Source: Vairimorpha necatrix
Taxonomy: Eukaryota
Assembly: GCA_036630325.1 (NCBI GenBank)
Contig: CP142735.1
Span: 682,001 to 746,000 of the forward strand
Reading direction: 5' to 3'
Length of the DNA stretch: 64,000 nucleotides
Part shown: positions 1 through 64,000 of the stretch, piece after piece
How the letters are laid out: every line of letters starts with the position of its first letter
How positions within the stretch are numbered: the first letter of the stretch is position 1
The notes under the pieces: generated by a model
Seen by the model: the letters and a program-made list of their open reading frames with translations, nothing else
Database searches by the model: none
Told to the model about the DNA's origin: nothing
Made by a program: the position numbers and the translations under genes

Positions 1-1260
1 AAAAGTACAAGTGCAAGTGCAAAGTAAGTTCAATATGTAATGCCGCAATTAAAGTGTGTGGCGAACATAATCATTCTATAGATGCCGCTAAAGTGGAATC
101 CGATAAAAGATATGCATAATATTCGAGCCTTTGGAAACCCCTCAAAAGAAGCGCTACAATCAATTATATCAGAATGTTTATCACTATACAACCAAGCTGC
201 AGCCTCGAAATTGACACGACGAGCGTAGCCTTTGTTATATTCGTCAAATTGCTAAAGCAGGCAGCGTGCTTCTAAATTCGAGCAGGAAATTGCGTTCACA
301 GACAAATTTAAAGAAACGGCCAGAGGTGAACCCTTTCTGTTGTATGATTCTGGGGCAGATGGAAAAGGAATTTTAATTTTTTCGTCGATTACAATTTACA
401 GATTTTGCAAGATAGTCAACAATAGTGGTAGATGGCACGTTTAAAACCGTTCCATTATTTTTTCTTCAATTGTACACCTTCACGGCCTAAAACAAAGTGC
501 TTCAGTCCCCTTGGTCTTCGCTTTATTCTCAACTAAATTAGAGCAAACCTATTTCAGATTTCTTAGCACTTTGAAAGATTTTGAACCATCCTTAAATCCG
601 CAATCGAAAACTGTAGATTTTTAAAAAGCATGCTGAATGCTATACAGTACAGTTTCCAGGAGCCATGTAAAAGAATAATTTTTTCATTTCTCCCAATGCA
701 TTTTTCGAACCGTTCAAAATCATGGATTCAAACTACTGTACGATAAAGATCCAGAATTTGCACTGCGAATAGGAATGCTAGCAGCAATCGCATTTGTACC
801 ATCCGATTTAGTTGTTGACGTTTTTGAAGAATAAGGTGACGGAATACTGATCATCAGAGCTTTAGCCGTCTAAGACTATTTTGAAGATACTTGTATTGAC
901 CGTAAAAACCGAAGACAGCGTCGAACACCAAATTTTCATTAGAAATATGGAATATGTACACTATAACAATAGATGATCTTTCTAGGCCCAACAACCGGCC
1001 AAAGGTTGGCATTGAGGGGGGGGGGGTTCGAGTCGCAAACAGGTGGCACTCACCTGAATATTTGGAAGTTTATTAATTGCTTAAAAAAGAAACAAGCTCT
1101 AAATGAGGTTCAATTTGAACAATTTTTTGCTGGATATAATGCTTATCTTTATAAAAAAAAAGTATCGCGATTGCATAACGAGAATTCTAAATATCATTCT
1201 CAATTTTAACCGAGAAAATTTTAGGATATATTGGTTCTGTGCCCATGATCTATCATTTTA
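1..1260 (+). mobile_element. Degenerate Mutator/MULE transposase remnant (window starts inside it)
   Basis: Broken frames give MULE-type motifs: DGTFKTVP..F.QLYT.HG (~430-490), FFHFSQCIFR (~680-710), DYFEDT (~873), and W..Y....R.NN...GWH (~950-1010). Many stops and frameshifts. Confidence 0.75.
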
Positions 1261-1733
1261 AAATAAATTTTTATTTTTTTTTACATTTTTTTATATATTT
1301 ATAAACATTTTAATACTTTTATATTTTTTAATTCATTTAGTGATATAAATATATTAATATTAACTGCTATATTGCATAATATATATGATTTCTACATAAA
1401 AATTTTTTAAATTAAATATATATAATGCATATCTTCTTCATAATGTAAGCAAAGAAGATATAGTTCATTCTGGTCTACCATGTGGAAAGAAAGAGCAATC
1501 CGAAGACTGCAATAGTTTCGAGGAGTATCTTCTAGAATACATTCCTGATGGCCAAGGTTAGATCACTTTCCCAACCTTGCAGGAATTTGTAGATATTATT
1601 AAATATTTACCAAATTGAAAGGCTGCAAGCTGTGATGGAATCTTCAATTTCTTTATTAAGAAGTGTGAAGCTCTACACCCATTTCATTACAAGATTGTTA
1701 AGGAAGTATGCCTGATGGGAAAGAACCCAAAGC

Positions 1734-2525
1734 TTGGTTCTACAAGGGATTCCTTATTTAATCCCCAAAGGTACCCCCCCCCCCACTAGTGGTAACGACT
1801 TCAGGCCAATTACCTGTATGTTGAACCCCTACAAGCTTTCAACGAAATGCACTACGAAAGTAATGCAGCTAATTGTAGAAAGTAGAGGGCTACTAGCAGT
1901 TAACCAACTAGGGACAGTTAGACAAGTCCAAGGAACAAAAGAACAAGCTATGATTAATTTAGCAGTCAATAAGGAGCATGGAAACAGGCTGAAGACCTCG
2001 TGGATAGATGTAAAGAAAGCCTACGATTCCGTAGACTATTCTTATCTATTAACGTGTATCAGCAAGTTAAATCTCCCTCAATGGATAAGTAAATTCTTAG
2101 AAGTCACGGTTAAAAGGTGGCACATTGAGATAAAATCAGGATCGGAAACGATACTGAATAAGAAGATTGAAAGAGGCATATTACAAGGTGATTCTTTGTC
2201 GCCGCTTTTGTTTGTACTATGTATGGACCCGTTGAGCAGGAAACTGAATTCAACTTACCATAAAGTAGGAATACAGACTCACGAAAGTGTTTATGTAACA
2301 AACCATCTTCTATTTATTGATGATCTTAAGCTCCTCGCAGAGAACGATGACGTTTTAAAACTAATGAAAGAGGAAACTAAAAAGTTTTTCTCTGCTGTAG
2401 GTTTAGAAATGAAAAGAAGTAAGTCTGCAACTAACTGTAGTGATTGTAGTGAAGATGCAGTAGTACTAGAAGGGCATCAAGGATACAAATACCTTGGAAT
2501 AACAGAAGATGCCTCTAGTGTATAA
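1734..2525 (+). pseudogene. Non-LTR reverse transcriptase core fragment
   Basis: ORF track: QGDSLSP and FIDD motifs, ending in a premature stop. Confidence 0.85.
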
Positions 2526-3384
2526 AAAGAGAGACTTTTGAAAAGTGAAAAATGAGATCTTAAAGAGGGTTGAAAAACTGTGCAAGACTCAATTAAATGG
2601 TAAGAATATGATTCGAGCTATAAACGAGCATGCAATATCAGTAATAAACTATCATGTAGGATTAATAAAATTAGAACCAATAGATTTCAAAAGTCTCGAT
2701 TTTGATATCCGACAGGTACTTATTAAGTAACAGGCCCATCTACAGTCTGCCTGCAAGGAAAGACTATACCTTCCTAGATCCGAAATGGGTAGAGGCCTCA
2801 TAAGTATCGAAGATAGAAGCGAATGTATGCCTCTGAATATTTATAAAACGTTAGATGGGTCTAGAAATAGCTCACTAAGACGGGCAGCGATACTTAAAGT
2901 AGAGGCGGAGAGCAAATCCCACTTGTTTACAATAAACGAGTATCTAAGGATTAGGTATAGCTTTGTAGGAGAGATAACCCAGAAGATGCTAATAGAATCC
3001 CTAAAAGAGACGCTTTACAACAAAATTAACATAAGGACAAACCATGGAAAGTTGTTTAAAGCTAGGGACAATGATTTAGTAAGCATTAGGGACTCTTCCT
3101 ACCTGGCTGGTTAAAGGAAACAATCAGGCTAGATCCGAAGCAATTTACTGCTTCCTACAGGATAGAAATATCTTCTGTGGACAAGAGGGACAATGTCCCC
3201 ATTGTTGATCTCATAGGAAGACCGTGGATCATTTAGCCACCAAGTGTGATCGAATGTTGGGTTTTGATTATATGAAAAGACACAACGAGGTAGTTATATG
3301 CATTCATCTCTTACTATGTGTATTTATTTATCATAATTGGGGATCAAAAATATAAGAATATATAACATCCCCCCTCCAGGACGG

Positions 3385-4398
3385 TTAGTCTCCTACATCA
3401 CCATTAACCCCAAGCAGATTTTTCAAGTCATAATGTCTCTTTTTAACATATCGCCCATTAGATAGCTTCACAACATACGAGTCCCCAGGGCATATCGCCA
3501 TTATAATACCTTCGTCTAAAAACCTTCCCTTTTCATATTTATTACATCCTTTGATGTTTTCTTTCTTAGCTATCCTTACTCGTTGTCCTTCAATAAACCG
3601 CTCTCTATATCTTCTAACAAATCTTTTACTGTAGTCTCCTTCTGGTCCATTTAATATAATCACTTTCCTCGTATTGTCTTTTACCGCTTCATTGGGAGTA
3701 CTTCTTATACCTTCATGGTTACTATTATTATAAATTTTAAAGCTATCCATCACTATGTCTTCAAAACTCGCCGTCTTTTTACTCATTTTCAATATTAGCT
3801 CTCTCAGCGTTCCTATAACTCTTTTTACTCTACAATTGCTTCTATGAGACTCGACACTCACCTTATTATGGATAATATCCAATTTTCTACACAAATCCTT
3901 AAAGTCAACATTATCAAATTCCTTCCCATTATCCGTTATTATTTCCTTCGGCCTCCTGCCATTTCTACATAAGTTCTCAATAAACTGGGCCACGGAGGAT
4001 CTCTTCTTATCGTATAATACACATCCCCACGCTATCCTCGTATGGTAATCTATCGCAACTAATACATATTTGCCCTTATCTCTAAAATCAATTAAATCTA
4101 ACGCTACTTTTTCTAAATACCTGCTTGTAGCAACAAAATCACATCCTCCAGACTTTTTCCTATTGTAAATTTGACACTCCTCGCACCTTTTTATCATTTT
4201 CCCTATATCTTCTTTTATTCCTGGCCAATAATAATCAAACTTCATGGCATAATACATGCTTCCTAGTCCTCTGTGTCCATGCTCTTCATGATAACGTCTC
4301 ATAAGCTCATCTCTTTCTTTTATTTTAGGAATCAATGCTTTCCTCCCCGAATCAAAATTCCAGTATTCTTTACCGTCTATTGTCTCGACGTGCTTCAA
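3385..4398 (-). pseudogene. Gypsy A integrase region
   Basis: H..HGH...C..C zinc finger, VALDLI and ITDNGKEF motifs. Confidence 0.85.
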
Positions 4399-5760
4399 CC
4401 ATTTACCTTCAATTTGACGCTCACTTCTTTTTTTATAATTTCTTTTCTCGGATCAACCTCCTCGTGTATCCTACTCAAAGCATCCGCCACGACCATATGT
4501 TCTGGTTTCCTGTAATCTATTTCAAAGTCAAATTTTTGGATCTTTTCAATCCATCGATTAATTCTATTATTATTAAAACACGGCTTTCTTCTTATTTCCG
4601 CCAATGCTTTGTGATCCGTTTCTACTTTAAATTTTCATCCTCTTAACTCATATTTAAATTTCTTTATTCCCCAATATATGGCATACATTTCCTTTTCACT
4701 TATACCATATCTAGTTTACGTCGGGGTGAATTTCTTCGATGCCCATTGTACTGGCACCCACTCTTCTTTATCATTCTTCTGCATGAGTACTGCGCCCATT
4801 CCTATATTGCTCGCGTCAGTTCTTAATAAAAATTCCTTGTCATAGTTTACAATTTTCAACTTACTCATACTTCTTAACGTTTCCTTCATATTTTCGAACT
4901 CTTTATTTAAGTCATCAGTCCAATTCAATACTTTACTTTTACCTTTCAAACTTTCAGTCATATATAATGTCTTCTCTCATAATTCTTTATAAATCCTTGA
5001 AACCATTCACTCAGTCCTAAAATTCTTCTTATGTCAGACACATTCTGCGGCGTTGGGAACTCTAGTGCTTCGTTTTTCTTGATTTCAGACGGCATCATAT
5101 CATCCCCGTTTAGTGTAACTCCCAATAACTTGACTTCCTTTTGGCAATACTGAATTTTCTTTGAATTTATCCGCATATTATTCCGTTCTAACAATTTCAT
5201 CGCTTCTACAAATAATTTATCATGTTCTTTTCTAGTCTTTGCATGAATCACTATATCATCCATGTATACTTCTATTTTACCACCCAAATGTTTTTCAAAA
5301 ATTTTATTCATAATTCTCTGCATGATCTGAGGTGAGTTTTTAAACCCCATGACCATACTATTCCATTCATATACTATCTTATCATGCTCAAATGCAGTCT
5401 TATGCTTGTCTTGCTCTTCTATTTCGATTCCATAAAAAGCCTCCTTAAGGTCTATAACACTGAAAAACTTCGACCCTTGCGTGTTCCTTATGATATCCCT
5501 AATGTTCACTAATTTATAAGGGTCTTTCTCCACTAAATCATTTAATGCTATGAGATTGCTAACCAGTCTTATATTTCCATCTGGCTTAATTAAAGCTTTA
5601 ATCGGATTTCTCCACTCCGACGTCGATCTTCTTATGACATTCCTTGTCTCTAACCTCTGAATATATTTTCTCAGCTCTTCTTTATGCGCTTGTGGCACCT
5701 GCTGACCTTTCCTTACAACTTTCTTACCTTCTTCAGTTCTGATTCTGCATTTTTCAATAT
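4395..5760 (-). pseudogene. Gypsy A RT/RNase H region (frameshifted)
   Basis: ORFs 4958-5698 (IDLKEAF, MGFKNSP, YMDD), 4716-4961 (TDAS) and 4395-4604. Confidence 0.85.
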
Positions 5761-5836
5761 CTTATTTTCTCTTCTTCGTTGTCTATAACGTTCCTAAACC
5801 TCTTTCTCATGTCTTCTAATGTTAGACCGTTCTTTT

Positions 5837-6398
5837 CTACCTCATCATAACATCTTTTATTTCTTGTCTTCCATTCTTGTTTCTTTTGTCTTTAGCATCC
5901 CATGTGTTCCTATAAGTCCTTTCACCACAGCTACTGCTACCTTCTTCTTTAATACTCTCACATTCGTCTTTATTCTTAACATTTCTATATCTATAATAAC
6001 ACATCTGACTCTTATGTCCCATTCTTGAACAATTATAACATCTCATTGTTCTTCTCTTCTCAAATATTCTTTCCTCTCTACTAATATTTCTAATCTCCTC
6101 TGCCACCATCTTTGTGATCTCCTCAATCATCCGTAATCTCATATCCTTTTCCTCCTGTCCTTTAACCAATTCCTCTAATTTGGTTTCCATAACTTTCCAA
6201 TGATCTCCAATCTTAATATTTTTAACCATAAATTCTTTCAACTCATCATTCAAAAATCAAAAATCTCCTTCTTTACATTTTTCAAAATCATAATCAGACA
6301 ATACTAATCCATAAACAATCCTCTTAAACTCTTCTAATAACCTTCTGGCCTCTTGACCACAGCCAACACTTGTTAACTCACGACTCGATATCGCCCCA
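5837..6398 (-). pseudogene. Gypsy A short gag-like ORF with CCHC knuckle
   Basis: GQEARRLLEEFKRIVY N-terminal block, shared with element B, then CYNCSRMGHKSQMC. Confidence 0.75.
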
Positions 6399-7359
6399 TG
6401 TATTTATTTATCATAATTGGGGATCAAAAATATAAGAATATATAACACTATGTATTAAATATGGGGTTAAGAAGACAAAGAAAACACGTGGACACTCAGT
6501 ACAAGAGATCGTGGAAAATGTTGTGCAGAAATAAGAGTAGATACGAGAATATCCTCTAATATAAAGTTGACCCATAATAAGCCTGATATTCTTGTGTTTG
6601 ACAAGAAAAAGAAAGAAATTTTAATAGTTGAAGTTGGTATAACCCACCAGGATCGAATTACTATATTGAGAATGAAAAACTAAGAAAATATGACCTTTTT
6701 GCAAACGAACTGGGACTAATAAATAAATCCTGGACAAGAATAGTTCCTTATGTAATGACATGGGATGGAGTGGTAACCAAATATCACAGAAAGTACTTCA
6801 TTTTGCTTGAAATCTAACCCTACTTAAAGCGCTTATCCAGTCTATTGTGATGAAAAAGAATCTAGAATCCATCTCTTTGGAACGACGACGAGGATACGAT
6901 TAGGAGAATGCAGGAGAGGAAGAATTGCCTAGAGCTGTAAGCGCACTAACGAATATGCCGACTGTTAAAGAAGCGGCGTCGGCAAAGGGGAATGAAGCTA
7001 AAAATTTGGAGTTGAAAAACATAAATAATTCCACAGAAACCAAAGTCTGTTAAGAGCTGAATTCGTGAGCGATACCGGGGAAGCTGGTATATAAATATCT
7101 TATCTTAATGATAAATTAACTCAATAAATCTTTTATCTATAAATAACCCCTTAAAATTTTTCGGTGAATTCTCCTAGAACCATGTTACTTAATGAGGCAT
7201 TATATATTTCAAGAATGGTCTTTCAAAACTTCCCATTGTTGTTTGTTTATTTACAAAAAACAAACAAACATGTAAAACTATAAACACCAAACAGCCCAAA
7301 AGGGCATGGTTAGCAGGAGGTGGATACAAACGCAAAAAATAATAACAGCAGTATTCTTG

Positions 7360-7600
7360 AAAAGACCGTAAATCTCATCGAGGCGTATTTCCGCTTGGAA
7401 TAGTCAGATTCCAACCTCGACGACGATCATTTCTTTTTTCGACTTATTCAAAATTAGTGTATCAGGCCTGTTAAACTTTATTTTGATACTTGAATGTACC
7501 CTACCGTCGACTCGTATCTAAACATGCTCGTTAGCTACACATTCCTGGACCGAATGATTTCTAATTCTTTTGAGGATAGTCCATACTTAGATAGAACAAT
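7360..7600 (-). mobile_element. Short RLE non-LTR fragment
   Basis: The minus strand reads RIRNHSVQECVANE..RVD..RPDTLI..KEMIVVEVGI, similar to the 8590-9378 fragment. Confidence 0.7.
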
Positions 7601-8589
7601 TTTATATTTACGAATAGACCATTTTACCATTCATAAAAAAATAAATAAAAATTTAAACTAATTTTTTGTGTAACACTTTCCATAGTGTTTAATTTTATAT
7701 TTCTATTCATAACTCATAACTTTTTGTAAATTTCAATCACATCTATTTTACCAAACCTATCTAATAAACTTTTAATGTAGGCTTTAGTATATGAAATTTA
7801 CTTGGTTTTTTAAACCATTTACTTTTTGTTTTAGTGAAATATTTCAATACATCATTTAATATCTTACGATATGAAGAGTTTCTTAACACTTGATAAGTAC
7901 AAAAAGATATTTAGCCTTTTGTACTATGGCTAAGCAAAAGGGCTTGGTACTTAATACGTGTGAAAACTGGCTTAAATTCCAATATATCGAAGATCTGTAG
8001 AAGGTTAACAAGCACTTGTTTTTTCTGTGCTTTTGTATGATGATTTACAGGTGTGTACGAAGCAACTAGATTTAGAGAGGAGATTTGTATCTCACAATCT
8101 TGTAAAAACTATCTATAGTTTGAAGATTGTTTGCACATTGATGCAAAATAAAATAAAGTTGAATTATAATGAGAGAAACAACATTTAAGCTGATAATATG
8201 TTGAAACCCCTGTAGCAACATTTTAAATTGTATTTATAAAATTGCTTTCTTTATAACAATTACAAAAAATACAAAATAGCGAAAAAAAATATAGATTGAA
8301 TTGATGATTAATCTGATGAGGCCTAATGCAAGAAATAAAGATATTCATACTATAAAAATCCTAATCACAAATAATTTTACAGACAAGAATTTTAAAAAAA
8401 GATCTCGAAAGGCCCTTGAGTAGAGCAGGCATAAGCTTGATATTGTATAAAAACTTTTAGGGACCCTTATGATAGGACTTTTAAGAGGACCTGGTGCCAT
8501 TGCCAGAGAATTAGAGGACATCCAGTGGAATTTGAAAAAATAATGGAAGATATTTTTCACAAAAAACTTTATTTATTTATAAAAAATAA

Positions 8590-9378
8590 TATAATTTATT
8601 TGGATATAATATTCGGCTTATTAATTACTTTTCACAAGATACGCTTACAGTCTCATCTGGCAGTTCTAGGACTTTCTTCTGAGATTCACTCATTGGGCTC
8701 TCGAAGACCCCTTCCTGATCTGTATCAAGCCCATGTCTGGCTGACATAGTTAGGCTTTCTAGAGTCATTTTAAGGACTCTTGGCTGTATATATGCTTCCG
8801 TTCTGGGTTCTAATCTGAGCACTTTGATATGCGTACGGTGGAAATTAGTTACTATTCCATCCCACGTCATCACATAAAGAATAATTTTCGGCTTGTATTT
8901 GTAGAGAGAAGCCACATGATTTGCGAGCAAGTCGTATTTATGTTTCTTTTCTGTTTCTACTGCATGGAGGTTGTTAAAGCTTGTGATTCCAACTTCTACA
9001 ACGATCACTTCTTTCCTCAACTTGTCTACAATTAGTATATCAGGCTTGTTATACTTTATTTTAATACTTTAATGTATCCTACTGCGACTCGTATCTCAAC
9101 ATACTCATTAGCTACACATTCCTGGACTGAATGATTTCTAATTCTTTTGGCATGGAATAGACCATACGTCTTACACAACTGCAGGTGGATGCATCGCAGT
9201 GCATCATTGTGCCGTCTCATGTAATCATGTGAAAACATACGATCACATTGGGTGGCCATATGATCTACTGTCTTTGCATATTCATGGCAGTGTGGGCATT
9301 TTATCAGTTTCTCTATGAAAATATTTCGGTCCTGTAATGCTCATAAATTGCCTTCCTCTCTCGGGCTTATTTTCCCTT
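8590..9378 (-). mobile_element. 3' fragment of an RLE non-LTR retrotransposon
   Basis: CPHC..TVDHMATQC..RRHN, KPD..VEVGI..EKKHKY and YVMTWDG motifs; near-identical to 19905-20650 in the opposite orientation. Confidence 0.9.
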
Positions 9379-10306
9379 ATTTATTTATAAACTCTTATTT
9401 TAAATTAATTATAAAAATAATATGTTCTAGACATCTGTATACACCATCTTTATTTTCTTTTTTTTTTATCTACATTTAAGAATCTTCGTATTTTGGTCTT
9501 GTAACATGTTTTACGTATAAAAAAATACGTGTGAAAAAAAGAAAAAATTATAAAACTTTCTTATTAAGCACACAATATTATTATAATAAACAACGGGTTT
9601 AATTTAATTAAGATGAAAACTGCCATAAAAAATAGTTGCCTTCCCGTCCTATTGCGATAAACTAAGTGAAACATAATGACGAATATTTTTTCATTTTTGG
9701 GGTGTACTTAGGCAATTATATTTATCTTTGTTTATTTGTAAATATATTGTAAATGATTTAGACTTATGATCCAATATATAATTATTTGTTCTACTTTTTT
9801 CAATTCCAAAAGTTTATATCTAAAATCAAGCTTATATATTCTTTGTTGTTCATCAAAAAGAGGCTTTCCGTCATCCAAACTCATTATAGAATTCAGTAAA
9901 TGATCAAATCAATCATTTGGACGGTACATAGCATTTTTAATACAATTCAAAGTAAGCAATATTTTCTTTGACAGGAAGGGATTCCAGTCGTCACAAATTT
10001 TAATTTTGTTAAGAATATTTAAATAAAATTCTTGAGGCTTTAGGTATCTCTAAAACTGATATGGATATGGAATTACAAACTTCAAAGAAAGTAACTGTAA
10101 TCCATTTTTAGTCTTAGAATATTCTATTAAATATAAACAGGAATCAATAAAATATTCTTGATAGAGATAATCTAATATCATAATGGTTTTACAAAAGCTA
10201 TTAATCAAAAATGTTGCATCTTCTATATAATGTGTTTATTTTCCATAATGAGGGGTAAAAATAATAAGGATATATAACATCCCCCCTCCAAGACGGTAGT
10301 CTCATA

Positions 10307-12588
10307 CTAGAACTCATTAATCCCAAGCAGACCTTTTAAATCATAATGCCGCTTTTTCACGATCCTACCATTTTCCAAACTAACTAAGTACGAGTCACCT
10401 CCGCAAACTTCCTTGATAACACCATATCCTAAAAACCTTCCTTTCTCATACTTACTACAACCCGATAAGTTCTCTTTCTTCGCTACCCTAACTCTCTGAC
10501 CTTTATAGAATTTCTCTCTTTTGCGAGCCACAAACCTCCTACTATAAAATCCTTCAGGTCCATTCTCGATCATAACATGGCCCGTTTCGTCTCTTGAGGC
10601 CTCAAACGGTGTACATCTCAACCCTTCATGATAGCTGTTATTATAACGCCATATACATCTATTAACCTTGGCTTAAAAATCCACAGCATCATCTTTCAAT
10701 ATTCCTTCTCTTATGGTTCCTATTACCCTTTCCACTCTTCCATTACTTCTATGACTTTCTACGCTTACTTTCCTATGTAATACATTTTCCTCTGAACACC
10801 AATTCCTCATATATTCATTACTAAATTCTTTACCGTTGTCAGTAATTATTTCTACCGGTTTCATTCCTAATCCACACAACTGTTTTAAAAATCCTACAAC
10901 CGAGCTTCCGCGTTTGTCCTCTATAACTTTTCCCCAAACGATCCTAGTATAATAATCAATCACGACCAACACATATTTCCCTAAATCCCTAAACTCAATC
11001 AAATCCAAAGCAACCTTTTCCAAATAAAATCTTGAACTAACAAAATCACAACCACCACTCTTTTTCCTATTATATATTTGGCAAACTTCACACTTCTTTA
11101 AAACATCCTCGATATCCTTCTTCATACCCGGCCAATAAAATTCAAACTTCATTGCATAGTACACTGATCCTAAACTTCTATGTCCCAAATTTTCATGAGC
11201 ATTGACAATTAAACCTTCACGCAATTCTTTCTTTGGAATCTCCGCTTCTCTACCAGAGTCAAATACCCAAATTTCCTTCCCATCAACAACTTTAACATGC
11301 TTGTCCCATTTACCCTGTGCCTGTTTAATACTTCTCTCCTTATTCATTAGCGTTTTCTCATTTTCATGTACCCTACTCAGTGCATCTGCTACAACCATGG
11401 TACTAGGCTCTCTATATTCAATGCTAAAGTCGAACTCTTGAATCTTTTCAATCCACCTGTTAATTCTATTATTGTTAAATGCTGGTTTATTTCTAATCTC
11501 GATCAATGCCTTATGATCAGTTTCTACTCTAAATCTTCTTCCGCGTAGTTCATATTCAAACTTTTTAATTCCCCAAAAGACTGCATACATCTCCTTCTCA
11601 CTGATTCCATATCTCGTTTCCGTAGGCGTAAACTTTTTCGATGCCCACTGTACTGGTACCCAATTACCTTGATCATCTTCCTGCATTAAAACAGCACCCA
11701 TTCCAACATTACTCGCATCCGTGCGTAACAAAAATTCCTTATTATAATTAACAATTGCTAAACCTTTTAAATCCCTAATCACTTCCCTTAAACTAATATA
11801 TTCTTTTTCCATTTCTTCTGTCCATTTCCAATTACTTCCTCGTCCTTTAAGAGAATCCGTCAACGCCAATGTACGTTTTGCATAATTATCAATATGATTT
11901 CTTAACCATCCAGCCAGCCCAAGAAACTTCCTAACATCTGATACACACTCCGGTTTGGGAAATTCTAACGCTTCATTTTGCTTTATTTCAGATGGCAGTA
12001 TCTCCTTGCCATTAACGGTTACTCCTAACAACATCACCTCTCGTTTACATAATTGAACCTTAGCCAAATTAATTTTCATACTATTCTCCTCTAATATATC
12101 TACAGCCTCTTTCAACAATTTGTCGTGACCCTCTCTTGTCTTACTATGAATCACAATATCGTCCACATAAATTTCGATTCCCTTACCAATAAATTTTTCA
12201 AAAATCCCATTCATTATTCTTTGTAATATCTGCGGTGAGTTTTTAAACCCCATGACCATCGAATTCCACTCGTATACCTTTTTATTAAACTCAAAAGCCG
12301 TCTTAAACCTATCCTTCTCTTCAATCTCAATACTATAAAACCCCTCCTTTAGATCTATCACGGTAAAAAATTCAGATCCCTGTGTACTTCTACAACATCT
12401 CTTATCCTAGTTAACTCATAAGGATCCTTCTCTACAATGTCATTAAGAGCAATTAAATTACTTACTAATCTTATATCACCATTCGGTTTCTCAATCGCTC
12501 TAATGGGATTTCTCCAGTCAGATGTCGACCTTCTAATTATCTTTCTTCTTTCCAAACTATTAATATAATCTTCCGTCTTCTTCAACAA
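10307..12588 (-). pseudogene. Gypsy B pol (RT-RNase H-integrase), interrupted
   Basis: ORFs 12358-12588, 10673-12361 (562 aa) and 10307-10621. Confidence 0.9.
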
Positions 12589-12596
12589 AGCCTGAG

Positions 12597-13361
12597 CTAT
12601 AGCCTGCCCTTTTTTAACAACTTTCTTGCCTTCTTGAGTCTTGATAATACATTTTTCAACCTTACAAAAACTAATATCTTCATCCTCTCTCCTCCTACCC
12701 GTGAAATAATCTCCTCTAAATACGCGATGCCTCTTACATCCCTTCTCAACAGAACTCTCTTATTATTGTCCCTTTTGCTATAATCTTGTATATCCCCTAA
12801 ATTTTTCTTCTTACGTTTCCCACCATCAACATTATAATAATCACATTTGTCCAAATTGGAATCGTCATCACATTTACCCTCTAAGTCTAATTGCACTTAC
12901 ATTTACCAACATAATTAAAACTACTTTTATTTCTTCTGTCTTCAGAATCTCGCCTCATTCCCCTACAAAATCTAACACTATGGCTTAACTTCCCACAATT
13001 GTAGCAAAGTATATTCTTTTTATTTTCCTCACGAGACAACTTATTCTTCTCCTCAAATTTAGCCCATAACGCTAGGGACAACTCTTCAAATTCTTTTTTT
13101 CTCACTTGTTCCTTTTCCTCCTGAATAGCTAGCAACTCTAATTTTTCCTCAATTTCCTTCCAACTACCCTCTTGCGAGATCCTCTCAACAATAAAATTTC
13201 TCAATAAAATAGAACCTCTCCTAAAAATTTCTAATTTAAATCCACACTCATCAATTTTCTCTAAAAACAACTCATAAACAATCCTTTTAACCTCTTTTAA
13301 TAATATTCTAGCCTCTTGGCCACGGTCCTCCTTTGTAGACCCATTTTCTGGTATCGCCCCA
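12597..13361 (-). pseudogene. Gypsy B short gag-like region with Zn knuckle and charged linker
   Basis: ORFs 12887-13270 and 12597-12896; the open frame extends upstream to the PBS (GAIPENGSTKEDRGQEAR...). Confidence 0.75.
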
Positions 13362-13415
13362 TGTGTTTATTTTCCATAATGAGGGGTAAAAATAATGAGG
13401 ATATATAACATATAA

Positions 13416-15211
13416 TACCGTGGAAAAAAAATTTAGATGCTCTAATAAATCTTCATTTACCATTATCTACATAATCACTATCAAAAAAATATTCAAGTGC
13501 TGTCCTACAATATTTTATACAATCATAACAACGTGGGGGTTCTGGGGTTGCGAGGGTTTTTAGAACATACTTTTAATTGGAACAATATTACCATGGCATC
13601 GATAATCTAACAATTCATAGTACACTTCAAGACATAAACTTTTGTATTTCTCGTTTTCATATTTTTTTTCAGGGGCGACAATCATTGAGAAAAAATCTTC
13701 TGTATAAGGTCCATTTTTTGAAGAAATTATAAACTCCTCCGTCATATGAAATATAAAGATAGAAGAAAGCAATCTCACACATCAAATTGGTTAGTTCCAA
13801 TCCGGTTTTAATCGTTTCAAATTTTGATATAAGCTCCTTTGCAATGTGTTTTTGAATATTGCCAATAGTTTGTGAATATTTTAAAATAAATTTTGCAATT
13901 TTTAATGTATAAATTGAATCTGTCTCTTTGGCGTTGATTATCATATCTCCAAATATTTTATCCCCATTTTCTTGATCAATGCTATTAGCAGTTCTAAACA
14001 CTTGTTCGATGATATCATCGTGAATAACGTTTTCTATTAGTCTTTTAATAATAATTTTTCAAATTTGTATCGACTCATCATCAAATTCATCATAAAAATG
14101 CAAGATTATGAATAAAATTTTGTTTCTTCTAATGTCTCGTCAGTATCTGTTGAGTAATTTATTAATTTACGCATAAATTTTACATATTTAAGACAAGGAG
14201 AAAAATATAAATCTTTTCTTCATCTTTGTCATGTACATATTCGAAATAAATTGAATAAAAAAGTATGTTCTCGAAAGATGAATCATTAAAAATTGTGTCA
14301 GAAGATAAAGCCAATTCTACCCAAATAAGAAGTCTTTTTACTATTTTTTTTATATTTCATGTGTTGTCGGACTATTAAAATCATTTATAAAAATATTAAA
14401 TTCATCAAGAAAATTAAAATTTAAAGAACATTTTTTTTTATAAATATTTCTGTTCAATCGATTCTTATCTGATTCCATACATCTTTTAATAAAAGAACTT
14501 TTATTTCTTTGCTAAATTCTCTTATATTATTTTTTTCAAAATTTTTTTCATTAAATGAGGTTTTTATGCTAAAATCTACGTCTGGCATCTATCTGCGATA
14601 CTAATTATAGTATTTTTATTTATCTTAAAATTTAATATGCCAATCTGCGACAATCTGTAATGGTCCCCCATTCGAAAACTTCTATTAAAAGACTATAAAT
14701 CATCTCGTTGTCTTTAATATTGCAGGTTCGGTATTTAGCAAGAAATAAAATAGCTTCCCTTTTTACCCCCACACTCTCTTCGTTGTCGAATAATCTTTCT
14801 ACTATTTTGTCTAATACTTCTTTATTGATTTTTAATTTATAATTTCTAGAAATGACAATTTTCTCAATGACATTATTGACGTTTGTCTGACTCTATTGTC
14901 TTCGGAATCCATTAGAGATAACAGACGATCAAATAATGTGGGATTATGTTTTCATCAATATCTTTAATTAACACGTGTTCGCTATTTTTTTTAATAAATT
15001 TTACTATCATGTTAACATTGAGAGCTTTAGCATCAAAGTCTTTCAAAAAAAAATAGATAAATTGCATTTATCTTTTACATCTTCAGTATCAATATGGGTA
15101 TAAATGATAATACATATTAATGTATTCTAGAAATGTTAAATAACATTGGTCAAAAAATTTATCTTAGGAATTTCGGTATAAATAAATATGAAGAATAAAA
15201 CTTTTGCCCAT
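13416..15211 (-). pseudogene. Probable decayed lineage-specific gene, possibly continuing on the other side of gypsy B (~9700-10225)
   Basis: Overlapping minus-strand ORF fragments 13560-13778 and 13669-14001 and coding-like composition; no recognisable family. Confidence 0.3.
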
Positions 15212-15804
15212 GTCGAAGTGTCAAAAATATCATTGCTGAAGATATTTGGTGAAATATCTCAACTTTAACGTCAAAATAGACTAATAAGAAAAATAAATGA
15301 TATTGCTGTTAAAAAAGTGCCCGGATTAAATACAATTGCATTTAAAAATTTACAAGGCTAAAATGCACTTTAGCCCAAATAATTTATTCAGGCTAAAAAT
15401 AATATAAGTGTACAACATACAATTTTAAATTAAAAACTACACGTTTTAAGGGGCACATGCTCATTTAATTCAATTAACAAGTAAATGGAATTTTGACTGG
15501 GTTTACTTTTAATATAGTTGTGAAATAAATAGAATTGTATATTACAAATTTTTTATGTTCTTTTCTTATCTAATCAAATAACACATTTTACTAAAGTAAG
15601 AAAGGTTAAATAAGCTCTTCAACTATCATAAAGCATATACAAAACAGAACGTTTATTTATTATATGGTGTATATGAAAATTATTGTATTTACCTTTTGTT
15701 TTATTAATGTATATTTGGTTAATTTATTTATTTTTGTTGCCTTAACATTTTCTTTCCTCCGTTTATAAAAAAGAGACAAACCCCATCTATATTGAAAATT
15801 ATCA

Positions 15805-16163
15805 CCGGGGTTTTCTTGTTATGAGAGTTACCCATAGAAAAGATCATGGATCTTATCTATGGGTGGGTCTTATCTATTGATATAAAATATTTAAAATTTT
15901 TTGAACTATACCCCATGAAAAAAAAAATCATATCGCTAAAAGAAAAGTTAAAAGGATTACAAAAATTGCGTGAAAACAATGGCAACATAAGTATTACTAC
16001 TTTCAAGTTGTAGGATACTAGGAAAATCAAAGGGGTTCCTTTTTATATTAAATTTTTTACCATTTTGGTATGGGGTGGATCTTTTCTACTAGTATAAAAA
16101 TTCATATTTAAAAAGTCGTAAAATTCGACTTTTGGGGTGGATCTTATAACCCGGGAACCCTGG
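15805..16163 (+). mobile_element. pogo/Tc2-like non-autonomous element (internal deletion)
   Basis: Imperfect TIRs CCGGGGTTTTCTTGTTATGAGA / TCTTATAACCCGGGAACCCTGG, TA at the right end, and repeated GGGTGGATCTTAT subterminal motifs. A CCCC-ATG start gives a short KKSY.LKEKL..N.GN HTH-like remnant. Confidence 0.5.
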
Positions 16164-17529
16164 TACCTAAAGCTTACCTTAGCCAAAAATTAGTGCACTT
16201 TGGATACGAATATTTCCCATTTCAAACATGCGATGGTGCGGGGACCAAATATCAAATAAAAGATTGGTGAGCTTAAAACCAAGATCTTTTGAGGCATACA
16301 TCTAATCTATTGTACCTAAAAAGGCCCAGAGTCTATCTATATAAATTAAAGACGAATATACAAACAGAAAAATCCACAGTGGAATATGTGAACTGAACTA
16401 TAGTTGCACTATATGAGGAAATAGAGTGTGATAAGTGGTGCATTAGAGGGACCAACTATTATATCATGAAAAGTACTACATAATTATTTATAGAACTAAA
16501 ATTGTAAAGAGCATATGCCCATAAACTAGATCATAAACATGGACGTCTAAACTTAAATATATCAATATAACTATTAATTTGTTGAAAGAAACATCACATC
16601 TATAAGTCTCTTAAAAAAATCCAATGCATAGTTCCTCTGTTGTTCAACTTATGTAAAATTATAAAAATTTTCTTTAGAAAATTTCAAATGTGAAGATCAA
16701 AATAGTGTGTGTTAAAACGAAAACATAGTTTATATGATACAAACCATTTAAAGAAATAATATGGCACCAACGTTAAACATTGACATCTGTAGCACTCTCG
16801 AATCAGCCTCAAATTTGAAGGCTTTACTTGACTTGGGCCCGCCGTTTTATTTTTTCATTATCTAGTAAGATTTTAAATTGTAAAAACGTCGTTCTACGAC
16901 TGATTTTTATCTTCTCTTTTATTGGAAAAGTAAAACAATACTTAAAATGACGAAAAGATGCATCCACGCATCTTTGTGCCGTTAATTTTTTTTGTTATAA
17001 AAATCGAAATTTAAAAAAAAAGAGGAACAAGAAAGAGAATGATTACTATTCATTTTTATCTCAAAATAATAAATCATTTTTTTATGTACAAGTTTGAATT
17101 TAAGATTATGTTATCGTCACCTAAATATGTCATATGAACTATTTTGACATAATTTATAGATTGTTTTCTTGGACTAATAAAGAATTTAAATGTAAAATAT
17201 GTGTTTATGGTTTCAAATAGACAAATATTACTTTTGAACAGGCAGCTTATTACAAAAGAACACTTTTCATAAACATCTTTCTAGATTAAAGGAACCTAAA
17301 CGATAAATATATGCTTAATTTAATATACAAACAGAAGCTTACAGATGACTTTATAAAGCCTAAATATGTCAATCAGACATGGGCTTTATACTTTCAAAGA
17401 GGTGTATTCGAGAGCCCAATATGCGAATTTAAAAAGGAACTTTGGGAACTGACAGAAGATATTGTGAGTGCATCTTATAAAAAAAATGAGTGAATAAGAT
17501 ATTATACTCGAATAAATTATACAACGGTG

Positions 17530-17938
17530 GATAGTCTAGTATAAGATTCTCTTTTTTAAAAAAGTTTAAACAATACATCTAAAATATGAATAATAGATGT
17601 TGTATGAATTGACGCATCAGATACCAAAATGAGATATAAATTCTTGCATTAAAGTAGTAATAAATAACTGTAAAAGATTTAATTTTGAAATACACTTTAG
17701 GGAGAAGGTTTTTTTGTTATATTTTCTTTATGATTTTATAGAGGTCTGGAAATTTTAAGTCGCTATTTAAACGACATAATATAGAAATTTATCAACTTCG
17801 ATATTCCCTTTATGATGTTTAACTATTTTATACAGATACTTCTTGGCCTCTAGATTATTAATAAAATCGTATAGATAATTGACAATTTCTGGTTTAAAAT
17901 GTTCAATATGTTTGTCGACATCTTTTTCAATTTCTGAC
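17530..17938 (-). pseudogene. Decayed paralogue of the Noc4-like gene at 43601-44092
   Basis: Colinear nucleotide similarity to ~43670-44090, e.g. TCTGGTTTAAAAT...TCTTTTTCAATTTCTGAC and ATTTTATAGA.GTCTGGAAA. Multiple indels; the start codon is lost at the SINE junction. Confidence 0.85.
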
Positions 17939-18692
17939 GGGGCCCTAGCTCAGCAGTTAAAGCAGAATTGCGATTGGGCATGGTTAAGTTTGAATCATTT
18001 AGACACCTAAAGGCTTCTACTTTCTATGACATTCTTTGAATTTAAAAAATGCACTGTACTCATTAAATTGATCTAAAGAAACTTATTCATTTAGACCTAC
18101 GGAATTAGTATCTACTTTAATAATCTTCCAAAATGTACAAAACAATACCATCACTGTGATAACTTATCAATACAAAATAGTATCTGCTGTACACGGCCTA
18201 GTTTGAGCTCATAGCAAGGCCCCACAAGGGGTAATCTCTGAGCCAACAAGCGACTAAGTGGACTTGAGAAATAAAGGGTCTCTAGATTCATTCTGCTTAA
18301 TTTTTACGTTTTCCGAACTGGTGAGCGACTAGTTGTCAACGCAGTGCAATAAAAACCAGGCTTTATATGTTTGTGAAGGAGGCATATGTGAGATACAGAT
18401 GATTTTAGGGACCTTTGAACTAGTAAGAAGATGTCTACCCTTGGGGTATTTAAACCATCCCCTCCTGATCGTATCTACTGTGGGGTTACTCTGCACGCAT
18501 TTTAGGTAAATATAAGAAAATACTTGCCTGTGCCAAAGTCCAATGGATACTGGAGAGCTTGCTGCTCTGACACGATGTATTGAGAGGGGGTTGGTGATTA
18601 ATAATACCACAGGTCAATGGATGGGGATAACACCTACAACAGTCTGTCCCCATGGAAGGATAATCCTCTTCTCGTATTTGCAGAGAAAAAAA
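17939..18692 (+). mobile_element. Old diverged copy (C) of the tRNA-headed SINE-like family
   Basis: Head GGGGCCCTAGCTCAG..GTTTGAATC; body blocks shared with 59846-60644 (GTCAACGCAG, GATACAGATGATT.TAGGGACCTTTGA, GCCAAAGTCCAATGGATAC); ends TTGCAGAG-A-run. No TSD seen. Confidence 0.8.
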
Positions 18693-19904
18693 CAGCTAGA
18701 ATAAGAAGAGGGGAGTTTATTTTTTTATTAATTTATCTAAAATTATTTAAATAAGAACCTTTTTTCGTTTAATATCAATTTCATAACAATAACCTTCTTT
18801 ATGTTGTCTTTTATTAGTATAATTTAAAACATGTGTCGTAATTTATTTTAAAATAAATTATTCTATTTTTTGTTCGTTTAATTAATTTATACTATCGGTA
18901 AACAGGTTTTCTTTTATAGTATGATGTAAAAATTATATTTAAGGTTTAATGCTTCTATTTTGATAGTTTTATATTAATTTGCGCTTTTTCGTAATTCATT
19001 GTTTTATAGTACGAATATGAATAAAATTCTATGTTTAGTCTTTAAATTTTTCTTTAGTTACATATAACTTAATAATACTTTACAATTTTTCCTCTTATTA
19101 AAGTATGGTTGTCTATTTATAAAATTATTAATTTTTTTCACATTATCAGTTATACTATTGGAATTGACTTACAATAATATTTCTAATATATAAATATATC
19201 AAGAGTCGTTTTTATACATATAAAGATAAACAAATAAATGGAATAAAAAGATATTTTGTTAGTCTAATTTTATTTGGTTATGTTTCGATTTAATTATAAT
19301 TTTTAGGTTTTTGCTCCCCACACTTTTTCCGATTCGACTTCCAAAATCAGGCTACAAATGTAAAATCAAGTATCTTTACGCAAAATAAAATTTTAAATTG
19401 AAAATGCTCCAACAAATTATAAAAATCAGATAATGACCAAAAATATAATTTTGCACTTTAAATTATCTATTTACTATTTATTTAGTCAAAACATATCTCT
19501 ATGTATGAATAATAGTAACCTAAACAAATAATATTATAAATAATTATAAGTAATAAATAAATAATTTTATTGACAGATGAGATTTGTACTTTTGAAAATA
19601 GAAATTCCATAGCATTTATGATTGTAGAGTAATGTTTAAAAGAATACAACATGATGTTGTTTTCTTAATTGATCTAATATTGCTATCGAATTGCTAAAGG
19701 GGTTAAACAATGCTTATATAACAAAACATAGTTAAAGCCTAAAAACCTGTTAAACTCAACAAAATAATGGAAAAGAGGTTACATAAGAAATTTTGATTAT
19801 AAATGACTTAAGGGAAAAAATCGAATATATTTTGCAAATCGAAATAATTTAGATTCTACTTTTCGAACATAAACTTTTTTTGAAATATTTATTATGTTTC
19901 CTAT

Positions 19905-20650
19905 ATTATAGGACCGAAATATTTTCTTAGAAACAGAAAAAATGCCCACACTGCCATGAATATGAAAAGACAGTAGATCATATGGCCACCCAATGTGATC
20001 GTATGCTTTCACATGATTACATGAGACGGCACAATGAGGCACTGCGATGCATCCACCTGCAGTTATGTAAGACGTATGGTCTATCCCATTCCAAAAGAAT
20101 TAGAAATCATTCAATCCAGGAATGTGTAGCCAATGAGTATGTTGAGATACGAGTCGACAGTAGGATACATTCAAGTATTCAAATAAAGTATAACAATCCT
20201 GATATACTAATTGTAGACAAGTTGAGGAAAGAAGTGATCGTTGTAGAAGTTGGAATCACAAGTTTTAACAACATCCATGCAGTAGAAACAGAAAAGAAAC
20301 ATAAATACGACTTGCTCGCAAATCATGTGGCTTCTCTCTACAAATACAAGCCGAAAATATTCCTTATGTGATGACGTGGGATCGAATAGTAACTAATTTT
20401 CACCGTACGCATATCAAAGTGCTCAGATTAGAACCCAGAACGGAAGCATATATACAGTCAAGAGTCCTTAAAATGACTTTAGAAAGCCTAACTATGTCAG
20501 CCAGACATGGGCTTGATACAGATCAGGAAGGGGTCTTCGAGAGCCCAATGAGTGAATCTCAGAAGGAAGTCCTAGAACTGCCAGATGAGACTGTAAGCGT
20601 ATCTTGTTAAAAGTAATTAATAAGCCGAATATTATACCCAAATAAATTAT
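19905..20650 (+). mobile_element. 3' fragment of an RLE non-LTR retrotransposon
   Basis: ORFs 19982-20371 and 20368-20610 are nearly identical in translation to 9056-9259 and 8625-9020. Confidence 0.9.
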
Positions 20651-21650
20651 ATATATGTTTCCTATATTATTAGACAAATTAGGTCTCAATGTACCCGTTT
20701 TATAGACATTTAAATTTTGTTTGCTCTTTCCTGCTCTGGTACTTTAGATTTTAAGATCACGATTATAAAAAATCTAATTTATTTTTGTTGAGGAGGCCAA
20801 AGTGCGAATTAGTTTATATGTAATTTCCTCGATATTCTTATCTTGCCTTTCACGGTAGAATAAGCCTCTTTGACTTATTTCCCGCATTATGTTAATATGA
20901 GGCCGAGTCATCTAGATAAGTAATACTTCGCCGTCAACAAACAAATTACGAGTTATATAGTGTCTGCTTAAAATATTTGTCTAAACATATAGTTTTTAGA
21001 GAAAGTCTTTTCTTCTAATACTTAGATCAATGACATTAATAAAGATAAAAAGAATAATTTTAGCCTTCTACTGGGCATATTAAATTCAAGAGACAATTAA
21101 AATTCTAAAAATATAAACTATTTAAATAAGCCGAACAGCCGGATGGGGGCAGCTCGCATCATACATATTATTAAGACAAATGTAATTTGCTTAAAATCTT
21201 ATGAAATCTTGCAGAAAATGTATACTGTAAATGCTTTTCTCAAAATTCTATTATTTCAATAATCATTTACTTAGCTCGTGATAGCTACTACTGTAATTTG
21301 ATTTTAAAATAATCCTACACAAGGAACGAGGAATTTAATGTTGCTAGTTATTCAAAAATATAATATAATTAGTTGTTTACACAACTATAGTGCCAATGTT
21401 TATAATTTACAAGGTTAATTGTGGACATAAATAATTTTCGTAAAAAGGATTCAACTTTTAAAATGTCAAATTTTGTAACTGCTGTCAACGAAATGACAGT
21501 TGAAAAATAAGAAAGAGAAATATTTGACATGTTTAAAAAACAAAAATATATATTTGCTAATTTACAAAAGTTTCAAACATTTAAAAAAATTATACATTGC
21601 CATTGATACTCCTTTTTGATATAAATAGAAAAATCTTAAGTGGACCCTAA

Positions 21651-23516
21651 ATGGAAAGACAAATTAAAACACTGGAATTTGAAAATCTTTATCTTGATGT
21701 ACCAAAATTCGGTCCTAATGGACATGTATCTTACACTAGAATTTTAAGATGTTTATCTGGGAAAATTGAATCTGGGAAACTTACAGCTGTAATTGGTTCT
21801 AGTGGTTGTGGTAAAACTCATTTTCTTAGAATGCTTGTTGGTGATATCAGTGAAAAATCTAAAACATTTGGTAAGATATTATACAATGGCAAAGAAAGAG
21901 AACCAGAAGAATGGAAAATGAAGTTTTCGTATGTTCCTCAGGATGATATATTTTATCCTGACTTGTCGATTAATAATCATATGAAATATTATATGTCACT
22001 TTTTGAAGACAAAAGCAGTGAATTTTACGAACATAAAATCGACAAGATACTTGAAAGATGCTCTATATTGCATCAAAAAAATAATTTCTTTGGGGCACTT
22101 TCTGGAGGTGAACGTAAAAGAGCTTTGATCGCAATATCCATGATTAATGATCCAGAAATTTTAATTTTAGATGAACCTACGACTGGGATAGATTCAAATA
22201 CAGCATCAGAAATCATCCAGACACTTAAAAAGTATGCACAGGATTATAATTGTATGGTTATATCTGCAATACATCAACCTGGTCCTGGTCTTTTTAGCTA
22301 CTTTGATGACTTAATTGCATTAGTGAAATTGGGAGTATTTTATATTGGACCATATAAGCAATTAGAATCTTTTTTGATCGGAAATGGGATCTCTATGGAA
22401 TCTGACTTATCTTTGCCAGAATTATTGTTTGTTATTTTGGTTGATAATTCCAAGTTTCCCGAAGCCAAAAAATATAAATCGAATGTTAAGAAAATTATTG
22501 AAAAAAACGAGGATAAATGTAAAAAATATAATAATAATAGAATATGTAATAATTACAAGACTCTTGATTTTAAACACAAATTCGCTGATAGCTGGAAGGT
22601 GATAAAATACTCCTTTAATGCTACGTATAATGTAAACAAATTATCGGTTAAAATAGTTTTAATGGTATTCATATCAATTATAGCAATTTTATTTGAACCA
22701 ATTTTTCATTTCGTCGAATCTTATCCATTTAATCATTTAAAATTTTATGATGAATTGAAACTGTGTTCTTATGGTCAAATATTGAGTTTTAGTTTTGCTG
22801 TAGTTAGTCATTTATATAGTATAACTCATTCTATTTGGTCATTTTATGCTTACACTGGAGTTTGGTCCCACAATCGATGTTTTGTAATTGAATATTTAAA
22901 TGGTAGATACACGTATGGTACATATTTTATGGCGACATTCTATTACTGTCTAATTAGAAATTTTATATTCTTCTCTGTTAAGTTCTGTTTATATCTCTTA
23001 TTTTTTAGAAATTTTTTATTTCATCCAATAGTGTTTTTAGTTTTTATTATTTCTACTATTTTAAATATTTTTTTGTTTACTTGCATGTCTATTATCTCCG
23101 AATATAATATTGTTTTTAGCTTAATATATTTTTTTATAATACAATCACCACTAGTTACATGCGATACAGCGGTGTTTAAGCTAAACCATGATGACATACT
23201 AATGTATGTATTATCAATCATCCCAATATTAAATTTAAGACTCTTTTTAAAGATGAGATGTTTTGGACTAGCAGAAAAATTTGCAGATAAGACTGCGATT
23301 CTTGAATTTTTGAATAAAACATGCGTTAAAGAAATTATCCATTGTTCGTATGATGAAGGATTAGAAAATACAATATTTTACAACAAATTTGGCAAGTCGG
23401 CGGATTTTATTACTGGAATTAGTATATTTGGATCTTGTTTATTATTGATTGGTGGTGCAACAATACTTTACATAGTCGATAAGATTCCTAACATGAGATT
23501 TAAATTAACAAAATAA
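21651..23516 (+). CDS. ABCG (White-type) half-transporter, NBD-TMD order
   Basis: Walker A GSSGCGKT, Q-loop YVPQDD, signature LSGGE, Walker B ILILDEPT, H-loop IHQP, hydrophobic C-terminal half; CCC motif before the ATG. Confidence 0.95.
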   Translation: MERQIKTLEFENLYLDVPKFGPNGHVSYTRILRCLSGKIESGKLTAVIGSSGCGKTHFLRMLVGDISEKSKTFGKILYNGKEREPEEWKMKFSYVPQDDIFYPDLSINNHMKYYMSLFEDKSSEFYEHKIDKILERCSILHQKNNFFGALSGGERKRALIAISMINDPEILILDEPTTGIDSNTASEIIQTLKKYAQDYNCMVISAIHQPGPGLFSYFDDLIALVKLGVFYIGPYKQLESFLIGNGISMESDLSLPELLFVILVDNSKFPEAKKYKSNVKKIIEKNEDKCKKYNNNRICNNYKTLDFKHKFADSWKVIKYSFNATYNVNKLSVKIVLMVFISIIAILFEPIFHFVESYPFNHLKFYDELKLCSYGQILSFSFAVVSHLYSITHSIWSFYAYTGVWSHNRCFVIEYLNGRYTYGTYFMATFYYCLIRNFIFFSVKFCLYLLFFRNFLFHPIVFLVFIISTILNIFLFTCMSIISEYNIVFSLIYFFIIQSPLVTCDTAVFKLNHDDILMYVLSIIPILNLRLFLKMRCFGLAEKFADKTAILEFLNKTCVKEIIHCSYDEGLENTIFYNKFGKSADFITGISIFGSCLLLIGGATILYIVDKIPNMRFKLTK

Positions 23517-24072
23517 ATTATTTACATTAATATCTAGGTTTTATTGAAAAATTTTCCTTCTTTTTCTTAATTTTGTAGTCTCTAATCTATTTATGATTTT
23601 TTTGTAGAAAAATAAAAAAATTTAATGAAAAAATTCGAGGGTAATTATTAGAACACGCGTAATAGCGAGAAAAGCTAAATTGCTAATTTCAAACTTAATT
23701 TCAGAATATCGATAAATCGTTTTTTGGAATTTATATTAACCTCTCTCAAAAAAATTGCAAAAACATTTAACGTTCTTATGATGTAAATGGAAATATAAAA
23801 TAAATAAAATGCTGAAGGAGTTAACAAGCATCAGGGGGTTATTTATTAAATATTATAAAGACACTAATATAAAAATATTTTATATTATCTATTAGACTTT
23901 ATAAATGTAACAAATTAATTTACTTGATACATTATATATAAATGGGGTTGTGATGTAAAGGACTACATCACAACAATAGGTGTCAATAATATCGTCTGTC
24001 TAATATTTCGAATCTTAAATAAATTAACAAACAAAATAAGATTATAAAAACATGTTTATAAATGGAAAAGCC

Positions 24073-25084
24073 GTTCAGGCTAATGTCGGCTTTAGCAGAA
24101 AATCTTCGATATAGGGTTTTTTTGTTTTTTGCCTCTTTTTTGAAAGATTGAGGAGATAATTAAACAAGAGAAGAATTCAAATAATATATAATGAATTAAT
24201 AACAAAACATAAAATTCTGATTTATGAATTATGAGATTCTCAGATGATAATAAAGGACAAACAAAATTTTATTATGAAGTGTAAATGGAGTACATGTAAA
24301 AATACAACTTCAATATGGAAAGGTACTTTCTATCAAGAATCTAGACTTAACCATATTACAATATTACAAGCAACTTAATAAGTGGAATCTAGGATATCCT
24401 CGAAAGTTCATTTGTCAATTTTTGGGGTTTTCTGCCGAATTTGTTTCAACTATATTAACAAAGTTAAAAGAATCTGATATTTATCAAAAATATTTAAATA
24501 GTATCGGGATTATTGGAGGTGAAAAATAGTAGTAGAAACGACGAAACGAAGATTGGCAAGAATAATAGAGGCAAAATTGTTAAAGGTTTCTGGTGTTTTG
24601 GTATGGTTGAATGTACCATAAAACGCAGAATTATATTTATATACATTGAGAAAAGAGACCAATAACGCTCACCAATCTTTTATTATAACACGTAGATAAG
24701 AAAAGTATTATTTATAGCGATATGTGGAGAGCCTATCATAATTTGGGCTTAATATTTGACCAACATCTAACAGTAAATCATTCGTTAAATTTCCGAGAAC
24801 CAATAACTGGTGTTCATACCAATACCATAGAAGGTAATTGGCGATCTTAAAAAAATTACTATACCAAATAGAAACAAATCAGTTCAGAGTGCAAAGCTTT
24901 TTTTTATTCAGGTGCATGCTCTAATGAAATTCTTCTACTTCTGTGTTTGTTGCCTTATTTAATTATTTATTTTATTTGTTATTTTTGTTCCTTCCTCGAC
25001 ATTTTTTCTCCTCTATTTTTGAAAAAAGGGGCAAAAAAAACCTTATTCCGAAAATTTTCTCCATAAGCCGACATTGGCCTGAAC
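24073..25084 (+). mobile_element. Degenerate Merlin/ISXO2 (IS1595-like) DNA transposon
   Basis: Inverted termini GTTCAGGC(T/C)AATGTCGGCTT; remnants IGG...ET.KIG, W.FGMVE, IYSDMWRAY, HLTVNHSLNF..GVHTNTIEGNW. No TSD resolved. Confidence 0.8.
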
Positions 25085-25387
25085 TTTTACTAAAATTGCT
25101 GAACAGTATTCTTATATTAAAAATAAAATACATAAAGAAGTTTATCTTTGAAGGGCACGGAACATTAGACGATCAAGAACACCATCAATAAAGTCATTAA
25201 TAATAACAATATCTTAGAGAGCTATTTTAAATATAGCAAAAGTCCCCTCTTTATAGGACAGATTTTCTAATTTTTTTTTATTTTGTTTAAAAAAATAGTG
25301 CTAAAATACGAACTAAAAGTGTAAGAACTGACAGGGATCAAATTTTTAAAAAATATAAAAAATGCTAAGTAATAAATGTGGCGCGCG

Positions 25388-25531
25388 AGCGTTGACCCCC
25401 TAGGATTTCCAGATTGTGCAAGCATTGACCCCTAGTAAATGCAACCCCGTGCAGGAGTTGACCCTTAGGATTTGTATCCCGTGCAAGCATTGACCCCTAG
25501 TAAATGCAACCCCGTGCAGGCGTTGACCCCT
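25388..25531 (+). repeat. Subterminal tandem array: five TTGACCC motifs at 32-33 bp period with alternating A/B linkers
   Basis: TTGACCC starts at 25392, 25425, 25458, 25490 and 25523; linkers alternate GGATTT... and GTAAATGCAACCCCGTGC. Confidence 0.9.
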
Positions 25532-25578
25532 CCTTTCAGAAAGCTCTGTCTAAGTTTAATCTTTTTTAAATAAATAAA

Positions 25579-25650
25579 CGCACTTGTTTGGATTCGAACC
25601 AGCGGACCATGTGAAAGAAACAAACAGCATACCACTCGACCACGGCATAC
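25579..25650 (-). promoter_or_regulatory. tRNA-type Pol III internal promoter (box A + box B) without an intact cloverleaf
   Basis: Minus strand TGGTCGAGTGG (25642-25632) and GGTTCGAATCC (25600-25590), 31 nt apart; acceptor and anticodon stems do not pair well. Confidence 0.7.
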
Positions 25651-25711
25651 TAGATTAAAAAAAAAAAAAAAAAAAAAAAATAAGAAAAAACTTACATAAT
25701 AACAATCATCA

Positions 25712-26230
25712 TCATATATATAAAAGAATTTTATTTAATTTTTTACCCCTTTTTTTTGTAGTTTTGTAAAATCTAAACTTCTTATTTTAGGCTTTCTATG
25801 TTATTTAAATATCAAATATAAATTTATTGCTTTAATTTGACTATTCTAAGTGTGTATGTTATTAGTTAATACTTTTTAATTTTGATTATTATTTTTGTAA
25901 AACTCAGTTCCAAAATATCGTCAGAATCGTTTTTTAGAATTTATTTAACCCTTCTACGAAAAAAATTTACAAAACATTTAACCAATGATGATTTTAAAGA
26001 TAAAGGTCAAAAGCTGAGCTTTAAGAGTTTTAAACATATCTTATCAAGATTCATAAGTGTTTTCAACTTCATTTTACTGTTCAAATGTTCATAAAAAGTG
26101 GTTTTAAAACATAACATCTCCTTTTCAAATTCCATCTTCCTAAAGTGGAAATTGAAAAAAGATAAAGGAGGTACATATTATAAAACAAAACATTCAAATC
26201 CCGTTTTCAAAACGGGAAAGCATACGCTAG
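25712..26230 (+). mobile_element. Non-autonomous Helitron, tandem copy 1
   Basis: 5' TC after a host A (TCATATATATAAAAG); 3' hairpin CCCGTTTTCAAAACGGG followed by AAAGCATACG-CTAG. Confidence 0.85.
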
Positions 26231-26752
26231 TCATATATATAAAAGAATTTTATTTAATTTTTTGCCCCTCTTTTTTGTGGTTTTGTAAAATCTAAACTTC
26301 TTATTATAGCTTATTGTGTCATCTTAATATCAAATATAAACTCAATGAAGGATTTTGACTGTCATATGTGCGTGTACTGTATGTTAATACATTTTGATTA
26401 TAATTTTTTGTTTTGTAAAACTCAGTCCCAAAATATTGTCAGAATCGTTTTTTAGAATTTATTTAACCCTTCTAGAAAAAATTCACAAAAATATTAACCA
26501 AAGAAAAGTTGAATGTAAGTGTCAAATTTTGAACGTATAAACATTATAAAGTTATCAAATTGGATTTTATAGAATAATTTGATTTGAATCTATATTCAAG
26601 TTTTGCATTGGAAATGATTTTAATGTTGTCTAAAATTGCATTTCCCCTTTCTTTTCAAACCAAATATGGCAACTTAAAAAAAAATTAAAGGAGGTACATA
26701 CCATAAACAAAACAATTAAATCCCGTTTTCAAAACGGGAAAGCATACGCTAG
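26231..26752 (+). mobile_element. Non-autonomous Helitron, tandem copy 2
   Basis: Starts TCATATATATAAAAG directly after the CTAG of copy 1; same hairpin and CTAG end, followed by a host T; no TSD. Confidence 0.85.
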
Positions 26753-26789
26753 TTGATAAATAAAAGGATTTTTTTTTATCACCTTAAAA

Positions 26790-28087
26790 ATGATTCTTCC
26801 TCCCAGAAATGCTAGTGAATACAGTAATTTAAAATTAGTTTTACTAGGCAGGGACAATGAAGTTGTTTTAGAAAAGCAACAAAAAAAACGGTTGAAACAA
26901 AAAGCTGGTAATTACCTTCTTATAGATGGGGCGCTATATTTAAGGGACCGGGCTAATGGGAACCACCTCAAGGTTTTTCATAGTGAACAGCTTGAGGCCT
27001 TGGAAGTGGAATGTAGAGCTTTCCACCAGCTTCATCACGGGGGCGTTAACCGATTCGAAGCATCATGCAATAAGGTTTTTTTTAAAATTCCTAGGGACAT
27101 TATAAGAAAAATCGTTTCCGAATGCATCACATGTGTACAATCACAACCGTTAAAAAATAAAGAGCGCCAAGTACATATTACGGCCTCTAAACCGATGGAA
27201 CGAATTATGATCGATTTAATCGATATGACACGCTATAAAAGGTTTAACGATGGTTATTGTTGGATTTTAACAATAATAGATGTGTATTCTAAGTTTGCCT
27301 GGGCCTTTCCATTGAAAAGTAAAACAGGTGATGGGGTTACAAAAAACCTTAAATTTTTATTTTACAATATGACTGGTCCGCCCAAGGTCCCTTAAAGCGA
27401 AAATGAAAGGAATTTTGCAATTCTCATATAAATAACCTTTGTTCCGACCTTTTTATTATTCAAAAACATAGTAGGCCCCGTTTTCCACAATCAAACGGGC
27501 AAATAGAAAGGTTTGACCAAACTTTAACGCGAACAATACAAAAACATGTATTTGAAGAAAGTTTGTTTGCCGTTGACAATTCTAAAACTGAAGAAGAAAA
27601 GGTATGGCTGAAACATCTAAATAAAGTAGTCTACAACTACAATTTGGCCAAACATAGTGCGACAAAGCAGGTCCCGTTTAATTTATTCTTAAAAATACCA
27701 GGATTAAATTCTGTTTATATGCAAGATGAGAACGAGTCTATAGATGATAGCTTAAAAGAAATTGAAATGAATTCTTAGACAGTAAATAAAAGAGATTTGT
27801 CGAATAGTGTTTTTAAAGAGCAAACTGAAACTGGTTCAGTTGATAAAAATTACCTTGCAAGAGTGGATCGTCATTCATTGGTTCATATCTCAAAATATAC
27901 TTTTGAAATTGGTGACAAAGTCATTGTAGCTAAAGACTTTGATAATAATATCAAAACAAAAAAACTAAAATTATCTTCTTTTTTTAAAGAAGTTAAGATT
28001 ATAAAAATTCTCTTCAACAACAGAGTGAAATGTGAAACTGAAGAAGGAACTCAAATTTTCCCTATATCGGGGCTTAAAAAACTTTAA
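26790..28087 (+). pseudogene. Retroviral-type (rve) integrase/transposase of Ginger-like element 1, frameshifted
   Basis: H..HHGG...C..C zinc finger, MIDLID, IDVYSKFAWAFPL, PQSNGQIERF and YN..KHSAT motifs. Confidence 0.85.
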
Positions 28088-28685
28088 TTAAAATTCAAAT
28101 TTAAATTTTTTTGTGTTCTTTTTATTTCTTATTTTTTTTACGTTTTTTTTTTTTGGGGGGGTCAACGCTCGCGCGCCACAATAAATAAATTAAAAAAAAT
28201 TATTTTAGTTAAACAACTAAGACAGAAATGTACAAAATGTGGTTTAAATGAAGACAAATTATCAAATTAAACTGATTATACAAAATATAAGTGTCTAAAA
28301 TGTAAGTATATATGTTGACGTTGGCCGAAATATGAGGTTTAAAAGTATTCTTTTTATTATTGGCCCATCTCCGAATTTCGAAGATGTTTTTTTATAAATT
28401 CTAAAACATTGTTTCGGAATTTTCTTGTTTCAGATGTCAATAAGACAATCTGAATCGTCCGGACTATCCGACGTCTACACATGTGAATGTTTCAAAGAAC
28501 ATATAATGAAATTTTACTTCTTTATTCGTCTATAAAAAACCTATATTTAAAAAAATACTAATTTTTTTTTCATAGTAAAAAATAATAATAACCAAACCTA
28601 AAATCTTTTTTAACAACATAAAATGTTTAAAACTTCTATCAGCATTGTAATAATTATGTGACATAAGAAAAAGAATATTTTTATG

Positions 28686-30057
28686 GGTGCTTCTCCCTTT
28701 TGCTGCCCTATTTTTTGGGGATAGCAAAACGGAAAAAAGGCAAAAATATAAAATTTTTATTTTTTTAAAAAAAAAGTCTCCGAAATGACAAAAAAAATTA
28801 GAATTTTAGACATTATTCGTTTTCAAAGCTTGCCTCGTGTAAAAACTACATGATAGAAATTGGAATCTTTAATCTGACTAGACGATGTGGTTCTTGTGAT
28901 CATGTTGCAGGAAAGCTTGAATTATTATTGGAAAAGGAAAGTAAAGATTAGTTTATAGGTGTTCCTGGCGAGAATGCAGGGCAAAGAACAGCTTTTTAAC
29001 TGTCATCAAGTTATTATTTGAAATTTATCTTTTTAGTGTATTCTTGGTCCTTTGTAACAGCAATAAGATTAATTATATGTTTAACGGAGGTGTCAAATGA
29101 CACTAATTTAAAAATAAAGCTTGAATGAGGGAATATATTAGAAAGAGATTGGAAACCGATTGCAAAATCGGTGGATCGGGAGTTCAAATCCAGGTTGATG
29201 AAACTGTATTATGTAGAAGATAAACTATTAGAGTTCGTCTATAACTGATGACGAAGCAAAAGATACTGTATGGATTTTAGGGTTGATACAAGCTGTAAAC
29301 TGACAAAGTTTTTTTGTAGTACAAGTTCAAGATCGCAAGATAAATACTCTAGCAAGGATAATATGAGATAGAGGCTCGCCACTTACCATTATCAGTTCTT
29401 ATTTCTAATGATTATCCTAGTTTTCCCGGCGACGAAACAAATCTAAAACTTGAACACATTATTGCAAATTATTCAATAAGATTTCTAATGAAAAAATATT
29501 TCATACTGACGTAATCAGAGAGACTACCTCTGAATAAATAATCTTCTAAATTATTAATTACTTTGCTATTAAAAGTTCTATTGGCACGTTTGGCATCTCT
29601 TATTGGAGCCTGGTCCCTGGCTTCGTCGCCATTTCTTGGTCGTAGGTTCCAAGGGCATTGATCGTTCTTGTGTTTCATGATACAGTGGAGGTCAGGGCAA
29701 AAAAGAAATAAATGTTTTTTTTTTTAAATAGACCGGTTGAAAGGTCTATTTTCTAAAACGGGAAGTTGATAAAATGAAAAAAATTAGTTTGTGTTTTTTG
29801 TATTACTAAACATACTAATAACATTTAATATTTTGCTCTGGTATGAAATCAGAAATGACTTAACAGCACGGAGTAAAGCGTGTGTATACTGGGTTATGGC
29901 TCAAAAAATTTACTTCTAGAAAAAAAATTATTAATAATGTAAGGAAGAACGAGGAAATGGAAGCTTTGATTGATTTTATCAAATTTAATTTTAGCTATTT
30001 TTTTTATTTTTGCTGCCCCCCCCCCAAAAAAAAGGGGTAGCAAAACGGAGAAGCGCC
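28686..30057 (+). mobile_element. Degenerate Merlin/ISXO2 DNA transposon
   Basis: TIRs GG(T/C)GCTTCTCC(C/G)TTTTGCT; 8-bp TSD TTTTTATG (28678-28685, 30058-30065); remnant KIGGSGVQIQVDETVLCRR..WILG. Confidence 0.85.
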
Positions 30058-30550
30058 TTTTTATGTATTTAGATATATATTTTAACACAATTTAGAAAAA
30101 GTAATTGTATAATTTGTTTTATTCTTATGTAATACATATAATATAGTCAAATAAGAACTTATAAAAACTATTTTTTGTACTTTATAAATTATTGATTTTT
30201 TCCTCCTTTTTTTACGTTTTAGTTTTCCAAAAAATAGGATATTTTTAAAATTGGTATATATATTCATGGGGGACTAAAGTGGAAATTGGCCTAAGTTTTT
30301 TTTTGCTTTTTATTGGTAAAATTAAAATTTTAATTTAAAGGGTGTACAAATCTTTGAATGTCAATTTTTTCAACGCCTGTCAACAGTTTTGGCGTTGAAT
30401 TTTATAAAAATAAAAATTTGACATGTCAAAAAAAAAAAAAGTAGCTTAAGTTTGCTTATTTACCGTAATTTTTTAAAGTAAAAAAAAAATTATAATTTAA
30501 CTATAACTCCTTTTTTTTATATAAATAAAAAAATCATAATCAGCCCCAAA

Positions 30551-32407
30551 ATGGAAAGAGAAGCCAAAACACTTCAATTTGAAAATCTTTATTACGACGT
30601 ACCAAATGTAGATCCAAATATACATGGTCCATACGCTGAGATTTTGAAATCTTTATCTGGGAAAGTTGAATCTGGGAAACTTACAGCGGTCCTTGGCTCT
30701 AGTGGATGCGGTAAAACTCATTTTCTTAGAATGCTTGTTGGAGATATTAGTGGAAAATCAAAGACATTTGGTAGAATTTTATACAATGGTGAAGAAAGAG
30801 ATCCAGAAGAATGGAAAATGAAGTTTTCGTATGTTCCTCAGGATGATATATTTTATCCTGACTTATCGATTTATGATCATATGAAATATTATATGTCACT
30901 TGGTGAAGCAAAATATCGAGAGTTTGACGAACGTAAAGCCGACAAGATACTTGACGGATGCGCGATATTGCACAAAAAAAATAGTCTCGTTGGATCACTT
31001 TCAGGAGGTGAACGTAAAAGAGCTTTGATCGCTATCTCTATGATTAATGATCCAGAAATTTTGATTTTAGACGAGCCTACAACTGGGTTAGATTCAAATA
31101 CAGCATTAGAAATTATTTACACCTTAAAAAAATATGCACAGGATTATAATTGTATGGTTATATCTACAATTCATCAACCTGGTGCCGGTCTTTTCAGCTA
31201 CTTTGATGATTTAATTGTATTAGTTAAATTAGGAGTATTTTATATTGGGCCATATAAACAATTAGAATCTTTTTTGGTTGAAAATGGGATCTCTACAGAA
31301 TCAGACTTATCGTTGCCTGAATTATTGTTTGTTATTATATCTGATCATTCTCTTCTTCCCGAAGCTAAAAAATATAAATCGAATGTTAAGAAAATTATTG
31401 AAAAAAATAAGCAATCATGTAGAAATGAAAATACCCCTACAATATGCAATAACTACAAGACTCTTACTTTTAAACCTAAATTATATGATAGTTGGAAGGT
31501 GATGAAACATTCCTTTGATACTACCTATAACAAAAACAAATCATATTTTGTTACAGTTTTAATAGCTTTTATTTCAATCTTATTTATTTTATTGGAGCCA
31601 ATTCTGCATTTCTTTATATCCCTTTCATATAATTATTTAGAACTAAATGAAGAATTGAAAAAATGTTCTTATGATCAAATATTCAGTTTAAGTTTTGGTA
31701 TAGTTAATCATTTATATAGTTTATCTCATGTTATTTGGGTGTTTTATTCGCACACAAATGTATGGAAGTACAACGAGTATTTTGCTCCCGAATATTTGAA
31801 CGGCAAATACACATATGGTACGTATTTTATGGCAATGCTCTACTATTCTTTAATAAGAAATTTTATGTTCTTTTTTCCTAAGTTCTGTTGTTTTCTTTTA
31901 TTTTATAGAAATTTTTTGTTCCACCCACTAGTCTTTTTAGTTTTTACTGTCTCTACTATCATTAATATTTTTTTATACACTTGTATGTCTATTATTATTG
32001 AATATAATAGGGTATTTTGGTACATATATATGGTGTTAATGAATATATCACAATTTAACAGTGTAGAGAATGAGCTATACTATGATGATCCCATTGCTTA
32101 CCTGTCATCAATCTTCCCAATATTTAATTTTAGACTTTTTTTAAGGATGAGATGTTTTGGATTATTGGAAAAATTTAAGAATGCGCCAGCAATTTCTAAA
32201 TTTCTGAGTAAAACATTCGTTGAAAAAATTATCAGGTACTCATATGAAGAAGGTGCAGAAAATACTATTATTTACAATACTTTTGGCAAATGGGCAGATT
32301 TTATTACAATTTTCACTATGTTTGGATCTTGTTTATTACTGATTGGTGTTGTGACAGTACTTTTTAAAATCAACAGGATCCCTTATATGAGATTTAAATT
32401 ATCATAA
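30551..32407 (+). CDS. ABCG half-transporter, paralogue of 21651-23516
   Basis: Same NBD motifs (GSSGCGKT, LSGGE, ILILDEPT, IHQP) and TMD layout; CCCC motif before the ATG. Confidence 0.95.
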   Translation: MEREAKTLQFENLYYDVPNVDPNIHGPYAEILKSLSGKVESGKLTAVLGSSGCGKTHFLRMLVGDISGKSKTFGRILYNGEERDPEEWKMKFSYVPQDDIFYPDLSIYDHMKYYMSLGEAKYREFDERKADKILDGCAILHKKNSLVGSLSGGERKRALIAISMINDPEILILDEPTTGLDSNTALEIIYTLKKYAQDYNCMVISTIHQPGAGLFSYFDDLIVLVKLGVFYIGPYKQLESFLVENGISTESDLSLPELLFVIISDHSLLPEAKKYKSNVKKIIEKNKQSCRNENTPTICNNYKTLTFKPKLYDSWKVMKHSFDTTYNKNKSYFVTVLIAFISILFILLEPILHFFISLSYNYLELNEELKKCSYDQIFSLSFGIVNHLYSLSHVIWVFYSHTNVWKYNEYFAPEYLNGKYTYGTYFMAMLYYSLIRNFMFFFPKFCCFLLFYRNFLFHPLVFLVFTVSTIINIFLYTCMSIIIEYNRVFWYIYMVLMNISQFNSVENELYYDDPIAYLSSIFPIFNFRLFLRMRCFGLLEKFKNAPAISKFLSKTFVEKIIRYSYEEGAENTIIYNTFGKWADFITIFTMFGSCLLLIGVVTVLFKINRIPYMRFKLS

Positions 32408-32976
32408 TAAATAATTTACTCTATTTTGTAAAGCTCCTTATATTTTTACCCCCCTCCCCCCGCCCTTTCCGTAGTTTTGTAATTTCCGAACTAAATGTTT
32501 GGGTTGTTTTGTAAATAATAGTAAACATTGTTTAAGAGAACCGTTACAAAATAATACAGTGTTTCAGAGATTTCCCAGGGGGTTCTTTATTGTAAATTTT
32601 TCTACAAAATTTCATATATTTACTGTATTATAAAAGGTTTTAATTGGTTTTCTTGACCTTCTTTTTAGTATTTTGAAATCCTCGATCTATTCATTTTAGT
32701 CTTTTTATGTTACACAGGATTTAATCGTTATTGTACCATGTTTGAATTTCTATATTGCTATAACATTAGAATTTTATATCAACTAAAAAAAATTTAATGG
32801 AAGTCTTTGCTTGCTTTTGCCTTTTCTAGTCAGCCTATCATATATATAACCCGGGATACTGACGGCTATAATTTAAACTTAAAATATTCTTAAGACTTGT
32901 TTAAATCATACTTTCTATAAATGAAAAGATGAAAATCTTGATTTGAGCTTCGAAAAGAATTTTTCGATGGTATTTA

Positions 32977-33546
32977 CAGGGGTTGCATTTTTAGTTCAAC
33001 TTTTCCATTTTTTGTAGCTCTACTTTACATTTCTATAGTCCTACTTTTACATTTTTATAGCTCAACTTTGCATTTTTATAGTCCACTTTTTGAAAATAAA
33101 AACCTTTTTATATGCCTAGTGAAGCTAGAGCAACAGTCACACCGGGTTGCAAATTTTTATCATTCAAGAGATGTTTTAGGATAACTAAGAGAATTGGGTA
33201 TTTCTTGCGTTTTTTTGCCTCCATATTTATCACATCTGAATAATATTAGAAATTTTTTTCTAAGATAAATTGAGATTTTGTGCTATACGCATTTTAATAA
33301 TACAATAGAAACAGATTTAGAACAAATTCCAGAAAATGATTTATGCTTATCGTGTAATTGATTCTACAATTTTATGGTATGATGCTAGAAATGGCAAGGC
33401 GAAACATGAATTTATATAATTTAATGAGATTGTATATATTTTACACATATTTATATTGATGGTTCGTTATAAATTAAATTCCGGTTTTTTATAATTTGCA
33501 AAAGTTGGACTAAAAATGCAAAAGTTGGACTAAAAATACAAACCCG
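32977..33546 (+). mobile_element. Internally deleted non-autonomous derivative of the Tc1/IS630-like element at 57288-59166
   Basis: TA-flanked CAGGGGTTGCATTTT left end and ...GTTGGACTAAAAAT.CAAACCCG right end. Keeps the transposase start (MPSEARATVTP) fused to its C-terminus (..HSR.VL..LRELGIS). ~21-bp subterminal repeats. Confidence 0.8.
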
Positions 33547-33618
33547 TAAAACACTTCCAAAAGAGGGATGGGAATAAAAATAAGCACATTGACAATATAT
33601 ATATATAATCAAATAAAG

Positions 33619-36013
33619 GGCGCTACTAAATTATCTCGGCCACTTTTCAAAAGAGGGGTAAAAAAAATAGAAAGTTGGTAGATAGAAAATTTTTAAAAAA
33701 AATAGAAAAAAAACTGAATTAAAATTTAAAATATTGATTAAAATTTTAATTGGAAGATGTAGAAAAAAGTAATTATCATAAAGCAGGCTAAAAGGAGGGG
33801 TTTAGGGTCATAATTATTTATATTTCTTTTTGTCCATACGAATTCATTTTAAAATATTTGGATTCTCTTTTTATTTACACCACCTCGTGCTCGATATTGC
33901 TGCTTCAAATGAGACCACAGGTTTTCAATCTGATTGGTGTTTGTTCGTCCCTGTGTGCTAAACCCTTCACTGTGATTAACAACGTAGTGAACTGATCCAA
34001 ATTAACGCACTGCCCATGGATACGAAGGATATTCATCTGTTACTAATATAGAACCCGCCCTACATATTGTTTAAAAAACTCATATATTGTTTCTTTTTTT
34101 CTGTTTGGAATTATTTTTAAAACAAAATTTCTGAAATTATCCTTCTCTACGCCGCCTAAAATCCATTGTATCCCAGGAATATCATCATCTACACTTGATG
34201 GGTTCTCGCTTATTAACCCATTACAGATAGCAATTTCGTCGAATTGTACTTCGAGCTATCACCGCCAATCTGTTTTTCCTCTTGTTCTCTTTCCCTAATC
34301 AGTTCATCATTTATGTTTTTTTAGTTTTATGTAGGTTGGCTCAGATATTTGACATAAATTTACTGCGTGATAGCTGCTGGCGTTAAAAATCCAGCAATGT
34401 ATTCCTTTTAAAACTTTGTTTGCATCAATTCTTATTTTTTCTAACTTTGAATTTCCTTATGGATATCCTTCTCCTACATGATGTGTTGACACATGGGAAA
34501 ACTTTCCCGTCTAGTGCTTTTCTCTTGGTTTGCAAGCGATTAGCACTACCACACTTATCACAAATAAGAAAACTTTGAAAAATATTATGTCTTGTGAAAA
34601 ATTCCAATGCTCTTTCGTTGTTTTGGAATATTTCGTAGGAGAAGTCTAAGCTTGTTAGCTCGTCAATAAGTCTTTCCATGTTTAGGGCGGATTTTAACCC
34701 TTTTTTTCATTTTCACCTTTATTCAATTATCTCGGCCAAGAAAAAGTTCCCCTTGGAATTTGAACGAATTATATATTTTTTGGTTAAATTGCGATGTTAC
34801 CCCCCCCCCCCACCCCTAAAAAAATAAAAAAAAGGGGAAAAAATAAAAAAAGGGAAAAAATAAAAAAAAGGGGAGAACTAAAATTTTAGAAAACTAATAT
34901 ATAAAAAAGAGGAATTATTTTTATTTCTTCTTGAAAAAAATATATTAAAGGTGCCAATGTGCAATAAGTGCATGACTCCCATGACCAAAATTAGAAATAA
35001 TTTGGACAAATATCGTTTTTCCTGACGAAATGGGAGAAAATGCTCAAACGAAGGTAACATTTACAAAGAAAGCATTTTTAAAAGTTCTAGATTAGATATC
35101 GAAGATCTTTCAATTTTGCTGTGTGAATGGGTTAAAGGTGTAAGCAATGTTTCGGCTACTATCGAATTGGATATAGATAGTAGTACCGTATCTCGCTGGT
35201 TTACGCGTTTTAATACCGCTGTATTCTTATCCTATTTCGACTACATAAAAAACAAAACCATAGGAGGTTTAAACTGCGTAGTTGAAATAGACGAGACATT
35301 GCTTGTTAAAAGTAAAAACCATAACGGTAGAATCCTTCAATACCAAGTTTGGGCCGTTGTGGAGTTGTAAGAGGAGACAGCAATTCTTTTTTTTCGAAAT
35401 TGTTGAAAATCGATCAAGAAATACTCTTGTCGAATTAATAAAACGAAAAATCGCACCTGGATCTACAATTATTACTGATTGTTGGCGGGGTTATGAAGGG
35501 TTTTCGGAACTATGTCCGGAATATAACTATTTACATTTAACTGTAAATCATAGCCAAAATTTTGTAAATCCAACAACAGGCGCCCACACCCAAACAATTG
35601 AGGGAATGTGGTCTGTAATTAAAAGGGAATTGCGCAAAGAAGGAACAAGCCATGGTTCTTTAATGAATTTAATTCGAAAACTTTATATAGCTCGTTTTAG
35701 GTTAATTTATAGAGAATCACTACTTGAAAGAATGTTGTGCTTTTTTGAAGTTCAGAATATATGGTTTTTAAATTACGATTTGGCCCCTGAATTTGATTTT
35801 GAATTAGTTGAATAAATTTTAGTTTTGTATTTTTTTTTATTTTTTCCCCTTTTTTTATTTTTTCCCCTTTTTTTTATTTTTTCCCCTTTTTTTATTTTTT
35901 CCCCTTTTTTTTTATTTTTTTAGGGGTGGGGGGGGAGGGGGGTAACATCGCAATTTAACCTATTTTTTTTTACCCCTATTTTCACCCCTTGGCCGAGATA
36001 ATTTAGTAGCGCC
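33619..36013 (-). mobile_element. Merlin/ISXO2 transposon (outer), containing a nested Merlin
   Basis: Perfect TIR GGCGCTACTAAATTATCTCGGCCA; 8-bp TSD AAATAAAG (33611-33618, 36014-36021). Broken transposase from 34679 (C..C...C...C) to ILVTDEYPSYP..HYVVNHSEGF..TNQIENLW. Confidence 0.92.
34782..35960 (+). mobile_element. Merlin/ISXO2 transposon (inner)
   Basis: TIR GGTTAAATTGCGATGTTACCCC plus subterminal (A6TA7GGG)n repeats; 8-bp TSD TATTTTTT; transposase VVEIDET, IITDCWRGY, HLTVNHS and HTQTIEGMW with frameshifts. Confidence 0.92.
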
Positions 36014-36829
36014 AAATAAAGCATTCATCATAAATTTTTTTTTATTTAACTTTATTTAAGAAATAGTTAGTATAGAATTCATGGGCAATCCAAAGCTCTC
36101 CTAGTTATTATAAAATTACTTTCAAATGTGGATTTTAATTTATTTACGAAAAATACTTTATAAAGATTGTCGGAGATAGTCTGTAAATTCATTATTGATA
36201 ATTCTAACAAAAATTTAAAGTTGTATGAACTTCTCAACATTCCATAGACGACGATGGCCCTTTGATCTAACACACATGCAATTTGGGTTGCGGCCTCAAT
36301 GTGTTGGAACCTGTTTAATAGCATTAATTAATCTAGGTGGATATTCACAATATTTTGTCAAAGGCTTTTGGTGAGATCGTCAAAGTAAATTAGGTTTATA
36401 GCTGTTTATACTATAATATTAGATACATAATGATGCGCTGATTAATATTTTCTTTTGGATTTTTTTTGTAAGAACTTTTCATGTTATTCCCCAAATCCTA
36501 AGTTTTTTGCTTTTTGAAGAAATAGAACAATAATCACCAGCCTTTTATTGCATATAAACTGCAATGTCTTTGATATAACATCATTGTAGCATCTACAAAA
36601 TTTTAAATTATCAAGCCCTCCGGCTTATGAGGTCTGAGTGTTGCAGCAACTTAGATAAAACAATTTCTTGTATTTGTTTGAATTTCTGACTTCTCGGTTT
36701 TTTTGTTGGCTGATAAATTTGTGTGCAAAGGCTTCTTATACTAGATTTTTTAAAGTCATTTTTCGTCTTTAATAAAGTCTTGACCGTTTTCCGAAGATCT
36801 GGCACAACGGAGGATCTAATTTTTCTTGG

Positions 36830-37215
36830 GATTTTATATGTGGGGAGACATGTGGGAGACTAGTGGTAAACGCAGTAAAATAAAATGTCACATTGTTTAT
36901 GTGATGGTGAGAGGAGCGTGTGTGCGATGCCGACGATTGTAGGGACAATTAGGCTAGTGCAATGATGTATTTCCTCGGGGTATTCAAACAACTTCCATTA
37001 AGCTATCTGTTGTGAGATATATCTAGACGATTTAAGATAAAGATTGAAAAAAATTCTCCTAGAGCAAAAGTCATATCAATATGGCGAATCTTACTGCACA
37101 GAAAGCTCATAGAGTAAATTTTAGTGAGTAAGAATCCACAAAACCGGTTGAAATATGATCAACACAAATCTCTCGATCTATATAAAGTCTTTCCCCTACC
37201 TCTTCTTGCAATAAA
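36830..37215 (+). mobile_element. 5'-truncated or eroded copy (D) of the SINE-like family
   Basis: GTGGGAGACTAGTGGTAAACGCAG, GATTGTAGGGAC, TTTTAGTGAGTAAGAAT and CCCTACCTCTT.TTGCAA match the 3' half of 59846-60644. Confidence 0.75.
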
Positions 37216-37379
37216 TAAATAGGCATTTTAAAAGAAAGTTTTTAAAAAGGGCACAACGGAATATAAAATCAAACAACGTAGGCTAGAAATTTTAAACATT
37301 CAAAAATAAAACTTCAAGAAACTGAGAATAAAAAGTTAATCATGTAAATTGATAATTTTGATTGCGTATACTTGTGCTA

Positions 37380-37861
37380 ACCCTTTTTTTTTCAATCTTT
37401 GTTTTTGTAGAATCGATTCAAAAACAGCATTAAAATCGTTTATAAATGTTTAATCACCCAGAAAAATTTCTAACAACGTTTTAACATTAAAAATTCCAAA
37501 AATGTGCATTTAATTGGCCTAAAAGAATTTACAATCATTTCATATTATTTATACTTTTTTAAATCATTTTATCATTGGGTATTTACTCTAAAAGTACAAC
37601 CCGTCTTTTCTAAAACCATAAATGTTCCTTTAAAAAAACCTTTTACAAAGCTATTAAGATTAAGAAGAAGAGATATTTCCAAGATATTTATGTCGTAACC
37701 TCTAAAAACTAATCAATCATCTTTAGAAAATTGGACAATTTGATTGGTTACTAAGCCATTAAAAATCATTTCCAAAAGAGGAGGTGCAAAATACTTGTGA
37801 AACAATTGACAATGTAAACATTTACCTTGCTCCGTTTTTAAAACGAATAATCATATGCTAA
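37380..37861 (+). mobile_element. Possible eroded Helitron related to 25712-26752
   Basis: Ends AGGAGGTGCA...CCGTTTTTAAAACG..CATATG-CTAA|T, resembling the 3' end of the tandem Helitrons; 5' boundary unclear. Confidence 0.4.
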
Positions 37862-38839
37862 TTTACCAAAAAAAAATTAAATTATGAAAATTTTATAATA
37901 ACATTTTAAATGTTGCTCAAAATGTTTCGAAATATTGATAATTTTGGTATTTTGTAATAATTGTACAGTTTGGAGCGGATGCCACGGGTAAAAAATGCAA
38001 AAAAAAATCTCCTCAGTGAGGAGAGATTCAGAAAATAAGAACAAATAAATGTTCGTCTTTAATGGCTGCCAAAATTTTGTCTCGATTTTTTGAAAGGTAA
38101 ATTTTTGTTTTTTTATAATAATGGGAGGGAATAGTGAAAGAAGCAGAAAAATAAAATAAACAAAGCTTTTAGTACTTTATCCATTGCCAAGCAGCCTCAG
38201 ATCTCTAGCACTTATTTCGTTTATAGTAATCCCATTATTATCTTCTCTGCATAATTTTAATTAATTAAATTGTATATATCTTTTACAGGATAGACTTCTG
38301 CATCTAAACGTTCATACAGAGAATGTCTTCTTGTATTATCGTTGTTGTCCAAATAAGGTCTTATAAGGATTCTATCCCCTATTTGAAATTCTAAAAAATC
38401 ATTTTTCTACATACTTCTTTGTACTATTCTATCTGCAGGAATTTGTGTATGAATTCTAGCTGCATCATGATATCTTTCAATTAAAAAAAGTTTGTGTTAT
38501 TCGGAGCATACCTTTGTTGTGTTTATTCATTAATATTGCAATCTAGAACATCTGATAAACTTTATTTGGCATATTTTTCGTCCTCACATTCTTGTTCGTG
38601 ATTTTCTTACTTATCGAATCTAGAACCCCTGTGATTCTGGAGACGTCCATATTGTCCCTAATAGATCTATCAATTATTGGAGAGAATAATGTTTGATTTG
38701 TAGTAGAGTATCTTTAATTATTATACGACCAGGTAACTTCTTCTCTTACCTTGGTCCATTGAGCCTGTTTATTTAAGATATCTTAGGGGTCATAAAAATA
38801 GAAATTTATAAATATTCAACATCCCTCCTCTTTTATAGG

Positions 38840-41393
38840 CTAGTATACAAGTATTTTGAGTTGAGATGCATGTCTCTTAAGTCCTTTTCCCTTTGATAGT
38901 ACAATGTAAGGATTGTTTTCTAGCCGTTCTACAATCTGTCCTCTATCTTTAAACTTGGGCTGTCCTTTTGCCACTGCAAATTCATTCTTTATTATTACTT
39001 GATCGTTTTCCTTAAACTTTTCTTCAACCTCTTTATGCTCGTTTGCCTTATTAAACATTATAATTTCTTCGTACTGTTTCTCTTTTATTTTTGTTTCATT
39101 TTCCTTTTTACAAGCTTCATTTGGAGACATTCCTAGTTTTGAGTGGTTGATATTATTGTAAGCCTCTAACATTTTCAATAGTTTTGATTTTAGATTTAGA
39201 TGATCCTCCTGTTTGTAAATTCCTTCCTGGACGGTTCTGTTAAACCTTTCTACTCGTCCATTCGACTGATGATGAAAGGGTGTTGTATAATGTACTTTCA
39301 CTTTATTCTCTATGGCCCAGTTCTTTACTTTACTACTTTGATTCTCTTTTGATGAATCCATTATCAACTTTTTTATTGTTATTTGTTTGTTAATTTCCTT
39401 TATAAAATCTACAATCTTTTGACTATCTCTCGTGGTAATAACTTCCCCAAACCCTTTTCGACTAAAGTAATCAATTCCTGTTATTATATATTGTTTATTT
39501 ATGGGCCCTATAATGTCTATAGCTACTTTTTCTCCCGCAGAAAACGCTTTGACGAACAAAAAGGCTTCCCCCTTTTTGGGTTGTACATTTTACACCTTAT
39601 ACATTTTTTCAACTCTTCCTTCACTAATTTTTCCATATTAGGCCACGTATATTCCTTTTTAAGTTCTTCGGTTACTGTTTTTGCACCACGATATACTAAC
39701 TTCACATGTTTATCATTAATAAGTTCTCTTTTTATGTCATCAGTTAAGTCTTGAATTTCATTAACGACTTGCGCTTCCTTTTGGTATAGACGAGATATGT
39801 AGTCCACATGTGCCATCTCGACACCCCTTTTATATTTTACTGTGAAATTATATTGGCTAAGTCTGTCAAGCCATCTTTGTATTCGTTGAGAGCCTATTTC
39901 TCCTTTGTTCAACACATCCAAAGCTTTATGGTCCGTTATTACTTCAAATACATTCCCGTATAAGAAATATTTAAAATTCTTCATTCCCCACAACACTGCT
40001 AAGCATTCCTTTTCACTGATACTGTAGTTCATCTCGGCCGGTAAAAGTCTTCTTGAAGAATACGAAATAGGATAATTTGTTTCGCCTTGTTTTTGTGAGA
40101 GAATTGCACCAACTCTCGAATTGCACGCGTCTGTTTCTAGTATAAAAGGTTTTGTATAGTCAGGTTGGTATAATGCTATATTCGATTTTATGATGGTTTT
40201 AAGCTTATTGAAAGCCTTATCTTCATGTTCTCCCCAACTGAACTTTCTATCCTTTTTAAGTAAATCATACAAGCATCCTGCAATACTTGAACACCCGGGA
40301 ATAAATTTTCTGTAAAAATTGATAAAGCCAAGAAATTCTTGCAATGATCTAATATCATGCGGCGGTTTTATTTCATCAATACCTTGGCCAACTTCCCTTT
40401 TGGGTTTAATTTTATTGTATTCTATCGTATGTCCTAAAAATTCTACTGATTTCTTTTTATAAATAGTTTTATCTTCATTTAATTGTAAAGCATTCTTTTT
40501 TAATCGTTCCTTTATAATCCTAAAATTGTTATCATGGATTTCTTCAGTTGTTCCAAAAACTAAAATATCGTCAACATAAATGAAACACCTTTTCCCAATA
40601 TCATCTTGTAAAACATCATCCATAAACCGTTGAAATATGGCCGGCGAATTTTTAAAACCCATTGGCATTACATTCCATTCATATAAAAGATGCTTATGTC
40701 TAAAAGCTGTTTTGTGACTGTCATCTTCTGCTAATTCTATCTGAAAAAACCATCTTTTAAATCCAACTTAGAAAAATATTTTTGATCTTTTAAATTATGT
40801 AAAATTCTTTCTATGCTCGGAAGCGAGTATCTGTCCAAATCTACTAACTTATTGAGTGCAATCAAATTGGTTGTCACCCGAACCGATCCATCTGGCTTCA
40901 TAACTGGTCTAAGATTGTTTAACCACGTAGAACTGGATTTTCGAATATATTTTTTCTCTAATAACTTTTCTATTTCAGCATCTATGCCCACTTCCAATTT
41001 TTGTGGCAGTCCATACGTCCTTTCTACGACCTTTTCACCTGGTTTAGTTTTAATTTGACATATTCTGTTTTTTGGTTTTGCAAAAATTTTTATCAGCTCC
41101 TGTTTTCCGAATAATATTTTAAATTTGGCGACCCTAGGCAAAATAAAGAGTTCCGTTTTATATATCTTGTCCATATATTTAAATTCTAACTCTACTATCT
41201 CTTTTACTTGAAACTTTTCATCTAAACACGTAAAAAAGCTCAATGGCTTTTTCCTCCTTAATATCTGTAATTTTAATTCTCTAACTGCACAATGTGAAAT
41301 GAAATTATAACTAGAACCAGAATCGAAAATAACAGGCACCTTATTACTTTTAACATAGACGTAATTATTTTTATTTTCGTAAAATGCAGACTT
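38840..41393 (-). pseudogene. Gypsy C pol (PR-RT-RH-IN), frameshifted
   Basis: ORFs 40737-41339 (DSG protease plus RT start), 39523-40668 and 38840-39559. Confidence 0.9.
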
Positions 41394-42049
41394 TTATTCT
41401 AATGCCTCTTCAGTATTGGCTACTACCTCATGTACCTGCTTACTTGCACCAGTGTCTTTATTTCTATTCCGAAAATAGCAATTTGTAGAAACATGTCCTG
41501 GCTTTTTACATATGAAGCAGGTTAAGGTTTTTCTTGGAGTTTCTTTTAAGCTTAAGTTTTTGAAAGAAAAGGCCAAATCGGCTTCTTTCTTCATTTCTTT
41601 AATAGTTCCGTAGAATTCCTCATCCGTCTCATATTTAGTGGATAGAAACATTTTTATGAGTTTATATCGGGGTTTAATGCCGTTTTTTAAAATTTTCCTT
41701 CTATATTTTTCTTCAACATTTAAATCTTCACTCAATTTAATCGTTTCTTTTATAATACAGAAACAGACTCATTATCCTTTTGTTTCTTGGAGCACAGGTC
41801 CACTATAGAAATTTTCGTACAAAAATACTCTATCGCTGCTCTTCTGCAATGTTCATAGCTATAACTTGTTTTCCTTTTATTCCCAAATTTCTCTAGATGC
41901 CAGTCTAAAACGGTTTCGTCAAACCTACTGATAAAGTCATCCATTTTGTCTTCGTCAGTCTTTTTACTCCATCTACTAAGAGCCTCTGCTCTTTTTATCT
42001 CATGAGTTATGTTGTTTTTTGTTATTTTATTGTTCATATTCTCCACCAT
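41394..42049 (-). pseudogene. Gypsy C gag (frameshifted)
   Basis: ORFs 41750-42049 and 41394-41735; the ATG is formed by the last A of the LTR plus the TG of the PBS. Confidence 0.8.
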
Positions 42050-43099
42050 GTTTATTTAAGATATCTTAGGGGTCATAAAAATAGAAATTTATAAATATTC
42101 AACAGAGCCAAAATATTTTTTGTCCCGAGAGTAGATAAAATCATCCACTTTATTGTTTGATTGCGTCGTTCTATCTGTCCTTGTATCCATGTCCATCTAT
42201 CTCTCTTCCTAACGTGTCTTATTTCATATTTTTGACATAAATCGACGAGTACCTGATTTATAATTCTCCGCCGTTATCGGTATGAAGTATATAACAAGGA
42301 TTAAACGTTCTAAACAACATTTCCAAGCAATCCCTACACTGATACCTGTTTTGTTAAGCAGTGGTACCGTCCAACAATATTTGGTAAAAAAATCTCCTAT
42401 ATTCAATAACCATTAGAATCCTTCATTGAGTTCGTGATATAGCCGGAGATCAATCAAGTCTGCAACATATCTTTCCCATTGATACTTTGCTACAATTGGT
42501 CTAATAACTGGTCTAGTTACTAGATTTCTCTTTCATTGACATATATCACAGCTATTCAAAACTCACTCGATATCTTTTTGGGTTGCGTCGTAGACTTTTG
42601 TTTGTAATAATTAAAACAATCTGTCCTGTCCCGGATGCCCATTTGAGACGTAAATAAATTTTGAAGCGTTGCTCGTTTTGGGTTAAGGAATCGTAATGAT
42701 CTATATAGACATACTTTAAATCTCATCGTGAGCTTTGTGGTACCATTAATCACATCCCCAAAAGGGATAAACTTTATAGCTTTTTCTTGTAGCGTCTCTT
42801 TTTGTTTTTTCTACCAACCTCGTTGGAACAATACCAATCTTTAAGAAGACAACCCCTTCTTGTCTTTCATTGTTATTCAGTTTTATCTCCATGCCCTTCA
42901 AATTGCAGAAATTTTATATGCAAATCACAAATAAATACCAAAGTTTTTAAAAAATATTTTATTCTTCTCAAGTAAGCATTTGCCTGGCCTCTACTGCAAA
43001 CGGATTTTTTTTAATTTTTTGCCCTTCTAAAGTAAGCAACTTCCCCGGCGTCCGCTCCGAGCGGTGACAATAATTTACTATTATTTTTTTTTACCCTCC

Positions 43100-43609
43100 A
43101 TGTGCAGTCATCTTCAAACTGAAGACGGTTTTTGTATTAATTGTGGTATACAAATCACCACTCTAAATTTAGTCGATTCCTACACACCTGTAAATCATCA
43201 CACAAAATCTCAGAAACATATTTATTTACTTAATAAACTTCTCCATACTTTTAACATATCAGAATTTAAGCCGAATATATTACACGAATATAACACCAAA
43301 GCTTTTTCATTTAGACATAGTATGAAAGATAAACTTCTTCTTTGTACTTATAAAGTGTTAAGAGACTCTTCATATCCCATAACGTTTAGCGACGTAGAGA
43401 AATATTCCCCTAAAATAAAAAGTAAATGGTTTAAAGAATATAAATATATTCCGTATAGTAAAGCCTACATTAGAAATTTATTGGACAGATTTGGTCAAAA
43501 TATTAGCTGTACCAATTTACAAGAAGTTATGAGCTATGTAGAAAAATATAGTAACAAACCCATGGAAAAAGTTATACAAAAATTTTTAATAAACAAAAAA
43601 TCAGTTTAA
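43100..43609 (+). CDS. Small protein with an N-terminal C-x-H...CxxC zinc ribbon, TFIIB/Brf/Rrn7-like architecture
   Basis: Start re-assigned to the ATG at 43100 after ACCCTCC; MCSHLQTEDGFCINCG is followed by a helical region. The family assignment is tentative. Confidence 0.7.
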   Translation: MCSHLQTEDGFCINCGIQITTLNLVDSYTPVNHHTKSQKHIYLLNKLLHTFNISEFKPNILHEYNTKAFSFRHSMKDKLLLCTYKVLRDSSYPITFSDVEKYSPKIKSKWFKEYKYIPYSKAYIRNLLDRFGQNISCTNLQEVMSYVEKYSNKPMEKVIQKFLINKKSV

Positions 43610-44092
43610 AATTTTTTTTATTTTTTCTCTAATTGGTAAAATGCTTCGTTCTAAAATATAAAATTGTGAATAGTCTTTTTTTAATGATTTGTTTTTTTTG
43701 AAAACATTAACTAATATATCTAAAATATGAATAAGAGAAGTTGTATCAATTTCCAGTATTAAATTTACAATATGGGATATAAATTCTTGTATTAAAGTAA
43801 TACTAATGTCACTGTCAATAATTTCAATTAAAAAAACAGTATTAGAAGGTAAAGTGTCTACTGTTATGTTTTCAAGTGTAATTTTATAGAAGTCTGGAAA
43901 ATCTAAATCGTAATTTACTATGACATAGTACAGAAATTTGCTAACTTCTATATTTCCTTTATGATGTTTTAATAATTTAACACAAACACTTCTTGGGTCA
44001 TCTAAATCATCAATAAAATTGTATAAAGAGTTGACAACTTCTGGTTTAAAATTTTCTAAGAGTTTGTCAATATCTTTTTCAATTTCTGACAT
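43601..44092 (-). CDS. Noc4/CBF-Mak21-like nucleolar protein (reduced)
   Basis: YVIVNYDLDFPDFYK resembles the Noc4 NL(D/E)YP.FY motif; the start was chosen after the CCC motif (CCCTCAATA-ATG). Confidence 0.65.
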   Translation of the reverse strand: MSEIEKDIDKLLENFKPEVVNSLYNFIDDLDDPRSVCVKLLKHHKGNIEVSKFLYYVIVNYDLDFPDFYKITLENITVDTLPSNTVFLIEIIDSDISITLIQEFISHIVNLILEIDTTSLIHILDILVNVFKKNKSLKKDYSQFYILERSILPIREKIKKILN

Positions 44093-45114
44093 TATTGAGG
44101 GCATTCTTATAAAAAATTAAAAAAGCCGTTAATTTTTTAAGTTAAAGTGAATTAAAAAATAAATGAAGCCGATCAATAATTAATTATATTATTTACGACA
44201 TATATATATATATTGGATTAAAAATTAATTGTAAACTTAAATTTAATTGCATATTATAATATTCGATTGTTTAAAAAACAGTTGAATTTATATACATTAT
44301 TGAAAATTTTATTATTTATTCCTTCCGAGGGGCAATAAAAAACAAAAAAACTGTTTTTAAAGAACTAAATTAGTTCTTTATGAAATTATTGGTTAAAATT
44401 GAACTGACAATAACCACAACTCTTTCAATTGCATATCTTTTATTATAAAAATGTCCTAATTGTTCAAATTGAACAATTTTTTAACATAAACTAGTAAACC
44501 TACAAATTTAATAAGCTTATTTTTCGTATAACGATTACTTTTTAAAAGAGCTCAAATGCATAAAAAAAGAATAATTTATATTCTTGTGGGAATCAAGGCC
44601 TCTCATAAATTTTAAAAAAATATTTTTTTATATTGATTACTAATCACCGAATGCTATAATATATATCATATGTTTTATTGGGGGTCATACCCTTTTTGGA
44701 AACAATTAGATAGCTTTAGTAACCAATCAAAGCGCATTTGCCGAATGTTGATTGGCTAGCTTTTTAATGCGCTACAACAGAAAAAATATAACATGAAAAT
44801 ATAAAATTTCCTCTACTATTGTGTCGTTATTTCTATTAAGTAAATATGATGCATTTTTTAGACATCATAATACTTCTAAATTTGTTTTAGCTTAACTTTG
44901 TTTGTTTCTTTGAATATTGCATTTTTTATTATACATAATGTTTATAGACAGAATTTTCCGTTTCTTGTTATGAATATCTAAAATTAAATTGCTATTATTA
45001 ATGTTATATATCAATTTTCGGCCGGAGAGGCGTAAGCCTAGTAGTTAATTTCCTCGCTGAAGACAATAATTTTTTTTCTTTACTGAGTTAAGCTGTCGCG
45101 TAATAATATAAAAA

Positions 45115-45185
45115 TGCACCAACCGGGAATCGAACCCGGGCTAACAGCTTGGGAAGCTGTTGTCATACCACTTGACCATTGGAGC
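45115..45185 (-). tRNA. tRNA-Gly(CCC)
   Basis: GCTCCAA..TGGTCAAGTGG..ACAGC-TTCCCAA-GCTGT..CCGGG-TTCGATT-CCCGG-TTGGTGCA, followed by a T-run; one acceptor-stem mismatch. Confidence 0.92.
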
Positions 45186-45449
45186 TCATTTTTTCAAAAT
45201 TAAATATACTTGAACTGAAAAATATGAATTTTTTATTATAACAAATTTGTGATCTTAATATTTCAATCGTATTATTCTTTTTTACAAATAAATCTGGCAA
45301 CTTATTACAATAATTTAATTAGTCCAGTCAATAATAATTGCTAAAATACTATAAGTTTACAAGAAACCCCATTTACTTTTCACTTAAATTTTTATTTACA
45401 TATTTAATTTTACATTCTGCATTTTTAAAGTTCTTGTCATGTTTACACT

Positions 45450-46055
45450 TCATTCCTCAAAAGTCTTCACTTTAATATTATAATCATCAACCGCAAAATA
45501 TCCATGCTCAACCACTCCACATATTTCTCTACACTCATTTAAAAATTTTTCATCAAACACCACGTCAACAATAAAATTCCCTAAATCGGTTATAACAGGC
45601 CCGAATTTATTCTCACCACGTCTCAACTCATATTTTACATTTTTTTTCTTCAATATTTTTTCTATATATTTAACACTTCCTGGCAATATTTCTATAGGCA
45701 CATAACAGTCCTCAAAACATTCTCTATATTTATAGTTCTGTACTATTATTAGTACTTCGTCGGCCATTGTACACATCAACTTCTCTGTTGTTAGTGACCC
45801 GCCTTTACCCTTTATCATATTTCCTTTTTTGTCAAAATAATCACATCCGTCTATGTACAAGTCTAAATGGTCTATTGATTCAAGTGGATAACAATGAATA
45901 GAATAATTGAGCAAGCTTCTTGTGGTTTGGTGGCTTGATGAAACATATTGAAGATTTGGATTTAGGTATGGGAGAATGGATTCTACAGTTCTGCCTGTGC
46001 CAATGCCTACTATTGATTTGGATTTACAAATAGTTTCGATGGTAGTTTTTAACAT
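45450..46055 (-). CDS. RKI1: Ribose-5-phosphate isomerase A
   Basis: GIGTGRTV, DLYIDGCD, KGKGG..EK, PIEILP, PVITDLGNFIVD and GVVEHG motifs. Confidence 0.93.
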   Translation of the reverse strand: MLKTTIETICKSKSIVGIGTGRTVESILPYLNPNLQYVSSSHQTTRSLLNYSIHCYPLESIDHLDLYIDGCDYFDKKGNMIKGKGGSLTTEKLMCTMADEVLIIVQNYKYRECFEDCYVPIEILPGSVKYIEKILKKKNVKYELRRGENKFGPVITDLGNFIVDVVFDEKFLNECREICGVVEHGYFAVDDYNIKVKTFEE

Positions 46056-46895
46056 TTAGAAGTGTAATTATAAATTATAAAAATAATATAAAGGAGGTTG
46101 ACAAATGATTATTCATTAAAAAAATATTGGTCATAAGACATTGTAAAAATAGAGAAAGAGACATATGTTAAAAAAAAATATTCTAGCAGAAAACACATAC
46201 ATTACATTGTAGTGAAGGGAAAGACCTAAAAATAGTCAAGTGCCATAATTCTTGCAATGTTTTTTTTATAATTCTAATCTATAAGTCTTAATTTACAGAT
46301 ACAACTACGTGTTAATTTTAGGATTATAATCTAATTTTGTTATTATATTTTATAGAAGAATACATTCGAAGTCAATTGGTCGTCCCGTTGAAAGTGAAAT
46401 TTTTTTGCACTATACTAATACAATTTTTTATAGAAATTATCTGGATGAGGCGTGTTTTTAAAATTTCGCTTAGTATAAGTATATCGCCAAGTATCTTATA
46501 TACAAGGCATAATACGTCTTTATAAGTCAATTTACACTCTCCACATGATCAATTTCATCGCTTCCTTAGAAATATTACTAGTTTATTCCGCGTGGCTAAA
46601 AATCTATAATGGCATATGCCAGTTAAAAAATGAGTTTTGTGTATTTTTATAACTAATTTTATATTAAAACATACATATTTCTTTTTAATAAGCTAAAATA
46701 TTTTATACCGCGACAATTTTTTTTTCTTTTTTTTTGGTGCTAGGACCTTCGATAAAATTTTACGAATAGTTGTTATTATTAAGTTCTACGAATTCTGACA
46801 ATTTTCTTTTTTTTTCATATATAGACAACGAATCAATTTTAAGAAAAAAGTTCAACAAATTTATATTTAAAATTTTTATTATTTTCTCCCCAAAT

Positions 46896-47606
46896 ATGAT
46901 CTTCCTACTTTTTTTTAATCCTCTACTGTCTCATGTCTTGTTTATCAATAACTTTAAAAACATTTACATCGATCTTTATATAGGTTTGGACATGATTATC
47001 GATAAAGACGAATGGTTCGGCGTAACAATGTCTTTTGCTCCTAAATTTGACAATGTCGAAAATTTTTCTATCTTAAATGTAGAAGACTTCGGTAATTTGA
47101 TATCTGCTTTGTCTAACCATAAAGATGATGGCTATAAATCAATGTTCTCTTCTTCTAAGTATTTTTTATGTTCTAGAATACATAAAGACGACTTTGTATT
47201 TAATACTAATGTAATTATAGGGTACTGTATAGATGTGTCTAAAAATGCATATTACCAACCAGGACAAGAATATATAAGTGACATTATAGTGCCCAATGAA
47301 GCTAAAAGTTTTTATTATTTTGATTTTAAGAAAAAAGGAAAAGAAGTTAAGTCTTTGTTTAGATTTGGGCATATGGTATCATTGAATGTTGAGAAGCCTT
47401 CTTCAATTGAATTTTATGAAAAGGAAATCGAGAAAAAAGCCCTGGAGTTGAAGTTAAAGGAAGAAGAAGAAAAAGCAAGGCTCAAAGCCAAAGGAAGAAG
47501 AAGAAAAAGCAAAGGTGTTGAAGTTAAAGGAAGAAAGAAAAAAAGCAATGGAGTCGAAACCAAAAGAAAAAGAAGAAAATCCCGTCTTAAAAAAAGAGAG
47601 GAATAA
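46896..47606 (+). CDS. Hypothetical protein with a signal-peptide-like N-terminus and a Lys/Arg-rich C-terminal tail
   Basis: Start re-assigned to the ATG after CCCCAAAT (MIFLLFFNPLLS...); basic tail KGRRRKSK...KRRKSRLKK. Confidence 0.7.
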   Translation: MIFLLFFNPLLSHVLFINNFKNIYIDLYIGLDMIIDKDEWFGVTMSFAPKFDNVENFSILNVEDFGNLISALSNHKDDGYKSMFSSSKYFLCSRIHKDDFVFNTNVIIGYCIDVSKNAYYQPGQEYISDIIVPNEAKSFYYFDFKKKGKEVKSLFRFGHMVSLNVEKPSSIEFYEKEIEKKALELKLKEEEEKARLKAKGRRRKSKGVEVKGRKKKSNGVETKRKRRKSRLKKREE

Positions 47607-47717
47607 AAGGTTTAATTTTATTCTTTTATATTGTTATGTTGCCACTAAAAATTTTAACAATTTCTTTCAGGTGCCTCTATTTTATCGGTATGATATTTTA
47701 TAGTTTTTGTATATTTT

Positions 47718-47799
47718 GACGGTGTAGCAAAGTGGTTAACGCGCTAGATTGCTAATCTAGTTCCTTCTGGGAGCGCGAGTTCGAATCTCGCCATCGTCG
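47718..47799 (+). tRNA. tRNA-Ser(GCT)
   Basis: GACGGTG/CATCGTC acceptor stem, CTAGA-TTGCTAA-TCTAG anticodon arm, long variable arm, GCGAG-TTCGAAT-CTCGC T-arm, T-run terminator. Confidence 0.96.
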
Positions 47800-48316
47800 A
47801 TTTTTTTTTCATATTCAAGCAGACGTGATTTTGAGCTCAAAGAACACGCGAAAAGATGATTATTCAAGTTTATCTTTAGTATACCATGCCAAATATCATC
47901 CAATTATTTATCAAAAGACATTGACATGTGGCATCCTACGCTTGACATGTGGACTATATCTTCAGTAAATAAATATAACAATTGCTTTCTAATAACAGTT
48001 TATGCATGAAATATAAAAGTTAAGCTTGTGAATATAAATGTAGAATCTAATAAATATATATATTTATTTTTTATTTTTTGGTTAAAATGGTGATCTCTAA
48101 ACTCTTGACCATATCAGCCGAGGATTTTAAAGAACTCCTTTCTTGCTCACGCTGGATTACCATGTGAGTCTCAGATGCGAGTCTACAAAAGGAATCTTGA
48201 AACAATCCCATTTTTACTTGGTTTATGTTTTAAGCAGTCTTTGAAACTTAAGAATAGTAATTCACAAATAATTTAAATATTTTTAATATCTTTTATTCTT
48301 CTCTTACCCTCTTATT

Positions 48317-48577
48317 ATGATAGTAAGATTCAGTGGCAGTGCTGATCCATCTCTCAATGACAAAGACTACAATATTGAGACCGAAAATAATATCAAAAGT
48401 ATCTTCCTCAAGATATATTCTGATATAACTACAGAGTATACAAATAACGACGGGACTATTAAGGATGGTGTATTGTGTCTATTAGACGACAGTGACTGGG
48501 AATTATCTGGGTGTTATGACTCTGATCTAAGTGGGTTGTCTATTATTACACTTATTAATACAATACACGGGGGATAA
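48317..48577 (+). CDS. URM1: Ubiquitin-related modifier 1
   Basis: 86 aa with F.G near the N-terminus, IKDGVLCLLDDSDWEL and a C-terminal ITLINTIHGG; CCC motif upstream. Confidence 0.88.
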   Translation: MIVRFSGSADPSLNDKDYNIETENNIKSIFLKIYSDITTEYTNNDGTIKDGVLCLLDDSDWELSGCYDSDLSGLSIITLINTIHGG

Positions 48578-48989
48578 ACACAATAAAAAGCTTATTTTAT
48601 ACATCTATATTCGTAACATTATATATATTTTTTATACACTAATATTGTTGTCTTTATATAACAGTTAATAAGAAGCATTGAAAAAAGTTCAACTCGTTGA
48701 ATGCCAAGGTCGTATATAAAAATTTCTATTCTTGTTGGCGCCACTCATTTGCATGAGCATATTTTTGTTCCTATCTTCTATAAATTATATGTAACTAATA
48801 GAACAATTAGATTGCTAGTTTTATATTTAAATATAACAATTTTTGGGTTAAAGACTTTGTAAAGCAAAAGAACATATAGTGATCAAATAAAAGATTTGAA
48901 TTAACCATTACGACTAGTATGCTTCTTTTTTCGCTAAACAAAATTTAGGTTATTTTCTACTTTTTGTTTATTATAAAAATTTGGTAACG

Positions 48990-49917
48990 CTGTCTGAACG
49001 AGAACTTTTGGTTAAAAGAGCCACTTGGGGAGTTTTTAGACTATAAATATTTTTTTGGAAAGTCAAAACGGCAAAAAGAAGAAAAAAAAATCTAATAATT
49101 TTGTTAATAAATCACTTTTTAAGTTCGTTCTTGGCATAAATTTTATTAATGAACCAGTAATCAGTGTTCTATGTCTTGCCGAGGCTCATTTTTTTCTTCG
49201 CTTCAATTCCCTACAATATTGTAAGAATGGCAGCTATTGGAATTGCTTACAAATTTAAGTGTATTTTAGGAGTATATGAACAGCCAACTAATTTTTTAGT
49301 TTTTGTAGGACTTACCGCAGTCACTGTGTATTATTAATTTACAGTGAACATAATTTTAATTAGTTCTTCCAAGTGTTAGCTTTGTCATTATGTACTGAAA
49401 TATTATTATCTTTCTTGAGGCGGTTCTTTATACAGCCCCAATTTCCATATGATCGATACGATGTTTTCTGTGGTATTTAATTTACCAAATTTGCTTTTTT
49501 CTATTTCTACTACTTTTCTTTGTCCATCTATTTAAACAGTAAAATTGTAAACTTTGTTTTCCAATAAAAAATTGTTTTTTATTTTACGTTTTATATTTAT
49601 GACTAATACCCAAAAATCAACTTATTAGGATCCGTTAAACTTTTAAAACCATAGTTTTATTGCTAACAAAATGTCTAAAATACTTTTATTTTATGATAGA
49701 ATGATGGTCTTTTGATAATGACCCTTTAATTTTACAAGCTTTCCAAACACATATAAATACAAATTTCTTTATAAAAGTTGTTTTACAATCCTATTTCATT
49801 TTTGCCACTTACAGCTTTAATTTCGATTGCTATAGTAAATATTTTCGAGCCCCTCATCATATCGTTCAATTTTGGGGCAAAAATGACAAATTTGCAAAAA
49901 TACCCTTTTTAGCAAAG
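48990..49917 (-). mobile_element. Highly decayed Merlin/ISXO2 transposase remnant
   Basis: Minus-strand fragments KVVEIEKSKFGK.KYHR, IHSDCGKSY and NIVGN; ends not resolved. Confidence 0.55.
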
Positions 49918-49931
49918 TGTTCCAAAGACCA

Positions 49932-50704
49932 TTTTTTTCCCTTGCAAGTAAGAGGAGGGGAAAACCTTACATAGTGACTAGAGGGATTGGGGCGTGATCC
50001 TCATCCATCTGGCACTGTGAGATTCTTACTCACTAAAACTCCCTCCATACAACTTGCAGGTGCAGCAAGCTCCGCTGTATCCAATGGGCTTTGGCTCCAG
50101 GAGAACACTTTCCATTTATACCTCAAATCGCGTCCAGGGTGACCTCACAGCGGATATACTTAACGGAGATGGTTATCTATAGCCCGATGAGAGACATCAT
50201 CGTACTAACTCAAAGATCCATACAACTATTTGTATCCCACACACGCCCATATCACCAGCCGGTCATTTTTATCTGGCTGCGTTGACCACCAGTCTCCCAC
50301 TAGTTGGTCACCGTGTTACAAAATCTAGTAAAATAGGGTCCTCGAGACCTTCTATTGCCCTAATTCCTCTAGTCTCTTGGTTAGCTCTAGATCCCACTCT
50401 TAAGTGCACCAGTGATGGGCTCAAAATAGGCCGTTTCATCAGATACTTTTATGTATATTATGTCACCATAAGGGGAATACTGTTTTCGGCCTTAAGGGGC
50501 GTTTCTACACTATATGCTAATCCCCTTATGGCTGGAAACACACAATTTTGTGTTGAATTAACTTAATGGTCACCGTAGACATTTTCTTCATCTGAGTTGT
50601 TCCAACTGCATCATATAAAGTAGAAAAAATTTTGTTTCCCCTCTAATCGAACACAGCCATTGCTCAATGGAAGCATCGTCTTCTGCCACTGGGCTTAGGC
50701 CACC
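49932..50704 (-). mobile_element. Full-length copy (B) of the tRNA-headed SINE-like family
   Basis: Colinear with 59846-60644; eroded tRNA-like head, A7 tail, 14-bp TSD TGTTCCAAAGACCA (49918-49931, 50705-50718). Confidence 0.9.
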
Positions 50705-51437
50705 TGTTCCAAAGACCAAGACCATGTATATATATTTATGCAAAAAACATAAAAAATACTCTCCTCCAACAATAACAAGCTTCATAATTGATGCATAATA
50801 AGTCCGAAACTTTTACTTTTAAGAGTTGGTTTTATAACACAATAAATTTATTCCACATATTCGATTTTTTTTCCGAATTATATGAAATGCATTTTTTTTA
50901 TATGACATGTATTTCAAGATCTGTCAAATTAATAAAACTTTAACCAGTTAAAACATTTTCACAAATTGAAATTAAAATTAAGTATTAAGACCATTCGTAA
51001 TAGTTTTTCCTACAAAATGCGATCTAGAAGACTTAAATTTTTAAAATTTCTCATATTAAAAACTTATTTGACAAAATTATTGCTAAAAATGAATAATTTA
51101 ATAAAAATCTATAAATTTTTCAAGATAAAAAAATGTAAGTTATAAACGTATCTCACAAAATCAATAACCATAAATTATTAATACTTTAAACTGAAAGAAA
51201 ATTGTAAATATTATTTTAAATGTTTCAAGTTTTCGTTGTACATTTTATACAAAACAGCTCTCATTAAACATTAAATAAATTGACATCTTTCAAAAAATTA
51301 TAAAAAAAGTAATGTAAAATAAATTTTTTTTTGCAAATAAAATAATATTTTTAGGCTTTCTCATTTATAATTATGAAAAAAAATACATTATGATATATGA
51401 CATGAAGGTATAAATATTTTTTTTTCCAATTTACCCC

Positions 51438-53846
51438 ATGATAAAAAAAATTTTTGTAATATCGATCTCCTTATTTAGTTTTTTGAAATGTACAATCTAT
51501 ACTAGGGAACAAAATAATCAAATAAAAACGAATTATGATAATACGTATTTAAGCAATTTTCCAGAAAAAAATGATATTGAAACTCCAAGATATTCTGTGT
51601 TTTCAGACACAGGTCTGGACAATACCATCGAAAAGACTATTCATAGTTCTAAATTAACACCAGATTATAATTTACAAAATGAGGATAACGAAATTAAAAG
51701 CACGTATGAAGAATTGAACAATAAATATATAAAAGACATCGATTTTACTCAACTTAAAAATGTCTGTGATAGATTGTTACAATTATTTAACGAGAGAATA
51801 GAATTTTATGATAGGCTGCGAAAGATCTACCCTACCAAAAAAAATTCTTATTTATACCTTAAAGAGATGGAAGATATTTTTTATGAATCAGTAAAGAATT
51901 ATGCATGCAGTGAAGAATTACACCCATATGCTAAAAGTAAGTGTCATAAATTTTTTCGAAAATTTGTAAGTGAAAGTGCTGAGCTTATATTCATGTTATC
52001 CAGCAAAAAATTTCAGAAATTATTTCTAACGCCGTTAGAATATAAACATTTATGGTCAGATATAGATAAATGCATCGATCTACAATATTCAGCCAATGAA
52101 AAAGATGAATTAGAAAATGTGTTTAATGGCATAAAATACAATGAAATTGTGGCGAAATTGCATAAGCTTGTTGATGATTTTGATGATAAATTTTATTTTT
52201 CCAATGATGCCATAAAACATAAACCTAATTTCAAAAAATTAATATACGTTGCAGCTTCTGGAATTTCTTTATTAAATTATATTTGTCCCTCGACGAATGA
52301 ATATAATATATTGCCTAGTGAAAAAAATGTAAAATATGATTTATATAATGAAGTTCAACCCTCTTCTAGATACTCATCAATTATAAATGATAATTTTTAT
52401 GAGATAATTTATAATTCGAAGTACGATAATAACAGAGAAACAGAATTACCAATTGAATTTCAAGATGAAATTTTCGACAATTCTAATAATGCTGTTAAAA
52501 ATAATTATAGCACAACTGAAAGTGAAGTCAAGTCTACATCTAGCACAATAGTAAATTCGGAATACACTACTACACCAAAAGAGGATTTGAGTACTACTAC
52601 AATAAAAAACACAGATGAGGAAACCACTACAGAAATTCATTCTCCCATTGAAACAAGTAATAGTTCTTATGATAAAACCACCACAGAAGTTAATATGACC
52701 ACCGTAAAGTATGATACTACTGTTTCGTCTACTGCATCAATACCATATGAAAATACGAATAATACTAATAGTGATAATCCTAACAATGATGTCACTACAA
52801 TGACATCAAATACAATCACAACTGAAACGAATACAATAGATAAGAATGCAAAAAACTATAACGAAGATAAAGACAGATACAATGCCCAATTTGGCGGTAA
52901 TTATATGCCATATCCAAATTATAATAATGAATATCCTCCTAATGCACCTGGATCAAATGGGCCAGGCTTTTTTTCAAAAGTCATTGGTGGAATTGGTGAC
53001 GTACTTTCTGGTGCGACAGGTGTTTTGGAAGATATAGCTGTAGAAGGAGGAGGAGCTTTAGTTAAAAAAAGTATAGGTAAATTTACTGGGCGTATTGATA
53101 ATGGCATTAAAATCGGGAAAGGAATAATTGAAGGATTAGATACTGCCTCTGATGTTGCTTCTGGTATAGGTTCTAGTATAAACTCGAATGTCCTACAACC
53201 ACACAAAGGAGGTGCAGGAAATAATAATCAAAAAACACATGGTAATAATAATGACTCTAACAAAAGTAAGAAACGTGAAGATGAAATTGAAATTACGACT
53301 AAAAGACCAAAAGATGAAAAAGATTTTATGACTAAAAAACCAAAAGATGAAGATAAAAATACAACTGAAAAACCAAAAGATGAAAAAGATTTTACGACTA
53401 AAAAACCAAAAGATGAAGATAAAAATACAACTGAAAAACCAAAAGATGAAGATAAAAATACAACTGAAAACCCAAAAGATGGAAAGAAAAGTACAACTGA
53501 AAAACCAAAAGATGAAAAAGATTCTACTACTGAAAAACCAAAAGATGAAAAAGATTCTACTACTGAAAAACCAAAAGATGAAGATAAAAATACAAATGAA
53601 AAACCAAAAGATGGAAATAAAAACAAAAAGAATAAGTTGGAGAATGTTAAAAATAAATTAGAAGATTCTATGAACGCAATTGGGGGATTTTTCAAACTTT
53701 ATTGGAAATTATTGTCTGCAGTGTTTAGCTGTATATTTTTTATTGTCTCACTACTATGTTGTTTCGGTAAAACACTAATAAAATGCTGTCGCAGAAGGAA
53801 AAAAAATTATGATGAGGAAAAGCAGATTCTTATTGATAAGAATTAA
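51438..53846 (+). CDS. Large type I membrane, mucin-like surface protein (orphan)
   Basis: Signal peptide, helical N-domain, Thr/Ser-rich stalk, Gly-rich segment, 11-aa repeats, C-terminal TM helix with Cys clusters and a basic tail; CCCC directly before the ATG. Confidence 0.9.
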   Translation: MIKKIFVISISLFSFLKCTIYTREQNNQIKTNYDNTYLSNFPEKNDIETPRYSVFSDTGLDNTIEKTIHSSKLTPDYNLQNEDNEIKSTYEELNNKYIKDIDFTQLKNVCDRLLQLFNERIEFYDRLRKIYPTKKNSYLYLKEMEDIFYESVKNYACSEELHPYAKSKCHKFFRKFVSESAELIFMLSSKKFQKLFLTPLEYKHLWSDIDKCIDLQYSANEKDELENVFNGIKYNEIVAKLHKLVDDFDDKFYFSNDAIKHKPNFKKLIYVAASGISLLNYICPSTNEYNILPSEKNVKYDLYNEVQPSSRYSSIINDNFYEIIYNSKYDNNRETELPIEFQDEIFDNSNNAVKNNYSTTESEVKSTSSTIVNSEYTTTPKEDLSTTTIKNTDEETTTEIHSPIETSNSSYDKTTTEVNMTTVKYDTTVSSTASIPYENTNNTNSDNPNNDVTTMTSNTITTETNTIDKNAKNYNEDKDRYNAQFGGNYMPYPNYNNEYPPNAPGSNGPGFFSKVIGGIGDVLSGATGVLEDIAVEGGGALVKKSIGKFTGRIDNGIKIGKGIIEGLDTASDVASGIGSSINSNVLQPHKGGAGNNNQKTHGNNNDSNKSKKREDEIEITTKRPKDEKDFMTKKPKDEDKNTTEKPKDEKDFTTKKPKDEDKNTTEKPKDEDKNTTENPKDGKKSTTEKPKDEKDSTTEKPKDEKDSTTEKPKDEDKNTNEKPKDGNKNKKNKLENVKNKLEDSMNAIGGFFKLYWKLLSAVFSCIFFIVSLLCCFGKTLIKCCRRRKKNYDEEKQILIDKN
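53292..53621 (+). repeat. Coding minisatellite: ten 33-bp units (xTTEKPKDExx)
   Basis: Ten CCAAAAGATG-containing units, in frame. Confidence 0.92.
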
Positions 53847-55759
53847 AAATTTTTAAGTTTTCTTATTCAAAAACAATATATTTTCTATAGTATACATAAA
53901 TATTTATGTATAGCAATTTCGAGTCTATGTTTAAACGGTACTCTTTTTTTTATACAATTTACCTAGAAATATAAAGATTTTTGTTTTTTTAATATAAATG
54001 CAATTATACATAATAAGAACTTAATTAGCTATAAAAGTAATAGCATTTATACACAAATACAACAAACTTTATAGAAATAATGAATATTAACACTAAAAAT
54101 ACTTAAACTTTAAACACTAGAATGTTTAAAAAATTTCAAAATTGATTCAAACACAGAATTATTTAAAAACGTAAACTAAACTATGTTGTCATAAAAAACA
54201 ACCAAAAAAGATTTTATTGGCGTCAAAGATAAAAAATCTGCTGTAAATCTTAAAAAGTATTAGTTAATATGTTATTGAAATTTAAAGATATTTGTAAATA
54301 AATACTATTGAAATCCTCTTTGTAACAAGCAGAGTGGACTTGCACATAACAAGAAAAGACTACCTAAAATAAAAGAGCGGAAGTTTTAGGTTACTGTAGG
54401 ACCGATCGGATAAATATAATCATCCTATAATCTGTAAAATATTAAAATAAATTATAGTCGAAAATTAACACAATTTAGTTCATATAAATGCTCTGCCGCT
54501 AATATATTATATTATTACACGTTAAGCTAGTTTCTAGAGAGGGGCAGTAAGTGCACTTATCAAAACAAGTGCAGAATATTACAAAAAATTCTGCCTAATT
54601 TTTACTTAACCTCCTTAAGATATGAATACATGTTTTTTCTCTTTTCCTATGTTCTTAAAAGTCGAAGCGGACAGATGTGAAAGTAACAAATATAAATTTA
54701 TACAATGCAAAGAATGGTCTAATAAAAATCCTATTTGGTCATTTAATATAGAATAGATGATAGTAAATTCGTTTTAATAAGCTTTTTTAATCAGTGTTCA
54801 TGGATGTTTGAACTGTAGAAATGTGTTATGATATTATTTTGTCGTCATTATTAATTTTTAAAATCATTAAACAGTTTTTATTTAGTTTATTAATTTAAGC
54901 AGATTCTAGGTTTGGTAATTATTATTTTTTTATCATATGTTAATTTTTCATTTCTAGCTATTCATTTATTTTATTAACGAATGCAGAGAAACCCAAAGTT
55001 TATCCTCTTAATAGTATTCATAAGTGTATAGTCCTCAAAACCATGACATCTTTGTTTTACTGTGTTAAAACTTTAATCAGTAAAACACTGCTCCGAACGA
55101 ATAGTCAAAGGCGGAGATCTCTAACGATCGGACATGAAACGTTATGTTATATAAATAAATATAAATAGTCAGAAAAAGTTAGAAGACACCGAGCATGAAG
55201 AATAACAATAAAAACAGATCAAACATAAATAAATATAAATATAATACAAATATTTTAGAAATGTATTAAAAAAACGGAAATATTACTCCGGTTCATGTCA
55301 ATAAGTAAAATATAACATTAATTTTACAAGATATGATTTTTTGGAAGTAAAATATCATCTCTTTATATAATTGTTAAGTTCGTCCATGGCGTCATTTTTA
55401 ACAACTTAATTTACTTATAATTGTATTGCTTATAAAGAGAATGATAAAGATAAGTCTTGATTAATTAGTAGACGAACAAATTTTTATGAGTAAGAGGAAT
55501 TTATTTATTTTAGTTATTATTTTATATTAATTAACTTAATTTTTTGGTATATTTTTTACTTTGGCTACGAAAAAGCAAGTCTAAAAAAAGATTCTGTATT
55601 TTTATTGATAAAGGGGCTAAAGTAAACATGGACCATATGTTAATTTAAAACAAGCTCTAAGAGATGTTAACAATATTTTTTTTATTAAATTTTATTTGGA
55701 CAAAAAATGGTGTAAATAAAATCTCTAACAAAATATTTCATTCAATATAAATAAATTTA

Positions 55760-57100
55760 ATTAGGGTATGCTCATTGTAATTTATATTTTTAGTTTAACA
55801 AGAATAGGTTCCGTATTGGCGTCTCCTGCTTGTAAGTGGCTTATCGTTTCCATAGTCCTTTCCACATCGGCTTCGTCTCCTCTCCTTCGGTAGTCCAGAG
55901 AAATGCTTTCGGGCGTCTTCTTTGGCGTGATCATCTGATGTACGCTTCTACCTTATTAGGGATTTCAAGTCTTGGGGGTATAAGATTAGTAAAACTTAGT
56001 CACTATACCGCCCAAGTGACTACGTAGGGAATTATTTCTGTTTTAAAACCATAAATTAGGCCTAGTTCGTTCGCGAGGACATCATACTTTTTTAACTTAT
56101 CGCTTTTGTTTTGCTGTAGATTCTCTTGTGATGTAACGCCTATTTCGATTTTTCTGATCAATTTGTTCTTTTTATCTACTACGACAATCTCCGGTTTATT
56201 ATGTTTGATCTTTATGTCTGTTTTTACCGTCGTGTTATTCAATTTCCGCATCTTTGTCGGCAAATATCTGTTGTACTGAGGGGTTTCTTAATCTCTTCTT
56301 AGGCTAAACTTTATATTTTCGCATAGTAGTAGGTTGATGCATTTAACAATTTCATTATGCCTTCTCATTAATCGTGTCCTAGCATTTTTTCGCACTTTGT
56401 CGCTAGATGATCCACAGTCTTTGCTGATTTATTGAATAGGGGCAATTCTCAATCAATCCATAAAAATAATTCGGTCTTGCGATGCACATAACTTACTTTC
56501 TGTCCTAGTACTCGTTTTACCTACTTTAAGCCTTAGTGATGAGTTTTTAATGTAAACTATTTTATTTTATTTTGCCCTAAACAACTTTTTATGTTCTGTT
56601 TTAATACTTTTGTTGTTGTATAGGGTTTTTACTGAGCTTCCGTTGTGATTTTTGTTCCACATCTATTAGCTTATATTTTTCCTGACGTATGCTTTAATTA
56701 GAAAAAAGTGGTTTTCTTTTTTTCTTGGTTTACTAAGATGGCTCGTTTGCTGGGGTAGATATTGACCGATTGTTCGAAGTCCGTCCTTAGTTTGAGTAGC
56801 ATGCTTTCACTTTTTAACACTGCACTGTTAAGATCCCTTCCGAGCGCATCGCGGGGAAGATATAGCCTTTCTTTGCATGCCAGCTGTGAATGACCTTTAT
56901 GTACTTTCAATGACATTCTAATAAATGAGTCTATCTCCTCAAATATCTCCGGTTCTAAATCTAGTACACCAACATAATAATTTATAAGTGAAATACCAAA
57001 TTCGTTAATTGACCTAAGGTGTCTTTAAAGTTTAATTTTGTACTACAAATCATTTTTACTCGTGACTTTATTTTTTCCTTTATGAGTTCAATTGTACTAT
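55760..57100 (-). mobile_element. Decayed RLE non-LTR retrotransposon (3' part)
   Basis: ACKERLYLPRD.LGR, TVDHLATKC..RRHNEI, HNKPEI..IEIGVT..KLKKYDVLANELG..IIPYVVTW motifs. Confidence 0.85.
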
Positions 57101-57287
57101 TACTCATTCAATATTATAATTTTTTTATATTTGTTAATTTTTATGTATAAACATAACTTTATTGGGGTTATTTTGTTTTTTTTCGTAGAAAGATCGATGT
57201 ATTTCGTTTGTTTGTAATAAATTAAATTTTCTAATTTTTAGTAAATATGTTTTTTTTTTTTGTGATTTACATCCTTAGTCTATTTTA

Positions 57288-59166
57288 CAGGGGTTTGCAT
57301 TTTTTGAGTCCAACTTTTGCATTTTTATAGTCCATTTTTTATATCTCAATGGCCTTTTTTTGAAACCCCCCCCCCCCCACCCTCATGCCTAGAAAAGCGA
57401 GATCTACAGTCACTCCAGATGTCTTTAAACTGATTGAAAGACTTATAAAAATCGAAATTTGACCTTAAAAAATATTGAAACAAATTAAATTTAAGTTATA
57501 AAACAGTTTGGAGGATCCATATGAAAATGTTAGAGGGAGAATCTATTTGGTCTACAAGTTTAATAAATCGTTCTAAAGTTTCATCTCCTAGAGTGCTAAA
57601 GCCTATCGACCTAGTGCTAAAAAACATCATTGCACGCAGTAATGACAAGACTCTTGGCGAAATTAAGGAAGAGCCGAATACATTAGCTCGTTTCAATATC
57701 TTTGTCGACTTTTTCAAGAAAGCTAAAATATCTAAATATTTTGAGGAAAAGACTATCTCTAATTCCCGTAGAGCGTAATTCGCAGGACAAAATTGATAAA
57801 AGAGCTGAATATGCCATGGGAATATCGGGATATTCTTTAGAAAGTTTGATTTTTTTGGATGAAACTGGCTTTAATGCTCATACAACAAGGCATTATGGGG
57901 TTTCTTTTAAAAACAAAAAAGCATTTGGTAAATGACCGTTTGGAACCTGCTTTGAAAAATAAAAAAAAGGGAAAAATAAAAAAAATTATAAAAAAAGGGA
58001 CTTGATGATTAATTTTAAATAATGACAGAAGACAATTTATCCGGGGATTTTTAAGAATTTGAAAAGCCCAGTGGAACTGTAAAAGGTACTCATAGTGTTC
58101 TTCTTTGTTTATATCTAGATCGAATATCTCTTATAGAAATGAGCCAAAACCAACTAAATTATATGGTATTGTGACTCAGAATCGCTAGAGGTTACAGCAT
58201 TTATAAAGTGAATCTTAGTACTGTGCTCCATCCCTTTGCTTAGGCTAATGTGGCATTATGCTACCCATTGATTAGAGATCATAATAGAAACAGGTTATAC
58301 ATTTTCTTGTATTACCTCAAGGAAAAAGCAGTATTTCTACTAGTTACAGAAACGAGCAAGGCGCACGCCGATTCAGCATCAAATGTTTCCAAAATAAACT
58401 TTTCTTTATAATCCATGTATAAATACATTTCATCATTAAAACCCCAATCTGCCTCAACAAAAAATGTTTTTGCCAATTTGGCCATTTTTTTTAAAGGGGG
58501 GTCCTTTAAAACATCAAAGTGGGTTTATTTTTCCAAAGCGGGTTTCAAACGATCATGTACCAAGCATTTAAAACAGTCCCTGCAAATCGAGGCAAAATTT
58601 AAGTTGTCTTTGCGTGATTTCGAAATCGAATATTATAGCATACGAAATAAAAAGGGGCGCATATAATTCAGCTTTATTCGTCGAATTTATTGAAAGTAAT
58701 CTTGTAAATTTTTTTATAACAAATCCTCAAAAGATTTTAATAATGAATAATGCCAAATTTCATCATTCAAGAGAAGTTTTGTGTAAGCTAAGAGAATTAG
58801 GCATATCTTATGTTTTTTGCCTCCATATTCCCCACAGCTTGATCCTATTGAGTAATTTTTTTTTTTTATGATAAAATCGAGGTTTTGTGCTATACGAAAC
58901 TCAAATAATACAGTAGAAATGGACTTGGAACAAGTGTGAACGATTATTTTAGCCTTTCGTGTAATGGATTTTACACTAATATGGTAAGATGGTTGGAAAT
59001 GGCAAGGCAGAAAAATGAGTTTATATAATTAATGAGGTTGTATATTATTTGACACATAATTCTATTGATTGTTTATTATATATCAAATTCTGGGTTTTTT
59101 GTTATTTTTTTTCTAAAAAATGGACTATAAAAATGCAAAAGTTGGACTAAACAAATGCAAACCCTG
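57288..59166 (+). mobile_element. Tc1/mariner-IS630-like transposon, interrupted by a Merlin derivative
   Basis: TA-flanked ~55-bp TIRs CAGGG(G)TTTGCATTT..GTCCAACTTTTGCATTTTTATAGTCCA; transposase remnants MPRKARSTVTP, IFLDETGF, ILIMNNAKFHH and LPPYSP.L.PIE. Confidence 0.92.
57927..58561 (-). mobile_element. Non-autonomous Merlin-type element (635 bp)
   Basis: TIRs GGTA(A/C)ATGA(C/T)CGTTTG(G/A)AACC(T/C)GCTTTG; 8-bp TSD AAGCATTT (57919-57926, 58562-58569). Confidence 0.85.
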
Positions 59167-59689
59167 TAAATTTACGAAGGAGTATCTAAATTTTATAAAT
59201 TTGCATAGTCAGACTATTACTTCAAATTAATTAACACATAAAGGGATATAAAAACATTACAATGTTTCATTGGTTAATTTTTGACAAATTTAGAAGTTAG
59301 AAATTAACATTAGTCATTTTTAGTATAATCGTGCCAAATATAATTGTGACTAAACAAAATGAGAATATTCTCTTCGGTTTTTTACTTATATTTTTGACTT
59401 GTTTTACTGATATTTATAAGAAATTATTTATTATCATTCTATTTTAAATGCCTAACTAAGGACCTTTTATATGTTGATTACAACGAAGGTCATACTTGAG
59501 TATATATGTTCATAAATAATATTTTTTATTTGCTTAGGTCTTTTTTATTGCTCTAATTCTTAGTGTATAAATGACTTTAGTTTGTTCTTTAAAAAAATTA
59601 CTATAGTTAAACATTATTTTAGGCGATAAACATCCAGGGTTTTTTTTATGAAGTGTACTAAAAACTGATTATATAAATATAATTATGGA

Positions 59690-61900
59690 CATTGAAAATA
59701 AATGTAAATAGCAAACTTTCATAAATAAAAAAATATGAAAGATGAAGTAAAAGAGATGTAAAAGTAATAGTAAATAAAGCATATATTTGTTTACAATAAA
59801 AGAATATTTATTGGAGTAGCTGATAATGTACACTAGATCAGAACCAGGTGCCCTTGGCCGAGTGGTCGAAGGGATGTTCTCATTGACCAATGGGCTGGGT
59901 TCGAGTCCCAGGGGCACCAAATTGTTTCTACTTTCTATGATGCAGTTGGAACAACTCAGATGATGAAAATGTCCACGGTAATCATTAAGTTGATTCAATG
60001 AAACTTGTGTGTGTCCAGCCACAAGGGGATTAGCATCTAGTGTAGAAACGCACCTCAAGGCCAAAAAGCAGTATCGCCCTTTGGTGACTTAATGATACAT
60101 AAAAGTATCTAATGGGTACGGCCTAGTTGGAGCCCATGGCTGGTGCACTCTAGAGTGGGATCCTAGAGCTAACTAAGAGACTAGGCGAAGTAGGGCAATA
60201 GAAGGTCTCGTGGACCCTATCCTACATGATTCTGTAACACGGTGGCCGAAACTAGTGGGAGACTGGTGGTCAACGCAGCCCAATAAAAACGCCGGGCTGG
60301 GGATGTGGTCGTGTAAGGAGCCGTGTGTGCGATACAGATGATTGTAGGGACCTTTGAGTCAGTACGATGATGTCTCTCCTCGGGTTATAGATAACCATGC
60401 CCGTTAAGTATATCCGCTGTGAGGTCACTCTGGACGCGATTTGAGGTATAAATGGAAAGTGTTCTCCTGGAGCCAAAGTCCAATGGATACGGCGGAGCTT
60501 GCTGCACCGGCAAGTTATACGGAGGGAGTTTTAGTGAGTAAGAATCTCACAGTACCAGTTGGAAAAGGATCACACCCAAATCCCTCTGGTCCCTATGTAA
60601 GGTTTCTCCCTACCTCTTACTTGCAAAGAAAAAAAAAAAAAAAAACTAGATCAGAACCCGGCTGCCGAGAAAAGGTGAGTGGTTAAGAAGAGCTAGATAT
60701 TAAAAGAGCTTAAAATACATAAAAATAATCTTGTTTCTATAATCTTTGAAAAAAGGATCAGTTGAAAGAAATCGTAAATATGCCTCAATAACATTGACAC
60801 AAGAAAAAAAAATCTCGAAAAAATACTTTTTTAAAAAATAAACCGTGCTGTCTTTTAAAAAATAAAATACTTCTAATTTTTTTTCATAATGCCCAAATAT
60901 TAAAGTACAAATTAAATACAGTCGCATGTTAAGCTTCTTTACAATAAATATTGATGCTCATTTCTAAAGTCTATCTTCAAAATTTTTTTCAAATAAGGCT
61001 AACAATTTTTGTTGTATGTACTTGAAAAAATACAAAGCTTAAAAGATTTAGTTGAATTGCAAAAGCAGATTTTATGATTAAAGAAAAAACGTCAACCCAA
61101 TATTCAAATTGCTACAAATCTTTAAAGTTTTTTTTAAAAAGAGGACATTTTCACTAGGTTGGTCAAAGTGTAACCAGGCTAGATGTGAAGCAATTATTGT
61201 TAAAGCGGATATACAGATATTTGATAAAGAGGAATGATGTTTATACTTTTTATCTCATAAGAAGATTACGAACCAACTAGCTTTCAAGTATGATTATACG
61301 GATTTGATTGAAGAAAATAGACAACAAGGCAGTTACATGTATTAACTTTGTAACATGAAAATTTAAGTATATAAATACAAATAATATTCTTTATAAATAT
61401 GTAGAGAAAAACAAAAAAGATAGTGCGACTAGCAAAAACATGAGAATGTGGGATATTGAAAATATAAAATATGACTTATGCTTATTTTTGTCTCCCAGAG
61501 AGAAAATAAAATTGCACTTTTTTTGTTAATATAATAAACCTAGGGCGATTTACTAATAGTTGTGAATGTAATCTAAATATAGATTAATTTATATATAGAA
61601 AATGGTACCTATCAAGAATCCTAACAATATTAAATTTAATGTGATGATATAAGGCAAAGTTTGGCTAATATCGCAGAAAACATATCAAATCTATGAAATT
61701 GAAATTCAGAGAAGGCAATCTGGGCTATTGAGCCGAAAAAACAATTTAGAGTCTATCCTTTTTGATTGAAAACCATGAAATTTTAAGTGGTACACGGCGA
61801 AAAGAGATTAATCTAATATAGCGGAACTAGCTGTACAGACGACGGGGAGAGGGTCCTGTCAAATTAGACGCTATTGGTTTAGAAAACATAAGACTGTAAT
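59690..61900 (+). mobile_element. Very decayed RLE non-LTR remnant that hosts SINE copy A
   Basis: AACCAGGCTAGATGTGAAGCAATT (~61172) matches AATCAGGCTAGATCCGAAGCAATT (~3122); CTAGATCAGAA at the SINE target resembles the PRSE codons at ~2775; ..LESI.. motif near 61750. Confidence 0.45.
59846..60644 (+). mobile_element. Full-length, youngest-looking copy (A) of a ~800-bp tRNA-derived SINE-like element
   Basis: Head 59847-59919 has box A TGGCCGAGTGG, box B GGTTCGAGTCC, a paired GGTGCCC/GGGCACC acceptor stem and a CTGGG/CCCAG T-stem. ~700-bp non-coding body; A16-17 tail; 14-bp TSD ACTAGATCAGAACC (59832-59845, 60645-60658). Confidence 0.93.
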
Positions 61901-62652
61901 ATATCCGCAACAATTGAGCTTTGAAGGACAATTCCACTACAGATACAAAGGATATGTTTTCAATTATTTATTTTTTCATCACATATTAACTAATTAAAAT
62001 TGCATTTTAAATTTTAAACCGAGGTTTTAACAGGGTCGGGGCTTATTCATCTAAACTCACAAAAAGACTTTTTATTTAGTTCGGCGCGTAATACATAAAA
62101 AAGCTCCGTATCAATTTTCTATATATTTTTATTTAACATATGAAAATCATGTCAATCTTTACTCAATTACTTATTTAACATCAAGTCAATAAGGATTCTG
62201 GATATTTAAAAATTATTATTAGTAATTTTTAGGATCTCAGCGAATTTTAAATCGTGCTTGGTGCATATTAGGTCTTTAATTAGTTTGGGATATTTTTGTC
62301 ATATTGTAATATATTTTGTTTTCAAACTAATAATTAATCATTTCATTCTATCATGACATAAATATTAATATACAAGATAATGTACAAAGACCAACATGCA
62401 TCATATCTTTATGAGAAAGATTGTATGATTTGCATCATATAACTTACACATCTTTATTAGCTCATTTTATGATTTGTGTAAAGCATATGGGGATATTTTA
62501 CGACATATGTATTTACTTAACTGAATCAGGATTTCTTTTTAAATAATATTTGTAGTAGGACAATAACAGAAGACAAATTAAGCAGATTTAAATGCAAAAA
62601 TGAATATTTATCAAGGTTTCTTGACTAGAAATTTTTTAATTTTTCACCCCAA

Positions 62653-63522
62653 ATGAATTTATTATTAATTTTTATTCAATTTTTCATAAACATGTTATCT
62701 ATAATAAAAGCCGATGAATACATCGATGACCTATTAAGTTCAATGATTAATAAAAATTTAACTGAAGAAGTGACTTGTGCTTCATTAAAAAACAGTTTTA
62801 CTGATGAAGATATGTCTTTTGAAACTATTCGAGGCTATATTGTATTTTTTTGGGACACTATTATTAATCATGATATTTTTATAAATATGACAGAGAGCAA
62901 TAATTCAATATTTAGTTTTAGAGAATTGCGTAGTTTATTGAGAGATGCATATTTTAAGAAAATTAAAAGCGTATTTAGAAAAACTAAATGGAATCCTTAT
63001 TTATTAGATAATTTTTCATTTTCAGAAAAAAAATTTATATATGATATGGTAAACCTTACATTGGAATATTACAATATTCTACGTCTCTGTTATAAAGATA
63101 GAATTAATAATGCAAACTCAACTATGGATTGTGTTGAAGAAATAATTAGAGAAAATACATGCTTTATAAGGAATAATGAAACTGATCAATTCCCTACATT
63201 TGTTGTTAAAATGTGTACAGGGCAATTGTATCAGTACATAAGTTGTTATAAACATGATTGGATGGACTATGCCTTACAATATTTAAAACATAATCAGAAT
63301 CTATTATCAAAAGCTGAGTGTATTAATGATAATTATGATTTTAAAAAAATAACGTCAGAAATTACTAATGAACCTTTAAGTTATATTATGGAAGATAGAA
63401 GTTATTATAATGAAAGATATGCTTTTATAATTCTTTCGGGTTTAATCATTTGCTTAATATTAACTTTCATTGGATACATGTACCACAATAAGAAAAAAAG
63501 AACCAATAAAAATTTTATTTAA
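62653..63522 (+). CDS. Orphan type I membrane protein (signal peptide, Cys-containing ectodomain, C-terminal TM)
   Basis: CCCCAA-ATG start; hydrophobic N-terminus; AFIILSGLIICLILTFIGYMY followed by KKKR. Confidence 0.85.
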   Translation: MNLLLIFIQFFINMLSIIKADEYIDDLLSSMINKNLTEEVTCASLKNSFTDEDMSFETIRGYIVFFWDTIINHDIFINMTESNNSIFSFRELRSLLRDAYFKKIKSVFRKTKWNPYLLDNFSFSEKKFIYDMVNLTLEYYNILRLCYKDRINNANSTMDCVEEIIRENTCFIRNNETDQFPTFVVKMCTGQLYQYISCYKHDWMDYALQYLKHNQNLLSKAECINDNYDFKKITSEITNEPLSYIMEDRSYYNERYAFIILSGLIICLILTFIGYMYHNKKKRTNKNFI

Positions 63523-64000
63523 TAGTTATAAATTCACAGAGATCAAAATTAACCATAAAAAGTTGTTATATTTATAATAAGAATTATTAATAAGTATGAA
63601 TTTGTATATAATCAGAAAAAATAATCTTTAAATTTTTTTAGTTGACTAAATATCAACACATTTTTTATCAAATATAACAGAAACATGAAAAATTTACAAT
63701 ATAGTGTTATTAATCTACAAAAAATAACTTAAATCACTTTATCAAAAACTCAATACTTTTGAATTTGGAAGAGGGATTATTTTCACATAGGTTGTAAGTA
63801 TCAAAACTATAGATCTAAGTAAAAAAGGAGTTGATCCTAACCATCGAGTTTAAAGCTATGTTAATAAATAACATCGCAAATTTACATTATATGGTAAAAA
63901 ACAAAAAAAAAATTGAAGTTTTTTGCTTCTAAACAAAAAGATATCTCTTTACATAGATATACGAGGCTTTTGGCTAAAATAGATTTGTGTATGTAGGAAA

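What the first reader, a model, noticed from the sequence alone, without database searches (positions are those of the whole stretch)
3319..6447. Minimal gypsy element apparently lacking both protease and a capsid-length Gag
Seen: only ~250 nt of K/E/R-rich sequence lies between the CCHC knuckle (~6040-6000) and the pre-RT linker (LEDMRKRFRNVID, ~5820). It has no hydrophobic-D[ST]G motif, so there is no room for an aspartic protease. Only ~120 codons, largely coiled-coil-like, precede the knuckle. Yet the 3129-bp unit has identical LTRs, a PBS, a PPT and a clean 5-bp TSD. Element C in the same window has a normal VIFDSG protease and a Q..ESV Gag motif, which serves as an internal control. Known: Ty3/gypsy replication normally needs a Gag particle and protease cleavage of Gag-Pol. 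Inference: this is a lineage that keeps RT-RH-IN but either runs as an unprocessed, possibly particle-free polyprotein or borrows Gag/PR in trans from elements like C.
Basis: partly seen in the sequence, partly recalled or inferred. Interest (0 to 1): 0.8.

Follow-up and report, generated by a model that had tools for sequence, protein, structure and literature searches.

The report
Protease-less mini gypsy retrotransposon lineage
A dead 3.1-kb copy of a microsporidian jumping gene belongs to a whole branch of gypsy-type retrotransposons that has lost its protease and half of its capsid protein, yet many relatives keep intact genes, which raises the question of what such elements minimally need to copy themselves.

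Summary
Window 3319-6447 (minus strand) is a 3129-bp LTR retrotransposon. It has identical 49-nt LTRs, a CATAG target duplication, a PBS, a PPT, one CCHC knuckle, and RT, RNase H and integrase. No protease was found in any of six frames. This copy is dead: at least 2 frameshifts and at least 3 in-frame stops.

It is not a private deletion. Sister element B and 21 database relatives share the layout; 16 of the relatives are 934-1010 aa. The relatives have a 125-150-aa mini-Gag and a 51-96-aa K/E-rich linker running straight into RT. In RT-RH-IN trees the protease-less elements form one clade nested among protease-bearing compact relatives, including element C. The nearest protease-bearing pair carries DRG/DLG instead of D[ST]G.

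Profile comparison indicates that the mini-Gag keeps only the capsid N-lobe. Behind it lie one predicted ~70-residue helix and the knuckle. The Gag of element C's family models as a two-lobed Arc/Ty3-like capsid.

An Anncaliia element of this type (3127 bp, 50-bp LTRs) was catalogued in 2014, with no mention of protease. How the lineage replicates is untested: as an uncleaved polyprotein RNP, or on borrowed protease.

The parts
6448..6452 (-). 5' copy of the 5-bp target-site duplication (CATAG in element sense)
6399..6447 (-). 5' LTR, 49 nt, TG..CA. It contains a TATATAT stretch, CCCC, an in-frame ATG (6414-6412) and AATAAA.
   Evidence: The relatives' N-termini (MIQVSHMAT.. and the like) match translation from the LTR ATG.
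6384..6398 (-). Primer-binding site, starting TGG directly after the LTR. It lies inside the coding region.
   Evidence: Most contigs of two runs differ from this copy by a one-base length difference here (table 4).
6041..6383 (-). Mini-Gag: a segment homologous to the capsid N-lobe, followed by the long-helix region. Broken by one stop and a frame break near the PBS.
   Evidence: ORF 6253-5837; alignment with B and relatives; hhalign Prob 96% to the N-terminal ~60 columns of C-family Gag; AF2 of relative P0017
5999..6040 (-). CCHC zinc knuckle CYNCSRMGHKSQMC
   Evidence: Its four C/H positions are invariant in the 17-sequence alignment.
5750..5998 (-). K/E/R-rich linker (83 codons) where a protease would be expected. 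Its last ~35 codons are the usual pre-RT motif. It holds several stops and frame changes in this copy.
4958..5749 (-). RT region (CxIxT box, SxWRNP, YMDD)
   Evidence: RVT_1, E 6.9e-32
4395..4961 (-). RNase H and the tether to integrase, in two frames, with in-frame stops
   Evidence: RT_RNaseH_2, E 5.4e-19
3385..4398 (-). Integrase (H2C2 zinc finger, DDE core, C-terminal ..KKRHYDLK region)
   Evidence: Integrase_H2C2 2.9e-15, rve 1.4e-10
3368..3377 (-). Polypurine tract GGAGGGGGGA
   Evidence: In 9 of 21 relatives the ORF reads through it (..GG(D/M)(V/L)..).
3319..3367 (-). 3' LTR, identical to the 5' LTR
3314..3318 (-). 3' copy of the target-site duplication
   Evidence: Contigs joining the flanks while skipping 3134 nt (element plus one TSD) occur in runs X1 and X2 (table 5).
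10231..13410 (-). Element B: a sister copy (3180 bp, 49-nt LTRs with 1 mismatch, TSD TTATA, about 75% nt identity in the 5' part). Also without protease.
38766..42104 (-). Element C: a protease-bearing compact relative used as internal control (3339 bp, 56-nt identical LTRs, TSD GGCTC)

Best explanation
Shown. Window 3319-6447 is a decayed copy of an ultra-compact Ty3/gypsy-type LTR retrotransposon. Intact members of its family encode a single polyprotein of about 1000 aa that fills almost the whole ~3.05-3.13-kb element. The ORF starts at an ATG inside the ~50-nt LTR and runs across the PBS. In many members it also runs across the PPT into the 3' LTR.

The polyprotein has these parts, in order:
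- a mini-Gag: a remnant of the capsid N-lobe, one predicted ~70-residue helix and one CCHC knuckle;
- a 51-96-aa K/E-rich, predicted-disordered linker;
- RT, RNase H and a DDE integrase.

The retropepsin is absent from the whole clade. The capsid C-lobe is absent from its knuckle-bearing subclade. The trees place the protease-less elements as one clade nested inside protease-bearing compact relatives such as element C, which fits a single loss.

Inferred mechanism. The polyprotein binds its own RNA through the knuckle and multimerises through the long helix. It then performs tRNA-primed reverse transcription and DDE integration (5-bp TSD) as an uncleaved ribonucleoprotein, or one cleaved by a host protease in the disordered linker. 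This is closer in logic to a LINE RNP than to a matured capsid.

My odds: lineage-wide loss about 0.9; replication without any retroelement protease about 0.4.
For: Anatomy of the copy.

Family-wide absence of protease:
- 16 of 16 fetched relatives (895-1010 aa) have no hydrophobic-D[ST]G before RT.
- 7 of 7 scanned relatives have no protease or Gag Pfam hit even at E up to 1. Element C hits RVP_2 at 1.5e-6.
- With the custom protease HMM (68 seeds), 0 of 21 group proteins reach E<1, and nothing is found in six frames of A and B. Element C scores 1.9e-19 to 2.5e-18.
- Space: the gap from the knuckle to CxIxT is 51-96 aa in 19 proteins, and its last ~35 aa are the ordinary pre-RT motif.
- AF2 of P0017 residues 1-272 gives helices 14-36, 43-49, 52-62 and 69-137, then the knuckle. 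Residues 161-193 and 210-238 fall below pLDDT 50. There is no beta domain.

Wider search. The profile search of 1.84 billion representatives gave 204 hits at E<=1e-10. Of the 144 new listed proteins, 15 hold both a knuckle and the RT anchor. Fourteen of these have 87-134 aa between the two and no D[ST]G. The fifteenth (224 aa, with D[ST]G) matched the profile only over its RT-proximal part. None of the 8 proteins that hit the protease HMM matched the mini-Gag part of the profile.

Clade:
- FastTree, 119 rows: the protease-less clade has 20 rows, support 95. With sisters P0134/P0146 support is 99. The compact group of 38 rows has support 100.
- IQ-TREE quick, 48 rows: the protease-less label needs 1 change, SH-aLRT 93, nested within protease-bearing rows when rooted on 11 outgroups.

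Gag:
- hhalign puts mini-Gag columns 23-80 on C-family Gag columns 26-86 (Prob 96%, E 3.8e-9).
- C-family Gag (P0123 1-259) models as two lobes. Its matches are almost all retroelement capsids: Arc (prob 0.94-0.98), PEG10/MOAP1 CA C-terminal domain (Z 7.3-7.6), hArc N-lobe (Z 6.8, rmsd 2.4, 62 residues aligned) and Ty3 capsid (Z 6.5).

Long persistence. Sixteen relatives of 934-1010 aa share only 40-65% identity with B's RT-RH-IN ORF. The knuckle is invariant and several N-terminal positions are nearly so.

Same junction in other copies. Contigs of two runs from two studies bridge the junction with indels of only 1-8 nt.
Against: No experiment or expression data bear on the mechanism.
- All three copies in the window are dead.
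- No RNA run was listed.
- Protease-bearing relatives co-occur with the protease-less ones in this window. By source names they also co-occur in Vairimorpha necatrix. Supply in trans is therefore fully open.
- The retained N-lobe homology could itself serve co-assembly with a helper's capsid.
- Clade support is moderate (95 local SH-like; 93 SH-aLRT). It comes from quick methods without bootstraps.
- The sister group has only two sequences.
- In the 119-row tree, 13 further rows scored 'no protease' lie scattered among protease-bearing families. I did not examine them one by one; at least some are N-terminally truncated ORFs (for example P0083 beside P0086).
- The mini-Gag structure is one AF2 model from a 17-row alignment (mean pLDDT 69).
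- The N-terminal bundle was not folded or searched alone.
- DNA of intact two-LTR relatives was not obtained. ORF/LTR overlap in intact members rests on protein termini, contig lengths and the published table.
Confidence: 0.5

Rival explanations
1. Semi-autonomous parasite. The lineage supplies its own RT-RH-IN and a packaging handle (N-lobe plus knuckle). It depends on protease, and perhaps the capsid shell, of co-resident protease-bearing compact elements such as C, into whose particles its polyprotein and RNA are recruited.
For: Both kinds lie in the same 64-kb window. By source names both occur in Vairimorpha necatrix (P0004, P0015, P0032 versus P0121, P0122). The mini-Gag keeps exactly the part that is homologous to the helper family's capsid N-lobe. 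The two families are each other's nearest relatives among the sequences gathered.
Against: N-lobe similarity to the C family is remote: 16% identity in the hhalign match. The protease-less clade has diversified deeply with intact ORFs. That is unusual, though not impossible, for helper-dependent elements. The closest protease-bearing relatives have a non-canonical active site (DRG, DLG). This hints that protease was already dispensable before it was lost.
Confidence: 0.3
2. Cryptic protease. The linker or the N-terminal region holds a divergent or non-aspartic protease, or a self-cleaving or ribosome-skipping motif, that standard profiles miss.
For: The linker is conserved in length class (51-96 aa) and always present. 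Negative profile searches cannot exclude a new fold.
Against: The linker is K/E/R-rich (39.5%), poorly conserved and predicted disordered. No column between the knuckle and the pre-RT motif is invariant or nearly so. None of 21 proteins has an NPGP-type motif. After subtracting the pre-RT motif, only about 20-60 residues remain, too few for a known protease fold.
Confidence: 0.05
3. Private deletion derivative. Copy A (and B) are internally deleted, non-autonomous copies of a longer element with protease and full Gag.
For: Copy A is broken in many places. With only 49 nt, LTR identity does not prove youth.
Against: Intact 934-1010-aa relatives have the same architecture. So do a published 3127-bp complete consensus from another genus and contigs of two runs. 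No longer form with the mini-Gag was found among the 150 best of 3489 profile hits.
Confidence: 0.03

Closest known systems
'Aalg retro L' of Anncaliia algerae (Parisot et al. 2014, PMC4202319, Supplementary Table S1 and consensus file; I read the table rows and the start of the consensus)
   Same: Listed as complete, with 50-bp LTRs, ORF 32-3049 and total length 3127 bp. Copy A is 3129 bp with 49-nt LTRs and an ATG at LTR position 34. The start of the consensus reads CCC, then ATG, five further codons, then ATG GCG at the LTR end. A CCHC knuckle lies near nt 417-460. This is the same N-terminal pattern as the relatives here.
   Different: It comes from another genus, and only a consensus was catalogued. 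The paper notes the single polyprotein ORF but not the missing protease or the truncated Gag: 'protease' occurs 0 times in the main text and in supplement file 2. I did not align that consensus with tools.
Protease-bearing compact microsporidian gypsy elements (element C; P0123, P0125-P0133 and others)
   Same: Tiny LTRs (56 nt), 5-bp TSD, a single ORF that begins at the LTR end, the same RT-RH-IN, and homologous N-terminal Gag. They are the nearest relatives in the trees.
   Different: They are about 200-300 bp longer and carry a ~95-aa retropepsin with D[ST]G. Their Gag is two-lobed and Arc/Ty3-like.
Ty3 (S. cerevisiae) and Tf1 (S. pombe), the textbook Metaviridae (properties recalled, not tested here)
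   Same: LTR-PBS-Gag(CCHC)-RT-RH-IN-PPT-LTR order and a 5-bp TSD. Tf1 also has a single ORF. Sources name relatives here 'Transposon Tf2-9 polyprotein'.
   Different: Those elements are about 5 kb, with LTRs of several hundred bp. They have a full capsid and need their protease for transposition (recalled). Here the protease is absent and the element is 3.1 kb.
LINE-1 ORF1p-type RNP proteins (coiled coil plus nucleic-acid-binding module; recalled analogy)
   Same: A long helix next to an RNA-binding module. This suggests an RNP rather than a shell.
   Different: No homology was tested or claimed. Here the module is fused to RT-RH-IN, and the element uses LTRs, a tRNA-type PBS and a DDE integrase.
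DIRS/Ngaro elements and hepadnavirus P protein, reverse-transcribing elements without an aspartic protease (recalled)
   Same: They show that reverse-transcribing elements can do without a retropepsin.
   Different: DIRS/Ngaro use a tyrosine recombinase and have split or inverted repeats. This element has a DDE integrase, direct LTRs and a TSD.

Membership tests
Ty3/gypsy (Metaviridae) LTR retrotransposon | Direct LTRs ending TG..CA, flanked by a short target-site duplication | tested here: met
   49-nt LTRs, 0 of 49 mismatches, TSD CATAG. B and C also have 5-bp TSDs.
Ty3/gypsy (Metaviridae) LTR retrotransposon | PBS next to the 5' LTR and a polypurine tract next to the 3' LTR | tested here: met
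   TGG... directly after the LTR and GGAGGGGGGA directly before the 3' LTR. The priming tRNA was not identified.
Ty3/gypsy (Metaviridae) LTR retrotransposon | Domain order RT - RNase H - integrase (integrase last) | tested here: met
   RVT_1, RT_RNaseH_2, Integrase_H2C2 and rve in that order on the minus strand. Same order in 7 of 7 intact relatives.
Ty3/gypsy (Metaviridae) LTR retrotransposon | RT groups with gypsy-type elements | tested here: inconclusive
   All homologues are gypsy-like polyproteins by domain set and by source names (Tf2, 17.6, opus, gypsy). No named reference set (GyDB or similar) was included in the tree.
Ty3/gypsy (Metaviridae) LTR retrotransposon | Retropepsin (D[ST]G aspartic protease) between Gag and RT | tested here: not met
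   No Pfam protease. Custom HMM: 0 of 21 group proteins at E<1, and nothing in six frames of A and B, while element C scores about 1e-18. Only 51-96 aa are available.
Ty3/gypsy (Metaviridae) LTR retrotransposon | Gag with a two-lobed capsid (CA) domain | tested here: inconclusive
   Only about 58 columns, the N-lobe part, align to C-family Gag. A single 69-residue helix follows in the AF2 model. Only 125-150 aa precede the knuckle. The N-terminal bundle was not folded alone, so a fold-level statement stays open.
Single-ORF microsporidian gypsy groups (Parisot et al. 2014) | One polyprotein ORF instead of separate gag and pol, in a microsporidian host | tested here: met
   Relatives have single ORFs of 934-1010 aa. 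The best named hits are Nosema granulosis, Vairimorpha necatrix, V. apis and Pseudoloma. The paper's passage was read.
Non-autonomous LTR derivatives (LARD/TRIM type) | No coding capacity for RT and integrase | tested here: not met
   RT, RNase H and integrase are encoded. They are intact in relatives.
DIRS/Ngaro (protease-less, tyrosine-recombinase retroelements) | Tyrosine recombinase instead of DDE integrase, and no TSD | tested here: not met
   rve / Integrase_H2C2 are present and so is a 5-bp TSD.

The most novel reading that the evidence does not exclude
This would be a naturally minimal, self-sufficient LTR retrotransposon. A ~3.05-kb element is about 99% one ORF. Its ~50-nt LTR would hold promoter, start codon and poly(A) signal. 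It would transpose without any retroelement protease and without a closed capsid, using an uncleaved mini-Gag-RT-RH-IN polyprotein that acts in cis as an RNP. If so, protease and capsid maturation would not be obligatory for LTR retrotransposition. The sister lineage with DRG/DLG active sites would record the protease becoming dispensable before its loss.
Probability: 0.35. Interest if true: 0.85.

Novelty: new variant of a known kind. Interest (0 to 1): 0.62.

Why it matters
Textbook accounts, as I recall them, hold that integrase-bearing LTR retroelements need a Gag particle and an aspartic protease. They also treat protease-less copies as helper-dependent deletion derivatives.

Here the loss defines a deep, diversified clade.

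Either outcome is informative. If the elements are autonomous, they define the minimal protein set for LTR retrotransposition. They would also be a natural intermediate between capsid-based and RNP-based retroelements. If they depend on the protease-bearing sister family, they are a long-lived, coding 'hyperparasite' of another retrotransposon.

The system is testable with natural intact copies. It also bears on how microsporidian genome compaction shapes selfish elements.

Tried and rejected
Tools and sources that were unavailable:
- No whole genome is held for the window, so no genome-wide copy census was possible.
- Xu et al. 2006 (the N. bombycis Nbr elements) is not held. A later paper paraphrases it as 'nearly all' elements having Gag, protease, RT, RNase H and integrase. 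Some protease-less element may therefore already have been noted there.
- Five paper searches and passages of PMC4202319, PMC2474625, PMC2387174, PMC12471100 and PMC13174016 gave no statement about protease-less LTR elements with integrase.

Fold searches with the mini-Gag model (P0017 1-272):
- Foldseek against the PDB: nothing at E<1.
- VIA wide: only coiled-coil matches to residues 79-139, Z <= 6.6.
- VIA second look: helical-hairpin proteins, Z <= 5.7, no capsid among 50 rows.
- The 10-78 bundle was not tested alone.

Other attempts:
- Self-association of residues 10-160 (2 copies): no verdict.
- No RNA holder was listed among sequencing runs.
- The search for related loci found one nested, 3'-truncated element seen twice in metagenomes (L001, L002). 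It also found three degenerate pieces in a mis-binned MAG (ORFs of L004 read). No intact two-LTR relative DNA was obtained, so dN/dS was not computed.
- A third homologue search with the Gag-PR part of sister P0146 found only itself.
- The two tRNA genes of the window that I read (Gly, Met) do not match the PBS by eye. tRNA-Ser was not read.
- No 2A-like NPGP motif in 21 proteins.
- A plain D[ST]G regex mislabelled many protease-bearing rows. I replaced it with the HMM.


Full report
**What is there**

On the minus strand of window 3319-6447 lies a 3129-bp LTR retrotransposon.
- The two LTRs (3319-3367 and 6399-6447) are only 49 nt long, identical, and end TG..CA.
- The element is flanked by a CATAG duplication.
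- A PBS beginning TGG follows the 5' LTR directly. The tract GGAGGGGGGA precedes the 3' LTR directly.
- Pfam recognises a weak CCHC knuckle, RVT_1 (6.9e-32), RT_RNaseH_2, Integrase_H2C2 and rve in that order. It finds nothing resembling a protease or a Gag family.
- The knuckle CYNCSRMGHKSQMC is at 6040-5999. The conserved CxIxT box that opens the RT region lies 83 codons further on. About 125 codons precede the knuckle.

Two qualifications apply. Identity over 49 nt is weak evidence of youth. The copy is dead: homologous proteins align to it in three different frames, and there are in-frame stops at element nt 189, 1730 and 1811 and a cluster at 609-684.

**Not a private deletion**

The window holds a second copy, element B (10231-13410). 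It is 3180 bp, has 49-nt LTRs with one mismatch and TSD TTATA, and is about 75% identical to A in its 5' part. Its layout is the same.

A search with B's 577-aa RT-RH-IN ORF returned 1152 proteins.
- The best named hits are from Nosema granulosis (80% identity), Vairimorpha necatrix, V. apis and Pseudoloma.
- Sixteen relatives are 934-1010 aa. Many of them sit on contigs of only 3.02-3.09 kb.
- All 16 fetched proteins (895-1010 aa) lack a hydrophobic-D[ST]G before RT.
- Seven of 7 scanned against Pfam at E up to 1 show only knuckle, RT, RNase H and integrase families.

I built a protease HMM from 68 protease-bearing hits.
- It finds nothing at E<1 in 21 proteins of the group.
- It finds nothing in any of six frames of A and B.
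- It scores element C at 1.9e-19 to 2.5e-18.

The space between the knuckle and CxIxT is 51-96 aa in 19 proteins and 39.5% K+E+R. Its last ~35 residues are the ordinary pre-RT motif (..L...Y..VF......I.FC..EKC.I.T).

A profile of the N-terminal 264 positions was searched against 1.84 billion representatives. It gave 3489 hits, 204 of them at E<=1e-10.
- Among the 144 new listed proteins, 15 contain both a knuckle and the RT anchor.
- Fourteen of the 15 have 87-134 aa between them and no D[ST]G.
- The one exception (224 aa, with D[ST]G) matched only the RT-proximal end of the profile.
- The same is true of all 8 proteins that hit the protease HMM.

Contigs of two public runs from two studies bridge the knuckle-RT junction of copy A. 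They differ there only by indels of 1-8 nt among the rows shown; 16 further rows were not shown.

**The loss defines a clade**

From 238 gathered proteins I kept the 116 that have at least 150 aa before and 560 aa after the RT anchor. I added the window's A, B and C pieces.

FastTree on these 119 rows gives the following.
- The protease-less elements fall in one clade of 20 rows: 18 proteins plus A and B, support 95.
- The sister is the pair P0134/P0146 (joint support 99).
- All of these sit inside a 38-row group (support 100) that also holds element C's family (11 rows) and other protease-bearing compact elements.
- Thirteen other rows scored 'no protease' are scattered among protease-bearing families. 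At least some are truncated ORFs, and I did not check each.

An IQ-TREE quick run used 48 rows of my choosing. These were that group without A's short RT piece, plus 11 outgroups. The protease-less label needs one change (SH-aLRT 93) and is nested within protease-bearing rows.

The sister pair still has a protease-homologous domain (HMM E 1e-10 and 2e-11). At the catalytic triplet it reads DRG and DLG instead of D[ST]G. With two sequences this is only a hint that the protease was already losing constraint.

**The Gag**

hhalign places columns 23-80 of the mini-Gag on columns 26-86 of the Gag of C's family (Prob 96%, E 3.8e-9). Nothing further aligns.

An early protease-less branch (P0044, P0047) has no knuckle. 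With the sister pair it aligns over 107 columns, including the KQ..E motif region. So the protease probably went first and the second half of the capsid later.

AF2 of P0017 residues 1-272 used a 17-row alignment and reached mean pLDDT 69.
- Helices at 14-36, 43-49 and 52-62.
- One uninterrupted helix at 69-137, with pLDDT mostly above 90.
- Then the knuckle.
- Then segments below pLDDT 50 at 161-193 and 210-238.

As a control I modelled the Gag of the C family (P0123 residues 1-259, mean pLDDT 74.8).
- It shows nine short helices (25-153), a long helix (158-203) and the knuckle.
- Foldseek's list is almost entirely retroelement capsids: Arc capsid domain (E 0.03, prob 0.94-0.98), dArc1, Copia, EIAV, HIV and PNMA2.
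- VIA-align gives PEG10/MOAP1 CA C-terminal domains for residues 91-184 (Z 7.3-7.6), the human Arc N-lobe for 26-93 (Z 6.8, rmsd 2.4, 62 residues aligned) and the Ty3 capsid (Z 6.5).
- These Z values are middling, but all 50 rows are capsids.

Together this indicates that the mini-Gag corresponds to the capsid N-lobe alone, fused to a long helix and the knuckle.

**Compaction**

In copy A the LTR reads, in element sense, TG..TATATAT..CCCC..ATG, four further codons, then an ATG formed by the last LTR base and the first two PBS bases. Relatives begin MIQVSHMAT.., MIKYNHMAT.. or MAN... So the ORF starts inside the LTR and the PBS is coding.

Nine of 21 relatives end ..GG(D/M)(V/L).., which means they read through the PPT into the 3' LTR. 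A 1002-aa ORF on a 3036-nt contig leaves about 30 nt non-coding.

All three LTR types in the window contain CCCC shortly before the ATG and an AATAAA. Reading these as a microsporidian-type core promoter and a poly(A) signal rests on recalled literature and was not tested.

**Insertion evidence**

Contigs in both runs join the two flanks while skipping 3134 nt, which is the element plus one TSD copy (table 5). The flanks are high-depth repeats (table 2). An RVT_1-bearing, LINE-like ORF lies just upstream on the plus strand. These contigs are therefore probably paralogous empty sites. They confirm a clean integration.

**What is known**

Parisot et al. 2014 (PMC4202319; I read passages, Table S1 and the start of one consensus) catalogued 'Aalg retro L' from Anncaliia algerae as complete, with 50-bp LTRs, ORF 32-3049 and a total of 3127 bp. 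The start of its consensus shows the same LTR-ATG pattern and a knuckle at the same place.

The paper remarks on the single polyprotein ORF. It never uses the word protease in the main text or in supplement file 2. A 2008 paper paraphrases Xu et al. 2006 as 'nearly all' N. bombycis elements having Gag, protease, RT, RNase H and integrase. I could not read Xu et al.. My five literature searches found no description of a protease-less, integrase-bearing LTR lineage.

So the element type is catalogued. The clade-wide loss of protease and of the capsid C-lobe appears to be undescribed in what I could search.

**How it works**

The anatomy and the lineage-wide loss are shown. How it replicates is inferred.

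The polyprotein probably acts as an RNP. The knuckle would bind RNA and the long helix would drive multimerisation. The disordered linker would act as a tether or as a site for a host protease. RT-RH-IN would then do tRNA-primed synthesis and integration.

The main rival is dependence on the protease, and perhaps the shell, of the co-resident sister family. Co-occurrence in this window and in V. necatrix and the retained N-lobe keep that rival alive.

A cryptic protease and a private deletion are unlikely, for the reasons given under the rival explanations.

**Verdict**

The lineage interpretation is supported. The mechanism is open. This is a new variant of a known kind and of fairly high interest.

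Noticed in passing
window 6399-6447, 13362-13410, 42049-42104 (5' LTRs of A, B, C): All three ~50-nt LTR types carry a T/A-rich stretch, CCCC a few bases before an in-frame ATG, and AATAAA near the 3' end. Promoter, start codon and poly(A) signal seem packed into about 50 nt, and the PBS is translated.
   Followed up: partly
proteins P0134 and P0146: The closest protease-bearing relatives of the protease-less clade have a protease-homologous domain. Its catalytic triplet reads DRG or DLG instead of D[ST]G, and they lack a CCHC knuckle.
   Followed up: partly
window 1716-3355 (+) and flanks of element A: Element A sits next to or within a LINE-like repeat (RVT_1, 3.1e-25). The flanks have much higher contig depth than the element in two runs, and flank-to-flank contigs without the element exist.
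   Followed up: partly
window 21651-23516 and 30482-32407 (+): Two paralogous ABC-transporter ORFs (621 and 641 aa) lie 8.9 kb apart. The two 300-nt stretches compared are 77-79% identical.
   Followed up: no
window 53193-53661, inside ORF 51414-53846 (+): Ten copies of a 33-nt tandem repeat lie inside an 810-aa ORF that has no Pfam hit.
   Followed up: no
window 35291-35815 (+) and 26760-27395 (+): A Merlin-type transposase fragment (DDE_Tnp_IS1595, 7.9e-14) and a stray integrase-core fragment (rve, 7.8e-5). Further transposon debris lies in the window.
   Followed up: no
L001 and L002 (metagenome contigs); L003-L005: L001/L002 show a protease-less element inserted into the RNase H region of another retroelement, with the reading frame open across the junction. 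L003-L005 and proteins P0012, P0065 and P0128 are filed under bacterial MAG names (Turicibacter, Clostridium, Bacteroidales). They are probably mis-binned microsporidian DNA.
   Followed up: partly
window 17400-17938 versus 43686-44090, and 18532-18612 versus 60472-60552: Dispersed repeats, 75-83% identical, that do not belong to elements A, B or C.
   Followed up: no
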